A stretch of DNA of 64,000 nt from Polyangiaceae bacterium (GTDB taxonomy: Bacteria > Myxococcota_A > Polyangia > Polyangiales > Polyangiaceae), in assembly GCA_033763455.1 (NCBI GenBank), contig JANRKO010000039.1:1-64000 (forward strand). The letters run 5' to 3'. The notes below the pieces were generated by a model. The model worked only from the letters and a program-made list of their open reading frames with translations, searched no databases and had not been told where the DNA came from. Positions 1 to 64,000 of the stretch are shown here, piece by piece; position 1 is the stretch's first letter, and each line of letters begins with the position of its first letter. The position numbers and the translations under genes are program-made.

Positions 1-52
1 CACCATTTGGCCAAGACCTGCGCGATGTTTCCTCCGAACGCAATTCCAATAA
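1..52 (+). CDS. probable C-terminal fragment of the intron-encoded reverse transcriptase/maturase (partial)
   Basis: Frame 2 is open from the window edge (TIWPRPARCFLRTQFQ*) and stops 12 nt before domain V, the usual position of the IEP stop. Too short to confirm by motif. Confidence 0.45.
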   Translation, partial: TIWPRPARCFLRTQFQ

Positions 53-138
53 ACACAAACCGAAGAGCCGGATGCGGGAAATTCGCAAGTCCGGTTCTGT
101 AAGGAGCACCGGGTGGCAACACCCGGTGTTTACTTGAT
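1..138 (+). mobile_element. 3' end of a group II intron (domains V and VI; intron extends upstream of the window)
   Basis: Domain V at 65-97 reads GAGCCGGATGCGG-GAAA-TTCGCAAGTCCGGTTC, with AGC catalytic triad, GAAA tetraloop and 2-nt bulge. Domain VI at 101-135 is a hairpin (GAGCACCGGGTG-GCAA-CACCCGGTGTTT) with bulged branch A132. The intron ends ...TACTTGAT at 138. Confidence 0.9.
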
Positions 139-172
139 GAAAGCTTGCAGGAGCCGTCCCCTTTACTCGGAC

Positions 173-346
173 GTGGTGGCGTTCGTGAGAGAACGGGATC
201 CATTGTTGGTCGAGGCTGCACAGGAGGTAGATCTCGCGCTCTTGGCTTCGTCGCTCGAACGTTCAGTGCGAGAGCGCCTAGATGCAGCTTCGGCGCTTGC
301 TCGTACCTTGACGGACCTTCGCCGTGCCGCATCCCGCGAGTGCTAA
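173..346 (+). CDS. small hypothetical protein, partner of the downstream nucleotidyltransferase (antitoxin-like)
   Basis: VDLALLASSLERSVRERL-type small helical ORF overlapping the NTase start. The ORF-track start at 113 lies inside the intron, so the true start is later (137, 173 or 185). Confidence 0.55.
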   Translation: MVAFVRERDPLLVEAAQEVDLALLASSLERSVRERLDAASALARTLTDLRRAASREC

Positions 347-818
347 TCTAGCCGGCATTCTGCAGGCTCTGGTGGATGCCGGGGTGGAGTTTGTTCTGGT
401 TGGAGGGGCAGCCGCCGTCGTTCACGGTGCGCCCATCACGACACAAGATGTAGACATCGTTCCGAATTCAGACCCTGCGAACCTCGATCGGCTAGCTCGC
501 GTGCTCTCCGCTCTTGATGCGGTGGTTCGCGAGTTGTCGAATCGCAGGCTTCGGCCAACTCGTGAACATCTGAACACGCACGGTCAGATCCTATTGTCAA
601 CATCCTTGGGCCCCATGGATTGCCTGATGACCTTGCACGATGGTCGCGGATATCGCGAGCTCCTAGCCCACTCAGAGGAGGTCGCGGATGGCGCATTGCG
701 GCTCAAGGTTCTTGACTTGGAGACACTGGTGCTGGTGAAAACGGAGGCCGGGCGCGCGAAGGATCGAATCGTCGTCCCAATATTGTTAGAGCTTCTAGCT
801 AACCGTTCGAAGGGTTAG
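324..818 (+). CDS. nucleotidyltransferase family protein (DUF6036/AbiEii-like)
   Basis: FVLVGGAAAVVHG...TQDVD (GG and DxD motifs) and C-terminal K...GRAKD. Confidence 0.75.
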   Translation: MPHPASANLAGILQALVDAGVEFVLVGGAAAVVHGAPITTQDVDIVPNSDPANLDRLARVLSALDAVVRELSNRRLRPTREHLNTHGQILLSTSLGPMDCLMTLHDGRGYRELLAHSEEVADGALRLKVLDLETLVLVKTEAGRAKDRIVVPILLELLANRSKG

Positions 819-828
819 ACGACCCCAC

Positions 829-866
829 AAAAAGCGAAAAGCCGCTCCCTCTTGCGAGGGAGCGGC
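829..866 (-). terminator. rho-independent terminator of the PL7 gene (possibly bidirectional)
   Basis: Perfect 11-bp stem GCCGCTCCCTC-TTGC-GAGGGAGCGGC (841-866), followed by T-runs on the minus strand. Confidence 0.85.
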
Positions 867-921
867 GATTCTTCAGCTCATTTTGCTTATCGCGCCGAGC
901 CGAGCGCTTATTGCTGCTGGA

Positions 922-3900
922 TTACTGGACCTTGACCCAGTCGATCCAGACGTCGGAGATGCCGTCCGTATTCTGGACGCGCACGCTCTGGCCAGCGGGG
1001 ACCGCGTGGTTGAACACCAGGTCGGACATCGTACCGTTGGTCGTTGCCATGGCCTTGTTCTCCTTGAGCACACCGTTCACATAGAGGCCTAGGCGCTTGC
1101 CGGTGAGGCCGCTGCTGTTGTCGTAACGAACCGTGACGCTTGTGGTGCCAGCTGCCGAGCTGTTCTGCTGCAGATAGGAGCTGTTGGCGTCTTCGAGCCA
1201 GACAGCAGTTCCCTCGATACCACCACCGTTGATGACCATGGCTTCAGCCTGGTACGTGGTGCCACCCGTCGGGCAAGCTGCACAGGTGACGCCGCCGCTC
1301 ACGCCGCCGCAATCCGTGCTGCTCTCGGTGCCGTTCTTGATGCCGTCTGTGCAGGTCGGGGTCTTGCAGATATTGCTGCAAGCGTCCGTGTTCACCGCGT
1401 TGCCGTCATCGCACTGCTCACCGTTGCCGGATTGCACCACGGTGTCGCCACAACGAGTAACCGCACCAGCAACGTTCGAGCACGTTGCACTGCACACTGT
1501 GCAGCTCGTGAGGCCATACGTGCAGCCTTCAGTGACGGTGTTGCCGTCGTCACACTGCTCAGGGCTTTGGAGGATGCCGTTGCCACAGACTGCCGTCGCG
1601 CAGGCTGCGCACGTCACGCCGCCGCTTACGCCGCCGCAGTCCGTGCTGGTTTCGGTGCCGTTCTTGATGCCGTCGGAGCAGGTCGGCGTCTTGCAGGTGT
1701 TGCTGCAAGCGTCCGTGTTCACCTGGTTGCCGTCGTCACATTGCTCGCCGTTGCCAGAGGCTACGACGCCGTTGCCGCAGTACGAGGTGGTGCCCGACAC
1801 GTTCGTGCACGTTGAACCGCACACGGTGCAGCTCGTCAAGCCGTAGGCGCAGGCTTCCACAACCGTGTTGCCGTCGTCACAGGCTTCTGGAGCTTGAACT
1901 ACGCCGTTGCCGCACACCGCGGTGCTGCCACCGCTATTAGAGATCGTAACGTAGTCGATGCTGTACATTACTGCGTCAGGGCTGGAGAACTTGATGCTCT
2001 GACCAGCGGACACACTCTGAGTGAAGACCAAGTCCGCCGCTGCCGACGAAGGCGCCACTTTGGTTTCCCGGATCGTGCCGTTGACGTAGAGCGAGAGTCG
2101 CATGCCAGGAGCACCACCCTTGTAACGGACCGTGATGCTGTTGCCAGCGACAACGTTCGTCTTCTCGATTGAGGAGTTTAAGACGTCCTCTAGGGTGGCC
2201 CAGCCAGCCGAAACGAAGGCACCATTCGCCAAGGTCCAGCCACTCCCCGCGTCGTACGTCGTGGCCGTGCCGGTGCTGCAGGCCGTACACGAGCCACCGC
2301 AGTCGACTCCAGCTTCACCGTTGTTCTGTGCGCCATCCGAGCACGTCGCTGCCAAACAGCTGTTGGTGCAGGCGTCGTTGTTGACGGTGTTGCCGTCGTC
2401 GCAGGCTTCGCTGCCTTCCTTCACGCCGTTGCCGCACATTGAGCCCACGGGGCCATGGTACAGGTTGGAGAAGGTTGCCTGCGCGTAATCGCCGTTGGCG
2501 TATTGCGTGGCAACCGACTGGCCAGCACCGTGACAGCCGGGGGACCAACTGTTGCCATCGTTCACCGTGTTCGACTGGTTGTAGACACCTGCCTTGAAGT
2601 AGAAGGAGTCCTGAGCGTAGCCCTGGGGGTTATCGAACGCGTTGTGAGCCGTCGCCAGATTCTTGCTTTGCGTAACGGTTGGGCCACCAGCACGACTGAA
2701 CGTGAGGGTCATGGTTGAGTTCACGACTTGGACGACGTAGGTAAATTCCTCGCCAAGCGACACGCCGGCCGCGCCCGGATCCGCGTTGTTATCCCAGCAG
2801 TTACCCCACACGGCGGTACAGTAGTCACCGCGGTTCGGATCGTCCTTGGGTACGTTCAGCTCATACGTCCAGAATACCGAGCCCTTAGCGTGGCCAGGAA
2901 GCTTCTTGTAGAAAATCTTGAGCGGTTCGTTGCCAATACCCCAAGTAGGTTGGATGGCGGTGTCATCTAGGCCGTGGATCTGCCCTACCACCACTGAATG
3001 CGCGGATTTAATAGTCGTTAGGCAGCCGCTGTCGGCCACTGCGTTCACCGCAACTGTGCCTTGTAGCTGCGCGCCAACCATTCCGTAGGCCGTCTTGTTG
3101 CTATGGGTGGAAAGCACGAAGTTATTCTTCGGATCTTTCTCTGTCATTGTGGTGTTGCCGGCGCGGAGCATCATGCGAAGTTCCGAGCGCGCGTTCTTGC
3201 TATTTGCTGTTGTCCAGCCCTCGTTCGGGCTCTTGAAGATCATCTTGCCCCCGGTGGCCCAGAAGAAGTTCGTATCGTACCAGTTCGGCAGTTCGAACTC
3301 GAAAATGTCCGTAGGCTTGAGCTCGTTGAACTTATCCACAGGGAGCGTGATCTTCCACTTCGACATGTCGTAGTAAGTGGCGGGCGCGTTGGTGTTCGTG
3401 CTCGAACCACTAGTGCCAGGGGCGGGCGGGCACGTTACGGAGGCCGCTGCTTCCCAAATCACCTCGTTGTTCACGTTGCCACACATGTTCGACGAGTTGT
3501 TGGAGAGCATGGTGTCGGTCTCCATTTTCACACCCATCATCGTTTGCTGGTCTTGCCAAGCAACGTAGCCGAGCTCACAGGCGGTTTCCGAAAAAACGAA
3601 AGGATAGGTGCCATTGGCGGCCATGCGATCCTTCGCCTCATGCATGTAGAAGCCGGCAAAAGGCCCGGTTGCAGTTTGAAACTTGAACTTGCCGGTGCCA
3701 GCAGGCTCCTTGATGAAGCGAGCCGCCGAAGCCGTGCCGCTCTGGTTGAACTTGATATTCCCCGCCCGTGTGGTGGCTGAGCCAGGGTCAATGCTGGCGT
3801 ACATGTTATTTGCTTTGTGCTTCAAATAATACGTCGAGCAGGTCAGTGCTTGGCTGAGTTCACCCACATTCTCGGGATACGAGGAAGCCGACGACGAAGG

Positions 3901-3975
3901 CGTCCCCGAGTTGTTACAGGCAACGGGCGCCAAACACGCCAGCGTTGCGAATCCTCCAATTATACGTTTCATCAT
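922..3975 (-). CDS. multidomain polysaccharide lyase family 7 (alginate lyase) lipoprotein with Cys-rich myxobacterial repeats and two CBM-like domains
   Basis: PL7 motifs WKITLP, ARSELR, VGQIH and YFKAGVYNQ. Lipobox-like LAPVAC. CGNG..E.CDDGN repeats. Two beta-sandwich modules (TTY(Q)A...TVRY...LYVNG...IDY/WV). Confidence 0.9.
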   Translation of the reverse strand: MMKRIIGGFATLACLAPVACNNSGTPSSSASSYPENVGELSQALTCSTYYLKHKANNMYASIDPGSATTRAGNIKFNQSGTASAARFIKEPAGTGKFKFQTATGPFAGFYMHEAKDRMAANGTYPFVFSETACELGYVAWQDQQTMMGVKMETDTMLSNNSSNMCGNVNNEVIWEAAASVTCPPAPGTSGSSTNTNAPATYYDMSKWKITLPVDKFNELKPTDIFEFELPNWYDTNFFWATGGKMIFKSPNEGWTTANSKNARSELRMMLRAGNTTMTEKDPKNNFVLSTHSNKTAYGMVGAQLQGTVAVNAVADSGCLTTIKSAHSVVVGQIHGLDDTAIQPTWGIGNEPLKIFYKKLPGHAKGSVFWTYELNVPKDDPNRGDYCTAVWGNCWDNNADPGAAGVSLGEEFTYVVQVVNSTMTLTFSRAGGPTVTQSKNLATAHNAFDNPQGYAQDSFYFKAGVYNQSNTVNDGNSWSPGCHGAGQSVATQYANGDYAQATFSNLYHGPVGSMCGNGVKEGSEACDDGNTVNNDACTNSCLAATCSDGAQNNGEAGVDCGGSCTACSTGTATTYDAGSGWTLANGAFVSAGWATLEDVLNSSIEKTNVVAGNSITVRYKGGAPGMRLSLYVNGTIRETKVAPSSAAADLVFTQSVSAGQSIKFSSPDAVMYSIDYVTISNSGGSTAVCGNGVVQAPEACDDGNTVVEACAYGLTSCTVCGSTCTNVSGTTSYCGNGVVASGNGEQCDDGNQVNTDACSNTCKTPTCSDGIKNGTETSTDCGGVSGGVTCAACATAVCGNGILQSPEQCDDGNTVTEGCTYGLTSCTVCSATCSNVAGAVTRCGDTVVQSGNGEQCDDGNAVNTDACSNICKTPTCTDGIKNGTESSTDCGGVSGGVTCAACPTGGTTYQAEAMVINGGGIEGTAVWLEDANSSYLQQNSSAAGTTSVTVRYDNSSGLTGKRLGLYVNGVLKENKAMATTNGTMSDLVFNHAVPAGQSVRVQNTDGISDVWIDWVKVQ
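1270..1923 (-). repeat. intragenic tandem duplication of a 327-bp (109-aa) Cys-rich block
   Basis: TAVCGNG...YGLTSCTVC...DCGGVSGGVTCAAC occurs twice (1597-1923 and 1270-1596). Confidence 0.85.
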
Positions 3976-4069
3976 CCGCGCATCCTTCTTTCTTGCTCAG
4001 TTGTAGGTAGCTTCGTTCTTGTCTTTTGCTCGGACGCCCAAAAAGCATCTCGGCGTCGGGCCCTCCTAG

Positions 4070-4085
4070 AGCACAACGCGTGCCA
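4070..4085 (-). promoter_or_regulatory. sigma54 (-24/-12) promoter of the PL7 gene
   Basis: Minus strand reads TGGCACGCGTTGTGCT (GG-N10-GC), about 95 nt upstream of the start codon. Confidence 0.7.
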
Positions 4086-4170
4086 TTCGAGCACGGCAGG
4101 CAAATCGCCCAGAACGCGCCTGTTTGCTGTGCTCTACCCAAACACGGGCGACGCACGCGGTTGTCCCGTT

Positions 4171-4210
4171 TACACAAGTTGTGCAAAAGCTCCTTGTGCA
4201 CTTGCACAAG
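4171..4210. promoter_or_regulatory. palindromic putative activator (bEBP) binding sites
   Basis: Perfect CTTGTGCA-CT-TGCACAAG (4193-4210) and imperfect TACACAA-G-TTGTGCA (4171-4185), 85-125 bp upstream of the -24 element. Confidence 0.5.
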
Positions 4211-4361
4211 CGCCAGGTTCCTGACGCGTTCGGGCCTAAGGTGGGTAGCTGGAGGCCGAAGTGGTTGGGCTGAGGAGCCCCTTTTTGGCCAAATCAGGGC
4301 CACTTTTGCCTTGGTCCCCTTAAGTGCTTTCTTCGCCGATCCGTCCGCAGCACTGATGAGG

Positions 4362-6749
4362 ATGAGGATTGCCCGTTTTGGAGGTGTTGTGGTCGCACTG
4401 TTGATGGGGACTGTGCGGGTGGTTTCAGCTCAGCCAGTGGCACCCGCCTCGCCTCCCAGCACCGACGCATCTGGAGAGAAGTCGGAACCGTCTACTCCGG
4501 AGCCCGAGCCAACGGGTGAAGTCGATGGCTCGCCGGCGGTGGAAGCCGAAGGCACAGCGGGCACTGCCGCGGCAGCTGCCGGAGCGGAGGCGACTCCGAG
4601 CGACCTCGAAGCTGAAGAAGACGATGCACCCAGCAATGCTGCGTTTCTTGTCGATCCAGGTGCGATTGGCGGAGATCTGAACGACCCAACGGCGGAGGGT
4701 TTCGCTGGGATGAGCCTGGCAGATCTGATGCAGATCGACGTCGTAACGGCTACGAAGTCGGCCGTTTCCCTCACCGAGGCTCCCGCCATTATCAGTGTGG
4801 TTACCCGCGAGGATATTCAGCTTTGGGGCTATTCAAGCCTTGAGGAAGTGCTCCGGCACACGCTTGGGTTCTACGTGGTGGACGATCACGCTGTACCGGA
4901 TGCCTCAGTTCGCGGCGTATCCGTGGGGCTCTTTAGCCAAAGCGGCCTCATCAAAGTGATGGTGAACGGGGAATCAACGGCGTTCAGGACAGATGCTTCA
5001 AACTGGATTGGTCCAGAGTTGATTCCGATGTCGGCGGTCGAGCGCATCGAAATTATCCGAGGCCCGTCTTCTGCTTTGTACGGTGCCGATGCGTTTCTTG
5101 GCGTCGTTAACATCATCACGCGCTCAGGCGGAAAGGTGAACGGTGGGCAATTCGCGGCCGGCGTGCGCGCTTATGAACGCCTGGATTTGGCTCGCAATTT
5201 CGACATTGCGGTGGGCGGTGAGAGCGGAAAACTCGAAATCCTTTTGGCGGGTCGCGAACACAGCGAAGATCGCTCGGGTCTCAAGGTTCCCGGGTCCTCC
5301 CCGATGCCCCGTATCCCGAGCTATCGCGACAAACTCGAGGCGCGCCACGCCACGGGAACTGCCGCGTCTCTCTATGGGACACTTCGCTACCACTTCACGA
5401 AGGACTTCTCGCTTGCCGTCGTGGGGTATCGCTCCCAGTTTGCTCGCGGTTGGGAGTTCGGCCCTTGGTTGCAGCTTCCTTACGGTTTAGATGAGGACGG
5501 TCGGCCGCATGAGACTCGCCTTTCGCAGGCGCAGTCCAAGATCGGGTTGGTTGGAGATCTGAACCTTGGTGCCGAAAAGTCTCTCACGGCGCGGGTTTCT
5601 TACAGTAACGGAAAGCCGCTCTCCGCAGACCATGTTGACGTCGGGAGTGGTGTATTCGGTGTGCGCCGCGATTTCGGCTACAACAGTGTTGACGGCGCGG
5701 TAGACGGCAGCTTTGCCCTCGCCGAGCACCTCGATCTAGTCACCTCCGCGGACGGCGCCGTGGATAGGGTGCGCGTACCGAGTCCGGTGCCGGTGCTAAA
5801 GATCGCCGTGGATGGGCTAAAGCCCGGAAGCGAGCTAACACGCGAACAGGCTGGCGAGAGGACTCTCTCCAACGTGGGGGCCCTCGGCCAACTGCGATAT
5901 AGCGCATGGGCTCCGCTCCTATCGCTTACCGGCGGTGCACGCCTGGATTACCACAGCATCTACGGAGCTGTCCCTAGTGGCCGTTTGGCCGCCGTGTCTC
6001 AGCCGCGCGAAGGGCTGACGCTGAAGCTGCTCTACGGGAACGCGTTTAAGGCGCCCTCGCCACTATTGTTGTTCGCGGTACCGCTCACCGTGGGGGACAT
6101 TGTAGGCAACCCAGGTCTCAGGCCGCAGCGGGTTCACTCCACAGAATTTCAGGTAACCTACCTTCCGCTGGATGCTTTGGGGTTAACCAGCGGTGTAACA
6201 TACAACAAAGTGCTTGATGTAGCTGAATTCGTGCAACAGGGCGTGAACCAAACGGCACGCAACCTCGCCTCCATGGACATGATTTCGTGGGAAACAGAAG
6301 CCAAATTGACCTATGAGGAGGAGCTCGGCGTTACCACGAGTTACGAGCTGGTGTACGGCAAGCGCGGATCTGGGGCGTTGGGCTACCAAGCGGATTTGGT
6401 CGGGCAAGAGCAGGTCGTATATCCGCACCATATTGTACGCGCCGGGGTTTGGGGAAAGATCCCGTCCCTGCCGCTGCGTGCCACCGCCGAAGGGCTTTGG
6501 GCTGGGAAGCGGCGTTCGAGCCCCACGCACACGCTGCTCCATGGTGCGCCCTACGACTTGGACTCGTACCTCTTGGCAGATTTCGGCCTATCCACGGTTG
6601 ATTTGATGTTCTTGAAGAAGAAGTTAACCACAATTTCTATTAAGGCCCGCAACACTCTGGACGTTGTGGTGGCTGACTCTGGCGTAGCTGGCGTCGACTA
6701 CCCGCTTCTGCCGAGATCTCTCTCATTAACGTTAACGCAAGAACTCTAA
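4362..6749 (+). CDS. TonB-dependent receptor
   Basis: Signal peptide, acidic linker, and plug motifs VVTATK...EAPAIISVVTREDI and VERIEIIRGPSSALYGADAFLGVVNIIT, followed by a beta-barrel. Start moved from 4026 to ATG 4356/4362. Confidence 0.9.
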   Translation: MRIARFGGVVVALLMGTVRVVSAQPVAPASPPSTDASGEKSEPSTPEPEPTGEVDGSPAVEAEGTAGTAAAAAGAEATPSDLEAEEDDAPSNAAFLVDPGAIGGDLNDPTAEGFAGMSLADLMQIDVVTATKSAVSLTEAPAIISVVTREDIQLWGYSSLEEVLRHTLGFYVVDDHAVPDASVRGVSVGLFSQSGLIKVMVNGESTAFRTDASNWIGPELIPMSAVERIEIIRGPSSALYGADAFLGVVNIITRSGGKVNGGQFAAGVRAYERLDLARNFDIAVGGESGKLEILLAGREHSEDRSGLKVPGSSPMPRIPSYRDKLEARHATGTAASLYGTLRYHFTKDFSLAVVGYRSQFARGWEFGPWLQLPYGLDEDGRPHETRLSQAQSKIGLVGDLNLGAEKSLTARVSYSNGKPLSADHVDVGSGVFGVRRDFGYNSVDGAVDGSFALAEHLDLVTSADGAVDRVRVPSPVPVLKIAVDGLKPGSELTREQAGERTLSNVGALGQLRYSAWAPLLSLTGGARLDYHSIYGAVPSGRLAAVSQPREGLTLKLLYGNAFKAPSPLLLFAVPLTVGDIVGNPGLRPQRVHSTEFQVTYLPLDALGLTSGVTYNKVLDVAEFVQQGVNQTARNLASMDMISWETEAKLTYEEELGVTTSYELVYGKRGSGALGYQADLVGQEQVVYPHHIVRAGVWGKIPSLPLRATAEGLWAGKRRSSPTHTLLHGAPYDLDSYLLADFGLSTVDLMFLKKKLTTISIKARNTLDVVVADSGVAGVDYPLLPRSLSLTLTQEL

Positions 6750-6803
6750 AACCCCAACACAGCACCCAGAGTTAATCTCTGAACTTACTAAGGAAAGCAA
6801 CCA

Positions 6804-7958
6804 ATGAAGAACATTAAGTATCTATTAGGCAATGCACTCATCATGTGCGCTACTGGCACTCTTGTAGGCTGCAGTGGTGACGACAAGGCCACAGACACCA
6901 CCCCCGCCCCCACGCAGGCTACAGGCCTTTCAGCCTGCGGCGCGGACAATGCGGCGCGCCCCGGCGAAGTGCTTGCCATGGTGGATGCAATTAAGAAGGC
7001 GGTTGAGGGCAAGGGCGATTCGAGCCAAATTTCGCTTTACTCGATGCCCAACCATCGTTCAGCCTTCTGGGATACGCCGAAGCTCGGTTACGAGCGCGCT
7101 AAGCAGGAGCTCGGTACACTAGGTGATTGGGTTTTCCCCCCCTCGAAGGAATCTCCTCTCCCCGAGATCGTCGCAGCCCAGCAAGCCAACATGTCAAATT
7201 GGACCATGCAGGGTGTTTCCGGCATCGCACTCTCGGTAAAGTCTGCCGCTGACATGTTGGGCCCAATCAACAGCGCTATTTCGACAGGCATCCCAGTTGT
7301 CACCTTTGACTCAGACGCCGCTGATAGCAGCCGCTTCCTCTACGTAGGTCCTTTAAGCCAGCCCTCCGGTGTTCTGGCTGGCAACGAGCTCGTGAAGGCC
7401 ATGGGGACCACGACAGGCGTCGTTGTGGTTCTGTCCGGCAAGCAGAGTGAAGTGTACCTCCAGGAACGCCTGGCCGGTGCGAAAGGCCCGATTGAGGCAG
7501 CGGGTTTCACCTTGGATACCGTATGGGATTTAACCGACGGTGGCATCGTGGCGGCCATGGATGCGGCGTTTGCAAAACACGGGGATAAGCTCAAGGGCTT
7601 CCTCACCATGACGGGCACATTTGCTCCGCTTGCTGGCGCGTACATAAGGGACAAAGGGCACACGGGCAAAGTGAGAATGGTTGGTTGGGATCTCAAAGTC
7701 GAAACACAACAGCTGATCGACGCGGGCGTAGTGCACGCAATGCTCGCACAGCGCTCCTATTTCCATGGGTACCTCCCCGTGTATCTCAACTACGCAATTA
7801 CGACGCTGGGTAAGGAAAAGGTCATGGCCACACTTGCCGGTTCTCTGAGCGGTACCAAGGGTGACCTGCTGAACACCGGCGTGGACGTGGTGACGAAAGA
7901 GAACCTCACTTCGTACCTCCAGTACCAAACCGAGTGTCTCGGGGTGGCTTCCAACTAA
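6804..7958 (+). CDS. sugar-binding periplasmic lipoprotein (Peripla_BP_4/RbsB-like)
   Basis: Lipobox LVGC; GIPVVTFDSDA...R..YVG; QERLAG; MVGWD; LAQR.Y..GY; NTGVDVVTKEN. Confidence 0.85.
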   Translation: MKNIKYLLGNALIMCATGTLVGCSGDDKATDTTPAPTQATGLSACGADNAARPGEVLAMVDAIKKAVEGKGDSSQISLYSMPNHRSAFWDTPKLGYERAKQELGTLGDWVFPPSKESPLPEIVAAQQANMSNWTMQGVSGIALSVKSAADMLGPINSAISTGIPVVTFDSDAADSSRFLYVGPLSQPSGVLAGNELVKAMGTTTGVVVVLSGKQSEVYLQERLAGAKGPIEAAGFTLDTVWDLTDGGIVAAMDAAFAKHGDKLKGFLTMTGTFAPLAGAYIRDKGHTGKVRMVGWDLKVETQQLIDAGVVHAMLAQRSYFHGYLPVYLNYAITTLGKEKVMATLAGSLSGTKGDLLNTGVDVVTKENLTSYLQYQTECLGVASN

Positions 7959-8012
7959 CGAGCGTTCAAGTCCACTTGATCCTTAGGAGTGCAAAAGATG
8001 GAAGGTGCCAGG

Positions 8013-9239
8013 ATGCGTAGAAAAACGTTGGGGCCGCTATTATTGCTGGCTTCACTTGCCGGCTGCAGTGATGCCGGGCAAGACGGTGACACGCGCTTGG
8101 CCCTTCTTGCTCCCTATACGGGTGAACACGGGGCAACAGGGGTCAACGTGGAACGTTCGGCCTCGATCGTTGAAACCCTAGTGAAGGATGGGGGGGGGCT
8201 TCCCAGCGGAAGCTTCGGCATGCCGCGGCGAGATACGGCAAACGACACACCAAGAGCGCTTCGGTTAACCTCGGCCTTGTTGGCCGATCCCGCGGTGTGG
8301 GGAGTGGTGGGGCCATCTGACCCGGGTATGGGGGCTGAATTGGATGTCAGAACGGATGCTGGCGCGATGCTGCTCCTGCCTGGTATCGCCGTGAAGGAAC
8401 TGGAAGAAAAGAGTTCGAATCGGGCTGTATGGCTCGGCCCGTCTGCCAACGAAATGGGCTGCGTCTTGGCGCAAACGGCGTACGACACAGGTAATCGACG
8501 GATAGCAGTGGTGCATGATTCCCTCGCGGTAAGTAGCGCCGTTGCTCACGAAGTGGAGGCGACACTGGTTCGCTACTTCTCAACCGAGAAGGCCACGGTG
8601 CACTTGATCCCGGTCACTCCTGGAGCCGGTTTATCGTCTGTGATTGCGGAGCTGCGAGCTTACGAGCCGGATTCGATTGTGCTTTCACTTGGTACAAAGG
8701 AAGCTGCCGAGGTCATTCAAGACTGGAGTGTACTTGGGAGTAAGGTGCGCTGGTATTTGGGCTCAGGCCTCTTGAACACCGATCTTGTTCGCAACGTTCC
8801 TCCAGGAGCCCTTGAGGGAGCAGTGGCCGTGGCTGCAGCCGTCCCCGAAAACCCGAATTCAGCGCGCTTCGGTGCTGCCTACCGTGCCCGCTTCGGCGAT
8901 GACCCATTCGTCAGTGCGTACTATTACTTTGATGCAGCGGTAGTGGGTGTTTTAGCCATGGCGGCTGCACAGCAAGCGCTTGGCACCGGCCCAGAGACTC
9001 GTGCGGAGGTTGTGCGTTTTGTTGGTGAAGTGGCGTCTTCCCCTGGCCGACGCGTTACCTGGGAGGAACTACCGACCGCGCTGCAAGCGATCCGCGATGG
9101 CGAGGATATCGATTACCAGGGGGTAACTGGATCGCTCACGGTTACCCCAGAAGGCAAGATCATTAGAACGAACAATTTCGACGTCTTTCACGTACAAAAC
9201 GGCGAGATTAAGCTATTGTTCCACGACGCTTGCACGTAA
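8013..9239 (+). CDS. ABC-type branched-chain amino acid-like substrate-binding lipoprotein (Peripla_BP_6)
   Basis: Lipobox LAGC; LLAPYTG...G; VVGP; AYYYFDA; IDYQGVTGSL. Confidence 0.8.
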   Translation: MRRKTLGPLLLLASLAGCSDAGQDGDTRLALLAPYTGEHGATGVNVERSASIVETLVKDGGGLPSGSFGMPRRDTANDTPRALRLTSALLADPAVWGVVGPSDPGMGAELDVRTDAGAMLLLPGIAVKELEEKSSNRAVWLGPSANEMGCVLAQTAYDTGNRRIAVVHDSLAVSSAVAHEVEATLVRYFSTEKATVHLIPVTPGAGLSSVIAELRAYEPDSIVLSLGTKEAAEVIQDWSVLGSKVRWYLGSGLLNTDLVRNVPPGALEGAVAVAAAVPENPNSARFGAAYRARFGDDPFVSAYYYFDAAVVGVLAMAAAQQALGTGPETRAEVVRFVGEVASSPGRRVTWEELPTALQAIRDGEDIDYQGVTGSLTVTPEGKIIRTNNFDVFHVQNGEIKLLFHDACT

Positions 9240-9247
9240 AGCCCCCC

Positions 9248-10315
9248 TCAATTACCCAAGATCGACCACCAAGCCGTGGCAAAGCGCTCACCCATCAAAC
9301 GCTCGGAGAGCGTATCGTAGTGCACGTCGCCCGGGATCAAGGATAGGCCTGAAGCTAGAGAAACCCGCATGCGCGTGTCCGTAGTGGCCACTTGGGCAAG
9401 CGCCTCGTTCACTGCTCCATCGCCCGGGGCTCCGTTATCACCGCCAGTTCCGATCTCGCCGGCGACAACGGGCAGATTGGCATCTCCCACCTTGGTGCGA
9501 ATGGCTTGCACCAATGCTTTGAAACGCATCGCGTACTCGTCGGAAGTAGTATCTGTATCGGATTCGCCCTGATGCCAAATGAACCCGCGTACGGTTCCCA
9601 ACTGCATGCCGGCTTCGAGATACGGCAACATCCCCATGTAATGCTCCCCACTCTGAGGATCCCACTGCGCTATCGCGGTGCCACCAACGGCGGCATTGAT
9701 GAGGTAGATGTTCACCTCAGGATCATTCACCTTCTCCAGCACTTTCAGGCCGAAAGTGCGGCTCGGGGATAGCGCGCTGTTGCCCCAAACGGCCACGGGC
9801 TCTGCGGCGGGCACCCAACTTTTCCCCTGATCGATCTTGAAAACGCGCGGCGGGCCCACCTTATCAGATGCCTCAAGCGGAGCCTGCCCCTCCATGTTGG
9901 ATTGGCCGAGCATCAGAAAAACCCAATTCTTCGAACCCGCAAGGGGGACGGGCGCGCCTCCCCCGCTACCCAGGTTGACAACCCCTCCGCTTCCGCTGTT
10001 CGCGGCGCCCCCGGTTAACGCTGCAGTTGCTCCTCCGAGCCCCGTTGAGCCAGATCCGCCCGAAGTGTTGAAGCTGCCCCCTGCGTTTGCGCCATTGCCT
10101 AGGCCAGGCTGCCCGCCGCTCGAGTTCGCGCTCCCAGAGCCGCCAAGCGCAGATGCGGAACCACCACTCTTATTGCTCACCCCACTATTGCTCGCTCCAC
10201 CCGTGCCCGCGGCGGGCGCCACTGGCTTAGAATCCGAGGAGCTTGCGCACCCACTCACGAGGGGCAGCAGCGAAAACGCAGCAACAATCAACCAATGTGG
10301 TTTCAGATCAGGCAT
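9248..10315 (-). CDS. SGNH sialate O-acetylesterase/CE6-like carbohydrate acetylesterase, lipoprotein
   Basis: GQSNM, GGT, WHQGESD and DVH motifs; lipobox VSGC; Gly/Ser linker. Start placed at ATG 10315. Confidence 0.85.
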   Translation of the reverse strand: MPDLKPHWLIVAAFSLLPLVSGCASSSDSKPVAPAAGTGGASNSGVSNKSGGSASALGGSGSANSSGGQPGLGNGANAGGSFNTSGGSGSTGLGGATAALTGGAANSGSGGVVNLGSGGGAPVPLAGSKNWVFLMLGQSNMEGQAPLEASDKVGPPRVFKIDQGKSWVPAAEPVAVWGNSALSPSRTFGLKVLEKVNDPEVNIYLINAAVGGTAIAQWDPQSGEHYMGMLPYLEAGMQLGTVRGFIWHQGESDTDTTSDEYAMRFKALVQAIRTKVGDANLPVVAGEIGTGGDNGAPGDGAVNEALAQVATTDTRMRVSLASGLSLIPGDVHYDTLSERLMGERFATAWWSILGN

Positions 10316-10480
10316 AGATGGTCCTGGGGTCGGCTCAACAGGGAGCACTCCGATGCGACGCCGCCAAAGATAGGCAGGCCGTTCAAACGCCGTGGTGAAG
10401 GCGCAGCTTAGCACGTAAAGCCCGCACTTTTTGGCCAAGCGGAGGGCGAAATCACGGACTATCCAGCCAACGCAAAAGTG

Positions 10481-11368
10481 TTATTCGGCGCGTGTTTTCT
10501 TCCGTTGCAGGGCTCGATAGGCGCTCGGCTCAAGCCCCGTACGTTTGCGGAAAATACGAGCGAAATAGCTAGCATCTTCGAACCCCACTTTGGGAGCCAC
10601 ATCTTTCACGCGAGAATCGGTACCCGATAACATCTGCTCGGCGCGCCTTAGCCGCACATCAATCACATAATTCATGGGCGACATCGCGAACGAATCTTTG
10701 AAACACCGTGTGAGGGTGCGAGCAGACATGTGGGCCTTGGCTGCCAGAAGCTCAAGCGTCATGGGCTCCGCATAGTTCTGCTCCACCCATTGCAACACAG
10801 AATCTAACCGAACCAGCGTTTGCGGCAACGGTGCGGCCATGCTGGCGTACGCACGAGAAAGCCGAACCAAAATACGCGTCAGCAACGCCAGGCACTCTAC
10901 CTGGTACCCGTTCCGCTTCTGCATGAACTCCGCGTGGAGCTCATCGCACAAAGCAACAAGCGGCGTTAACTCCGCATCAGACAAGTGGAGGCGGCTCTTG
11001 AATTCGTGCCGCACGCGCCACTCTGGCTCCCAGGTAAATAGGGCCTGATACCCGGCAATTGATCGCAAATAAGATTCGGGCAACGGCAGCACCGTGGGAT
11101 CAAACAACACATTGATGAGCCCAAGATTTTTGCCGCCTTCGTACCCATGCAGTGCGTTTATCGGCACCACGAACACATCACCCTTCTTGATGGGAAACGC
11201 GTCGGCTTCGAAGAGATGTCTGCCGGAACCGTCGGTCACTACGACCAGTTCGAGGTAGGCGCCATGGCGGTGACGGTCCATGCGCGGCGGGTGCGGCCTG
11301 AGCGGGTGGCTGGCCAAAGCGAAAGCCCTGAGCTCAGGCAGGAGCTCATCGACCGTAAGATTGCGCAC
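10481..11368 (-). CDS. AraC-family transcriptional regulator (RhaS/RhaR-like)
   Basis: Cupin N-terminus H.H...ELVVV..G.G.H; C-terminal double HTH with VGFEDASYFARIFRKRTGLEPSAYR. Confidence 0.9.
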   Translation of the reverse strand: MRNLTVDELLPELRAFALASHPLRPHPPRMDRHRHGAYLELVVVTDGSGRHLFEADAFPIKKGDVFVVPINALHGYEGGKNLGLINVLFDPTVLPLPESYLRSIAGYQALFTWEPEWRVRHEFKSRLHLSDAELTPLVALCDELHAEFMQKRNGYQVECLALLTRILVRLSRAYASMAAPLPQTLVRLDSVLQWVEQNYAEPMTLELLAAKAHMSARTLTRCFKDSFAMSPMNYVIDVRLRRAEQMLSGTDSRVKDVAPKVGFEDASYFARIFRKRTGLEPSAYRALQRKKTRAE

Positions 11369-11508
11369 GCTCTAAACATACGCGGCCTAGAACCCTCGTC
11401 CAACTGGCACTTCGACGAGTTCGCTGAGTGTTTGGACCGCGAGGCCGGGGGTCAGGCCCCTACGGGCCCTCTTTAGGGGGCCGAGGCGACTGCCGTAGGG
11501 GGCATGGG

Positions 11509-13716
11509 ATGAAAGATCAGCGCCTGCTACTCACTGGTATTGTTGGATTCGCTTCGCTCGCCGCGCTGGGGCTCGCAACTGGGCTCGTTGGCGACGGCAG
11601 AGTGATTGGCGCATTACTGCTAGCGCTGATGCTGCCGGCACTTTGGCTGCTGAATAAGCCGGGCACTCGGGAGGTGCAGGAGCATGCTCCCGTCGAGTCG
11701 CCACAAGCGGCTATCGAGGCAGTTCCTATGGCAACGGAGGTCGTGCGGCTGAAGACCGAGTTCCTTACCCAAATGGGTCAACATGTTCGTCCCCCACTTA
11801 ACAACATGCTCGGAATGACGGCGCTAGTCCTACGCTCACCGCGCCTCGAAGCCCAAGACCGTACATTCCTTCAGTCGGCACACACCTCAGCCACTACTCT
11901 CTTGGCGGTGGTGGATGATATCTTGGATCTGTCGCGGCTTGAGGCCGGCGAGATGCCCCTAAATGAGGAAAGCTTCAACACACGCCAGCTTATCGCTGAC
12001 GTGGCGGATGTCGCCTCGGCTGCGGCTCAAATCAACAATGTGGAGGTTGTTACTAGTATTTTGCCCGAGGTGCCGAGCGTGCTCTTCGGGGATAGTGAAC
12101 GCATCCGACAGATCTTGGTCAACCTGGTGAGCAATGCCGTCACACACACCACCAAGGGGCAAATTTCAATTCGTTTGCGAGTGCTCGAGAAAACGGCCGA
12201 ATCCGGGCGCTTTCGCTACGAGGTGGAAGACACCGGCATTGGCATCAAAAAGCAGGAGCAGAGCAAGCTTTTTCAACCATTCGCACGCATCAATGGCTCT
12301 CAAATACGCGAGCGCACCGGGCTCGGGCTCGCCGTATGCAAACATATCACCGAAAAGATGGGTGCGACGTTTGGCTTCGAAAGCGAATACGGTAAAGGTA
12401 GTACGTTCTGGTTCGAAGTGCCCCTCGGCATCTCTCCGGTTTCGGTGCGCCAGGTTCCCCTCCAGCGGCGCAGGATCTTGCTGGCTGATGGCAACGCCAC
12501 CGTCCGAAAGGTTCTGAGGGAACACTTGGAACACTGGGGGCTTGAGTGTGTTGACGCGGTGGATATGCCAGAGGTCGTGGCTGCGTCCGAAAATGCCGGG
12601 CGCACGCACGCACCGTTTGATGTGGCAATCTTAGCGGCAGAGGTTCTGGCGGAAGCTCCGGAACGGTTGCTCGAAGCTTTGAGAACTCAGCCGGGGCAAC
12701 ACGGCTTGCCTTTGATCTTGCTCTCTCACCCCACCACCGTAGCCGCTCCTGTAGACGCCACCTTTTGCCTACGAAAGCCGCTCCGAACCTCCGAGCTTTA
12801 CAATGCCCTAGCGCATTTATTTTTAGTGGGCAAACGCGGGGCCAGCAAATCAGGGGCTTTCGAGCGCTCCCAAGCTACCGACGGCAGATTCGAGCTTCTG
12901 GTGGTGGAAGACAACCCGATCAACCAACTCGTGGCCACCGAAATCATCGAAGAGCTCGGCCACCGTGCAACTCTGGCCGATAGCGGCGAGGAAGCTCTCG
13001 CATTGCTGCAAAAGCAGCACTTTGATGCCGTGCTCATGGACTGCCAGTTGCCCCACATGGACGGCTACGAAACAACGCGTCGCATCCGTGAGCTACTTTC
13101 GCCAGTCGCCAAGATCCCCATCTTCGCTCTTACGGCACACGCATTGGTTGGTGAACGTGCACTCGTATTGGGCGCAGGCATGGACGACTACTTGAGCAAA
13201 CCGCTTTCCGACCAGGCCCTATCGCGACTGCTGAAGCTCTGGTTGCCGGGCCAGCGCTCGCACTTGCCGCTCATTGACACCACCGTGCGGCGCTCGTCCA
13301 AAGCTATTGAGCTTTTCGCAAGCACCATTGGTAAGCAGGTAGACGCGATGGCAAAAGCCATCAAAGACGGCGATGTTCCTCAATTTCGCGAGTGGGCGCA
13401 CCGCGCCAAAGGCAGCTGCCTAGCTATCGGAGCCGAACGTTTGGCCTATACCTGCAAAGAGCTCCAAGAGCTGGGTGACCAGGGCGCTTCGCGTGGCTTC
13501 GCCGAAGAACTGCTCGGCGTCGCCAAAGACGAGGTAGACTTAACGCTCGCCGAGCTCATGCACCTTGGCCCCAGCGTGAGCCTCATGAGCCCGCCGCGCA
13601 CCAGCTTCACACCGGACCGCGCAAGCTTCACACCGGACCGCGCGAGTTATTCCCCGGAGCGCATTAGCATCAAGCCTTCGTACAGTCCGCGAATTCGCTC
13701 CACAGATCAGGCCTGA
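11509..13716 (+). CDS. hybrid sensor kinase (TM-HisKA-HATPase-REC-REC-Hpt) with atypical H-box
   Basis: QILVNLVSNA, VEDTGIGI, TGLGL and GKGSTFWF; REC2 FDAVLMDCQLP..DGYE; Hpt AHRAKGS. Confidence 0.9.
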   Translation: MKDQRLLLTGIVGFASLAALGLATGLVGDGRVIGALLLALMLPALWLLNKPGTREVQEHAPVESPQAAIEAVPMATEVVRLKTEFLTQMGQHVRPPLNNMLGMTALVLRSPRLEAQDRTFLQSAHTSATTLLAVVDDILDLSRLEAGEMPLNEESFNTRQLIADVADVASAAAQINNVEVVTSILPEVPSVLFGDSERIRQILVNLVSNAVTHTTKGQISIRLRVLEKTAESGRFRYEVEDTGIGIKKQEQSKLFQPFARINGSQIRERTGLGLAVCKHITEKMGATFGFESEYGKGSTFWFEVPLGISPVSVRQVPLQRRRILLADGNATVRKVLREHLEHWGLECVDAVDMPEVVAASENAGRTHAPFDVAILAAEVLAEAPERLLEALRTQPGQHGLPLILLSHPTTVAAPVDATFCLRKPLRTSELYNALAHLFLVGKRGASKSGAFERSQATDGRFELLVVEDNPINQLVATEIIEELGHRATLADSGEEALALLQKQHFDAVLMDCQLPHMDGYETTRRIRELLSPVAKIPIFALTAHALVGERALVLGAGMDDYLSKPLSDQALSRLLKLWLPGQRSHLPLIDTTVRRSSKAIELFASTIGKQVDAMAKAIKDGDVPQFREWAHRAKGSCLAIGAERLAYTCKELQELGDQGASRGFAEELLGVAKDEVDLTLAELMHLGPSVSLMSPPRTSFTPDRASFTPDRASYSPERISIKPSYSPRIRSTDQA
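13603..13665 (+). repeat. 21-bp tandem repeat (SFTPDRA x2 plus degenerate SYSPERI) in the kinase tail
   Basis: AGCTTCACACCGGACCGCGC occurs at 13603 and 13624, with a degenerate third copy at 13645. Confidence 0.75.
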
Positions 13717-13744
13717 GAACGCCCATCGCCAACAATTGCAGGCC

Positions 13745-14341
13745 TCAACGGCTCAAGAACTCCACCGTTGCTCTGCCCACACGTTCATCGTCCGGCATCC
13801 ATTGGTGCAACGGCACAGTGAACGTGCGCGTTTCCCCCACGCCGAAATGTGAACTTCGCGCCGGCAAAATCATCAGATCCCACGGAGTGTAGAGCGATAA
13901 ACAAGGAACCTGAGCGAGCTCCTCCATCTTGCTATTTAACGCCAACAAAAGCTCGCTCGTGGGACTCATCTCCGCAATGCCAGCCTTTTTGCCAAAACGC
14001 CCCCAGAACGTCCCTTGATGGGGCGAAGAGATACTTACGAACTTTCGCACCCGGCGAACCCCTCCCAAGCGCTGCAAGTAGCACCGAGACACCAAGCCGC
14101 CCATACTAAAACCCACCAGCGAGAAGGAGCGCTCACCGCCGAGCGTTGCCTCAACACGTTCTGCCAACTGCTCTGCCAGCGCTAAGAGTGGGGCTGAGCC
14201 ATCATTCGGCGAGGAATCCCAAGCGTGCACCTCAAAACCTGCAGCTTCCAGGTTCTTGGTTAACCGCCGAAACACCTTCGAGGTATTCCAAATTCCGTGC
14301 ACCAGCACGACGGGCTCCCGGGTGGACGGCACAGGCGACAT
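13745..14341 (-). CDS. alpha/beta hydrolase (lipase/esterase)
   Basis: PVVLVHG oxyanion motif, GFSMG nucleophile elbow, SPHQGT, and catalytic D and H candidates. Confidence 0.85.
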
Positions 14342-14417
14342 AGCTGAGGCCCCCCAGATAGCGCGAGACTGCCCAAAAACGCTAGCCATTCCCCTGAGGC
14401 GGCTCTACGTTTCCGGC

Positions 14418-15380
14418 ATGCCCTCGGCCGCTACCTCCACGCCCCCTGTCGATCTCCCGCTGGCCCAAGTCGTAGAGGAGATCAGGCGCCTAAAGCGCGA
14501 GCGCAACGCCGTCTTTCTCGCGCATTTCTATCAAGAAGGCCAAATCCAAGATCTGGCTGACTTCATAGGCGACTCGCTCCAACTAGCCCAAGAGGCCAAA
14601 CGCACTCAAGCCGACGTTATCTTGTTTGCGGGTGTGCACTTCATGGCAGAAACTGCCAAGATCCTGAATCCTGAAAAAATCGTGCTCGTGCCAGACATGG
14701 CAGCGGGTTGTTCGTTAGCCGACGGTTGCCCGGTGGGTCCGTTTCGCGAATGGAAGGCGAAGTTCCCCGGCGCCACGGTGGTGAGCTACATCAATTGCTC
14801 CGCCGAAGTAAAAGCCGAGAGTGACTACATCTGCACTTCCAGCAACGCCGAGAAGGTGATTCGCGCCATCCCCGAAGACAAGACCATCTTGTTCGCGCCC
14901 GATAAGAACCTGGGCCGCTACGTAGCCAAGCAAACTGGCCGCCACATGGAAATCTGGCCGGGGAGCTGCATCGTGCATGAGACATTCAGCATGAAGAAGC
15001 TCGTGGAGCTCAAGCGCCAGAACCCTGCTGCTCAGATCATTGCGCACCCTGAATGCGAAGAGCCCCTGCTCGATCTGGCGGATTTTATCGGCTCCACCGC
15101 GGCCCTTTTAAAACACGTCAAGAACGACAACGGGCGCGCTTTCATCGTCGCCACCGAATCCGGCATTTTGCACCAAATGGAGAAGGCCGCTCCTGAAAAA
15201 ACCTTCATCGCGGCGCCCCCCGAGGCAAACTGCCACTGCAATGAATGCCCCTTCATGCGCCTGAACACTCCGGAAAAAGTGTATCTGGCGCTTCGTGATC
15301 TCAAGCCTGAATTGAAGATGGACGAAGGCTTGCGGCAGCGCGCCTTGTTGCCAATTGAACGAATGTTGGCGTTATCTTAA
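14418..15380 (+). CDS. nadA: quinolinate synthase A
   Basis: [49 protein letters not shown] and CPFMRLNT. Confidence 0.97.
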
Positions 15381-15428
15381 GAACAGGCCTCAGGCTGCCG
15401 CCTTCGCCGATTCCGTTCCTTCCGCCGG
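15327..15428 (+). repeat. direct repeat copy 1 (102 bp: nadA 3' end plus copy of epimerase 3' end)
   Basis: Matches 16283-16384 with 7 mismatches by manual alignment. Confidence 0.9.
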
Positions 15429-15576
15429 AAATTCATCCAGCATGAGCTCCTCGGATCGGATCGCTCAGCCGGGCGCTATCCGGCAAGCACGGATCTGACT
15501 GCGCAGGTCGTTGCAGCACAAGCAGTGCATACGCTGGGCTCCGGGCTCATAGGGCCCTGCAAACAGCGCTTGCCAG

Positions 15577-15598
15577 AGTGTCTCAGATCTGAGACACT
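15577..15598. promoter_or_regulatory. operator palindrome of the TA cassette
   Basis: Perfect 22-bp palindrome AGTGTCTCAGATCTGAGACACT, directly after a TTGCCA -35-like hexamer and 7 nt before the toxin GTG. Confidence 0.75.
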
Positions 15599-15605
15599 TC
15601 AACGT

Positions 15606-15913
15606 GTGAAGCTGGCTAAGTTCCATCCGGGCGCCCGGGACGCACTTCGAGCGTTCCCGGAGGATGTCCGCCGGGCATTCGGCAAGGCCATCCACGAGCT
15701 TCAATTGGGTCACTCGTTGGCGATGCCATTGTCCCGGGTGATGCCAGCGCTCGGTCCCGGCGCTGCCGGGATGCCGCCAGCATTTATCGTGCGTTCTACG
15801 TCGTAAAGGTAGCGGATGTGATCGTGATATTTCACGCTTTCGCGAAAAAAACGCAAAAGACGCCCGACCGAGAAATCGATCTGGCCAAGAAGCGCTTGAA
15901 GGAGATGTTATGA
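15606..15913 (+). pseudogene. RelE/HigB (gp49-like) toxin, frameshifted
   Basis: The 5' frame MKLAKFHPGARDALRAFP...MPALGPGAA and the 3' frame RDAASIYRAFY...FHAFAKKTQKTPDREIDLAKKRLKEML differ (308 nt in total). The expected ELR strand is missing at ~15768. Confidence 0.85.
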
Positions 15914-16215
15914 AGAAGAAAAGAATCAAGGCTATCGTGGCACGAACGGCCGGTGACCTCGCCGAGGTGCTTGGGCTTGAGCGTCCGGAGGGTATCGAGA
16001 TTGCGGTAAGGAGCGCGCTCAACACTAAGGTCATTCAGGTGATTGAGAAGCGTGGCTTGACTCACGAGCAGGTAGCCGCGCTGGCTGGTACTTCGCGAAC
16101 GCGAATCACCGCTCTATTCAATCGAAACACCAAAGACATTTCGACTGATCTGATGCTCCGCGTTCTTGGCGCGCTAGGAGTCTCGGCAAAGATCACCTTC
16201 CGTCGGGCTGCGTGA
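15910..16215 (+). CDS. HigA-like XRE/HTH antitoxin
   Basis: ATGA overlap with the toxin stop; GLTHEQVAALAGTSRTRITAL...ISTDLMLRVL HTH. Confidence 0.85.
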   Translation: MKKKRIKAIVARTAGDLAEVLGLERPEGIEIAVRSALNTKVIQVIEKRGLTHEQVAALAGTSRTRITALFNRNTKDISTDLMLRVLGALGVSAKITFRRAA

Positions 16216-16282
16216 GGCCCCCTTCGCACTTTTGCTCCTCGTCCGCCCCCACGCTCCGCTTCTGCATCACTCCAGCTGCATG

Positions 16283-16384
16283 GGCTTGCGGCAGCGCGCC
16301 TTGTTGCCGATTGGGCGAATGTTGGCGTTATCTTAGTAACAGGCTTCAAGCTGCCGCCTTCGCCGATTCCGTTCCTTCCGCCGG
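16283..16384 (+). repeat. direct repeat copy 2 (copy of nadA 3' end plus functional epimerase 3' end)
   Basis: Matches 15327-15428. Confidence 0.9.
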
Positions 16385-17308
16385 GAAGTAGCGGCTTGAG
16401 ACGCTGGCGATGGCTTGGTCGAACGGTGTATCGAAGTCCGGCCCCAACATTTTCTCTAGCCGCGGATCGACAAGGCCCAGCTCGTACTCCCAAACGTAAC
16501 GCATCTGCACCAGGCCACGAATGATGGGCATGAACCACCCCATGACTTTCAGCATGCGCCAAGGGTAATCTACTCGCACCAGCTTCTGCGGGACGGCTTT
16601 CTGAATCGCTTGAAATGTTTCATCGGTTGTTACGAGGTGACCGTGAAAGTGGAAGTTCTCAAACGCTGACAGCTCTCCCTTTCGCAGAGCTAGCACCACA
16701 AAAGCTCGCGCTAAATCAGGCAAATAGGCCCAAGCATTTTTTACTTTCCGAGCGGGATTGAGCGCCACGCGCCCTTTGCTAGCCTCACGGAAAACAAGCT
16801 GCCCAAACCAATCCCCCGGGAGATCTGAACCGTAGAAGTTGCCCGCGCGCAGTATCACCACCTGCAGCTCACCCCGCTTCGCAGCCTGCTCAAGGTGTTG
16901 CTCCATACGCACGCGGATGGCGCCGCGCTCCGTTTCCGGATCTTGGCGTAAATCTGGAGTCAGCACGCGATCGGTAGCCCGATAGTTGTAGATGTTACCG
17001 GGGAATAGCAGCGTCTTGCCCTTGCAAGCTTCCACTACTCGCGCGGAGAGGGCTTCGGCCGCACCGTTCCCCCACTTGTCGTACGGCAAGTTCAGTGAGT
17101 TGAGCACCACGTCAGCCACTCGCGTGGCCCGCTTCATGTCTTCGACGGAGTTGGCGTCTCCGGAGACAAACTCTACACCCTCTATGGGTTGCTTCTGAGT
17201 TCGACCAAACCCGATGACGCGCAGGCCTGCCCTTTTGGCGGCGAACGCCACCTGGCGACCGAGGTGACCGTTGATACCGAGGATCGCAATTGTTTTCGGC
17301 TCTTGCAT
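16346..17308 (-). CDS. NAD-dependent epimerase/dehydratase family (atypical SDR)
   Basis: ILGINGHLG Rossmann motif; PGNIYNY; RAGNFYG; AWAYLPDLARA. Confidence 0.85.
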   Translation of the reverse strand: MQEPKTIAILGINGHLGRQVAFAAKRAGLRVIGFGRTQKQPIEGVEFVSGDANSVEDMKRATRVADVVLNSLNLPYDKWGNGAAEALSARVVEACKGKTLLFPGNIYNYRATDRVLTPDLRQDPETERGAIRVRMEQHLEQAAKRGELQVVILRAGNFYGSDLPGDWFGQLVFREASKGRVALNPARKVKNAWAYLPDLARAFVVLALRKGELSAFENFHFHGHLVTTDETFQAIQKAVPQKLVRVDYPWRMLKVMGWFMPIIRGLVQMRYVWEYELGLVDPRLEKMLGPDFDTPFDQAIASVSSRYFPAEGTESAKAAA

Positions 17309-17432
17309 GTCTGTGACTCAACTTCTTGTGGGTGGGAGAATGGCCGCGATGGCCGTTGACAAGACCAGCTTGGGCCATTCACCATAGAATGAGAATTCCC
17401 CACTTCTGAATGGCAGCCATACATTATTGCAT

Positions 17433-18314
17433 ATGACGACAGACTGGACTTTATGGCGCAGCTTCGCTGCCGTGGCTGAAAACGGCTCGCTTTCGGCGGC
17501 AGCCCGATCCTTAGGTCTCTCTCAGCCCACCCTGGGGCGCCACATTGAGGCCTTGGAGGCGAGCCTGGGGGCTCCGCTCTTTGAGCGCACGGCCTTGGGG
17601 TTCTCCCCCAACGAGCTCGGCTTGCGCGCGTTTGAGCCGGTTCGAAAAGCTATAGCGGCATTGGCAGAAGCCGAGCTTGTCGCGGCCGGAGCAAGTGCCG
17701 CCCTCGAAGGCAGCGTGCGCATCACTGCCAGCATTGTAACCTCTCACTACATCTTGCCAGCGATGCTTCGCGTGCTTCGCGATGAATTTTCTTCGCTCAG
17801 CTTTGAATTGGTCCCGAGTGATTCCGTAGAGAACCTCCTGCTGCGCGAGGCGGATATCGCCGTAAGAATGTTCCGCCCAACCCAGCTGGATCTCATCACG
17901 CGCAGGCTCGGTGAAACACGCATTGTTCCGTGCGCCCACAAGTCCTATCTGAAAGCTCGCGGAACGCCGAAGCTGCCCGAAGATCTCACCCAGCATGAGC
18001 TTCTCGGCTTCGATCGCTCAGACGTGCTCATTAGCACTGCCAAAAAGCTGGGCATGGCCTTCAAGCGGGAAGATTTCCAAGTCCGGTGCGACAGCCAGAG
18101 CACACTTTGGCAGCTCGCCCAAGCGGGCCTCGGTATCACCTTTGCCCAAGAAAAGCTTATTGCCCGAACCCCAGGCATGGTGAAGCTCGATCTGCCGATT
18201 GCCATTCCCCCACTCCAAGTTTGGCTTACAAGCCACCGCGAGCTCTACGCATCGCGCCGCATCCGCACGGTGTATGATCGCTTGGGTGAGCTAATTACGG
18301 AGTGGCTCAAGTAG
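17433..18314 (+). CDS. LysR-family transcriptional regulator
   Basis: GSLSAAARSLGLSQPTLGRHIEALE...LFER; NLLLREADIAVRM; divergent from the SDR gene. Confidence 0.93.
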   Translation: MTTDWTLWRSFAAVAENGSLSAAARSLGLSQPTLGRHIEALEASLGAPLFERTALGFSPNELGLRAFEPVRKAIAALAEAELVAAGASAALEGSVRITASIVTSHYILPAMLRVLRDEFSSLSFELVPSDSVENLLLREADIAVRMFRPTQLDLITRRLGETRIVPCAHKSYLKARGTPKLPEDLTQHELLGFDRSDVLISTAKKLGMAFKREDFQVRCDSQSTLWQLAQAGLGITFAQEKLIARTPGMVKLDLPIAIPPLQVWLTSHRELYASRRIRTVYDRLGELITEWLK

Positions 18315-18553
18315 GCTTATTTCGCGGCAAGTAACCTTTCCGTCATCCTATTCTCGGCCAGGCGCATCGATGAGGACTGCCTCAACACATCGATTTCAAA
18401 ATCCGGTGCCGGCGCCGAACCGGGGGCCGACGCCAAGGTGCCGAGCAACCGCCCCACGTAAATGCGCATGTTGCGATCCCAGTTCGGGCGATCTTTTGAG
18501 CACAGCCGGGGGTTAACGCGACCAACGCACTTAAACCAGAATAGTTAGAGCTT

Positions 18554-18691
18554 TCATGCGGGTGGTCCCCACGGTTCTGCAGGCCTACGCTGACCACTCA
18601 CCTTGCGGACGTATTGCAGCGCCGCAGCGAGCACCTCCTCATCCGTGGCGGGCGGAGCAAAATTGAAAAGCGGGCGGATGTTGCGACACAT
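18554..18691 (-). pseudogene. truncated DUF2277-family protein
   Basis: MCRNIRPLFNFAPPATDEEVLAAALQYVRKVSG is the family N-terminus; the frame stops after 45 aa. Confidence 0.65.
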
Positions 18692-18803
18692 GCACCAGAG
18701 GTCAGCGTGCCCCGTACCTGGCTCCAAAACGGCTGTGTCTTTCACCAGCGTCGAAGAAATAACTTGCTGTCAGGGAGTGCGATGCAATAGCTAGTCGGGA
18801 GCC

Positions 18804-19940
18804 GTGCGCGTCGCTAACTCTCCCCGTTTCTGGGCTCAGCCGCTTGCGTGGCTGACGGGCTGTGGGTTATTGGCATGCGGTTCCGGCGGCGATATTCGGC
18901 TTTTTCCCGAGGTCGCGCCCGCACCGTTGCCGGCAGAAATGCCTCGGGCAAAGTCACGAAACCCCTTGGCTCAGCCCTACGCTTCGACCAGCATTTGGAA
19001 CACGGCGATAGGCGATGGCGCTCTGCTGAAGCCGGTGTCGCTAAAGCCGGCCACATACGGTATCCGGACTGAAGCGGTGGCGGTGCTGCTTGACGTCAAC
19101 GCGCCAACCCTTTCGGTGCAGCACAGCGACGCCGGCTGGACAGGGGCCGATCGTTGCCCGGCCTCGGCACCAGAACATTTCGTAGCCCACGCACCTACCG
19201 ATTTTCTGCTGCTCGAAGGTGTGGGCAGAAGCGGCGTGCCGGTGGTCGCTCTGCAGTCGGACGGGCGCACGCTGAAGCAAGGCTTACCGTTTGCGCGATG
19301 TACCAGCGGCGCGCCTGCCACAATCTTGTTCGAGGAAGAGGGCGGTGACCTCTACGGAGACGGGCTTCTCGGCGCGAGTGGCGGCTCGGGTCTGTCTGCT
19401 CTCGGGGGTGTGCTTCGGCTAGGTGAGCTGCTGCCCGGCTCCCCTCCGCCAAGCCACGCTCTAGCCTTGCACCTTTTTAGCAACGAGGTTCTGTGGGCGG
19501 CCCCGACACAAGCCGAGTGTTTCCGTTGGCCCGCTTCGCGAGGCGACGGCTACTGCCTCGGAACATACGGCGGTAACGACCCGCAAGTGCGTATGGGCTC
19601 GCTGCTAGCGCTGCCTTCGGGAGCCCTGCCGGTGTTGAGGTCAGAGGCGGCTCAAAAGCTCGCCTGGACGCTCCAAAACTACGGCGCTTACATCGTGAAC
19701 GACGCGGGCGCTTCCGTGTACACGTTCGCCGTTGAGATCAGCCCTCGCGGCTGGTTCGTTGACGAATTTGAAGCAGCTTGGGGGTTTTCGTTCCAAACCG
19801 AAGACCTGAGTACCGACTGGGCCAAGGACGTGCAGACCCTGTTTGATGCGCTCGCGGTCGTAACCGACAATAGCGCCGACACGCCCGGCGGCGCGGGCAC
19901 CCGCTTGCAGCCGGCGTTGCCCGAACTGAGTGCGCCCTGA
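18804..19940 (+). CDS. secreted/lipoprotein of unknown function
   Basis: 378-aa ORF, lipobox-like LLAC, conserved-looking PYASTSIWNTAIG and LAWTLQNYGAYIV. Confidence 0.7.
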   Translation: MRVANSPRFWAQPLAWLTGCGLLACGSGGDIRLFPEVAPAPLPAEMPRAKSRNPLAQPYASTSIWNTAIGDGALLKPVSLKPATYGIRTEAVAVLLDVNAPTLSVQHSDAGWTGADRCPASAPEHFVAHAPTDFLLLEGVGRSGVPVVALQSDGRTLKQGLPFARCTSGAPATILFEEEGGDLYGDGLLGASGGSGLSALGGVLRLGELLPGSPPPSHALALHLFSNEVLWAAPTQAECFRWPASRGDGYCLGTYGGNDPQVRMGSLLALPSGALPVLRSEAAQKLAWTLQNYGAYIVNDAGASVYTFAVEISPRGWFVDEFEAAWGFSFQTEDLSTDWAKDVQTLFDALAVVTDNSADTPGGAGTRLQPALPELSAP

Positions 19941-19960
19941 GTCGCGAGCGCCGCGCGGGG

Positions 19961-20986
19961 CTAAGGAGTTTTGCTCTGCTCTTCGCGAACCTGTGCTGCG
20001 AGCGCCGACGCCGGGTAGCGCGTCAGAAACTTGCGCTGAAGAGCCCGAGCTTCGGCGTTGCGAGCATCGCGTCGAGCCTGCAAGAGCTCCAAAAACAGTT
20101 GGTTTTCCTCGGCCAAAGTGCCAGTTTTAGCTTCGCCCGAGGCCGCGCTGCCAAGCCCCGCGCGACGCGCCCCAGAGTTCGTTGATGGTGATTCCACCGC
20201 GGTGGGCTCTGGCTGCGCTTGGGCGGGCATGGACGAAGTAGGCAGACGCGCGCCGTCACACAAAGACGACTCTCCGCGCGAAACCCAACGCTCGCCCGCA
20301 CCCAGTAGCGCTTGGCGCTCGGCAGATCCCACGCGCACGCGACCGTGAGTCACGCTCACGCAGGTGACGGGGCCGTTCGACCCCTCCGCGACCCGCACGT
20401 TGAACTTGGTACCCACCACCGTTACCTTGGCGTCGGGCGTGCTGACCGTGAAATGTTCGCCAATGGGTTGCTTGGGCAGATCCACTTCGACGCCACCGCG
20501 CCCCAGTCTCGCGCCAACGAGGCGCTCGCTATCCACCGCCCCAAGAAGGCGTAACTCAGAAAATGCGCTCAGCTCCAGGGTTCCTCCACCCGCGACCGAT
20601 AGGGTCGCGCTCGCGGCTTGGCCCGTCACCAGGGTATCTCCAGCGGTGAGTTGCTTGCCGACCTTCAGTGCCATTTCGGGCGGCCCGCCCTCGAGCGAGA
20701 CCGCATGGTTGAAAGCACGGATCTCCGCTAGCGACGCTACAATTGTTGGGCTCGACCCCCTGAGCCAGAGCGCGGCCGCCGCGGCCAGGCTCAATACGCC
20801 GGCGGCTGCCGTGTAGGCAAAGCGGCGCAAGCGCAAGCGCCGTGCGTGGTTGGCGTGCTCGGTTTCGATCAGGCTGGTGAGTCGCGCAATGTTGCCCAAA
20901 TTAGGCACTGAATCGCGCGCTTCGGGTTCGCTTTCACCCAAGGCCTGCACCCACTGCTCTGCTGTCTTATCACGCCAAGTATCCAT
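19961..20986 (-). CDS. FecR-domain anti-sigma factor with C-terminal TPR-like helices
   Basis: Single TM helix; FTVSTPDAKVTVVGTKFNV...VSVTHGRVRV; LAEENQLF...FLTRYPAS tail. Confidence 0.85.
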   Translation of the reverse strand: MDTWRDKTAEQWVQALGESEPEARDSVPNLGNIARLTSLIETEHANHARRLRLRRFAYTAAAGVLSLAAAAALWLRGSSPTIVASLAEIRAFNHAVSLEGGPPEMALKVGKQLTAGDTLVTGQAASATLSVAGGGTLELSAFSELRLLGAVDSERLVGARLGRGGVEVDLPKQPIGEHFTVSTPDAKVTVVGTKFNVRVAEGSNGPVTCVSVTHGRVRVGSAERQALLGAGERWVSRGESSLCDGARLPTSSMPAQAQPEPTAVESPSTNSGARRAGLGSAASGEAKTGTLAEENQLFLELLQARRDARNAEARALQRKFLTRYPASALAAQVREEQSKTP

Positions 20987-20988
20987 GG

Positions 20989-21594
20989 CTATCCCTGTTT
21001 CTCCGCACGCAATCGCTCGAGCAGCTGCTTGCGACCGCGCACCAATCGAGACTGAGCGGCTGCCACCGAGACGCCGAGCTGCGTTGCAATTTCCGAGAGT
21101 TCATAACCTAAGGCGTCGTGCATGAAGACCGTTTCGGCTCGTTCGGGTGTGAGCGTGACGAGGGCTCGGCGCACCCGTTCGAGCTCACTTCTGGCTTGGA
21201 GCTTGTCCTCCGGACCTTGGTCGATGCCCTCAGCTTCGGGTGAAAACAAAGCTTGCTCGCGGTAGCGCTTGCGGAGAGCATCGAACCCCACGCGCGTTGC
21301 CAGTAGTGAGGCCCAGGCACGTAGCGGTGTGCTGCCGTCGTAGGTACCGTCTACCAAAGTGCGCACGATGCGCTCGAAGGTGAGTTGAGTGTGGTCGTCG
21401 CCATCCGCCGAGCGATGGCCGAGCGCCCGATACAGACTGCGCTCGACGACCGGTCGCAACCGACCATACAAGGCTGCCGCGAGTCGGCCGTCGCCGCGCC
21501 GCACGCCCGCCCATAGCTCGGCGTCCGACGCCTCTGGCTCCGTCCCTCTGGGGGGGGCGTGTTTCAGCTGGGGCCTGCGTTCGGCGGCGCTCAT
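20989..21594 (-). CDS. ECF RNA polymerase sigma factor
   Basis: Region 2 DDHTQLTF...RAW; region 4 GYELSEIATQLGVSVAAAQSRLVRGR. Confidence 0.9.
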   Translation of the reverse strand: MSAAERRPQLKHAPPRGTEPEASDAELWAGVRRGDGRLAAALYGRLRPVVERSLYRALGHRSADGDDHTQLTFERIVRTLVDGTYDGSTPLRAWASLLATRVGFDALRKRYREQALFSPEAEGIDQGPEDKLQARSELERVRRALVTLTPERAETVFMHDALGYELSEIATQLGVSVAAAQSRLVRGRKQLLERLRAEKQG

Positions 21595-21653
21595 GAGCTT
21601 ATTCCTACCAGGTTCGCACGAGCCCGGCTGCGGCAGGCAGCCGACGTGAAGAT

Positions 21654-22628
21654 TTAGAACCCAACCTGAATTCCAACGAACGCGGAGCCCGTCACACGAG
21701 CCGTTCGGGCGAGCGTGGTGGTGCCGGAGACGATCCGGGGAGCCGCGTCGTAGAGCGCCACTTGCCCGCCCGCGAAGGCGAACCAGTCCGGCGTCAGCTC
21801 TAGCCGAGGTGCAAGTGCGAGAGCCCCTGCCGTGCGCCAGGTCTCGCCCGAGTCCTTTGAGCCCCCAGGGTTGGTCGCTGCGACCGCTAAGCGTTCACGC
21901 AGCAGCTGGCCTCGAATGGTGAGCCGCAGGGCTCCAGTTAACGGCAACACCGCGACGATGCCGAAACCTACTGCCTGGCGCGCGACGCTGGCGCCCTGGG
22001 CGAGCTTTTCCGGAGCCACGCTCGCTTCGGCGCTCAGGGACCCGCCCACTGCCGCGTTGAACGGAAACACGTCGACCCCGAGCGCGCCACCTAACAGTGG
22101 AGAGATTCGTGGTGCAAGGTAGCCTGTTGTGGCCGCCAAAGAGACCGCGATTCTCTTCTGATCGGTGGACGTCGTCGCATGCCCAAGCATCACCGCGCGC
22201 GCCGGTCGGGCGTCTTTTGCTGGCTGCACTTCGGGTTCCGGGGTTGGAGGGGGTTTGGTACCGCGCTCGGGAACCAGCAGCATCGAAGCTACGACGAGGC
22301 CAGCCGCGCGCCAGCGCTCCGAAGCCGCGTCGCGATCGCCGAACTTTAGCTCGCGGTATGACGTTAAATTGTAGCCGTTACGCACCCAAACCGCAATACT
22401 TTCTGCGGTTTGACCCCGAATCAGCACGACTGCGTGTCGGGGCTCGCGCCTCCGCGACTCCTGCCCAAGCACGCACGGCTCGTCTTTCAGCGCGGCGCTG
22501 CAGTCGGCCAAGAGCGCCGCAACTTCACGCGCTTCGGCTGGAACCTCGCGGGCGTCGATGTAGACGGGGAAGGTCAGGCGATCGCGGTCTCCTGCTGAGA
22601 TACTCGGAGAAGTGTGCGCCTGATGCAA
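21654..22628 (-). CDS. hypothetical protein with C-terminal beta-barrel-like region (start uncertain)
   Basis: SERWRAAGLVVASML motif, Pro linker, amphipathic strands, and terminal ...VGIQVGF. The ORF-track start at 22886 overlaps the DUF1552 gene, so TTG 22628 is used tentatively. Confidence 0.6.
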   Translation of the reverse strand: MHQAHTSPSISAGDRDRLTFPVYIDAREVPAEAREVAALLADCSAALKDEPCVLGQESRRREPRHAVVLIRGQTAESIAVWVRNGYNLTSYRELKFGDRDAASERWRAAGLVVASMLLVPERGTKPPPTPEPEVQPAKDARPARAVMLGHATTSTDQKRIAVSLAATTGYLAPRISPLLGGALGVDVFPFNAAVGGSLSAEASVAPEKLAQGASVARQAVGFGIVAVLPLTGALRLTIRGQLLRERLAVAATNPGGSKDSGETWRTAGALALAPRLELTPDWFAFAGGQVALYDAAPRIVSGTTTLARTARVTGSAFVGIQVGF

Positions 22629-22709
22629 CCGTTCGGAAATAAGCGATGCCCGAGCGAGGCGCTGCCTGCTCCCACCCGGCTCGGGCGAATCCAGCAGAAC
22701 TAGGACCTG

Positions 22710-24020
22710 ATGGTGAAAAACACGCTCGACCGTCGACGGCTGCTTCGTGGGATGATGACTGGTGCGGGGGTCGCTATTGGCCTGCCGTGTTTGGAGGCCA
22801 TGCTCGACGACAACGGGGACGCGCATGCCGACGGCACGCCGCTCCCCCAGCGGTTCGGCCTGTGGTTCTTCGGTGCTGGTACCCACCCCGGTTGGACGCC
22901 CCTCACGCCGGGTCAGCTCGTCTTGCCGGAGGGCCTAACTGCGCTGCAACGGCATCGCGACTACATCAACCTCGTGTCCGGGCTCGAATGCGAAAGCTTC
23001 GGCGACTACGGCACCAACCGGCACACGATGGGCTGCTCGTCGGTGCTGGCGGGGGCTCCGCCTGCCCCAGGCCATGACATGCAACCGGGTGCCGCGACCA
23101 TCGATCAATTGGTAGCTAAGAGCCTAACGAGCAGCGGGCCGCGCTCCTCCCTCGAAGTCGCGATCGCTTATGAAGAAGCGATCTCGTTCAGTGACGTGAA
23201 CACTCCGAATCGGCCTACCCGCGATCCGCGACAACTTTTTCAAGCAGTCTTCGGCGGTCTGATGCCGTCGGTGGGCTCAGGTGTGGACACGAAGGCGCTG
23301 CGCGCCGCCTACCTCGACGCTGTGCAGGATGACATCAGGGAGCTGAATCTAAAGCTCGGCAAGGCGGACCGCGACCGGATGGCCCAATACCTCGAGGGTC
23401 TCAATGAGCTGCAGAAGGAGGTCGCGAGCTTGCCCCGCACGACCTCGCCCACCACCTGCGTGCCGCCCAATGACGCACTTGTGGACATCGACGATGCTGT
23501 TATCAGCAGCAACGAAAGCGGCTTGTCCGCGATCAATCGCGCGAACAGCAAAATTTTGGCTGCAGCCTTGGCGTGCGACTTGACGCGGGTGTTTACGGTC
23601 AATTTCAGCACGTTCAACTCGGGCCCCTGGTTCCCACTTGACCCATCGCTGCCCAACAATCACCACGAACTCGGGCATCAGTCTGATCCGAACATGTCTC
23701 GGTCGGTCGGCTTCATCATGGAGCGCTTCGCCGAGTTCTTGGACGCCCTGGCTAGCTTCAGCGAGGGAGCGAACCACATACTCTACAACAGCTCCATCTT
23801 GGTGCAGAGCGAAGTCGCTCGCAATCACGAGCTAGAAAACATGCCGACGCTGATGGCAGGCAACGCGGGTGGCGTGCTCAGGACTGGGCTGCACGTCAAA
23901 GCTTCTGGACCGACGACGCGGGCCAGCTTTACGGCAGCCAAAGCGGTTGGCGCCGCCCTCAGTTCGTTCGGCGTGCAGGGCGCCCAAACATCGGAGGCAA
24001 TTAGCGATGTCTTGGCTTGA
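22710..24020 (+). CDS. DUF1552 domain protein (Tat-like signal)
   Basis: LDRRRLLRG...LPCLEAM; TIDQLVA; DPRQLF..VFG; ALACDLTRV; HHELGH; GNAGG..RTG. Confidence 0.85.
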   Translation: MVKNTLDRRRLLRGMMTGAGVAIGLPCLEAMLDDNGDAHADGTPLPQRFGLWFFGAGTHPGWTPLTPGQLVLPEGLTALQRHRDYINLVSGLECESFGDYGTNRHTMGCSSVLAGAPPAPGHDMQPGAATIDQLVAKSLTSSGPRSSLEVAIAYEEAISFSDVNTPNRPTRDPRQLFQAVFGGLMPSVGSGVDTKALRAAYLDAVQDDIRELNLKLGKADRDRMAQYLEGLNELQKEVASLPRTTSPTTCVPPNDALVDIDDAVISSNESGLSAINRANSKILAAALACDLTRVFTVNFSTFNSGPWFPLDPSLPNNHHELGHQSDPNMSRSVGFIMERFAEFLDALASFSEGANHILYNSSILVQSEVARNHELENMPTLMAGNAGGVLRTGLHVKASGPTTRASFTAAKAVGAALSSFGVQGAQTSEAISDVLA

Positions 24021-25752
24021 ATCGAGCTTCAGGAGCGGCGCGCGTTGGGGCGCCGTATGTTTTGCCCTTTTGAACGGCGGCTGCAACGCGATGATTTCGG
24101 AGCGGCCCAACAGTGGGTTAAACAAGGTCAGCCCGAGCGGCGGCGGAGCGTCCGCGATCGCCAGCGGCGGGGCGTCCGCAATCGCTGATATTGGCGCGGC
24201 TGGCATGCCGATAAGACCACTTCCTACCGCGCCTGCCGAATTTGGACTTGGACCAGCCGCGATGACGCGCCTCACATCGGCTGCGTACCTGAACACACTG
24301 CGCGATATTTTTGGCGGAGAGTACGCCCGGGGCGTTGCCACGGAGCCGGACTTCGTCGTGAGCGGTCTCACCTCGATTGGCGCGCGCTCGGCATCGGTTT
24401 CGCGCGCTGGAGTTCGGCTCTACGACACTGCTGCCAACTCATTGGCTGAGCGCGCGTTCGGCGATGCGAACTTTCGCGCGACTTGGCTTGGCTGTGTACC
24501 GACAGGGCCAGCTGATGCCACGTGTGCGGCTGCCTTCGTCAGCAAGGTCGGGCGGCGGCTTTTTCGGCGGCCGCTCAGCGTCGACGAAGTCACCCGCTAC
24601 GCCAACGTCATCCTAGCAACGGGTGCAAGCGCGCAGGATTTCATGGTCGGCGCCAAGTTCGCCCTCGTAGGCATGCTGCTGTCGCCCAAGTTCAACCACC
24701 TCGTCGAACTTGGCGTGCCAGAAAGCGGCGGCAGGCTCAGCTACACCGACCACGAGTTGGCAGCTCGTCTCTCGTACACGCTTTGGAATACTACGCCCGA
24801 CGAGCCACTCTTGTCAGCGGCCGACACAGGCGCACTTGTTGGCGGCAATACGCTGACCGCACAGACCGATCGCTTGCTTGCCGACGAAGCCCGGCTCGCC
24901 GACGGTGCGCGCGACATGGCGACCGATCTCTACGCGCTCTCCAAGGTCGATAGCGTCAACAAAGATGCCGCACGCTTTACCCAGGATTCACCGACACTGC
25001 GTGCTTCGATGCGTGAAGCCACGCTGCGGCTGGCCGCCGATACGTGGGTGGCTCAACAGGCGGAACTGACATCGATCTTCGAATCGCAGGTGGCGTTCGT
25101 CGATGCCAATCTGGCGCCACTGTACGCTGTGGGGCCACCGGCTATCGGATTTGCTCGGCTAGTATTGGCGACGGAGAGTCCCCGCATAGGCCTGCTCACA
25201 GAGCCATCACTACTAACCATGCTCGCAGGGCCAAACCTGACGTCACCGACCAAGCGTGGGCGCTTCATCCGTGAGCGCATACTCTGCGGCACAATCCCCG
25301 ACCCGCCGCCCAATGTGGACATGGGCATTCCGGTCACTGCTGTCGGGCAAACGCGCCGCGAGCAGGGAGCCGACCACATGAAAACGCCCGCTTGCAAGGG
25401 TTGTCACAGCGCCATGGACCCGCTCGGCTTTGGTCTCGAGCAATTCGACGCGCTCGGCCAATTTCAGGCCACCGACAACGGGCAGCCAGTGGACGCGAGT
25501 GGTGAGCTCGACGGCGTGCCGTTTAGCGATGCGCGCGGGCTCGCCCGAGCGCTTCGCACGAATCCTGCGCTGATCGACTGCACGGTCAAGACACTTTTTC
25601 GCCACGTTGTAGGTCGCCTTGAGGATGCCACCGAACAGGCAGCGGTAGACTCAACCGTTGCGTACTACGCCGAGGTTAACGGGCAGCTACGTCCGTTACT
25701 GCGCAGGCTGGTATTGAGTGAGAGCTTCCGCAAAGCGGCGGTCGCACCGTGA
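24007..25752 (+). CDS. DUF1592/DUF1588/DUF1595 domain protein with CxxCH motif
   Basis: RLT...Y.NTLRD; RRLFRRPL; ELAARLSY.LW.TTPD; TSPTKRG; CKGCH.AMDPLGFGLEQFD; VDASG. Confidence 0.88.
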   Translation: MSWLESSFRSGARWGAVCFALLNGGCNAMISERPNSGLNKVSPSGGGASAIASGGASAIADIGAAGMPIRPLPTAPAEFGLGPAAMTRLTSAAYLNTLRDIFGGEYARGVATEPDFVVSGLTSIGARSASVSRAGVRLYDTAANSLAERAFGDANFRATWLGCVPTGPADATCAAAFVSKVGRRLFRRPLSVDEVTRYANVILATGASAQDFMVGAKFALVGMLLSPKFNHLVELGVPESGGRLSYTDHELAARLSYTLWNTTPDEPLLSAADTGALVGGNTLTAQTDRLLADEARLADGARDMATDLYALSKVDSVNKDAARFTQDSPTLRASMREATLRLAADTWVAQQAELTSIFESQVAFVDANLAPLYAVGPPAIGFARLVLATESPRIGLLTEPSLLTMLAGPNLTSPTKRGRFIRERILCGTIPDPPPNVDMGIPVTAVGQTRREQGADHMKTPACKGCHSAMDPLGFGLEQFDALGQFQATDNGQPVDASGELDGVPFSDARGLARALRTNPALIDCTVKTLFRHVVGRLEDATEQAAVDSTVAYYAEVNGQLRPLLRRLVLSESFRKAAVAP

Positions 25753-26172
25753 ACCGAATGCGAAGCTTTCGCGTCGCTAGTTAGGGCGGACTGGAGGCAA
25801 GTTCACTCCTCGGGGGCACCTCGACGGGGCGCAAGCGCACCCGACTCAGGTAATTCTCTCGGCCATGCAGGCTGTCGGAGTCACCGCACCGCTGGGCGAA
25901 ATCTCGATCCCTCACCCCGTCGCGCCGTGCCCTTTTTTTTTCTGGCCCGCCATTCACCTGGGGCCCATCGGGCACCTTTCCCGGGCGCGACTCCGCCACT
26001 CCGTCTCCTCCACCGAAGCGACACACCCTCAAACTGCTCGCGCTTGCGCCGGCGCGGAGCCGGATCAACCTCCAGCCGCCCCTCATGATCTGCATCAACA
26101 TCTATGCCGCCGGATCAAGGGCAGATTCGCTGGCTGGACCGTTCGATACGCTGGAGATAGGATTGGATCGAC

Positions 26173-26754
26173 ATGGCCCTTTCAATCGCCGAGCGTCGTC
26201 ACGTTTTCTCACTCGAAGAATATGCCGACGTGGCCGAGCGCAGCGCGACCCGCGTCGAGTACTGGGAAGGCGCGATCTTGGACATGTCTGGCGGCTCGCC
26301 CAGGCATTCGGCGATCTGCAGCAACGTCAGCCGGATTCTCGGTGCTCAGCTGCGCGGCACCCAGTGTCGGGTGTTCGACGCCAACCTGAGGGTCCGCTCG
26401 ATCGCGGCTAACCGCGCAACGTACGCAGATGTCACGGTGGTCTGCGGCCCGCTCGAGCTCGACCCGGCTGACAAGACCCGCCAAACCGTGCTGAACCCCA
26501 GCATCATCATTGAGGTTCAGAGCCCCTCGACGGAAAGCGACGATCGCGGTCCCAAGCTCGACTGCTACAAGATGATGGCCAGCGTGCGGGCCGTGATCCT
26601 GATCGCACAGGATCGAGCGCACGTGACTGTGCATGCACGGCAAGCCGACGGTTCGTTCGCGCAGAGCGATCACGACGGCGGCGCCATCGACCTTCCGGCG
26701 ATTGGCTGCGCCCTGCCGATCGCAGAGATCTACGAGGATCTTCCGAACCCGTGA
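26173..26754 (+). CDS. Uma2 (DUF820) family endonuclease
   Basis: EYWEG.I.DMSGGS.RH; YADVTVVCG; NPSIIIEVQSPSTE..DRG.K. Confidence 0.9.
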   Translation: MALSIAERRHVFSLEEYADVAERSATRVEYWEGAILDMSGGSPRHSAICSNVSRILGAQLRGTQCRVFDANLRVRSIAANRATYADVTVVCGPLELDPADKTRQTVLNPSIIIEVQSPSTESDDRGPKLDCYKMMASVRAVILIAQDRAHVTVHARQADGSFAQSDHDGGAIDLPAIGCALPIAEIYEDLPNP

Positions 26755-26958
26755 CCTCGGGCACGAAGGTTGGATGCCTCGCGAAACGCGCTATACCGAG
26801 CTGTTTCACGGCAAGTGGGTGCCCGTGGCCTTGGTAGAGCCCGACGCCGTCCTGATTTCCAAGACACTCAAGGCTCCCATGAAGAATGCGCCGTTAATCA
26901 CTGAGGACCTTGCGGCTCTTGCAACCAAGAGATCGAACTCCAACAAATGTTAACGCCG

Positions 26959-28938
26959 CTACTTCCCGCTCTTCTCGCTCCGCCCCGGCAAACGTGGGAA
27001 GCGCTGGCGCGCCACCAACTTTAAGGCATCGCACGGAGCATTGTTGAGCGAAGTTTGCTCCAGCGGATCGGCGAGCACATCGTAACAGTGGTACTCCGAA
27101 TCCCACGCGCGCGCCGCTACCTTGAGCGGGCCTTGCATCACGCCCCAGTTCTCAAACGCGCAACCCCACACGCCGGCGCAGTTCGTCATCGGCAGCGGTT
27201 GCTCGGTAGCTTGGCTGCGCAACCAGCTCGTGCCTGGCATACGCGTGCGAAACTGCGTGATTTCGGGTGCATCCAAAACGCCCATCAAATCCAGCATGGT
27301 GGGCACGATATCCACGTGAAAGGTAAACTCGTTGGATTTGCCCGCTAGGTATTGGGATTCCGAAAGGGAGAGCGTTCCAGGTGGCGCGTCTACCCAGCCC
27401 GGCACTTTGATCTCTTCGTCAAAAATGCTGAAGGTATGGCCCATCTGGTTGTGTTCGCGGAATGCCTCGCCGTGATCACTCGTGTAGAGGAGCACCGTGC
27501 GCGCTCCGATGTTGGAAGAACGGATGCCTTCGATCATGCGGGCTATATGGCGATCCTGCTGGTAGATGGAGTTCTGATAGTAGTTCTTAAAGGCGGCGTT
27601 TTGTGCGGGGCCCTTGCTGGTGGTGGCTGGCTGAAAGGGCTGAGCAACGCTGTCTTCCACGCGATAGGGGTAGTGGGTATTCGAAAGCTGAATTACAGCT
27701 AAAAAAGGCTCCTTCAATTGCGCCATTTCGCTGAGCGCTCGGTCCGCCAAGAGCTCCTCTGGCGCACCGGTGTCTAGATCAGCTGTCGGATCCAGATCAG
27801 TGGCGGAGGCGAACTTATCTGCGGCAAGCTTTTCGACCCAAAGGCGCGCATTGCCGAACAACATGTTCTGACTCGTCCAAAAGGCGGTTTGAAAACCCGC
27901 GGCGCGCGCATAGTCGAAGATCACCGGCCACGTGTGCAGCACCTCGCGTGATTCATTGGGCGTTACGCCAGTCCACAGCACGGCGAGCGAAATGGCGGTG
28001 GTTGAATCCAGCGCTCGCAGCTGATGCAAAGGTACCCGATTGGGCAAGAGTCGATTGGAAAATGGCGTCTTTTTGCAGGTTGAGCTATATTCTGAGCAGG
28101 TGCTGTCGGCGCGCACACTCTCCAAGATAAACAGCACCAGATTCCTAGGCGCTTGAACACGGGGGCTAAGCCTTGGCACATGTAGAGAAGCGCGCGCGCG
28201 CGGGCGGAACGCTGTGGCATCTGCCGTGAGGCCGAGCTCGTGCTCCAGCAGATCCCCCATCGCGTTCAGATATAAGACATCTGGGGTGCTAGCCTGAGCC
28301 TGGCGGTGATGGGTCGGAATGAAAAAGGTTGCGACGAGAACCAGCGGCGCCAAGATGGCCGTAGCGCGCCCCTGTCGTTGCCGCGGCCGGACCCAGCGCC
28401 TAGCGAGCCAAACCCAAAACCCAGCGACAAAGCCTGCCGGCAGCATCACCTTGAGATAATTCGGCAGATCCGCCAGGAACTGATTCAGCACGCTGCCGGC
28501 AAAATCCGTAGCGAAGCGCGACACATCAGAATTCAGATACACGTTGTTCTGTTCGAAAAAATACGACTGACCCGCGTGCACCAGCGTTGCAAAGAAGACA
28601 AACAACACCGCCGCCACGTGCCGCCCAACCCCACGCCGGCGCGAGGCTGCGTGCAGCAGCAGCGCCCAAACCAACAAACTCTCCAACAGCGCGCCTGCGT
28701 AAGCCAAGCGCAAGAGGCCGTTCATCGCCCACAGGCGCGGAGCCCGACGCCACACATCCAAAGCCACAGAAAGCCATGCCGGCGCCAGCAAAAGCACCCA
28801 CACCAAACGACGGCGCCACTCTGCAACTTCGCGCAAAGCGTGAGCACGTAACGATTGCTTAGCGGTGTTGGGGTTGGGCCGCAAATCACCGTCGGGGGCG
28901 GCGGAGGCACGATGTGGTTCTTTTTCACTCACTGACAA
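26959..28938 (-). CDS. membrane-anchored sulfatase-like hydrolase/transferase (LTA synthase/PEtN transferase-like)
   Basis: N-terminal TM helices; NLVLFILESVRAD; THYPY; YTSDHGE; GH; HVDIVPT. Confidence 0.8.
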   Translation of the reverse strand: MSVSEKEPHRASAAPDGDLRPNPNTAKQSLRAHALREVAEWRRRLVWVLLLAPAWLSVALDVWRRAPRLWAMNGLLRLAYAGALLESLLVWALLLHAASRRRGVGRHVAAVLFVFFATLVHAGQSYFFEQNNVYLNSDVSRFATDFAGSVLNQFLADLPNYLKVMLPAGFVAGFWVWLARRWVRPRQRQGRATAILAPLVLVATFFIPTHHRQAQASTPDVLYLNAMGDLLEHELGLTADATAFRPRARASLHVPRLSPRVQAPRNLVLFILESVRADSTCSEYSSTCKKTPFSNRLLPNRVPLHQLRALDSTTAISLAVLWTGVTPNESREVLHTWPVIFDYARAAGFQTAFWTSQNMLFGNARLWVEKLAADKFASATDLDPTADLDTGAPEELLADRALSEMAQLKEPFLAVIQLSNTHYPYRVEDSVAQPFQPATTSKGPAQNAAFKNYYQNSIYQQDRHIARMIEGIRSSNIGARTVLLYTSDHGEAFREHNQMGHTFSIFDEEIKVPGWVDAPPGTLSLSESQYLAGKSNEFTFHVDIVPTMLDLMGVLDAPEITQFRTRMPGTSWLRSQATEQPLPMTNCAGVWGCAFENWGVMQGPLKVAARAWDSEYHCYDVLADPLEQTSLNNAPCDALKLVARQRFPRLPGRSEKSGK

Positions 28939-28977
28939 GCGGAGTCCTCATTACTCTGAAAACTTCAAAGCAAGGAA

Positions 28978-29781
28978 TTAGATGGGCGTCATCCAGTTGG
29001 TAATGACATAGTTGGCAATCAGAATCGCAACGGCGCTGTGCACCACGGCACGGGTAGTGGCTTCACCCACGCCCTTGGCTCCACCTTTGGCAAAAAAGCC
29101 CTGACGACACGAGATGGCCGAAACCAAGAACCCAAACACACAAGCTTTTACCTCGCCCATGAACAAATCATTGAACGTGAGGTACTTCTCAATATTCGCC
29201 ACAAAAATCCCAGGATCAACTCCAAGCCACTTCACGGCCACCAAGTAAGCGCCGCCCATACCCACGCAAGAATACAAGATGCAAAGCAGCGGCATCATCA
29301 ACACACTGGCTAACAGCCGAGGGGACAACAAATATTGAATGGGGCTCACTCCCATGGTGGTGAGTGCATCTACCTGCTCGGTAACACGCATGTTGCCAAG
29401 CTCAGCTGCCATGGCGCTACCGGCGCGCGCGGTTACCATGAGTGCGGTAAACACTGGGCTAATCTCGCGAGCTAACGAAATGGCCACTACTGAGCCCACC
29501 ACACCTTGGGCTGAGAATTGCTTCAAGCTGTAAACAGTCTGCAGCGAGAGCACCATGCCGCTAAAGATCCCGGTGAGCGACACAATGAAGATGGACTGAA
29601 AGCCAATAAAGTCCATCGCGTTGAGCACTTGCGCCACACGCAGGGGCGGGCGAAAAATCCACGCCACCGTCTTGCCTGTGAGCTCCAGCAGTTGGCCTAG
29701 GCTATCCAGGGGCTTGAGCACCAGATCGAGCAGGTTCCAAACGCCCCAGCCTGAGTTCTCGCGTTCCGTGCTTTCTCCCAC
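28978..29781 (-). CDS. mlaE: MlaE-family ABC transporter permease
   Basis: REISPVFTALMVTARAGSAMAAELGNMRVTEQVDAL; GVGEATTRAVV. Start is GTG 29781 or TTG 29823. Confidence 0.92.
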   Translation of the reverse strand: MGESTERENSGWGVWNLLDLVLKPLDSLGQLLELTGKTVAWIFRPPLRVAQVLNAMDFIGFQSIFIVSLTGIFSGMVLSLQTVYSLKQFSAQGVVGSVVAISLAREISPVFTALMVTARAGSAMAAELGNMRVTEQVDALTTMGVSPIQYLLSPRLLASVLMMPLLCILYSCVGMGGAYLVAVKWLGVDPGIFVANIEKYLTFNDLFMGEVKACVFGFLVSAISCRQGFFAKGGAKGVGEATTRAVVHSAVAILIANYVITNWMTPI

Positions 29782-29849
29782 AAACCACTTCCTAACATGC
29801 CTTGGGGCTCGGGTGGCAAGCAACGTTCACACCGCTCGCTCTCTCCGTG

Positions 29850-30323
29850 TTAGCCGCGTGTTTCGGCTGCGGTGGCCGCAAGCAGCGCCTCACTTCTCGG
29901 CCCACTCGCAGTGAACTGCAACGTGCGTGGGGTAAAGCCTAGACGCACCGTAAGCGCGTCCCCGCCCAGCAATTCCGCATAAGGGGTGCCCCACTCCACG
30001 AGCAGGAGCGCACCCGCTTCGCGCTGAGCCAGCAAACCAAGCTCTGCAACCTCCTGCTCGGAGCTGACACGGTAAAGATCCGCGTGGCACACAAGCGGTT
30101 CTGTTTCGTACTCGTGCACCAGCGTGTAGGTGGGGCTCGTGACGCGCAATGCTTTGCCTCCTACAAGCGAACGACAAAACGCTCTAGCAAAAAAAGTCTT
30201 ACCCGCGCCGAGCGGCCCTTCCAACACAATCAAATCCGCCGCGGCGGACTGCGCCGCCAAGGCTTTCGCGAGCTCGCGCGTGCGGGCCTTGCTACCCAAG
30301 GGGAACACAACGCTTTCTGTCAC
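29850..30323 (-). CDS. tsaE: tRNA threonylcarbamoyladenosine biosynthesis ATPase
   Basis: LEGPLGAGKT; VTSPTYTLVHEY; HADLYR; LVEW. Confidence 0.95.
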   Translation of the reverse strand: MTESVVFPLGSKARTRELAKALAAQSAAADLIVLEGPLGAGKTFFARAFCRSLVGGKALRVTSPTYTLVHEYETEPLVCHADLYRVSSEQEVAELGLLAQREAGALLLVEWGTPYAELLGGDALTVRLGFTPRTLQFTASGPRSEALLAATAAETRG

Positions 30324-32137
30324 GGCAGGGCTCGCCCGCCGCCCGCAGGCGGCGGAGTAGTGAGTGGTTTCAGCAGACGGAGTGTTCGCTTGATGTCGCG
30401 GTTGGGGTCAAAGCCGCGGGCCTCACTTGACCACAATTCTACGTCAACGCTCGCAAGCGCTTGGCGGGCCAAAGTGTGAAGCTGACCCGCTTCCTCACGA
30501 TCATCGGACGAAGCGACTTCGGGAATAGCTTCGAGGGCACGCGCTCCGATTACGGCGGCGTCGTGACCTAACACCTGAAACCACGGCCCCACCTCCGCCG
30601 ATTCTGGGAACCGCCCTGCACCCAGCGCCACGGGGGCAAAACGTACTAGTGCCTCAGAAAGCCGCGAACTCTCGAGCCCAAGCAGCACCTTGGGCTTGGG
30701 CACAAAGCCGGCCAATAGGGCAGCTACCTCGCGGCTACAGGCTTCGTGCCCCAGCAAGAAAATCACTTGAAGCTTGGCTGCTTGCCAGCTTTCCCGAGGA
30801 TAGCTGAACTCCTCGTTTGCGCCCGGATCTCCTGCACACGGCAAAAAACCCGGGCCGACCCACGCGGTGCGAGAAAGCTCTGCCCCAAAGGCCGCTTCAC
30901 TCAACTTGCTCACCACCACGGCCGGAGGTACGCCCACACGAAAAGCGTACTCCGAGGCCACGCCGTCGGTGGGTGTATCGAGCAGCACCACCGGCAAACG
31001 TTCCTTCTCGGCATAGCGCGTCGCCGCAGCGGCGCTCGCTCCATCCACCCCTGCAATCGATAACGCTACACCCTCGCTCGCCAACGCCTCAAGCGCACGT
31101 TCGGTGCCACCTTCGGTGCCGTCATCCGACTCAGTAATCAGCTGCACTCCGGAATTTCCCGCGTCGGACGTGAGATCGAGTGCGCTCAAGACACCTGCAA
31201 CAACGCTCGCCGACCGGTCACGCACTCGATCGTTTCCTGCGCCCAGAACCAAGCCCAACCGACGCCCAATAACGCGCACTTTCGGCGGCGCCCCCGTTGT
31301 GGCCAAGCGTGAGAGCTCTGTGGTCACGTCCGTGACCCTTTCACGTACGGTCGTGGCCGCAAGCAACCAACGCGACAGTTTCGGATCCTTCTGCGAAATG
31401 GCCCTAGAAATAAGCGTTTGCCGGAGAGTCTTTAGAAACCACGCTCGCGCCAGCTGGCTGCCCGGGTCCCTCGCGTTAGAGGCGGGCTTGCCGAGGCGCC
31501 CCAAGGCCGCCTGAATGGCCCCCGTTGGAAGCCCCGAAATGAGGCCTCCTACGGCACGGTAGCTGGCCTCCGGCGTCGACAGGCTACCGCTTGTTATCCA
31601 ATCATACGCTGACTGAATAGTTTGCGCGTAGCGTTTGGCAGCGAGCCCCGCTCGAATGACTTCTTCGTAGTACAGCTGCCGTTCATCCCCTTCGATAATT
31701 TTCCCCTCCAAGGGAGCAAGGAGTGATAGCGCCGACTGGGGTTTTCCTTCGAAGGTGAGCGACGCTGCCATTGCCACGGTGGCAAGCTCACTGATCCTTC
31801 CGGTCGTTGTTTGCTTGACTTCTTGGGCCAAGCGCCTGCCTTCCCCGCGCTGCCCCGCATCCACAAGATTGAACGCCAGGTAACACCGAATCCACTGAGT
31901 GCCTGGATCATTCGGGTAGAGCGCCACCAGACGCCGAAGCTCAGGGGTCAGCGTACCCCGTTCTTTTCGCGGTAAAGAGAAGTACCGAATTCGAACGGCT
32001 CTTGCGTCCCGTTGCGCGTCCTTGTGCTCCGCTAACGCGGAAACGCCCGAACCTCGGGCGTGTTCTCCACTTCCGGCGCAGCCAAGGCACCCAAAGACGC
32101 AAAGGGCGCCAAGAAGCGTAACGTGGGTTGACGCCAT
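30320..32137 (-). CDS. lipoprotein with TPR-like N-terminus and periplasmic-binding-fold C-terminus (LpoA-like)
   Basis: Lipobox-like CLGC; helical repeats; LGLVL...; LGHDAA; GFDPNR tail; stop overlaps the tsaE start. Confidence 0.6.
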   Translation of the reverse strand: MASTHVTLLGALCVFGCLGCAGSGEHARGSGVSALAEHKDAQRDARAVRIRYFSLPRKERGTLTPELRRLVALYPNDPGTQWIRCYLAFNLVDAGQRGEGRRLAQEVKQTTTGRISELATVAMAASLTFEGKPQSALSLLAPLEGKIIEGDERQLYYEEVIRAGLAAKRYAQTIQSAYDWITSGSLSTPEASYRAVGGLISGLPTGAIQAALGRLGKPASNARDPGSQLARAWFLKTLRQTLISRAISQKDPKLSRWLLAATTVRERVTDVTTELSRLATTGAPPKVRVIGRRLGLVLGAGNDRVRDRSASVVAGVLSALDLTSDAGNSGVQLITESDDGTEGGTERALEALASEGVALSIAGVDGASAAAATRYAEKERLPVVLLDTPTDGVASEYAFRVGVPPAVVVSKLSEAAFGAELSRTAWVGPGFLPCAGDPGANEEFSYPRESWQAAKLQVIFLLGHEACSREVAALLAGFVPKPKVLLGLESSRLSEALVRFAPVALGAGRFPESAEVGPWFQVLGHDAAVIGARALEAIPEVASSDDREEAGQLHTLARQALASVDVELWSSEARGFDPNRDIKRTLRLLKPLTTPPPAGGGRALP

Positions 32138-32175
32138 GAGGTGCCTCCCGTAACCAACCTTCGCTCCGAGATGCC

Positions 32176-32901
32176 TTGGGTTCAACACCACGTACAGGTG
32201 ACCGATTGACCGAGGAGTCGTCAAGGGCTCTCCGGACATTCAAGATCGAGGCGTTGCGCCTTGGGCTGACGCTTTCGCCGTACGTTCGGGCCGCCACTTT
32301 CGGAGGGTTCCTCCTTCTTTACTTCACGTGCGACGCCCCGCTTGGCATTGCCGTGGGCAGTGAGCTTCCCCGAAGAGGGTCGGAACTCCCACTGGTGTTC
32401 TGGACACTTGGGATCATTATCTTGCTGGGGCTACTATTTGAGCTCGCATACGCTGCGCTCCACGTTGGCGTCGATGGCAGCGGCTCTCCTACCCACGCCG
32501 CGCGCATTACGGCCTACATCAGCTTCAGCTGGCGCTTCATCGCGCTGGCCTTCATAGGCTACCACCTAAGGCATAACTGGTGGCAAGTTGCCACCCATTC
32601 GCTCTATCTGGAGGATGTGAACGGCAAGCTCAGCCGCGAGCTTTCGAGTGTCACAAGCCTTGGCTTGCCGCTAATCGCACTAGGATATTTGTTAGGGTTC
32701 GCGAGCGTATGCTTCCACCTGAATGAGGCCCTGCGTACCGCGTGGCTCCGCGTGCCCGAGGGGCGTTATTCTCACCTGCCCGCAATCCTTCGGGTCTTCG
32801 TGAGTGCACTCGGGGTCGCGCTTTTTCTGGTCGCCGCCAACAGCGTGCTCGATCTTGCTACTGGGGCCTCTCTCCTTCACCATTTGCGACCTGCCTGGTG
32901 A
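32176..32901 (+). CDS. membrane protein, divergent succinate dehydrogenase cytochrome b558-like
   Basis: About 5 TM helices; LAFIGYHL and YLLGFASVCFHL His motifs. Start uncertain. Confidence 0.5.
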   Translation: MGSTPRTGDRLTEESSRALRTFKIEALRLGLTLSPYVRAATFGGFLLLYFTCDAPLGIAVGSELPRRGSELPLVFWTLGIIILLGLLFELAYAALHVGVDGSGSPTHAARITAYISFSWRFIALAFIGYHLRHNWWQVATHSLYLEDVNGKLSRELSSVTSLGLPLIALGYLLGFASVCFHLNEALRTAWLRVPEGRYSHLPAILRVFVSALGVALFLVAANSVLDLATGASLLHHLRPAW

Positions 32902-32919
32902 AAGACTAGGCTCCGCCCC

Positions 32920-33351
32920 GTGCCGCGTTGCTATTTCCTAACCCTGTGTGGTGGTTCAAGCTTGGATCAGCAGTCCAATAACGTAACGCTCTTTAATCTT
33001 GTGGAGCAAGTGAGCCTTGCACCCGGCCCGTGCCCGGTGGGAGCCCTTTTGCCGCTCGAAATTCACGCCTACTTTCAGTTCGCGCCGAGTGAGCTCAAGC
33101 AAACCATCCAGTTGCGTTATTCGGTGGTTGCACAATCGGGCCTCGAAACCACAACGGATGTCTTCGACCACCGCGCGCTCACCCCACATTACCGCACCCG
33201 CACGGCGGGCTTGCCTCTTCCACCGGTAACGGGCAGCTATGAGCTCCGTGTCGATTGGCGCCAAGCGGGAACAGAAGGCTGGACGCGCGAAAGCATAACG
33301 TGGCCACTTACGATCTCCGAAGCGGAGTCTCGCCCCATTACCACCCACTAA
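32920..33351 (+). CDS. hypothetical protein (DUF6941-like beta-sandwich)
   Basis: LC...D..SNNVTLFNLVE N-terminus and G.YELRV C-terminus; 7 nt upstream of folB. Confidence 0.6.
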   Translation: MPRCYFLTLCGGSSLDQQSNNVTLFNLVEQVSLAPGPCPVGALLPLEIHAYFQFAPSELKQTIQLRYSVVAQSGLETTTDVFDHRALTPHYRTRTAGLPLPPVTGSYELRVDWRQAGTEGWTRESITWPLTISEAESRPITTH

Positions 33352-33358
33352 ACGCCCT

Positions 33359-34021
33359 ATGGACTTCATTCGCGTCAACGAATTGGAAATCGAGTGCATC
33401 GTGGGTATGCGGCCCCGCGAGCGTCACCAAAAACAGCCCGTGCGGTTGAGCCTCGCCCTCGGGCTCAACCTCGCAAAAGCCGGTCGTACCGGACGGATTT
33501 TAGACACGATCGACTATTCACGCGTGGCTGACGACGTTGGATCGCTATTAAGATTTCGGCAATACCGGCTGATCGAAATGGCAACGGAAGAAATCAGCGC
33601 CATGCTGTTTGGATGTTACCCTGTACTCGAACAGATCCGGATTAGACTCGAAAAGCCGGAGGCACTCAAAGGACGAGCGCTTGGCACCTCGGTTGAAATC
33701 GAGAGATCACGCGCAGATTTTCCGAGCGCTGGAATCAACGAAAATAACCCTTCGGTGAGGACGCTACTCGAAACAGATGAGGCCGGCCTCTACTTGCTCC
33801 GGTTAAACAGCGGCCAAACCTTAAAGTTCGAAGATCCCCGCTGGGAAAGGCGCGTGCAGTGGTTGCTCGCTGGAGAGGTCCGGTGCGGCGGGGGCCCTCT
33901 GGTACTCGGCGAGCCTTGCGAGAGCACCCAGGCCTTGGCTTTTGAAAACGTGGACGCGAGCGTCGCCACGGTGTTTTGCTGTGCTTGCCAGGCGGGCGCC
34001 CAGTCTGCAGCCACGCCGTAA
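33359..34021 (+). CDS. folB: dihydroneopterin aldolase with C-terminal cupin-like extension
   Basis: IVG....ER..KQ; DTIDYS; LIEM; EKPEA; VEIER; followed by about 100 extra residues. Confidence 0.85.
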   Translation: MDFIRVNELEIECIVGMRPRERHQKQPVRLSLALGLNLAKAGRTGRILDTIDYSRVADDVGSLLRFRQYRLIEMATEEISAMLFGCYPVLEQIRIRLEKPEALKGRALGTSVEIERSRADFPSAGINENNPSVRTLLETDEAGLYLLRLNSGQTLKFEDPRWERRVQWLLAGEVRCGGGPLVLGEPCESTQALAFENVDASVATVFCCACQAGAQSAATP

Positions 34022-34154
34022 ACATCCGTTGTTGCTCCGTTTTCATCGGCTAAGTCGAGACCCTTGCGAATCATTGGACACGCGGCCGGGAGTGGGGTAT
34101 TTCGCTCTGGGCAAGCGGTGTGGGGATACCGCGAGCACCCAAGAGGGACCCACC

Positions 34155-34370
34155 ATGAACGACCAGGCACACGCTAAAGGCCCGCAAACTGAACGGAGCC
34201 CCGCGCTCTCAGAGCCCATCTCGGCGGTACGTCCCCCTAGCGCGTCGCGCGTGAAGCACCCAATTTCGGACACCGAACGGCCCGAGCGACTGAGCAGCCT
34301 GTTCCCTGAAGATGCGCACCACGCGCACGACACGATCCCCTCGCCACCACCAGACATGAGTGACGAGTAA
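34155..34370 (+). CDS. small low-complexity hypothetical protein
   Basis: ATG preceded by GAGGGA; ends with HDTIPSPPP. Confidence 0.5.
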   Translation: MNDQAHAKGPQTERSPALSEPISAVRPPSASRVKHPISDTERPERLSSLFPEDAHHAHDTIPSPPPDMSDE

Positions 34371-34449
34371 GAACATGAGCGGCGAGTAAGAGCGGTGTCG
34401 CGCATGAGGGCTCCTATGTTAGCGTAGCGCCTCTTTTTGGAGGTAATGC

Positions 34450-35340
34450 ATGCGCACTCATAGGACTCAAACCGTTGGCGCTCAGCTTGTTGCGTCGCTG
34501 ATCATTCTGCTGTTCTCAGCCGTAGCCTTTGCGGGCGGCCGGGTGCAGTGGAAATCCACCGCGATCAAGGAGCGCACCAACAAGTCTTGGCAGCTAGAAC
34601 TCACCATTACGCTGGCAAAGACGCCAGATTTTTCTAACTTGCCGATGAAGTTTGAGTTCCAACCCATCACCTACTTTGAACGTTCTATGGTGGATGGGGA
34701 CAAGCTGGTTGAACGCGCGGTGCCCCTTGAGGGGCGTCAGCCGATGATTGAAAGCGTGGATGTGGGATTTATGGATCCCGGCAGCGGCAAGGTTGAGAAG
34801 CGCACCCGATTCTCGTTCAAGCTCACGCGCGCTCGAGGCTACGAGTCTGGGGAATATAAGGTAACCATTAAAGACGGGCGCAGCGGCCAAGCCATTGGTA
34901 CCCCGCAGACGATAAAGCTGGAGGGAGAAAACGAGATCATCGATCGTCGCGCGATCGTCTTCACCGGCGAAAAGAAGAAAAAGCCTGAAGGGGCTAAGTC
35001 TGCGGAGGAAAAGCCCGCGGGCGATGAAAGTAAAGAAACGGAAAGCGGCGACAAAGCGGAGTCTACCGACGAGAAAGCCGATGCCAAAAGCGACGGCGGA
35101 GAAGAGGACGACGCAAAAGGGCCAGACACGAACAACGAAGAGGAAGACGGCGACAAAAGCGACGAGATGGAAGGCGCGAGCGACGGCCGTGATGACGACG
35201 ATGACTCGCCCTCTACGATCAAAGAGAAGCCCGGTACCTGCGGCTGCCGAACGGTAGGCGGCGGCGCTGGTGGAGCCAGCGCGGGCTTGGGCCTGCTCGC
35301 TCTTGGCCTTGTATTAGCCGCTCGCCGTCGACACGCCTGA
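34450..35340 (+). CDS. MYXO-CTERM sorted surface protein
   Basis: Signal peptide, acidic linker, and C-terminal GTCGCRTVG + hydrophobic stretch + RRR. Confidence 0.8.
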   Translation: MRTHRTQTVGAQLVASLIILLFSAVAFAGGRVQWKSTAIKERTNKSWQLELTITLAKTPDFSNLPMKFEFQPITYFERSMVDGDKLVERAVPLEGRQPMIESVDVGFMDPGSGKVEKRTRFSFKLTRARGYESGEYKVTIKDGRSGQAIGTPQTIKLEGENEIIDRRAIVFTGEKKKKPEGAKSAEEKPAGDESKETESGDKAESTDEKADAKSDGGEEDDAKGPDTNNEEEDGDKSDEMEGASDGRDDDDDSPSTIKEKPGTCGCRTVGGGAGGASAGLGLLALGLVLAARRRHA

Positions 35341-35372
35341 CGCTCCATTGCAGCGCGACATCAGCGGAAATA

Positions 35373-36563
35373 TCACGTTGACCCGGCCGCATTTTTCGGC
35401 TGGGTCGGCGATGAACAGCAGCCCGCTACCAATTCCAGTAGCGCTTCGATACCTTGGCTTAAGATCTCCGGAGGCGTGAGCAAGCTCACAACCAACCGCG
35501 CCTCTTCCTCGAAGTCGTAGAAATAGCCAGGCTGAGTGAGCACGTGCTTTTCATTTAAGAGCTTTAATGCCCACGCTTCATCCGTCATTAGGGTAGGAAG
35601 CTGGAGCACCGCGCACCAACCGCCCTCGGCAAAGAGCAAGCTCACGGGTGTGTTACGCAGGCACTCTCCGAGCACACGGTAGTTGCCGAGCACGCGCTCG
35701 TGAATGCTCCGGGTGACAACTTTGCCAACTGATAAGAAATGGGACGCCGCGGTCTTTATCGGCGTCGATACCGATAAGTACGCGTCGAGCACGAACTCCA
35801 AACGTTCGGTTGCGGCGCGCACTAGTGCAGGCTCGCCAGCCACGGTAATCCAACTAAGCTTCATTTGAGGCAGCCCCACAGATTTGGACAAGCCGTCCAA
35901 GCTGAAAAAAAGCCCAGTTTTGGCACCCACCACGCTAGTAATACGGCGATTATCCGAAGTGAGCGGGTAATCCCCAAACACTTCGTCGGAAATAACGGGG
36001 AGCCCGAGCGCCTCCAGGCGTTCGAGCTCATCTGCTTTGAGGTATGAGCCGGTCGGGTTGTTGGGGCTAATCACACAGATCGCCCGCGTCTTTTCGGTGC
36101 GCGCCCGCTCCAGCGAGTCCCAATCGATGGCCCAACTACCGTCGTATGAAAGCCGATAATCCCGCAATATCACGCTCTCAAACCTCGCCAGGTGATCCAA
36201 GAGGGGGTAGCTGGGCCTTGGCACCAACACTTCGTCGTCTGGATCGCACAGTAGCTTAAACAGTGCCGCGTAGGCTTCGCTGGTGCTCGCCGTCAGCACC
36301 ACCTGGCTCGGTGCCACGCAATACCCGCGACGTTTCCAGAGGTCTACGATTGGCGACCGTTCGACGAGCGTCGAGTTGGGGTCGTAGGCGAGAGCGGCTG
36401 GCGCTGAAAGAGGAGCGAGCAGCTCCCCAGGATACGCAAAGCCTGCTTGCGTTGGATTCGAAAGCGTTAGGTCACGAACATTGAGAGCTTTTCCCCGCAG
36501 CGCAGCAAGCGCCTCCGTAAGCGGGTTCGGAGAAAGATTTTCGGGGAGCCGCTGCGAAAACAC
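35373..36563 (-). CDS. PLP-dependent aminotransferase class I/II
   Basis: SPNNPTG; SDEVF; GLSKSVGLPQMK; QPGYFYDF. Confidence 0.9.
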   Translation of the reverse strand: MFSQRLPENLSPNPLTEALAALRGKALNVRDLTLSNPTQAGFAYPGELLAPLSAPAALAYDPNSTLVERSPIVDLWKRRGYCVAPSQVVLTASTSEAYAALFKLLCDPDDEVLVPRPSYPLLDHLARFESVILRDYRLSYDGSWAIDWDSLERARTEKTRAICVISPNNPTGSYLKADELERLEALGLPVISDEVFGDYPLTSDNRRITSVVGAKTGLFFSLDGLSKSVGLPQMKLSWITVAGEPALVRAATERLEFVLDAYLSVSTPIKTAASHFLSVGKVVTRSIHERVLGNYRVLGECLRNTPVSLLFAEGGWCAVLQLPTLMTDEAWALKLLNEKHVLTQPGYFYDFEEEARLVVSLLTPPEILSQGIEALLELVAGCCSSPTQPKNAAGST

Positions 36564-36619
36564 CTGCCCACTTTGCCTACCGGTTGGGCTTCAACGCAAT
36601 GGCTGCGCTCGGTCGACAC

Positions 36620-37606
36620 TCAGTCGCCTCGGCAGATAAAGCCGGAGTAGGTGTCTGCACACGCCACGTCATCCCAAAGAGCATCCGTACCCAAGCGAAG
36701 GCAATCCTGATTGCCGCCGTTGTTATTGGGCTGCCCCGATTGCCAGTTGGAATAAAGGCCGCCAACCTTCACTCCACTTGCACCCCCCATCCAAAACTGT
36801 GCGCCATCAACCCAGCGCCAGACTCCTTCCATGGCGTCGCGCCCACCCAACCAGACAGCACTCATTTCGAGTGAGGTGGCCGTTTGGCGCACCCAGGCGT
36901 TTTCCTCTGCGCTATCGATACGAGCCAGGGACAAGCCTGCTTGAACACACGCGTTGTTGGCCTCCGCGCGACTCGCACTCACCCTGCAGAACATGTAGCC
37001 GTGAGCCCCGTGCGACATACCGATACAGCTCTCCGGACAACTTTCGTCCGCAATTCCCGCAGTGCAATTCTCATCCCGGCCATCACAGCGTTCTGCACCC
37101 GCCGGCTGACAAGCAGCCGGCCCGCCGCCGGCTGCCGTGCTTCCACCCGAGGAAGCCCCACCTGAGCTGCTTCCACCTGAGCTGCTTCCGCCCGCGCCTG
37201 ATGCCACACCACCCGAACTCGTGGAACCCCCAGCAGAAGAGGCACCACCGCTCTCCTGGCCAACGCCCCCCGTTTCCGAACCCACATCCCCACCCGCTCC
37301 GTCGTCGGCTCCGCCTGTGTTTTCGGCACCCGCGCCGGTGTCAGGCGGATTGACCGAACCTGGGCGCCCCCCCGAAGGCATCGATCCGACGCTTGGAATC
37401 ACCCCACCAGTACCGCCAGAAGCCTGCGACCGCACCCCGCCAGCTGCCGAATCTGTTCCGCTGCCGCCTGGCGTGTTCGAAGAGTAAGTAGTGTAAAGGT
37501 CGCTACCTTTTTCGGAAGAGCACCCTTGAAGCGCGTTCGTGAGCACTCCAACAATCAAAGAGATGCCCCCGAGTAAGTACGTTCTGCGAATATTCATTGG
37601 ACTCAA
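36620..37606 (-). CDS. C-type lectin domain lipoprotein
   Basis: Lipobox LQGC; Gly/Ser linker; ERCDGRDENC; LARIDSAEEN, WLGG, WRWVDG, YSNWQSGQPNN and WDDVAC. Confidence 0.88.
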   Translation of the reverse strand: MSPMNIRRTYLLGGISLIVGVLTNALQGCSSEKGSDLYTTYSSNTPGGSGTDSAAGGVRSQASGGTGGVIPSVGSMPSGGRPGSVNPPDTGAGAENTGGADDGAGGDVGSETGGVGQESGGASSAGGSTSSGGVASGAGGSSSGGSSSGGASSGGSTAAGGGPAACQPAGAERCDGRDENCTAGIADESCPESCIGMSHGAHGYMFCRVSASRAEANNACVQAGLSLARIDSAEENAWVRQTATSLEMSAVWLGGRDAMEGVWRWVDGAQFWMGGASGVKVGGLYSNWQSGQPNNNGGNQDCLRLGTDALWDDVACADTYSGFICRGD

Positions 37607-38061
37607 AGAGTCTCGTACTCAAGCCCACCCATGAGATCAAGGGCATTACGAGTGGACTCCGTGGTGTAAAATCGAATCGTGTCGTCAGTCTATGCAAGGC
37701 GAGATTCGGGCGTCTCAGCTAGAGATTAGGCTAACAGCCTTCCAGGCTCACTTCATCGAGAACGTCTCATTTCTGTACCGAGGCGTTCGTGCGCTCCGCA
37801 ACCCAAACGCCACACCCGCGAAACGGAACAACCACCGGCATCATGCATGTTTAGGCGACGTGTGGCGCACAAAGTCACGCACCTCCCCAGACTCGTAGGC
37901 AGTCACGGACGGCAGGACCCGGCGTTGCGGCTAGTCTGCCCGAGGCCGCCCTCCAGCCCGGGAAGGCTCAAAGTGCTCGAAAACCCGCGACTTGGAAGCC
38001 TCGCCAACTCGTCCTAGGCTCCGCTCCGCGCACTTTTGCCACACCCCAAGGATCCTCAAGA

Positions 38062-38901
38062 ATGCCCAGTACCTCTGAATTGCTCGCCCAGGTGCCATTC
38101 TTTAGCTTGCTCGACGATCAGGAACGGAGCGTTCTGGCAGAACGCGTGGAGGTCGCATCCTTTCCTAAAGATGGAGTCATCTTCAACTACGGTGACCCGG
38201 GCGACGCGCTCTACGTCGTTATTTCTGGCGAAGTCGAAGTTTTTTTTAAGAACGACACGGGTGAAAGAATTGTGCTTGAGACCGCAACCGCCGGAGACTT
38301 TTTTGGTGAAGTCTCGCTGCTCGATGGCGGGCCGAGAACTGCATCGGCCGTAGCCACGACCGAAGTACAGGCACTGGAGGTGGATCGCGACGATCTGGAT
38401 GAGCTGTTTCGCTTGAAGCCGGGCGCAGCTATGGATCTGTTGTCGGCAACTGGGAGACGCCTGCGCAAAAATGCCGAGCTGCTTCGCCACACGGCAACCC
38501 GCAATGTCAACGAAGAGGTGGAGGATCTGCGCACCACGGTGATGAAAATTGCAGACTGGATTTCCGAGTTCAGCGGTAGCCTGCCCTTTCTATTTATCCA
38601 CATCGGCTTGTTTTTCACCTGGATTATCCTGAATGTGGGGCTTTTACCTTGGGGCGGGTTTGACCCATTCCCGTTTGGGCTTTTGACCATGGTGGTGTCG
38701 CTCGAAGCCATCATTCTTTCGGTATTCGTGTTGTTGAGTCAGAACCGCCAAGCGGCACGGGATCGCGTACGGGGCGACATTGAGTACGATATCAACCTAA
38801 AAGCTGAGCTCGAAATCGCTCACTTGCATGAAAAAGTGGACCAGATGAACTCTGAGCTATTAAAGAAGCTTGCGACCCTGGAACGCGCAGCTACCAAATA
38901 A
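38062..38901 (+). CDS. cNMP-binding domain + DUF1003 membrane protein
   Basis: GDFFGEVSLLDGGPRTASA; FDPFPFGLL...EAI...LLSQNRQ..RDR. Confidence 0.9.
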   Translation: MPSTSELLAQVPFFSLLDDQERSVLAERVEVASFPKDGVIFNYGDPGDALYVVISGEVEVFFKNDTGERIVLETATAGDFFGEVSLLDGGPRTASAVATTEVQALEVDRDDLDELFRLKPGAAMDLLSATGRRLRKNAELLRHTATRNVNEEVEDLRTTVMKIADWISEFSGSLPFLFIHIGLFFTWIILNVGLLPWGGFDPFPFGLLTMVVSLEAIILSVFVLLSQNRQAARDRVRGDIEYDINLKAELEIAHLHEKVDQMNSELLKKLATLERAATK

Positions 38902-38924
38902 AGGCCGTGTTCGCAGGAGCAGCG

Positions 38925-40094
38925 ATGGGCGACTCTGACAACATCACTCGCTTGGAACACCAAGGGCGCGAGATATTCCTGATCGGCACCGCTCACATTT
39001 CAAAGCACAGTGTGGAGGAAGTAAGAGACACCATTCTCTCGCTCCGCCCGAACACCGTGTGTGTGGAGCTAGATCAGTCCCGGCACGACGCCCTCATTGA
39101 TGACTCGGGGTGGCGGCGACTGGACTTGCCCAAAGCGATCAAAGAGCAACGCGTGCTGTTCCTCCTAGTGAGCCTAGGCCTTTCGGCGTATCAGAAGAAG
39201 ATGGGGGATAAGCTGGGAGTGCGCCCCGGAGCGGAGCTATTGGCGGCCGTTTCCGCGGCCCATGAGGTGAGCGCGGAGCTCGTTTTGGCGGATCGCGAGG
39301 TCCAAATCACGCTGAAGCGTGCCTGGCGCGGGCTTTCCGGGAAGGAGAAGGCGCAGCTTCTCGGCCTATTCGGCACTCCACCTGAGCACGAGGCTATGTC
39401 TGGGGAGCTCACCGAAGAGCGCGTTGAGCAACTCAAAGATAAACAGACCATGTCGGACATGCTCATGGAGATGACCAAAGCACTGCCTGGCATCAAGCGC
39501 CCACTCATTGACGAACGGGACCTCTACCTGATTTCCAAAATCCGAGAATCCCAAGGGGCACGCGTCGTTGCAGTGGTGGGCGCGGGGCACGTTAAGGGAA
39601 TGGTTGAGAATCTGAACACGCCGGTGGATCGCACTGAGCTTGAAAAGGTGCCTCCCCCTGCACCCTTGGGACGAATCTTGCGCTGGCTCGTGCCCGCTCT
39701 CGCGTTGCTCATGTTTTTTGTGGGTTACTCGCGCGACGAGCTACCCGGCCTTTGGCCTCTCCTCCACGCCTGGGGGCTCTCAACGGCCGGCTTTGCACTC
39801 CTTACGGCGCTGGTCGCTCGCGCGAAGCCGCTCACGGTGCTGCTTGCCACACTCTTGGCGCCAGTTCTCGCTCTCGATCCTAAAAGGCGGGCGGGCCGCC
39901 TCCTCGGCCTAGTTGAATATCAGCAAGGGCCACCCACGGACGCCGACAAGCAGGCGGTTCGCAGCGATATTCTCAGTCGTCGGGGGGTCTATGCCAATCG
40001 CTTCACACGTATAGCACTGGTCTCGGTTCTGGCGTCGCTCGGGAGCACTCTCGGTGCCTGGGTGGGAGCGCTTTGGGTGTTCGCCCGCTTGTAA
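38925..40094 (+). CDS. TraB/GumN (PrgY-like) family protein
   Basis: LIGTAHIS; VCVELD..R; PGAE; LADR; LIDERD; VVGAGH; C-terminal TM helices. Confidence 0.88.
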   Translation: MGDSDNITRLEHQGREIFLIGTAHISKHSVEEVRDTILSLRPNTVCVELDQSRHDALIDDSGWRRLDLPKAIKEQRVLFLLVSLGLSAYQKKMGDKLGVRPGAELLAAVSAAHEVSAELVLADREVQITLKRAWRGLSGKEKAQLLGLFGTPPEHEAMSGELTEERVEQLKDKQTMSDMLMEMTKALPGIKRPLIDERDLYLISKIRESQGARVVAVVGAGHVKGMVENLNTPVDRTELEKVPPPAPLGRILRWLVPALALLMFFVGYSRDELPGLWPLLHAWGLSTAGFALLTALVARAKPLTVLLATLLAPVLALDPKRRAGRLLGLVEYQQGPPTDADKQAVRSDILSRRGVYANRFTRIALVSVLASLGSTLGAWVGALWVFARL

Positions 40095-40187
40095 AACGCT
40101 GTCTAGATGAGAGCAGCTGGGGTGCTCGCTCGTTTGTAGCACTCTGCGTGCTTGGGCCCACTCCGAACCGAGTGTACGCTCGTACGC

Positions 40188-41174
40188 ATGAACCATGAAT
40201 GGCCCAATTTCGATGGCATGCCGGCGGACGACGTATTGCCCCTCGAGCGCCCGCAAGGCCAAGACCTAGCGCGCTTCATTTGGTGGAACGGCGATCTCAA
40301 AGAGGCCGACACCCAGAGCGTTCATTTCTACGCCAATGCTCTGCACTACGGCACGGCTGTGTTTGAAGGCATTCGATGTTACCCTGTAGACGGAGGCGCA
40401 GCGCTCCTACGCTTGGGTGACCATATCGAACGGCTATTAGCATCAGCGAAGCTCTACGGCATGAAGGTGCCGTTCGACGCCGAAGCGCTCCGAAAAGGTG
40501 CCATCGAAGTGACACGCCGCAATCAGATCAAAGACGGCTACTTACGGCCGCTGGCCTACTTTGGGCACGGCCCGATCGATCTGAAGCCCAAGCGAGAATG
40601 CCCGGTGAAGGTGTTCATCGCCGTACGTGAGCTCGGCTCCTTCTTGGGAGAAAGTGCTCTCCGAAATGGTATTCGCGTCACCATATCGAGCTGGCGAAAA
40701 TTCCACCACACCATGTTCCCCACTATGGCCAAAACGAGCGGGCACTACGCCAACAGCGTGCTGGCCGCACATGAGGCGCTGGACCGCGGCTACGACGACG
40801 CCATCCTGCTCAATCAAGACGGCACAGTCGCAAGCGCAACCGGTGAGAATGTATTCTTCGTGAAATCTGGAGTGCTTTACACCAATGACGAATCCAGTTC
40901 GATCATCCCAGGCATCACCCGCGACTGCATCTTGACGATCGCCCGGGAAAACAACGTACCCCTGATGATCCGTGCTTTTACACGCGAAGATCTGTTGCGG
41001 GCGGACGAAGTCTTTCTCACCGGTACCGCGGCCGAGGTCACCCCCGTACGTGAGCTCGATGGCATCGAATTTCGCACCGGGCGAAAGACGCTCGGCGCCG
41101 TACTACAGCGGGCCTATTTGCGAGCGGTAACTGGCAAAGACGAGAAGCACGCGGATTGGCTGACGCGGGTTTGA
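40188..41174 (+). CDS. ilvE: branched-chain amino acid aminotransferase
   Basis: LHYGTAVFEGIRCY; AK.SG.Y.NS; GENVF; GITRD; DEVFLTGTAAEVTP. Confidence 0.93.
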   Translation: MNHEWPNFDGMPADDVLPLERPQGQDLARFIWWNGDLKEADTQSVHFYANALHYGTAVFEGIRCYPVDGGAALLRLGDHIERLLASAKLYGMKVPFDAEALRKGAIEVTRRNQIKDGYLRPLAYFGHGPIDLKPKRECPVKVFIAVRELGSFLGESALRNGIRVTISSWRKFHHTMFPTMAKTSGHYANSVLAAHEALDRGYDDAILLNQDGTVASATGENVFFVKSGVLYTNDESSSIIPGITRDCILTIARENNVPLMIRAFTREDLLRADEVFLTGTAAEVTPVRELDGIEFRTGRKTLGAVLQRAYLRAVTGKDEKHADWLTRV

Positions 41175-41275
41175 GTTATTCACGTTGCTTCAATCGACGC
41201 TATGCCACATGTCCCCGGGACTTGCGGACTAGCCATTCTGCTAGTCTCGACGACCACGCAGAGTGACGGGGTGAA

Positions 41276-41389
41276 TCACGTGAATCGCGCACGTTTCAGC
41301 GGGGCCTGAAAATCTGAGTCGCCATCCATCCAACGGGAAAGCATGTTCGTGTCGAACAGGACTCGCTTCCACGTTTGCTCCACGGCCAT
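41276..41389 (-). pseudogene. truncated PIN/VapC-like toxin
   Basis: RVLFDTNML PIN N-terminal signature; stops after 37 aa; starts 10 nt after the upstream gene. Confidence 0.6.
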
Positions 41390-41399
41390 CGCTCGGCGC

Positions 41400-42248
41400 C
41401 TAGTGATGGCTCGACCGGCCAAGATCAGATGCCAGCTCTTCGCTGTCCCACGAACCGCGCATGACCCCAAAGGTTTCGTCGAAGCGTTCCTCGGCCATTT
41501 GAGCAGTCTTGGCGGCGCGAATGTCGGCCGCATGCAAGTCGGCCATGTCGCCCTCGGCCGTGACCACGGCGTCCGTCAGCACAACCACTTCTTGACCCCA
41601 CAGTTCCCGCGCGCGATTGCGCAGAGCGCTCGGCATCTGCACGCTGCGACGAGCCCCGGAAGTAGCCAAGATAAACCCAGGAGGATCGTAGGTGAGCGAA
41701 ACAATCTGACCGCTGATCGACGTGGTAGCTCGCTGCCCCTTGCGTTGCGATACAGCATGCTTACGGAGAGACGCCTCCATCCTCGTGATACCGGCCACAA
41801 CGTTCCAGCTGCCACCCGACGTCTTGCTCACGAAGCTCAATGTCGCCGCACTCTCCTTGGCGGCGGCGCTTGCCCGCGCGAAGGCGTCAGCCCCTGAGGC
41901 GCTGAGGCGTGGTGCTTGTCCTTTTGGTACGCGCGCTAGCTCGGCGGCGGTTTCGCTCCAAAAAGCTTGTGCGATAAGGTCGCTGGCAAGCGGTGCTCCC
42001 TTCACGCCACCTCCCGCAATCAGCGGTACGATCAGGCTGCCCTTTCCCGTGGGCCCAATTGAGAAGGTAAGCGCGTCGCGAACCTGCGGCAACGCCCAAC
42101 CATGTTTTGCGGCCAGCTCCGGCGCTAGAGAAGCCCGAAGCGAAGTTAACCCTTCCAGCGTCGCTTGCAGGGCCCGAATGTACGCCTGGGCCTGCACGAA
42201 CTTCGCACCCGATGCGGGCTGGAACCGGACAGAGAACTGATGGCGCAT
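41400..42248 (-). CDS. hypothetical protein (282 aa), upstream partner of the PIN fragment
   Basis: Long ORF divergent from hsdM; C-terminal beta-rich region and acidic tail FDETFGVMRGSWDSEE. Confidence 0.7.
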   Translation of the reverse strand: MRHQFSVRFQPASGAKFVQAQAYIRALQATLEGLTSLRASLAPELAAKHGWALPQVRDALTFSIGPTGKGSLIVPLIAGGGVKGAPLASDLIAQAFWSETAAELARVPKGQAPRLSASGADAFARASAAAKESAATLSFVSKTSGGSWNVVAGITRMEASLRKHAVSQRKGQRATTSISGQIVSLTYDPPGFILATSGARRSVQMPSALRNRARELWGQEVVVLTDAVVTAEGDMADLHAADIRAAKTAQMAEERFDETFGVMRGSWDSEELASDLGRSSHH

Positions 42249-42363
42249 TCCGGTAGCATAGCCGCAAGCAAGGGGCGAGCGTGCAACTTTCTGCGACAAC
42301 CCCAAGACCCAGAACGCACGGTTCTTGATTGACGTTTCAAGTGCGGCCTAGTCTCACGTTTCC

Positions 42364-44490
42364 ATGGCATCCCCGCGCACCCAGGCCAACGTCACTGCGA
42401 AGAACCTACGGCCTTCGACCGCGAGCGGACCGAAGGCGGATTCTGCCCCTCCCGCTTCACCCCGCAGCTTCGGCGGCTTCTCGGAGATCACCTCGTTCAT
42501 CTGGGGCGTGGCTGATCTCCTTCGTGGAGATTACAAACAGGCAGACTACGGCAAGGTCATTCTGCCACTGACGGTCATTCGCCGCCTGGATTGCGTCCTC
42601 GACAAGTGCAAGGCGAAGGTGCTCGCGAAGCATGCAGAGCTGAAGCAGGCGAAGCACCCTGAGGGAACCATCGAGAAGATGCTGCTGCGCGCCAGCGGGA
42701 CCACTTTCTACAACACTTCGAAGCTCGACTTCGAAAAGCTGAAAGGCGACCCCAACAACATCGCCGCCAACCTCACCTCGTACATCAAGGGTTTCTCGCC
42801 CACCGCCCGCGACGTGATCGAGCAGTTCAAGTTCACGGATCAAATCGCCAAGCTGGAGGACGCAAACCTACTGTTCCAAGTGGTTTCGCGGTTTGCGGAC
42901 GTGGATCTCCACCCCGAAAAGGTGCCCAACCACGTGATGGGGTCCATCTTCGAGGAGCTGATCCGGAAATTCGCTGAAGCTTCAAACGAGACCGCTGGTG
43001 AGCACTTCACCCCCCGTGAAGTCATCCGCCTCATGGTGGACCTCCTTTTCATCGAGGACGAAGACACCCTGGCCAAGAAGGGCATCGTCCGCACTCTCTA
43101 CGATCCTGCGGCAGGAACGGGTGGTATGCTCTCCGTTGCCGAAGAATACCTGCGCGAGCTGAACCCCGATGCGGAGCTGAAGGTTTACGGGCAAGAGCTG
43201 AACTCCGAGTCTTACGCCATCTGCAAGAGCGACATGATGATCAAGGGGCAGGATCCCGAGCACATCATTCGCGGGAACTCCTTCTCTGAAGACGGGCACA
43301 GCGGCAAGAAATTCGACTACATGCTCTCCAACCCGCCCTTTGGCGTGGAGTGGAAGAAGGTTCAGAAAGAAATCGAGAACGAGCACGAGACTCAAGGCTT
43401 TGCCGGGCGCTTTGGTCCAGGTCTGCCGCGCATCAACGACGGCTCGCTCCTGTTCCTGCTGCACATGCTCTCGAAGATGAAGCCTGTGGACGCGAAAGGC
43501 GAAGGCGGCAGCCGCCTCGCGATTGTCTTCAATGGCTCACCGCTATTTACGGGGGACGCGGGCTCTGGCGAGAGCGAGATCCGGAAATGGGTGATCGAGA
43601 ATGACTGGCTCGAAGCCATTGTCGCGCTGCCCGATCAACTCTTCTACAACACCCCAATCTCCACATACCTGTGGATCGTCACCAACCGTAAGCCTAAGGC
43701 CCGCCGGGGCAAGGTGCAGCTCATCAACGGTGTCGAGCTGTTCCAGAAGATGCGAAAATCCCTTGGGAACAAGCGGAACGAGCTGGGCAAGGCGCACATC
43801 GAGACGCTCGCTAAAACCTACGGAGATTTTCTCACCAGCGACATCGCGAAGGTCTTCGACAATGCGGATTTTGGGTTCCGCCGCATCACCGTGGAGCGTC
43901 CGCTTCGTCTGAATTTCCAGGCGTCACCAGAACGCCTTGAACGATTGCAGGAGGAGAGCGGCTTCGCGGCGCTGGCCAAGTCGAAGAAGAAGGGGGCTCC
44001 CGGGGAACGCGAGGCGGAGGAAGGGCGAGAACTGCAAGAGAAAATCGTGGCGGTGCTTCGCACGCTGAATCCGTCGCAGGCAATCAAGAACCGCGATGCC
44101 TTTGAGAAGACGCTGCGCTCAGCCTTTCAGAAGGCGAAGCTCGATGTGCCGACGCCGGTTTTCAAGTCGGTGATGGCGGCGCTTTCTGAACGCGATGAGA
44201 GCGCAGACGTTTGCACCGACAGCAAGGGTCGCCCGGAGCCTGACGCCGAGCTGCGGGACAACGAGAATGTTCCCTTGAAAGAGGATATCCAGAAGTACTT
44301 CAAGCGCGAGGTATTGCCTCATGTGCCGGATGCTTGGATTGATGAGAGCAAGACGAAGATTGGGTATGAGATCCCGTTCACGCGGCATTTCTACAAGTAC
44401 AAGGCGCTGCGGCCGCTGAGCGAGATTGAGGCGGAAATTCGGGCACTAGAGGGGGAGATCCAGGGGATGTTGGGGGAGGTGCTGGGGTGA
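42364..44490 (+). CDS. hsdM: type I R-M methyltransferase subunit (m6A)
   Basis: GEHFTPREVI; YDPAAGTGGML; GQELN; SNPPFG; LFYNT.I.TY. Confidence 0.96.
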   Translation: MASPRTQANVTAKNLRPSTASGPKADSAPPASPRSFGGFSEITSFIWGVADLLRGDYKQADYGKVILPLTVIRRLDCVLDKCKAKVLAKHAELKQAKHPEGTIEKMLLRASGTTFYNTSKLDFEKLKGDPNNIAANLTSYIKGFSPTARDVIEQFKFTDQIAKLEDANLLFQVVSRFADVDLHPEKVPNHVMGSIFEELIRKFAEASNETAGEHFTPREVIRLMVDLLFIEDEDTLAKKGIVRTLYDPAAGTGGMLSVAEEYLRELNPDAELKVYGQELNSESYAICKSDMMIKGQDPEHIIRGNSFSEDGHSGKKFDYMLSNPPFGVEWKKVQKEIENEHETQGFAGRFGPGLPRINDGSLLFLLHMLSKMKPVDAKGEGGSRLAIVFNGSPLFTGDAGSGESEIRKWVIENDWLEAIVALPDQLFYNTPISTYLWIVTNRKPKARRGKVQLINGVELFQKMRKSLGNKRNELGKAHIETLAKTYGDFLTSDIAKVFDNADFGFRRITVERPLRLNFQASPERLERLQEESGFAALAKSKKKGAPGEREAEEGRELQEKIVAVLRTLNPSQAIKNRDAFEKTLRSAFQKAKLDVPTPVFKSVMAALSERDESADVCTDSKGRPEPDAELRDNENVPLKEDIQKYFKREVLPHVPDAWIDESKTKIGYEIPFTRHFYKYKALRPLSEIEAEIRALEGEIQGMLGEVLG

Positions 44491-45680
44491 AATCAGTTCG
44501 CCTAAAGTTCGTAGCCAGATTTGCATATGGGGACTCTCTGTCGAGCGATCATCGGACTGACGGTGACGTGCCGGTCTACGGTTCCAATGGAATCGTCGGG
44601 ACGCACTGTAGAGCGAACACGCTCGCTCCCGCCATTGTGGTCGGACGGAAGGGATCCTTCGGCAAGCTTGCGTATTCCAGCAGAGCCGCATTCTGCATTG
44701 ATACGACGTTCTTCATTGATCGCCGCTTCTCGCGTACCGATCTTCGATGGCTCTACTACGCGCTTCAAACGGCAGGGCTCGACGAACTGTCTCAGGACAC
44801 TGGCGTTCCGGGGCTTTCCCGAGAAACGGCATACGAGAAGGCGCTCCCGGTTCCTGCCGAGGCGATGCAGCGAGAGATCGCTACCTTCCTCGATCGCAAG
44901 ACTGCCGCCATCGATGCCCTCATCGCCAAGAAGGAGCGCCTCATCGAGCTGCTCCAGGAGAAGCGGCAGGCGCTTATCACGCAGGCGGTGACGAAGGGGC
45001 TGGACCCAAACGTGCCGATGAAGGAGTCGGGGGTTCCGTCGCTCGGACGTTGTCCGGCCCACTGGCAGCTGAAGCGCCTGATGCATCTCACTCCGTCGCG
45101 GCGCCAGATCATGTACGGCATCGTGTTGCCTGGGCCCAACGTTGCGGAGGGAATCCCGATCGTCAAGAGCGGAGATTGTGTGGCCGAGAAGCTTCGCCTA
45201 GATCGCTTGCATCGCACGACGCCAGAGATTGAAGCGCCATTCGCAAGAGCGCGTCTTGAGCCAGGAGACATCGTCTACGCGATTCGTGGCAGTATCGGGA
45301 TGGCTGCGATGGTGCCTCCGGAGCTAAGGGGCGCAAACCTAACCCAGGACGCTGCGCGTATCGCGCCTCGCTTCGGCATCGGCGGCCGATGGCTGCTCTA
45401 CGTCGTCCAGTCCACTGGAGTCTGGTCGCAACTTCAAGCCGGGGTGGTCGGTGCGACGGTCAAGGGGATCAACATTCGGGACCTCAAGCGCCCGATGGTC
45501 CCCGTGCCTCCGCAAGTGGAGCAAAACCAAATCTTCCGCTTCCTTGATGGGGCCATCGGCGGGATGGACAAGGCTCGAGCCTCCACGGAACGAAGCGTCG
45601 AGCTCCTCCGCGAATACCGCCAAGCCCTCATCACCGCGGCCGTCACCGGCAAAATCGACGTAACCAAGGAAGCCGCGTGA
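44487..45680 (+). CDS. hsdS: type I R-M specificity subunit
   Basis: Two TRDs separated by the conserved helix KRQALITQAVTKGLDP; C-terminal REYRQALITAAVTGKIDV; GTGA overlap with hsdM. Confidence 0.95.
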   Translation: MKSVRLKFVARFAYGDSLSSDHRTDGDVPVYGSNGIVGTHCRANTLAPAIVVGRKGSFGKLAYSSRAAFCIDTTFFIDRRFSRTDLRWLYYALQTAGLDELSQDTGVPGLSRETAYEKALPVPAEAMQREIATFLDRKTAAIDALIAKKERLIELLQEKRQALITQAVTKGLDPNVPMKESGVPSLGRCPAHWQLKRLMHLTPSRRQIMYGIVLPGPNVAEGIPIVKSGDCVAEKLRLDRLHRTTPEIEAPFARARLEPGDIVYAIRGSIGMAAMVPPELRGANLTQDAARIAPRFGIGGRWLLYVVQSTGVWSQLQAGVVGATVKGINIRDLKRPMVPVPPQVEQNQIFRFLDGAIGGMDKARASTERSVELLREYRQALITAAVTGKIDVTKEAA

Positions 45681-46600
45681 GCGACATCAAGCTCTTCAGC
45701 CTTAAAGGTATTCCTCCCGTTGAACTCACGGGCAAATCCGTCGCCCTAGAGAAGTCCCTCCAGATCTTAATCGAAGCCCACCTCGACGCGTTCCTCGGGG
45801 TTCGGTTTCTCGCCACCGAATACTCCACCGGTAAGGTCCACGGGGGCCGCATCGATACTTTGGGCATCGATGAGAATGGTTGCCCCGTCATCATCGAGTA
45901 CAAGCGCGCGACCAACGAGAATGTCATCAATCAGGGGCTTTTCTACCTCGATTGGTTGATGGACCATAAGGGCGAGTTTGAGCTTCTGGTGCTGAAGAAG
46001 CTGGGCAAGGAAGCCTCCGAAGACATCGAGTGGGGGAGCCCGCGGTTGATCTGCATCGCGGGGGACTTTACCAAATACGACGGGCATGCCGTCCAACAGA
46101 TCAACCGCAACATCGAGCTCGTGCGTTACCGAAAGTACGGCGACGAACTGCTTCTCTTGGAGCTGGTGAACGTGGTCAGCGTTGAGCCCTCCGAAGCGGA
46201 GAGTGGTCCGGCTCCCGTGGGCACCACTGGCAGTGGTGTGGCGAAGCTGACTGCCGCCGATCAAGTGCGGGCGGCTCCGTTGGAGCTTCGAGATCTGTTC
46301 GAAGCCGCAAAGGCGTTCCTCCTTGGGTTGGGCGACGATGTTCAACTCAAGCCGATGAAGTTCTACTTCGCGTTCAAGCGCCTGAAGAACTTTGCCTGCG
46401 TCGAGATCAGGTCCCAGGCAAAGACGGTTCGCATCCACGTCAAGGTCAACCCGGACAGCATCACCTTGGAGGATGGTTTCACCCGAGATGTCCGCGGGGT
46501 TGGGCATTACGGCACCGGAGATCTTGAGATCACTCTGCGAACCTTGGATGATCTGGAAAGGGCCAAAGCGCTTTTGATCAGGAGTTACGAGGCAAGCTGA
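45677..46600 (+). CDS. NucS/EndoMS-like PD-(D/E)xK nuclease fused to DUF5655
   Basis: EKSLQ...E; GRIDTLG.D...PVIIEYKR; QGLFY; C-terminal KFYFAFKRLKNF...RDV.GVGHYGTGDLE; GTGA overlap with hsdS. Confidence 0.8.
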   Translation: MSDIKLFSLKGIPPVELTGKSVALEKSLQILIEAHLDAFLGVRFLATEYSTGKVHGGRIDTLGIDENGCPVIIEYKRATNENVINQGLFYLDWLMDHKGEFELLVLKKLGKEASEDIEWGSPRLICIAGDFTKYDGHAVQQINRNIELVRYRKYGDELLLLELVNVVSVEPSEAESGPAPVGTTGSGVAKLTAADQVRAAPLELRDLFEAAKAFLLGLGDDVQLKPMKFYFAFKRLKNFACVEIRSQAKTVRIHVKVNPDSITLEDGFTRDVRGVGHYGTGDLEITLRTLDDLERAKALLIRSYEAS

Positions 46601-46649
46601 TGGCTAATGTCGCTCTTCGTGCAGGTCGTATCGCACCGCAGGATGCCGG

Positions 46650-48137
46650 ATGAGTCCTGTGCGCTCCCCTGAGGGCCTGCACCGGCTTGCGCTTGAGCTC
46701 CTCGCGATGCCGCGAGAGACCGCCTGGCTTGAGTTCAAGCACAACAATGGCAATCCGGAAGAGATCGGCGAATACATCTCGGCGCTGGCAAACTCCGCGG
46801 CACTCTCAGACAAGCCTTACGGTTACGTGCTTTGGGGTGTTGAGGACGGCACAAACGCACTTGTGGGAACAACATTTGCTCCCCACGCCGAGAAGAAGGG
46901 AAACGAGGGACTTGAAAACTGGTTGCATCGTGGCCTGCAGCCGCCCACGCACTTCGAATTCTTCGAGATCCCTGTGGATAACAAACGTGTTGTGGTGCTT
47001 GAGGTGGAGCGAGCACAAAGGCAACCCGTGCAGTTTCGCGGCGACGAGTACATCCGTCTATCGTCTCACAAGAAGCGGCTGAAGGACCTACCAGAGAAAG
47101 AGCGCCTACTCTGGAGAACTTTTGATCGCGTAGCGTTCGAAGGCGGCATTGCACTGGAGGATGTCGACGCAGAAACCCTCACGGAACGACTTGACCACGC
47201 CGGCTACTTCAGCCTGACGAAACAGCGCGTTCCTGAATCCCGCAGTGGCATCGTTGACGCACTCGTGCGGGAGAAGGCTGTCCAGCGGACGAGCGGCGGA
47301 CTTTGGAACATTACGAACCTGGGCGCGTTGCTTTTCGCCAAGAGGCTTGAGGACTTTCCGACACTGTCGCGCAAAGCCATGCGCGTCATTGTCTACGAGG
47401 GAACGAGCCGCATTCGCACCAAGAGGGAGCAGGTTGGGAGCCGTGGATACGCTACCGGGTTCGAGGGCCTAATCGAATTTGTCAGGGCCCTGGTCCCGGC
47501 CAATGAGGAGATTGCAAAGGCGCTGCGAACTAGTGTCCCCATGTATCCCGAGTTGGCGATTCGTGAACTTGTCGCGAACGCTCTAATCCATCAGGATTTT
47601 AGCACAACCGGGGTTGGACCAATGATTGAGATTTTCGACGATCGAATTGAAATCACCAACCCCGGCACGCCCCTTCTGGATGTGGATCGTTTTTTGGACA
47701 ATCCTCCATGCTCGCGCAATGAAACATTGGCTGCTCTTATGCGAAGAATGGGGATCTGCGAAGAGCGAGGGAGCGGGATTGATAAGGTGGTGTTTGAACT
47801 CGAGTTCTACCAACTTCCGGCACCGCTCTTTCAAGTGCTCGGCGAGAGCACACGAGCAGTACTTTTCGCCCCTCGACCTCTCGCGAAGATGGATCGTGAA
47901 GACCGCGTTCGCGCGTGCTACCTGCACGCCTGCCTCCGGTACGTCAGTCAAGAGTACCTAACCAACGCGTCGCTCCGGCAGCGCTTCGGTATTGGGGCGC
48001 AAAACAGCGCCACTGCCTCGCGCTTGATCAAGGAAGCAATCGAAGCCGGGAAGATCACTCCGGAGAACGATGGGGTGAACCGCAAGCTCATGCGCTACGT
48101 ACCTCATTGGGCGCTCGCACGAGAGAGCCCAGAATGA
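46650..48137 (+). CDS. Schlafen/AlbA_2 domain + RecG-C-like HATPase_c_4 + wHTH protein
   Basis: RETAWLEFK; ISALANS; GYVLWGVED; AIRELVANALIHQD; DRIEITNPG; RN..LA; EERGSGI; C-terminal HTH. Confidence 0.85.
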   Translation: MSPVRSPEGLHRLALELLAMPRETAWLEFKHNNGNPEEIGEYISALANSAALSDKPYGYVLWGVEDGTNALVGTTFAPHAEKKGNEGLENWLHRGLQPPTHFEFFEIPVDNKRVVVLEVERAQRQPVQFRGDEYIRLSSHKKRLKDLPEKERLLWRTFDRVAFEGGIALEDVDAETLTERLDHAGYFSLTKQRVPESRSGIVDALVREKAVQRTSGGLWNITNLGALLFAKRLEDFPTLSRKAMRVIVYEGTSRIRTKREQVGSRGYATGFEGLIEFVRALVPANEEIAKALRTSVPMYPELAIRELVANALIHQDFSTTGVGPMIEIFDDRIEITNPGTPLLDVDRFLDNPPCSRNETLAALMRRMGICEERGSGIDKVVFELEFYQLPAPLFQVLGESTRAVLFAPRPLAKMDREDRVRACYLHACLRYVSQEYLTNASLRQRFGIGAQNSATASRLIKEAIEAGKITPENDGVNRKLMRYVPHWALARESPE

Positions 48138-48256
48138 CGGCGTTTCTCTTTGATGAGTTTGTCTCGGCCCACCTTCCGAATGCATATTTTACAAGTTATT
48201 ACAAATACTTAGCTCTTTGATGGCCATTTGATCAGAGCCCCCGACAGACCCCCGGG

Positions 48257-48331
48257 GATCGACCCAACCTCCACCCCGATCGACCCAACCTCCACCCGAT
48301 CGACCCAACCTCCACCCCGATCGACCCAACC
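48257..48331 (+). repeat. 20-21-bp tandem repeat (GATCGACCCAACCTCCACCCC, about 3.6 copies)
   Basis: Units start at 48257 (21 nt), 48278 (20 nt), 48298 (21 nt) and 48319 (partial); no spacers. Confidence 0.92.
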
Positions 48332-48368
48332 CCAACTCCGACATCCCGCCTCAAGAGGGGAGGACTAA

Positions 48369-51300
48369 GTGCCCAAAACCCAAGAACGACACTTCGAAGA
48401 CGCCATTGAGCACCATCTGATCGCCGCAGGCGGCTGGACCAAGGGCAACGCTGCCGACTTCGATCGGCACACCGCGCTCGTCCCCAAAGATTTCTTCGCG
48501 TTCGTCGAGTCCACGCAGCCGGAGCTCTGGGCCGATCTCCGAAAGCATCACCAGGCAAATCTCGAAGCTGCAGTTCTCGACACGCTCGTCAAGGCGCTCG
48601 ACGTACGCGGGTCCCTGGACGTGATGCGGCACGGGTTCAAGTTCTTTGGGAAGAAAATCGAGTGTGCGTACTTCAAGCCAGCACACGGGATGAACCCGGA
48701 GATCCTGGCGAAATACGCCAAAAACCGCTTGGTGGTGACCCGCCAAGTGAAGTTCATCGCGGAGAGCGAGCACTCGGTGGATCTGGTGCTCTTCGTGAAT
48801 GGCTTCCCTATAGCCACGGCGGAGCTGAAGAACCCTCTCACTAAGCAGACTGTTCAGAATGCGATCACGCAGTACCGAGACCGGGAAGCTCGGCATGCAC
48901 TTTTCCAGTTCAAAAAGCGCGCCCTCGTTCACTTCGCCGTGGACCCGGATCTCGTCTACATGGCGACCAAGCTCGCCGGCAAAGATACCGTGTTTCTGCC
49001 GTTTAACCGGGGCGCCAACGGCGGCGCTGGAAATCCCGAGCACCCGAGCGGCTACCGCACAGGATATCTTTGGGAGGAGGTCTGGCAGCGTGACAGCTTC
49101 CTCGACATCCTGGGGCGCTTCGCCCACTTGATGGTGGAGGAACGGAAGGTCGACGGCAAGATCGTCTCGAAGGAGAGTATCGTTTTCCCTCGCTACCACC
49201 AGCTCGATGTGGTCTGGAAGCTGGACGAGACCGCCCGCAAAGAGGGCGCCGGACACAGCTACTTGATCCAGCATTCGGCGGGTTCCGGCAAGAGCAACTC
49301 CATTGCCTGGCTCGCGCATCGCCTTTCCAGCCTTCACGACGACAAAGACCAAAAGGTCTTCGATTCGGTGGTGGTTATCACTGACCGGCGTGTCCTCGAC
49401 CAGCAACTACAAGAGAACATCTACCAATTCGAGCACAAGCAGGGTGTGGTCCAGAAGATCGACGAAAACAGCCAGCAGCTAGCGGATGCACTCACTTCTG
49501 CCACGCCCATCATCATCACGACGCTCCAGAAGTTTCCTTTTGTTACCGAGAAGATCGGTAAACTCCCGGGCCGTCGCTACGCCCTCATCGTGGACGAAGC
49601 CCACAGCTCCCAAACAGGCGAGGCCGCCCGGCACATGAAGGAAGTGCTAGCAGCGCGGAGCCTGGAGGATGCTGAGCAAGAAGAAGGCGGCGAGGAGGAA
49701 GATTCGGAGGATCGCTTGGTCAAGGTAATGGCGTCACGCGGCAAGCAGAAGAACCTGTCCTTCTTTGCCTTTACCGCCACGCCCAAAGCGAAGACGTTGG
49801 AAGTTTTCGGTCATCGTGATCCAGAGGGCAAACCGATCCCGTTCCACTTGTACTCGATGCGCCAAGCCATTGACGAGGGCTTCATCCTCGATGTGCTGAA
49901 GAACTACACGACCTACAAGACGTACTACCGCCTGGTAAAGGCGATAGAGGACGATCCCAAGGTCAACAAGCGCAAAGCGACGAGCCAGCTCGCGCGCTTC
50001 ATGTCGCTCCACCAGTACAATATCGCCCAAAAGACGGAGGTGATGGTCGAGCACTTTCGCTCCAAGGTGCGCCACCGCATCGGCGGCAAAGCGAAGGCCA
50101 TGGTCGTTACGAGTTCGCGCCTTCACGCCGTGCGCTACCACCAAGCATTCCAGAAATACATCGCCGAACGCGGGTACAGGGACGTAGGCGTTTTAGTGGC
50201 GTTCTCCGGCGTGGTGAAGGACCCCGACGTGGATGGGGTCGAGTTCACCGAGCAGGGGATGAACAAGGGCATCAAGGAGCGCGAGCTTCCGGAGAAATTC
50301 GAAGGCGACGAGTTCCAAGTGCTGTTGGTCGCCAACAAGTACCAAACTGGCTTTGATCAGCCTTTGCTCCACACGATGTATGTGGACAAAAGGCTCTCGG
50401 GCGTTCAAGCGGTGCAGACCTTGTCGCGGCTCAACCGCATCGCTCCCGGCAAGGAGGACACCTTTGTCTTGGACTTCGTCAACGATGTTGACGAAATCGA
50501 ACGCTCATTCCAGCCCTACTACGAGCAGACAACGGTCGCCGAGACAGCCGATCCGAACCAGCTGTACGAACTTCAGCATCGGTTGGAAGCCTTCCAAGTT
50601 TTTTGGGCCCAAGAGGTCGAAGCCTTCTGCAAGTATTTCTATGCCCCGAAAGAGAAGCAAAGTGTCTCGGATCAAGCCGAAATGTACCGCGCCCTCGGCC
50701 CCGCCGTGGATCGCTTCAAGGCCAAGAGCGAGGACGATCAGGACGAATTCCGCAACGTGCTCTCCGGTTTCGTTAAGCTGTACTCGTTCTTGTCGCAGGT
50801 GATGCCGTTCACTGATCCCGACCTAGAGAGGCTCTATACCTACGGGCGCTTTCTCGAACTGAAGCTTCCCAAGGACGAAAAGAAGGCGCCCCTCGATCTG
50901 GATGGTGAGGTGGCACTCAAGTACTACCGCCTCGATAAGATCAGCGAAGGTCAGATTGTGCTCACCCTTGCCGACCCCGTCGCCATTCGTGGCCCGTCGG
51001 CGCTCGGGACGCGCCAAGCGAAAGACATCGAGGCCCCGCTTTCGGAGATCATCGAAGTGCTCAATGAGCGCTTTGGCACGGAATTCACCAAGGCGGATCA
51101 ACTCCTGTTCGATCAGTTCATCCAGGAAGCGAAGCAAGATCAGGAGGTAGTAGAGCGCGCGCTCGCCAACCCGCTTGATAACTTTGAGCTAGCTATGAAG
51201 CCCAAAGTCGAAGGGCTTATGATCGACCGCATGGATCAGAATCAAGACATCGTGAACCGCTACCTGAACGACGCCGCGTTCCAGTCGGCCGCCTTCAAAG

Positions 51301-51377
51301 CCATTGTGAAGCAGATTTACAACGAGATCCGGAAGAGCAGTTCACGGCCACCGCCGCCGCAGACGCCAAGTGGCTGA
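48369..51377 (+). CDS. hsdR: type I R-M restriction subunit
   Basis: VDLVLFVNG.P....ELKN nuclease motif; QHSAGSGKS; VDEAHSSQ; FTATP; QTGFDQP; QTLSRLNR; GGAGGA RBS before the GTG. Confidence 0.96.
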   Translation: MPKTQERHFEDAIEHHLIAAGGWTKGNAADFDRHTALVPKDFFAFVESTQPELWADLRKHHQANLEAAVLDTLVKALDVRGSLDVMRHGFKFFGKKIECAYFKPAHGMNPEILAKYAKNRLVVTRQVKFIAESEHSVDLVLFVNGFPIATAELKNPLTKQTVQNAITQYRDREARHALFQFKKRALVHFAVDPDLVYMATKLAGKDTVFLPFNRGANGGAGNPEHPSGYRTGYLWEEVWQRDSFLDILGRFAHLMVEERKVDGKIVSKESIVFPRYHQLDVVWKLDETARKEGAGHSYLIQHSAGSGKSNSIAWLAHRLSSLHDDKDQKVFDSVVVITDRRVLDQQLQENIYQFEHKQGVVQKIDENSQQLADALTSATPIIITTLQKFPFVTEKIGKLPGRRYALIVDEAHSSQTGEAARHMKEVLAARSLEDAEQEEGGEEEDSEDRLVKVMASRGKQKNLSFFAFTATPKAKTLEVFGHRDPEGKPIPFHLYSMRQAIDEGFILDVLKNYTTYKTYYRLVKAIEDDPKVNKRKATSQLARFMSLHQYNIAQKTEVMVEHFRSKVRHRIGGKAKAMVVTSSRLHAVRYHQAFQKYIAERGYRDVGVLVAFSGVVKDPDVDGVEFTEQGMNKGIKERELPEKFEGDEFQVLLVANKYQTGFDQPLLHTMYVDKRLSGVQAVQTLSRLNRIAPGKEDTFVLDFVNDVDEIERSFQPYYEQTTVAETADPNQLYELQHRLEAFQVFWAQEVEAFCKYFYAPKEKQSVSDQAEMYRALGPAVDRFKAKSEDDQDEFRNVLSGFVKLYSFLSQVMPFTDPDLERLYTYGRFLELKLPKDEKKAPLDLDGEVALKYYRLDKISEGQIVLTLADPVAIRGPSALGTRQAKDIEAPLSEIIEVLNERFGTEFTKADQLLFDQFIQEAKQDQEVVERALANPLDNFELAMKPKVEGLMIDRMDQNQDIVNRYLNDAAFQSAAFKAIVKQIYNEIRKSSSRPPPPQTPSG

Positions 51378-51405
51378 GATTCACCCCCAATACCCGATCT
51401 TGAGC

Positions 51406-52110
51406 TCACTTCGCATCAAGTGAAGCCGTAGCTGCCTTGCCGGCGTTGTGCCCGGTTTCGATCAGCTCCGAACGGTAAAGAATGTCACCGTCTTCGGTTT
51501 TGATTTCGCCGCCAATGTCACGGCCGGGTAACTCGCGGCTGGAGGTAACCACCATCGTGGCCATCTTTTCGCCCACAAAAACGGCGTATTCTTTGGATTC
51601 ACACGCGTGCTCATCCGTGCCAACCAGGCACGTGCTCTTCTTGGCGTCTACGAGGCCTTCGTTCGAATCAGCGGCAAACACGGTCTGGGCGAGGAGCTCC
51701 TCAAATGCGGCCAACGTGCTGGGGCGCTCTGACTTGCCTTCTACGGCAAGCACCTTCTCCACGGCGTCTGTCTTCGGGTTTCGGTAAACGCGAAGGGTGG
51801 TGGATTTGTCGCCATCCTGAAGCGCATATTCAACAACCACGGCCTTCGCGTCGCTGGAGAGCACGGCCTCCTTGAGCTCTAAGGGCTGCTCGCGAAATGT
51901 ACCGCTGAAGCGGCTCACGAAGTAGTCGCCCACGCGCCGAGCGACGCGCCCGTCACCAACGGGACGTGCCTCGGCTTTGCTCACCTTTGCATGGCTAGCT
52001 TTTGCCAGGTTCTTCGTACCCGGGGTTGCCGCACCGGAGGCCCCTTGGAGCAAGCTGCAGCCTGAAAGAAGCCAGCCAAGTGTTGCCGCGGCAAGGAGCT
52101 TGTTCGTCAT
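51406..52110 (-). CDS. hypothetical lipoprotein
   Basis: Lipobox LSGC; 234-aa ORF. Confidence 0.7.
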   Translation of the reverse strand: MTNKLLAAATLGWLLSGCSLLQGASGAATPGTKNLAKASHAKVSKAEARPVGDGRVARRVGDYFVSRFSGTFREQPLELKEAVLSSDAKAVVVEYALQDGDKSTTLRVYRNPKTDAVEKVLAVEGKSERPSTLAAFEELLAQTVFAADSNEGLVDAKKSTCLVGTDEHACESKEYAVFVGEKMATMVVTSSRELPGRDIGGEIKTEDGDILYRSELIETGHNAGKAATASLDAK

Positions 52111-52200
52111 CCCCCAGCATTAGCCACAGCGTTGTCGGTTTGGACAAGTTTTCCCCAATGAACTTTCGAGCCTAGCACCAATTGGGATACGGTCCTGCCC

Positions 52201-54483
52201 ATGTTGGCCACGCAGCTGACCGTAGCCGTACGGCGCCGTCGCCTCTTCTGGGTGGGGCTAGGGTTGCTCTGTGCCCTTGCGGGGATAGTGATTTTTGGAA
52301 GCGGACCGGCTGCGGCTTACCTACTTCGAGAGCGCGCCAAAACTCGCGGCTTCGACCTCATCGCAAATGGGGTCAAGGTGCGGTGGCTCGCCATTGAGTG
52401 CTCCCAGGTTTTGGTGCACCGAAAAGCGCCGCTCCTCGACGCGCGTCTGAACAACGTGGTGTTCCGAGTTTCCATCCGAGGCGCGCTCGACCACCTCGAG
52501 GTGGGGAGTGGTAATATTGAGGCACAGGGTGCTCTTCAGGCCTGGAGACGTGCACTTCAAAGTACCCCAGCAACACCGGCTCATTACGAAGAACGTATGC
52601 TGCCGGGGGTAAGCGTCAGCAACCTGAAGTTGCAATGGAAAGTCGATCCCCATCTCACCCTCACAGCTGAGCTTCCCACTCTGGAGCAAGATCGCGCGGG
52701 GAAGTTGACGCTCATCGCCGCTCAGGCGCGCGTGCAAGCGCGGCTTGCGACAGCCACGATTCTTGGAGTGAGCGCCGAATTTCTCCCACTTCAAGGCGTG
52801 CGCAAGCTTGCAAACGTGAATGTCGACTCAGCAACGTTTGACCTAACCGAAGAGAAGGCTTCCGCAGCGCAACCAGCACCATCTTCAGCTTCACTTCCAT
52901 CTGTTGCGCCGGGCATTGCTCCCGGCGTTACACCGAACGTTGCTCCACGGAACGTTGCTCCACCAAGCGTTGCACCAGACGTTGCTCCAAGTGTCGCCCT
53001 GCGTGCCGAGTTGGACGCCTTGGCGGCGCGAGCAGAGCCGCTGCTCACCGACACTTTCCGGATGAGTCTCCATGAATTCAGCGTTACTGCTCACTTCGGC
53101 AAGCAGGCCTTCAGCATCGGCAAGGAGAAGGCCAGCCTGGCCCGCTCAGCGGACGCGCTCACCCTCCGCGTGGAACCCGCGGGCGAGCTTCTGCCGAACA
53201 GTACGCCGCTACGTATTGAGCTGCTTTTGCCCTTCAAATCAATTTCACCGCTCCATCTTTCCATCGAAGGTGGACCCATCACCCTGAAGGAGCTCGGTCT
53301 TGTACCCGGCGCTCTTGGGATCGAGCGGCCGGAGCGAGCAACGCTGGAAGCGTCCACCGAAGTCGCCCTTTCAGCGGGCGGAGCCCAAGTGTCGTTTTCT
53401 GGCAAAGGTGCGCTTGCGCAACTCTCCCTGGTCCATCCGCGCCTTTCAGCGGAGCCCATCCAAGATCTGCAATTGCGGCTCGCAGCAAAGGGTACGCTCG
53501 ATGTACCGAGTGGACTTCTAACACTTGAGGAAGGTGCGATACAGCTGGGGCAGGTGCGCGTGATCGCCAAAGGGAGCCTTCAGAAAAAGGCTGAGCACCT
53601 AGCCATTCACGGAACGCTGGAGGTGCCTCTGTGTGCCTGCCAAACAGCGAAAGATTCTCTGCCAGTAGGGCTTATTCCCGCACTCTCCGGGGTCGGGCTT
53701 TCGGGAACATTCGCATTCTCAGCCCGTGTTGATGCGGACTCCCGCAACCTAGCGAAGACGGCTGTCTCGTGGGAACTCAACAACGAGTGCCACGTAGATA
53801 GTATTCTTCCCGAACTCAATCCTGAGCGTTTTCGGCGGCCTTTTACTCAGCAGGTGGTCGGGAGCCATAATGAAGCACTTTTCTTGGAGACGGGCCCGGG
53901 CACGGCGAGTTGGACCTCTTCGGCGGAAATCCCCGAGGCTCTCATCACCGCCGCCCTCGTGAGCGAAGACGGAAACTTCTTTCACCATAAAGGCTTCGAC
54001 CATCGTGCGCTTCAAAACTCGGTGCGTGACAACTTGCAAGCCGGAAAGTTCCTGCGAGGCGGTAGTACGATTTCGATGCAGCTCGCAAAGAATCTGTACC
54101 TCAAGCGCGAGAAGACGCTCTCCAGAAAGTTCCAGGAAGCCTTCTTCACCATGCTGCTGGAACAAGAGCTGAGCAAAGATGAGATCTTGGAGCTTTACTT
54201 CAACGTGATCGAGTTCGGCCCAGATGTGTACGGCCTACGCCAAGCGGCGCTCTACTATTTCAACACCACGCCCGCTCAGCTTTCGACCGCACAAGCTTTC
54301 TTCCTTGTTTCCATCTTGCCAAATCCCAAAGAGGTGCGATTCAACAGTGCAGGAGTGCTCAAGCCTCGCTGGGCCTCCTACCTGCGCACGCTGATGCGTA
54401 TCGCACATGAACGAAAGCGCCTTTCTGACGCGGCCCTTGAGCAGGGGCTCGCGGAGGAGCTTCGTTTTGGCAAGCCTGAATGA
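52201..54483 (+). CDS. biosynthetic peptidoglycan transglycosylase (GT51) domain protein with long N-terminal region
   Basis: SEDGNF..H.GFD; GGSTISMQLAKNL; RKFQE; KDEILELYFN; N-terminal TM helix; no transpeptidase domain. Confidence 0.88.
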   Translation: MLATQLTVAVRRRRLFWVGLGLLCALAGIVIFGSGPAAAYLLRERAKTRGFDLIANGVKVRWLAIECSQVLVHRKAPLLDARLNNVVFRVSIRGALDHLEVGSGNIEAQGALQAWRRALQSTPATPAHYEERMLPGVSVSNLKLQWKVDPHLTLTAELPTLEQDRAGKLTLIAAQARVQARLATATILGVSAEFLPLQGVRKLANVNVDSATFDLTEEKASAAQPAPSSASLPSVAPGIAPGVTPNVAPRNVAPPSVAPDVAPSVALRAELDALAARAEPLLTDTFRMSLHEFSVTAHFGKQAFSIGKEKASLARSADALTLRVEPAGELLPNSTPLRIELLLPFKSISPLHLSIEGGPITLKELGLVPGALGIERPERATLEASTEVALSAGGAQVSFSGKGALAQLSLVHPRLSAEPIQDLQLRLAAKGTLDVPSGLLTLEEGAIQLGQVRVIAKGSLQKKAEHLAIHGTLEVPLCACQTAKDSLPVGLIPALSGVGLSGTFAFSARVDADSRNLAKTAVSWELNNECHVDSILPELNPERFRRPFTQQVVGSHNEALFLETGPGTASWTSSAEIPEALITAALVSEDGNFFHHKGFDHRALQNSVRDNLQAGKFLRGGSTISMQLAKNLYLKREKTLSRKFQEAFFTMLLEQELSKDEILELYFNVIEFGPDVYGLRQAALYYFNTTPAQLSTAQAFFLVSILPNPKEVRFNSAGVLKPRWASYLRTLMRIAHERKRLSDAALEQGLAEELRFGKPE
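52897..52999 (+). repeat. imperfect 12-15-bp repeats encoding an (xVAP)n linker
   Basis: PSVAPGIAPGVTPNVAPRNVAPPSVAPDVAPSVA; recurring GTTGCTCCA. Confidence 0.7.
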
Positions 54484-54485
54484 TG

Positions 54486-54974
54486 TCACCGACGCAGCGC
54501 CGAAAAAAACTCCCCTAGCTTCTGCGCGGCTTCGTCAGCGAATACTCCAGAAGTCAGCTCCACTCGATGATTCAAGCGAGGATCGACTCCGATCGTAAAG
54601 AGCGACTCCATGCCCCCTCCTTTCGCATCGCGGGCGCCGTACACCACGCGCGCCACCCGCGCATTCACGATTGCTCCAGCGCACATCACGCAGGGCTCCA
54701 ACGTCACGTACAAAGTAGTGCCTCCAAGGTTCCACCGCTTGCGCTTCTGGCCAGCAGCTCGCAATGCCACCACTTCCGCGTGGCCCACTGGATCAAAATC
54801 ACGCTCCCGAACGTTGTGGCCGCGGCTGAGCTCGACGCCCCCTTCGTCAACCAAGATGGCACCCACCGGTATGTCTGCGTGCAGGGGTGCCTCCGCCGCA
54901 ACTTCCAGCGCAAGCCGCATCCAGTGTTCGTCAGCGGCGCGTTGCTCAACCGTGAGTGGGGATTGGGTGGTCAC
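54486..54974 (-). CDS. tadA: tRNA adenosine(34) deaminase
   Basis: IPVGA; HAE; LYVTLEPCVMCAGA; LNH; FFSALR. Confidence 0.9.
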   Translation of the reverse strand: MTTQSPLTVEQRAADEHWMRLALEVAAEAPLHADIPVGAILVDEGGVELSRGHNVRERDFDPVGHAEVVALRAAGQKRKRWNLGGTTLYVTLEPCVMCAGAIVNARVARVVYGARDAKGGGMESLFTIGVDPRLNHRVELTSGVFADEAAQKLGEFFSALRR

Positions 54975-55057
54975 CGTGTGCTTTTACCTCGGCGGGCTCC
55001 ACTTGGCGCCGTTTCAGGCTTTGGCGCGGCAAAGATCCCTGATAGCTTGCCCACGCT

Positions 55058-55489
55058 GTGCTCAAAGGAATTAGCCCGCTTCTTAGCCCCGAACTCCTCT
55101 CAACCCTCCACCGGATGGGGCATGGCGACGAAATCGTGCTCGCCGATGCCCATTTTCCGGGCCACTCCGTGAATCCTCGGGCCCTAAGAGCCGATGGGCT
55201 CACCGTCGCAGGTCTTCTGGACGCAATTCTACCTTTGTTTGAAGTCGACAGTTACGTGCCGGACGCACTGGTAATGATGGCAGCCGTACCCGGGGACACC
55301 TTGGATCCGGGCGTTGAAGAGCGTTTCCTGGTTCCGATCCGTCAGCATGCACCCAAAGCAGCGAACATCGTGCGGATCGATCGTTTCGCTTTCTACGAGC
55401 GGGCCGCCCGAGCCTTCGCGGTTGTTATGACCAGCGAGACGGCGAAATACGGCAACTTGATTCTAAAGAAGGGCGTCACGCCGGTCTAA
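55058..55489 (+). CDS. fucU: RbsD/FucU family mutarotase
   Basis: [14 protein letters not shown]...[32 protein letters not shown]. Confidence 0.88.
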
Positions 55490-56518
55490 GGTAACTACTT
55501 CCGCAGTCAAGAACGCGAGCCCCTTCTCCACGTAGGCCGATTCTCCCACAAACACTGGGCAAATCTTGGCGCCCGCTCGAAGCCGATCGAGCAGTTCGGG
55601 CGCTACATCGGAACACTCGCGCAAGCGAATTACGCCACCGTCAAACCCGAGAAAAACGGGAGTATCCAGCGCCAACTGCTGAAAATCTGAGCCAACAAAC
55701 GTTGGATGCAAAGCCACAGAGGGCATACCCTCTTCGTCACGGGGGTAATCAATGCTGAAAGGCAGCCAGCGAAAGAATTCTAAGCGTGAAGCCTCAGCAC
55801 TCATGGATTCGGAGCTCGTGTCGGCACTCGATGCCGCTCTACTCAACGACTGAAGCTCGGATCGATTCAGTTCGTCCACAACTTGGATGGCCTCTTTCAC
55901 AGCCGCCAACATGCGTTCCACTGCCGAAAAGTCGACGGTACCTTGGGCGATTGGCCCCATTTCCAACGTGAGATGGCGACGCCCGAGAGAACCGGAAGTT
56001 CCCTGAAAGTTCGGCGAAGGCCCGTCACTCAAAATGCGGGCATCTGGCACGCGCTGCGAAAGGCGTGCAGCGAAGTCGAGAGTCCAAGGATCTTCACCCG
56101 ATACGATCAACGAAGCGCCCATGTTGGCCGTGGTCGTGTGAAGATCGATGAGCATCGGCACAGGCTCCACGAGGGCTCCAAGTTCGCTCCGTAGCGAAAG
56201 TGCACGCCCCATTTCGTACTCACGCGTACCGCGCACTCGGCCCTCCACCTGCGCCGCCGTAAGCGGGGAAGCGTAATCGTAGAAGAAGCAGCGATTGAGG
56301 TCTCGATCGATGTAACGAACGTTGCGCTGGATTGCTCGCGGATTTCCAAAAGCAACATCTACTGACTCAACGCTCCCGCAGGCAAACTCGAGCGCCCGAT
56401 TCTTAATGTATTGCGCCGCATGCACGCCGGTTCTTTCATTGCCATGCATTCCGCCGATCACGACCACGCGTGGAATCGCACCGAGCACGTTTGCTTGTTT
56501 GCCGTCCGCTAGGCCCAT
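55463..56518 (-). CDS. aspartoacylase (AstE/AspA family)
   Basis: [43 protein letters not shown]. Confidence 0.85.
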
Positions 56519-56645
56519 GGCCCGGTGCTACCACGAGGAGAGCCGACCCGAAACTGAACCCCTGATGCCGCGCCGCGGTGGGCATTGCGCGCTGGGTGAA
56601 TGGCCGCGGACGCCAGCGACCCTCGCCCCTGTTCAATTGCCCAGC

Positions 56646-57488
56646 TTAGAGCCGAAATTCCCCGCGCGCGACGATTTGGACAGCGCCACCCACCTCCACC
56701 TGCTGCACCTGGCTCAGGTCACCGGTTACCCGCGCAAACAACTCCGATGGGCGAAGCAATTCGGCCCCTTGCTCAATGCGCAGCACCTCGCCAAATGGAA
56801 ATTTACCATGCCGAACCAGGTGCACGCCGAGAGGCCCCGCAGCGGAAACTGTAGCAGGATCTTCTGGCACCCCCGCAGCCGGAGCAAATACACGCGTCTT
56901 CGCCCCTGCGCTTCGATACGAAAAAACACTGACTGTGGCGTCCGTGAGGCGACCAAGCGCCTGAAGGTTTGGATCAAGCTCCGACACAAGTGCATCGGAT
57001 GCCACCTGCACCATCACGTGTGAGGGACCGTTGTTGTAGAGCTCCACCGGAAGCTCCGCCCTCTCTAGGCCAAGTGCTGCTAAAAGCTCTTTCGACTTCG
57101 GAAAGGGAGCCCAAGTAGGCGTTGGCTGCAACATCCACCCGAAAGCGGCGCGCGCACCCTCGCGCACGATGCGCACGGCAATCGTTTCCCGCTCCAGCTC
57201 CAAGCCAAGCACGTCTACGTCGATTCCGTTAGCCAAAACGAGCGCGGTCCCCAAAACGGGGTGGCCGGAGAACGGTAGTTCCTTTCTGGGCGTGAAAATC
57301 CTGACCCGGGCGTGCCCACCTTTTTCGGCAGGGAAAACGAAAGTTGTTTCGGAGAGGTGAGTTTCCCGGGCGAATGCCTGCTGCAACTCATCACTCATGC
57401 CGCGCGCATCTGTGAAGACGGCCAAGGGGTTTCCCGCCAGCTTTTGCTCGCTGAATACGTCACAGATCACATAGCGGTAAGTCTTCAT
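56646..57488 (-). CDS. PhzF family isomerase
   Basis: DVF.....GNPLAV; SETTF; RIFTP..ELPFSGHP; EDPAT; IEQG..L.RPS. Confidence 0.9.
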   Translation of the reverse strand: MKTYRYVICDVFSEQKLAGNPLAVFTDARGMSDELQQAFARETHLSETTFVFPAEKGGHARVRIFTPRKELPFSGHPVLGTALVLANGIDVDVLGLELERETIAVRIVREGARAAFGWMLQPTPTWAPFPKSKELLAALGLERAELPVELYNNGPSHVMVQVASDALVSELDPNLQALGRLTDATVSVFSYRSAGAKTRVFAPAAGVPEDPATVSAAGPLGVHLVRHGKFPFGEVLRIEQGAELLRPSELFARVTGDLSQVQQVEVGGAVQIVARGEFRL

Positions 57489-57546
57489 CGGCGGTCTCTC
57501 TCGGGAGCTTGCCTCTCCGTCTAAATTGTCTCAACACTTTTCTCCG

Positions 57547-58035
57547 ATGCCCAAAGGCCAGAACCCCTCCACGCCCGCCACACGGCTCCTCAGGTCGAAA
57601 AACATCCCTTTTGAGGAGACGCCGTACGACTACGTTGAGAAGGGCGGCACTGAAAGAGCTTCTCAGTGTTTGGGCGTTCCGCATCACGCAGTGATCAAGA
57701 CACTCGTGATGGAAGACGAAAAGAAGAAGCCGCTTATCATATTGATGCACGGTGACTGTCAGGTCTCCACAAAACAGCTAGCACGTGAGCTCGGCACCGT
57801 CTCGGTCGCGCCCTGTACTCCTGAAACCGCGCACCGCCACACGGGCTACTTCGTGGGTGGCACTTCACCATTTGGGACTAAGAAAGAGCTCCGGGTTTTC
57901 GTCGAGGCCTCGATCCTGGAATTGGAAGCTCTGTATATTAACGGCGGCAGCCGTGGTTTCCTGCTCAAGCTTGCCCCCTCGGGGCTCATGCAGGCACTGA
58001 AGTGTACGCCCGTTCGCGTAGCGATCTCCGGGTAG
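57547..58035 (+). CDS. ybaK: Cys-tRNA(Pro) deacylase
   Basis: TPATRLL; IKTLV; TGYFVGGTSPFG; INGGSRG. Confidence 0.88.
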   Translation: MPKGQNPSTPATRLLRSKNIPFEETPYDYVEKGGTERASQCLGVPHHAVIKTLVMEDEKKKPLIILMHGDCQVSTKQLARELGTVSVAPCTPETAHRHTGYFVGGTSPFGTKKELRVFVEASILELEALYINGGSRGFLLKLAPSGLMQALKCTPVRVAISG

Positions 58036-58038
58036 CCG

Positions 58039-60243
58039 CTACTCAGCGTTGAGCCCGGCCAGTTCAAGTGGAGCGACCCTTTCGCTCGCGCTCAATTCTG
58101 CCTGAAATCGTGCCAAGAGGGACTCAAGCTCCTCGCGCTGAAACGGTTTACGCAAAACGGGTTGGGAGGTGCGCACCAGGAACTCGTGCGCAGAATCGCT
58201 GAAAGCCCCGCCCGTCACGAACACCATGCGGCGTTGCAGACCTGCATCAATGTCACCCAAGATCTCGTAAAGCTCCATACCACTCAAGTTGGGCATCATA
58301 AGGTCGCACAGGATAACGTCAAAGCTCTCCCGACCTAGCAGCTCTAAGGCATCACGCCCACTCGACGCTGTCGACACAGTGTGCACCTCGCGCAAAATGC
58401 GGGTGAGTGAGCGCATCACGAACATGTCGTCGTCTACGATGAGGACACGCAAGCCAGTGGTATTTCGTTCAACTTTCGGTGCAACGATGCTCGGAACTCG
58501 AGCCCGGTTGGCCGGCAACCGCACTTCGAAGGTGGTGCCCACGCCGAGCTCGCTATCTACGGCGATTTCCCCGCCCATATCGGCCACAATCTGGTGGCAA
58601 ATAGCGAGGCCGAGCCCCATACCCTCCCCAAGGGCCTTGCTGGTGAAAAATGGCTCAAAAATGCGTTTGCGAATTTCGTGAGGGATGCCGCGGCCGGTGT
58701 CCGTAACGCGGATAACCACACGCCCCTCAGCATCGAGCTCCGAGCTCACGCGCACCTCGTTTTCCTCGGCGCGCCCCACAGGAATGGCGTGAGCCGCGTT
58801 GCACATCAAGTTCACCACAACCTGCGACAACTTTCCGGCTGTCCCAGAGACACCCGGAACATCTTTCAACTCCATCACCAAGCGAGCACGGTGCCTCACT
58901 TCATTTCGGGTCATGCGCACGGATGACTCAATAACGTCGTTGACGGAAATGGTTCCGCTCACGTCCCGCCCTTCTCGGCCTAACGCATCAAGATCACGCA
59001 CAACATCGCGGACACGTTGGCCGCCCAAAAGCGCGTCTCGAAGCGGCTCTAAAAGAGCTTCCCAATTGGGCGTCGCCGCAGGTGCATCCTGACCTGCTTT
59101 CAGACTTTCGAGGCGGCGGATCACGGTCTCTACGTTGGATATCGTGTACATCAGGGGATTGTTGATCTCGTGCGCCACACCTGCGGCCAGAGTACCGAGG
59201 GCCGCCATGCGCTCACCAATAGCGAGCTGATTCTGAACCTGCTTTTTCTTAGATACATCGCGGTAGTGCCAGAGGTGTCCGGCCCTGCGCCCGTCCAGCT
59301 GAACCGGACGGTAATCGCGCTCCAAAACGCGACCATCGCTCATGTTGAGCTCATCACCCGTAACAGGCGCTCCTTGGAGTAACACCTCGCGCGCACGAAC
59401 GAGAAATTTTTCGGGGTCTACGAACTTCTTGGCGTACTCCCGGGTGCCCGCTTCGGAATTCCCACCCAACATCAAAGATGGCTCTGGAGTGCCAAAAAGG
59501 TCGCAAAATGCCTGATTCACATAGACGATGGTGCGCGCCTCATCCTCAAACAGAATCGCCGAATCCAACGAGTGCATGAGCGCCTGCAAACGTGAGCTCG
59601 TCTGCAAAAGTTCCTGCTCCATCAGCTGTCGGCGTTCCTGCTGACGCGACGCCTGAATCAAGAGCGTCATCTGATGCGCGGCTTCTTGGAGCGTTTCCTG
59701 CTCTTCGAGTGTCCAGCGATACGGAACAGCCGAGACCAAACTCAGTACGCCAAGCAAGTCTTCGGAGTGCCGCACCGGTACTTCAAGAATGGCCCGTGCG
59801 CCCGCAGACTGACAGCTCTCGCGAATAGGCTGCATCCGCTCATCTTCATTGACATCAACCACACACACGGGTGCCCCAGAGCGCAAGGCACGCAGGTACT
59901 CCATCGCGAGGGAAAGGTCCGCTGTGGCACTCGAAGAGTCGGTAGGCCGCGAGAAAGCCGCCGAATAAACCCACTTAAGATGGCCCTCCGCACCGATGAG
60001 CCCATAGGCTGCGCGGTGCTCGGGAAACTCCTGAGCTAGGGTTTGCACAGCTTCTTCGATAACCTGCTCGGGAGAAAGCTTGGCAGTGAAACAAGCCGCA
60101 ATCTGACGCAGGAGCCGGACGCGGGTTTCGAGCGCCCGCAGGCGCGGCGCAATAGAGGGCCCTTCCGCGGGGCGCGCGGCCAGAAGCGAGGTTTCGCTAG
60201 TGGGAAGAAGTTGGGGAGGCGGAGCCGTCTTCACGGGGTGCAC
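58039..60243 (-). CDS. cytoplasmic hybrid histidine kinase (GAF-PAS-HisKA-HATPase-REC)
   Basis: VAHEINNPL; QVVVNL..NA; DTGRGI; EPFFTSK..G.G.GLGL; FDVILCDLMMP. Confidence 0.92.
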   Translation of the reverse strand: MHPVKTAPPPQLLPTSETSLLAARPAEGPSIAPRLRALETRVRLLRQIAACFTAKLSPEQVIEEAVQTLAQEFPEHRAAYGLIGAEGHLKWVYSAAFSRPTDSSSATADLSLAMEYLRALRSGAPVCVVDVNEDERMQPIRESCQSAGARAILEVPVRHSEDLLGVLSLVSAVPYRWTLEEQETLQEAAHQMTLLIQASRQQERRQLMEQELLQTSSRLQALMHSLDSAILFEDEARTIVYVNQAFCDLFGTPEPSLMLGGNSEAGTREYAKKFVDPEKFLVRAREVLLQGAPVTGDELNMSDGRVLERDYRPVQLDGRRAGHLWHYRDVSKKKQVQNQLAIGERMAALGTLAAGVAHEINNPLMYTISNVETVIRRLESLKAGQDAPAATPNWEALLEPLRDALLGGQRVRDVVRDLDALGREGRDVSGTISVNDVIESSVRMTRNEVRHRARLVMELKDVPGVSGTAGKLSQVVVNLMCNAAHAIPVGRAEENEVRVSSELDAEGRVVIRVTDTGRGIPHEIRKRIFEPFFTSKALGEGMGLGLAICHQIVADMGGEIAVDSELGVGTTFEVRLPANRARVPSIVAPKVERNTTGLRVLIVDDDMFVMRSLTRILREVHTVSTASSGRDALELLGRESFDVILCDLMMPNLSGMELYEILGDIDAGLQRRMVFVTGGAFSDSAHEFLVRTSQPVLRKPFQREELESLLARFQAELSASERVAPLELAGLNAE

Positions 60244-60429
60244 GAGGCTAGAACGGCCACTTTACTCGGCGGCTTAACGAGGGCCGCATTTCGAGCAGAT
60301 CTGGGGAATCAAGCGAGAACACAGGCCGCGCGAGCATCCTTGGGTGCCTCAACCTGAACACCCGCTCATGGCAAGCTCATGGTCATTTCTTCGCGGCTGC
60401 CACGCCCAGCGCGTCTGCATGTGTGCGGC

Positions 60430-61581
60430 TTATTCGCAGGAAAGCACGTCCGCAATGCTCGTCTCAACGGTGAAGTTGGACTCGTCGGTGTGACGCTCTG
60501 CAAAGAACAAATTGAGCGCATAGGTTTGCCCCGGCACTATCCCGAGCTTCTCCGCATCGCGCTTCAAGTCGATAGTGCCCGTGAGGGAGCGGTGCAGGCC
60601 GCCAAGATCGAGGGCCAAGCGCCGATTGATGAACACCCACAAGTCGTCATCCCCCGTGAACTTAAACGTTTCTGTACCGAGATACACAAACTGCGTGGCC
60701 ACTTCGAGAGTGAAGTGAAAATTGTGACTTCGACCCTGATTGCCGAAGCCGAGCCCATCGATCGGAAAAAAAGCTTGGTTCGCATACTGGTAAAGCCCGG
60801 CGGCCGTTGAGGAGCTCAGTAACTGCAGCGGGATCTGAAGAGGCGTGTTCAGGCCCGGAACATCGCGATACCAAGTATCAAAATTCGCGCGTCCGCTGGT
60901 CGTTAACGTGCGTGTAGCAGACGCGTACACCGGCTTATCGTCTGGGCCGAGCTCGGAGGTCACCATGCCGGGGTCCCCGCGGCTAGTATCGAGGCCGACG
61001 ATATTTATCTCAAAGTCAGGGTGGGTGTCCCGGAAATCGCGGATAGTTGTTCGAAGCTTCGGGGGTTTGGGGGGCGGAGCGTCGCAAGGAGTGAACTTAC
61101 CGTCGACACACTTCTCGACGCCTTCTCCGCACGCACTCCGGCAGGGCGTTACAACTGGCGCCACCTCACACGCGGTCTCCCATGCACCCTCCTCGCACTT
61201 CTGGTTACCGGCGCCACACGCATTCGTGCAAGCTCGCGTTGCGGAAGGCACTTTGCAGGTACTCCACACACCGCTGGTGCAGCTCTCCACGCCAGTGCCA
61301 CAAGCGTTCCCGCAACTTCGGGTTACCTCCTTGACTTCACACTCGTTCCAGAACCCCTCTTTGCACGTCTGCTGCCCTATGCCGCAAGCGTTTTCACAGG
61401 TGCGCGTTTCCCCGAGTGCTTCACACGGCTGAGGGAGCGCCAACCCAGAGCGCCCACCGCACCCGAGCAGAGCTACCGTAAGGCCAAGAGCCGCGACACC
61501 GCAGACCCGCACAAGCCGCGACACCGCACGCGACCAGCTCGCTCTCCTGAAACGCCAGCGTCTTGTGCCTTCGGGTAACAA
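60430..61581 (-). CDS. fibro-slime (PA14-like) domain lipoprotein with Cys-rich repeats
   Basis: IRDF...HPDFE; FFPID; HNFHFT.E; F.GDDDLWVFIN; DLGGLH; FFAERH; C.NACG.G repeats. Start may be ~55 nt later. Confidence 0.9.
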   Translation of the reverse strand: MLPEGTRRWRFRRASWSRAVSRLVRVCGVAALGLTVALLGCGGRSGLALPQPCEALGETRTCENACGIGQQTCKEGFWNECEVKEVTRSCGNACGTGVESCTSGVWSTCKVPSATRACTNACGAGNQKCEEGAWETACEVAPVVTPCRSACGEGVEKCVDGKFTPCDAPPPKPPKLRTTIRDFRDTHPDFEINIVGLDTSRGDPGMVTSELGPDDKPVYASATRTLTTSGRANFDTWYRDVPGLNTPLQIPLQLLSSSTAAGLYQYANQAFFPIDGLGFGNQGRSHNFHFTLEVATQFVYLGTETFKFTGDDDLWVFINRRLALDLGGLHRSLTGTIDLKRDAEKLGIVPGQTYALNLFFAERHTDESNFTVETSIADVLSCE

Positions 61582-61874
61582 CGCGGAGACGATGGCTCAG
61601 CCTAAGATTCAGAGCAATCGACCAGAGCCGGAAACATTGTTTCCAACCCGGAACGTTCCCTCACCCCGTGATTGAAAGATTCATCATTGATTTCAAGCTG
61701 TTGTTGCGGGGAGGTAACATTTCTGTCGCAGTTGTTTCGAAGAAAGCAACACGAAACATACCCGCAATATAGCCAAGGGTAGGTAGGTACCTGTGCGCCG
61801 CAGCCCAGCGGAAACGCACGCAACATGACAGAAACCCCCCCGGCCCCTCACATCACTTTAAGTGGAGAAAACCA

Positions 61875-62762
61875 ATGCGTAACACCGTTCTAGGACTTAT
61901 TTCGATCCTCACTGCCGGGGTAGCACTGCCATCCGTCGCCTTTGCTGAGGGCGAAGCCGCTACCGCGACCGCAACTACTACAGCCGAAACACCCGTGGCC
62001 ACCACCGAAGCGTCTACCACGACAGAAGCCGCCCCCCAGACGGCGCAGGCAGACGAGACACCAGCTCCGGCCCCCGAAACGCCGGCACCTGCTGAAGCTG
62101 CGCCTGCCGCCGAGGAAGAGACCTTTCCTGCGTCCTGGTTCCGAATTGATTCGGATGGGGGCTACTTACAACTCTGGGCGGGTGCGACTCACCCGTTAAC
62201 GGATAGCGTGGGGTTGGCCTCTGACATTTACGTGCTCAATTCGTTCGTGCCCAATCCCTTGGCTCCGCAAATGTTGAGCCTTGGTGAACTCGACGTTGGG
62301 CCAGCGATCACTGCTGGCTCCTTTACAGTCACGCCCATGCTGGGAGTACAGGCGGATTTGGGCAACCGTCGATTGGCCGCGCTCGTGCCACAGTTTTACC
62401 TCACGGGTGGTCCGGACCCTATTTATACCGAGCTCTGGATCCAGAACTACGCCTACACCGCGTTCGACAAGACTGGCGTCACCGCGACGGGTGGCGGCAA
62501 CTCAATCTACGCCCGCTGGTTCTTGGATTACAAACTCGGCAAATACGCTGCAGTTGGGCCTGAAGTGGAGCTAACCTACGCACTCAATAGTAAGTCAAAA
62601 GCGAATGGTGAGAGCCTCACCAGCCTGCCCGTCGGCGTAAACGTGATGCTCCCGAATTACGGCAAAGGGAACACCTTGTTCATCTTCGCCGGCTACGAAA
62701 CGCAAGACACCGCCAATGATTCACACTTTGCTGGCCGCTTGACCTTCGTGCGAAACTTCTAA
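61875..62762 (+). CDS. secreted protein, probable outer-membrane beta-barrel
   Basis: GGAG RBS, Sec signal (AFA), Ala/Thr/Pro/Glu linker, amphipathic strands, and terminal GRLTFVRNF. Confidence 0.7.
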   Translation: MRNTVLGLISILTAGVALPSVAFAEGEAATATATTTAETPVATTEASTTTEAAPQTAQADETPAPAPETPAPAEAAPAAEEETFPASWFRIDSDGGYLQLWAGATHPLTDSVGLASDIYVLNSFVPNPLAPQMLSLGELDVGPAITAGSFTVTPMLGVQADLGNRRLAALVPQFYLTGGPDPIYTELWIQNYAYTAFDKTGVTATGGGNSIYARWFLDYKLGKYAAVGPEVELTYALNSKSKANGESLTSLPVGVNVMLPNYGKGNTLFIFAGYETQDTANDSHFAGRLTFVRNF

Positions 62763-62805
62763 CCCGTCCCAAAGGTAGGCCCCTCGCGGGCTAACCTGAA
62801 AACAG

Positions 62806-62846
62806 AAGACCCGGTTCCGATCCACGGCACCGGGTCTTTCTTTCTC
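62806..62846 (+). terminator. rho-independent terminator
   Basis: Stem AAGACCCGGT...ACCGGGTCTT followed by TCTTTCTC, between convergent genes. Confidence 0.75.
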
Positions 62847-62855
62847 CTTAACCAC

Positions 62856-64000
62856 TCAATACGGCGATGCCGGATTCAGCTCTCCGCCCTCTGCCGAAAC
62901 CGTAAGCGGCAATGCTGTCGCCGCACTCAGTGGAAATTGGACGCTATCCCCCGCTTGGAGCCTCGCGTACCGTAGCCCCTTAAACGTGAGGGTTTGGCCC
63001 GCCGCGCATTGCTCGGGCTGTTTTGCGCCCTCCACGATGTACGCTTGATTGCTTCCGAGCACGTGCCCCACGTTGTCTGAGCCGATCACAATCGCAGTGG
63101 CCTCGCTCACGCCAACCCCGTAGCTGCCAGGTGCCCAGCCATCAGCCACTGTGCGCGCCACAAAGCTCACGAGCCTTCCGAAGCGATCGCGCTGGGCAAA
63201 GTGCGTGTCCGTTACTACGGATTTGAGAGCTGGGAACTCTAAGATGCCTCGATCGAGAGTGATATTTCGAGCGAACGGATCGCTCAATGCCTCGGTTGAA
63301 ATGGCCGAACCTTGAGTCGCCGAATAAACGAATTCACCCAGAACAGCCAGGCCCGCGCTGGTGCCGCCAATTACGCCCCCGCGAGCGTACACCATACGGA
63401 GAGCCTCCTGCACGGCGGTGCCTTTCCAAAAGTTGATGTAGGTTGATTGATCTCCGCCCGCCATGAACACGCCTTCGGCATGCGAAACACGGTAACGAAC
63501 GTAGTCGCTATTGGCGAGATCGCGATCGGTAACCAGCATGGATTCCACCGAATCGGCGCCACCCATATCGAACAGGTAGTTGTTGTAACCGTCCGCTCCG
63601 CTGGTTCGCAGAATCACGATATCGCCGTGCGTAATCAGCCCGTTCCACCATTCGAATGCCGCTGTCACGTCCGTGCCACCGCCCATCAAGATCAGCCCAG
63701 GGCCGCTCGGAGCCACGTTGGCGTCAGCATCGTTGCCCGTTACGTACGTCACCAGGTTCGGTGGAACAGGCGGTGAAGCGGCGCCATCATTGAAGGTACC
63801 GCCGAGGCTCGTAGCTGCGTTACCACCCGACGCGTTGCTGTTGACCCCGCCTGAGCCCACCGGCAAAGGCGCCGTACCTCCGCTGGCCACCGAGGCAGCT
63901 CCGCCGGCAGGAGCCGCGTTGTTCGTCCCTCCCGCAGGAGCCGCGTTGTTCGCTCCGCCGGTCGATGGCCCACCCGTTCCGGGCGCCTCACCCGTGGCCT
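62856..64000 (-). CDS. cyanophycinase / peptidase S51 family, 5'-partial, with Gly-rich linker
   Basis: LMGGG; FMAGGDQ; GGTSAG; DTHFAQRDRFGRL; GVSEAT. The frame stays open to the window end and includes a 27-bp repeat (NNAAPAGG x2) at 63907/63934. Confidence 0.85.
   Translation of the reverse strand, partial: ATGEAPGTGGPSTGGANNAAPAGGTNNAAPAGGAASVASGGTAPLPVGSGGVNSNASGGNAATSLGGTFNDGAASPPVPPNLVTYVTGNDADANVAPSGPGLILMGGGTDVTAAFEWWNGLITHGDIVILRTSGADGYNNYLFDMGGADSVESMLVTDRDLANSDYVRYRVSHAEGVFMAGGDQSTYINFWKGTAVQEALRMVYARGGVIGGTSAGLAVLGEFVYSATQGSAISTEALSDPFARNITLDRGILEFPALKSVVTDTHFAQRDRFGRLVSFVARTVADGWAPGSYGVGVSEATAIVIGSDNVGHVLGSNQAYIVEGAKQPEQCAAGQTLTFKGLRYARLQAGDSVQFPLSAATALPLTVSAEGGELNPASPY

Follow-up and report, generated by a model that had tools for sequence, protein, structure and literature searches.

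The anticodon nuclease PrrC, which combines an ABC-ATPase with a HEPN anticodon nuclease, sits between hsdS and hsdR. It is embedded in a type IC locus (PMC12707154), and in the accounts available both guards of type I R-M, PrrC-EcoprrI and Ronin, have an effector gene placed within or linked to hsd genes. Independent defence modules have also been described inside type I operons, namely TgvAB of Vibrio cholerae VPI-2 and DarTG2 of the EPEC RRDM island, from which the small upstream promoter repressor RptR is known as well. Among Schlafen proteins, the Schlafen-HisKinase and Schlafen-HisKinase-HTH architectures (pSlfn1 and pSlfn2) make up 34.0% and 19.2%, i.e., 53%, of 5,930 prokaryotic members (Perez Taboada et al. 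2026, PMC13056530). According to the supplement of that paper, the pSlfn1 proteins EcoSlfn1 and EhoSlfn1 gave no significant defence against 9 phages in E. coli; of the two constructs, one carried a 495-codon gene that lies next to Mza, and for the other the listing gives a 483-nt ORF. Proteins joining a Schlafen domain to a minimal histidine kinase plus a wHTH have been catalogued in BREX/BR defence operons of at least 1017 taxa, where a suicidal role as backup RNases has been suggested for them (PMC12839542). The backup-RNase idea is therefore already published for BREX, and the accessible part of that paper gives no control mechanism or DNA site.

The operon and its two cargo genes

We have analyzed a window of 64,000 nucleotides from a Polyangiaceae bacterium (positions 1 to 64,000 of contig JANRKO010000039.1). 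Five co-oriented intact ORFs, hsdM-hsdS-N-F-hsdR, were found at 42364-51377 (+):

42364..44490, + strand: hsdM, type I methyltransferase, 708 aa, intact; N6_Mtase and HsdM_N; PADLOC MTase_I 1e-297
44487..45680, + strand: hsdS, specificity subunit, 397 aa, with profile matches; GTGA overlap with the hsdM stop
45677..46600, + strand: N, PDC-S18 family; NucS-like PD-(D/E)xK domain at about aa 24-165 and DUF5655 at aa 192-307; start shares GTGA with the hsdS stop
46650..48137, + strand: F, Schlafen gene; SLFN_AlbA_2 5.5e-20, HATPase_c_4 1.5e-23, and a C-terminal winged helix (predicted structure)
48369..51377, + strand: hsdR, restriction subunit, 1002 aa, intact; own ribosome-binding site at 48356-48363

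The gene order, the common orientation and the coupling of the first three genes by GTGA overlaps (M/S and S/N) had been claimed in the original prediction and were all recovered. F starts 49 nt past N, and a gap of 231 nt separates F from hsdR. Both motif I (SAM-binding) and NPPF are present in HsdM, which is 83% identical over its full length to the HsdM of another locus (L088), and HsdR carries Walker A and DEAH, with its nuclease and SF2 motor motifs found. The type I restriction-modification operon is intact and ordinary, its methylation and restriction activities being predicted from the genes.

A PADLOC run assigned N to the candidate family PDC-S18 by a full-length match (E 1.7e-145). 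The profile matches were DUF5655 (9e-13) and, below the cut-off, NucS_C (1.6e-4). The nuclease residues D60...E74-x-K76 and Q86xxxY90 are invariant in 28 homologues. In the fold search the nuclease domain aligned with 2VLD (Z 11.8, rmsd 2.3, 104 aligned, covering 2VLD 126-233) and the DUF5655 domain had a YdhG-like/YjbR/MotCF-like fold (Z 6.4-8.3). In EndoMS an N-terminal DNA-recognition domain precedes the nuclease domain. The nuclease domain of N begins at about residue 24, leaving no room for such a domain, and its second domain is YjbR/MotCF-like; the mismatch-type DNase that had been suggested does not hold, and we rejected N as a mismatch-repair NucS/EndoMS on this architecture. The NCBIfam NucS score was 21 bits, against a cut-off of 216. 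Judging from these domains N is likely a stand-alone DNA endonuclease. It might cut modified or otherwise marked foreign DNA by itself, a reading to which we give slightly less than an even chance. DUF5655 is fused to GmrSD in one locus (L025), and EVE genes adjoin N. Our literature search found PDC-S18 named in no paper and DUF5655 in one unrelated paper only, and an atlas search with DUF5655 returned only DUF5655 itself and unnamed clusters. The best analogy for N and the slot is provided by TgvAB and DarTG2, as far as these are described in the sources available, although TgvAB is GmrSD-like and N is NucS-like with DUF5655.

In F the Schlafen/AlbA_2 triad (E23, E28, K30; Ex4ExK) is invariant in 30 homologues. 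It is followed by a histidine-kinase-type ATP-binding domain (E306, N310, H314; ERGSG 372-376) and by a winged helix whose predicted recognition helix begins at S453 in the structure model. The fold search retrieved 3LMM (Z 22.1), and SAMD9/SLFN, kinase CA domains and wHTH were also matched. The anticipated combination of AlbA_2, HATPase and wHTH was therefore confirmed, two domains by profile and the winged helix by model and fold search, and the Schlafen-like motif of F (E23-x4-E28-x-K30) and the nuclease motif of N were intact, as had been stated. A two-copy F complex prediction scored 0.01 and gave no usable model. With an Ex4(E/D)xK Schlafen domain, a histidine-kinase-type ATP domain and a C-terminal HTH, F has the most abundant bacterial Schlafen architecture. 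It shares domain order and Ex4ExK with pSlfn1/2, which have type I R-M neighbours in some supplement rows; the accessible text mentions no DNA site for them (PMC13056530), whereas F has a predicted cognate 3' operator. Domain order and motif are also those of DIP2311 (PDB 3LMM) and of plasmid-annotated MloB; databases name the F family transcriptional regulator or MloB. The BREX/BR backup effectors are the same protein class, but here the host system is type I R-M. The novelty claimed for function and combination is consequently lower, this protein type being catalogued as a BREX backup (PMC12839542) and forming over half of the prokaryotic Schlafens (PMC13056530).

Distribution of the cargo genes

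Our first F set consisted of the best 80 of 580 confirmed matches, a single clade at 52-63% identity. Whether a locus counted as type I was decided by similarity clustering. Among these best 80 of 580, at least 35 loci had a type I gene, a floor because the clustering misses some remote type I families (L029, L044). F was a gene within the type I operon itself in 29 loci, and in 24 it followed hsdS immediately, 21 of these with the two genes overlapping or abutting. Other settings included several type I families, type III, BREX-like and DUF499 systems and positions between housekeeping genes; F was also found alone on plasmids, prophages and satellites, with integrase or recombinase genes nearby on some plasmids. 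For N, a type I gene was near in 27/80 loci. Both families do occur in other R-M loci, as had been expected, and the co-occurrence check found the cargo not randomly distributed relative to hsd loci. Being strongly tied to restriction-type loci, F and N could plausibly have a layered defence role.

They do not form one conserved module. The two had been claimed as a combined system, a view that we abandoned since an N-family gene was found in 0/80 F loci (best 80 of 580) and F in 1/80 N loci, and since the closest operons swap or lack cargo, being S-N-R or S-N-other nuclease-R with F absent. The hsdS-hsdR slot thus holds two independently exchanged cassettes, and the operon is an ordinary case of cargo stacking there. 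A cassette-removing joint was searched for in four DNA contig sets and none was found, which carries no weight either way. Each cargo family is a common hitch-hiker between hsdS and hsdR.

The cargo sits in the slot of PrrC, and a PrrC-like guard had been proposed, in which F would bind HsdRMS and its RNase would fire when anti-restriction proteins inhibit the complex. The positions behind hsdS just described agree with it, as do the precedents PrrC (PMC12707154) and RonA (bioRxiv 10.1101/2023.04.06.535777), and the negative phage tests used pSlfn1 genes from outside type I operons. Yet no type I gene was present in 17 of the 35 F loci having at least 5 kb on both sides (best 80 of 580), so that a guard of this style is not supported; partners are varied or missing, and type I status switches 21 times along the F tree. 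The closest operons lack F, and, in contrast to PrrC and Ronin as described, F is frequently found where hsd genes are missing, and what accompanies it constantly is a DNA element and no protein partner. Neither N nor F has ABC-ATPase or HEPN domains (Pfam, fold search). The missing type I genes and the switches on the tree speak, if indirectly, against dependence on a cognate HsdRMS, and we regard the guard as improbable.

A repeat element behind F

A repeat before hsdR had been reported, and its four 20-21-bp units were confirmed. A second element, overlooked in the original prediction and far more conserved, lies between the F stop and this repeat, at 48146-48232. The features of the gap are (no strand assigned):

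48146..48154: stop-proximal operator site (predicted); one half-site left, TTGAT core at 48150; full pair in many relatives
48189..48211: IHF/HU-like site; core 48189-48201 and a second, overlapping core 48199-48211
48213..48232: distal operator site (predicted); two TTGAT half-sites 11 bp apart (48217, 48228)
48257..48336: four-unit repeat array, units 20-21 bp, between the distal operator site and hsdR

The distal site lies 67 bp from the proximal half-site. The IHF-like core at 48189-48201 keeps the usual register of the family, beginning 28 nt ahead of the distal pair; these cores were called with the IHF consensus. The host genome has three HU/IHF genes and tmRNA. In its 6.56 Mb the strict pair occurs only 3 times, indicating a cis site and not a regulon, and F as a genome-wide regulator was rejected. 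The 21-bp array probably once provided the sites for a previous occupant of the slot, a double-winged-helix paralogue of F, and would now be a relic. Its exact tandem pattern was absent from 300 class-level genomes, and one same-genus genome has a 76%-identical stretch built on the same unit.

Across the relatives, the element consists of two direct-repeat sites of 11-bp period around an IHF-like site. The pattern TTG[AC][CT]N6TTG[AC] was found no more than 174 nt past the F stop in 74/80 loci (best 80 of 580), compared to 1/78 upstream, 1/75 behind N, 1/80 on the other strand and 1.26 in shuffled sequence. A pattern-free search (repeat of at least 12/14) detected it in 57/79 first-set loci (best 80 of 580; 2 shuffled) and in 14/37 held-out loci (0 shuffled). 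The pattern itself appeared in 15/32 scorable held-out loci, and in many remoter homologues no repeat was seen. In 46/52 loci the start of the first pair falls at -4 to +19 relative to the F stop, and the IHF-like site is in register in 23/60, versus 2.4 shuffled. Spacings between the sites peak at the 10.5-bp period of the DNA helix; none of the 14 held-out spacings deviated by more than 2 bp from the ladder that 56/57 first-set spacings gave (one value, 110, left out), against 0 of 200,000 null draws. Inverted copies (L207, L214, L215) and an array upstream of F (L078) indicate that the element acts as DNA, not RNA; a structured RNA was rejected on these copies, and Rfam gave one chance match elsewhere (E 0.56).

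In many type I loci the element separates F from hsdR, and from this one could take F to be chiefly a regulator that acts on transcription of the downstream gene, an hsdR controller with a vestigial or regulatory Schlafen domain. The database names and the two pSlfn1 genes that gave no defence (PMC13056530) point the same way. Nevertheless, the element is present in 39/44 loci without a type I system, compared to 33/34 with one (best 80 of 580), and is retained where the next gene is convergent or unrelated. Neither a promoter-like match in the F-hsdR gap nor a conserved -10 box in the aligned element was found, and the catalytic triad is kept in all the homologues compared. Such a regulator has, in our opinion, a small chance of being correct.

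The repeat varies together with the recognition helix. Where residue 453 is K, the base at -1 is a purine (14/14 loci), and where it is another residue a pyrimidine stands there in 53/56 (Fisher 3.5e-12; trait picked after the table was seen, and 5 ties and 7 motif-less loci excluded from 82). No F column does better than residue 453, the next one reaching 1.3e-5. On a tree built without the winged helix, independent pairs gave a median of 6:0 (p 0.03). In the held-out loci the single K had a purine, as predicted, and the non-K had 12 pyrimidines, 1 purine and 1 tie. Other recognition helices go with other repeats in the same layout (L044, L068, L083), and Y453 with a GTGAY-type core (L219, L214, L215). 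In integrase attachment regions direct repeats surround an IHF site, and this resemblance, together with the integrase or recombinase genes near F on some plasmids, might mark the element as the recombination scar of a cassette mover that F does not read. The tracking of residue 453 across independent branches, and a matching element upstream in only 1/78 loci (best 80 of 580), make this highly improbable. Helix phasing, invertibility and the covariation at 453 together argue that F likely binds its own 3' operator. What is new here is this conserved helix-phased element, likely read by the winged helix of F; no description of it was found in a literature search that largely covered papers outside subscription.

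Proposed control of F

Our proposal of exchanged cassettes, with F bound to its own 3' element as self-control, stands as a whole at even chances. On the phasing and the covariation, F very probably occupies both repeat sites, in double-stranded DNA that IHF/HU bends into a loop between them. Such binding would most likely restrict the production of F and leave its RNase latent. The O3-O1 loop of lac has a parallel geometry. A point against the proposal is that in this locus the proximal site has shrunk to one half-site.

Since the proximal site touches the stop codon or overlaps it, F bound there would block RNA polymerase where the F gene ends, and the resulting stop-less mRNA would be cleared by tmRNA, leaving F low. 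We consider this roadblock nearly as probable as its opposite, if slightly on the doubtful side. It would keep a promoter-less, potentially toxic RNase scarce in any host operon, and transcription running on into the following gene, here hsdR, would be damped too. Trans-translation of lacI mRNA and the CcpA roadblocks are precedents (PMC3985003), and C.Kpn2I is a further one; in LacI/tmRNA, CcpA-cre and C.Kpn2I, as described in the texts available, a DNA-bound protein blocks elongation and the mRNA is truncated, while for F the roadblock is what we infer. Unlike these repressors, F joins its DNA-binding domain to an ATP-binding domain and a predicted RNase, and it is a Schlafen fusion where RptR is, in its available description, a small upstream promoter repressor. 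The array upstream of F in L078 is unsuited to the stop-less-mRNA step.

More tentatively, and possible rather than probable, phage infection would remove or compete for the DNA anchor, through host DNA breakdown or DNA-mimic anti-restriction proteins; F would be freed or accumulate, and its ATP-binding domain would license tRNA cleavage and growth arrest. F would in this way back up restriction with no need of contact with HsdRMS. Instead of a roadblock, the element could be a platform on which F assembles and is activated, or the antitoxin of an addiction system; a cell that lost the locus or the integrity of its DNA would die, and F would spread as a selfish cassette through permissive slots. 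The occurrence of F alone on plasmids, prophages and satellites, the built nucleoprotein complex implied by phasing and the IHF-like site, and an element found in either orientation and once upstream would fit; the first site hugging the stop is left unexplained, and F toxicity is hypothetical. We think this rather unlikely.

More than half of the prokaryotic Schlafens share the F architecture, and their activity and trigger are unexplained in the text available, with two tested members giving no defence (PMC13056530). The cognate cis element and the rule relating residue 453 to a base offer a testable on/off switch for this commonest bacterial Schlafen class, and the element may reveal how promoter-less toxic cargo regulates itself inside foreign operons. 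In its most general form, which we hold to be unlikely though worth stating, the commonest bacterial Schlafens would be DNA-anchored RNases, silenced by an IHF-bent 3' operator co-evolving with the winged helix until DNA breakdown driven by the phage or a DNA-mimic anti-restriction protein dislodges them. If true, a DNA site rather than a protein or RNA antitoxin would hold a tRNase silent, accounting for the apparent inactivity of these proteins when tested alone, and DNA-anchored Schlafens would serve any restriction, BREX or DUF499 system as a portable backup.

Gene content of the operon and its cargo proteins

As originally described, the hsd operon comprises five genes on the forward strand, with GTGA overlaps at the hsdM/hsdS and hsdS/N junctions. 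N denotes the nuclease gene and F the Schlafen gene that fill the slot between hsdS and hsdR.

42364-44490, +, hsdM (Pfam, PADLOC, NCBIfam)
44487-45680, +, hsdS (Pfam, PADLOC, NCBIfam)
45677-46600, +, N (DUF5655, weak NucS_C match, full-length PADLOC PDC-S18 match)
46650-48137, +, F (SLFN_AlbA_2 and HATPase_c_4)
48369-51377, +, hsdR (Pfam, PADLOC, NCBIfam)

The catalytic motifs of F and N were intact, as claimed, and do not vary across aligned sets of 30 F and 28 N homologues. The GC content of the operon is about that of the window, and the third-position GC of F (0.64) is below that of the hsd genes and N (0.71-0.77). The stretch ahead of hsdM (41276-42305) carries a 301-aa ORF that is divergent and matches nothing in Pfam or PADLOC, and, convergent with it, a short ORF ending in what resembles, by eye, a truncated PIN-domain start; the two are possibly a decayed toxin-antitoxin pair. 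The host genome (G000) has more hsdM/hsdS-like genes on contigs C48 (about 29469-33195), C37 (about 25420-27395) and C62 (about 22373-25000), one pair enclosing the F paralogue L005; a search of that genome with the window's HsdR found no second HsdR.

N has at least 7,999 homologues. Its model (pLDDT 73.1) combines a NucS/EndoMS-type catalytic domain with a C-terminal YjbR/MotCF-like domain; YjbR is predicted to bind DNA (PMC7641849). DUF5655 is joined to GmrSD in one protein at locus L025 and EVE genes adjoin N in some N loci, which makes modification-dependent restriction the likelier role of N. This part of the earlier reading is thus the more probable one, while its mismatch-type part falls, because model and fold comparison leave insufficient room for the EndoMS recognition domain. 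GmrSD-DUF5655 fusions (L025:2586-4688, by Pfam; L053:6409-8514, by membership in the same cluster) occupy the hsdM-hsdS gap of two operons that also carry F. The sequences suggest that DUF5655 is an exchangeable DNA-reading domain.

For F, also with at least 7,999 homologues, the model (pLDDT 85.6) matched DIP2311/3LMM overall (Z 22.1, rmsd 16.7, 349 aligned). It also matched SLFN/SAMD9 domains, the ATP-binding domains of histidine kinases at aa 240-408, and winged helices at aa 412-490. F is a member of the pSlfn1/2 class, which makes up 53% of 5,930 prokaryotic Schlafens (PMC13056530). Two members, each tested alone against 9 phages, gave no defence according to the supplement of that paper; one is a 495-codon gene adjoining Mza and the other is given as a 483-nt ORF. 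Full-length F homologues (40-48%) also occur in phages: one of Burkholderia and three satellite phages of Streptococcus (records H41-H44).

Genomic context and turnover of the slot

The context comparison covers 80 loci per gene: genome loci for F, chosen as the best of 580 confirmed matches, and metagenome loci for N, the best of 525. Within these samples both cargo families recurred in other restriction-modification loci, as anticipated, type I genes being present in 35/80 F and 27/80 N loci. F lay within a type I operon in 29/80 and directly behind hsdS in 24/80; among the 35 F loci with 5 kb on either side, 17 had no type I gene. Its other partners were type III systems, DUF1156/DUF499 systems and housekeeping genes, and those of N were type III, IIG-like or BREX genes. 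Reading F as a guard of the restriction complex has precedents in PrrC and Ronin, but is less likely, as it fits poorly with such scattered contexts. Nor did the proposed combination of N and F hold up, with N in 0/80 of these F loci and F in 1/80 of these N loci. At L042 (1747-17271) F is flanked by DUF1156/DUF499 genes and mukE/mukB-like genes. At L013 (10-4857) an F homologue shares a single in-frame ORF of 1615 aa with a BREX-type (Eco57I/DUF7008) methyltransferase, either by genuine fusion or through loss of a stop codon; the repeat element described below lies 3' of it.

The closest operons among the matches listed differ in cargo from the window. L086 has the order hsdS-N-hsdR (HsdR 81%), and L087/L088, apparently one sequence, has hsdM-hsdS-N-DUF4268 protein-hsdR (HsdM 83%), the DUF4268-containing protein (11023-11952) sitting at the position of F. 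In the same-genus locus L176, hsdR (80%) is downstream of the 3' remnant of a double-winged-helix F paralogue (34% to the host's paralogue L002) and of two 21-bp arrays, one sharing its repeat unit with the window's array; the latter is therefore probably left over from an earlier occupant. In this part of L176 (L176:3415-6412, on G003:C143) hsdR lacks its middle part, and the two different arrays can also be read as an ORF made up of repeats alone, which overlaps the stop of the remnant. On these comparisons the slot is one of fast cargo turnover, as with TgvAB and DarTG2.

A repeat element 3' of F

The 231-nt gap between F and hsdR holds an element with half-site core TTGAY.

48150, proximal site, single half-site
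48189, start of IHF-like core
48217/48228, distal pair

The pattern TTG[AC][CT]N6TTG[AC] was found behind the F stop in 74/80 loci (78 genome loci from the best 80 of 580, the window and L097), 41 having two pairs. Controls gave 1/78 upstream, 1/75 behind N and 1/80 when the reverse strand was read, and shuffled sequences gave 1.26; the strict pair occurs 3 times in the host genome. The element was retained with a type I system (33/34) and without one (39/44) in this first set. An IHF-like site started 26-32 nt ahead of the distal pair in 23/60 loci (2.4 shuffled), and 10 loci had mirror matches at -41. A pattern-free search recovered repeats in 57/79 first-set loci and in 14/37 loci of the held-out set (viral, phylum and plasmid), against 2 and 0, respectively, in shuffles. 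Site spacings, 56/57 first-set values being entered, followed a period of 10.5 bp that persists without the 85-90 peak (p 5e-5), and 14/14 held-out spacings fell within 2 bp of this ladder. Inverted copies (L207, L214, L215) and an array upstream of F (L078) favour an element acting as a DNA site. In L078 (9762-9985 and 12830-14700), where F lies between hsdM and hsdS in one operon, three repeat pairs spaced by 88-89 bp precede F; the locus also has a second, distant paralogue, behind which comes a different 21-bp array of its own.

The base before the TTGAY core differs among loci and tracks F residue 453, the first of the predicted recognition helix: K453 went with a purine in 14/14 loci and other residues with a pyrimidine in 53/56 (70/82 loci used, omitting 5 ties and 7 that lack the motif). 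Among all alignment columns this residue scored best (p 3.5e-12, with 1.3e-5 for the next other column), the K/purine trait having been picked after the table had been seen. The pairing also held on independent branches when the winged helix was left out of the tree (p 0.03, median 6:0). The held-out loci, 15/32 scorable ones having the pattern, agree with the rule but contain a single K; those with other residues gave 12 pyrimidines, 1 purine and 1 tie. Divergent recognition helices pair with different repeats in an unchanged layout (L044, L068, L083; Y453 in L219, L214, L215). More distant paralogues (L002, L003, L005, L067, L078, L181) have 12- or 21-bp repeats in the gene ahead of the winged helix, or a post-stop array. 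The in-gene tandem repeats belong to L002, L003 and L005 (own genome), L067 and L181, several with Fic-like_C; such low-complexity linkers may be candidate in-gene operators.

Predicted control of F by its own operator

These sequence patterns lend good support to the prediction that F binds a looped 3' operator. The first pair starts at -4 to +19 relative to the F stop in 46/52 loci, so that F, once bound, would be expected to halt RNA polymerase close to or ahead of its own stop codon. Roadblocks of this sort yield truncated mRNA that is dealt with by tmRNA (PMC3985003), and C.Kpn2I is a further reported precedent; the host genome encodes tmRNA and three HU/IHF genes. Such control would fit a toxic cassette without a promoter, translationally coupled to a host operon. 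F freed by DNA destruction or by DNA mimics could then act as a backup for restriction with no HsdRMS contact.

The operon type, both cargo families and the idea of a backup RNase are already known; a BREX survey catalogues the F architecture as such in at least 1017 taxa (PMC12839542). No description of a phased, covarying 3' operator was found in the literature searched. The predicted operator makes the control of the largest bacterial Schlafen class directly testable.
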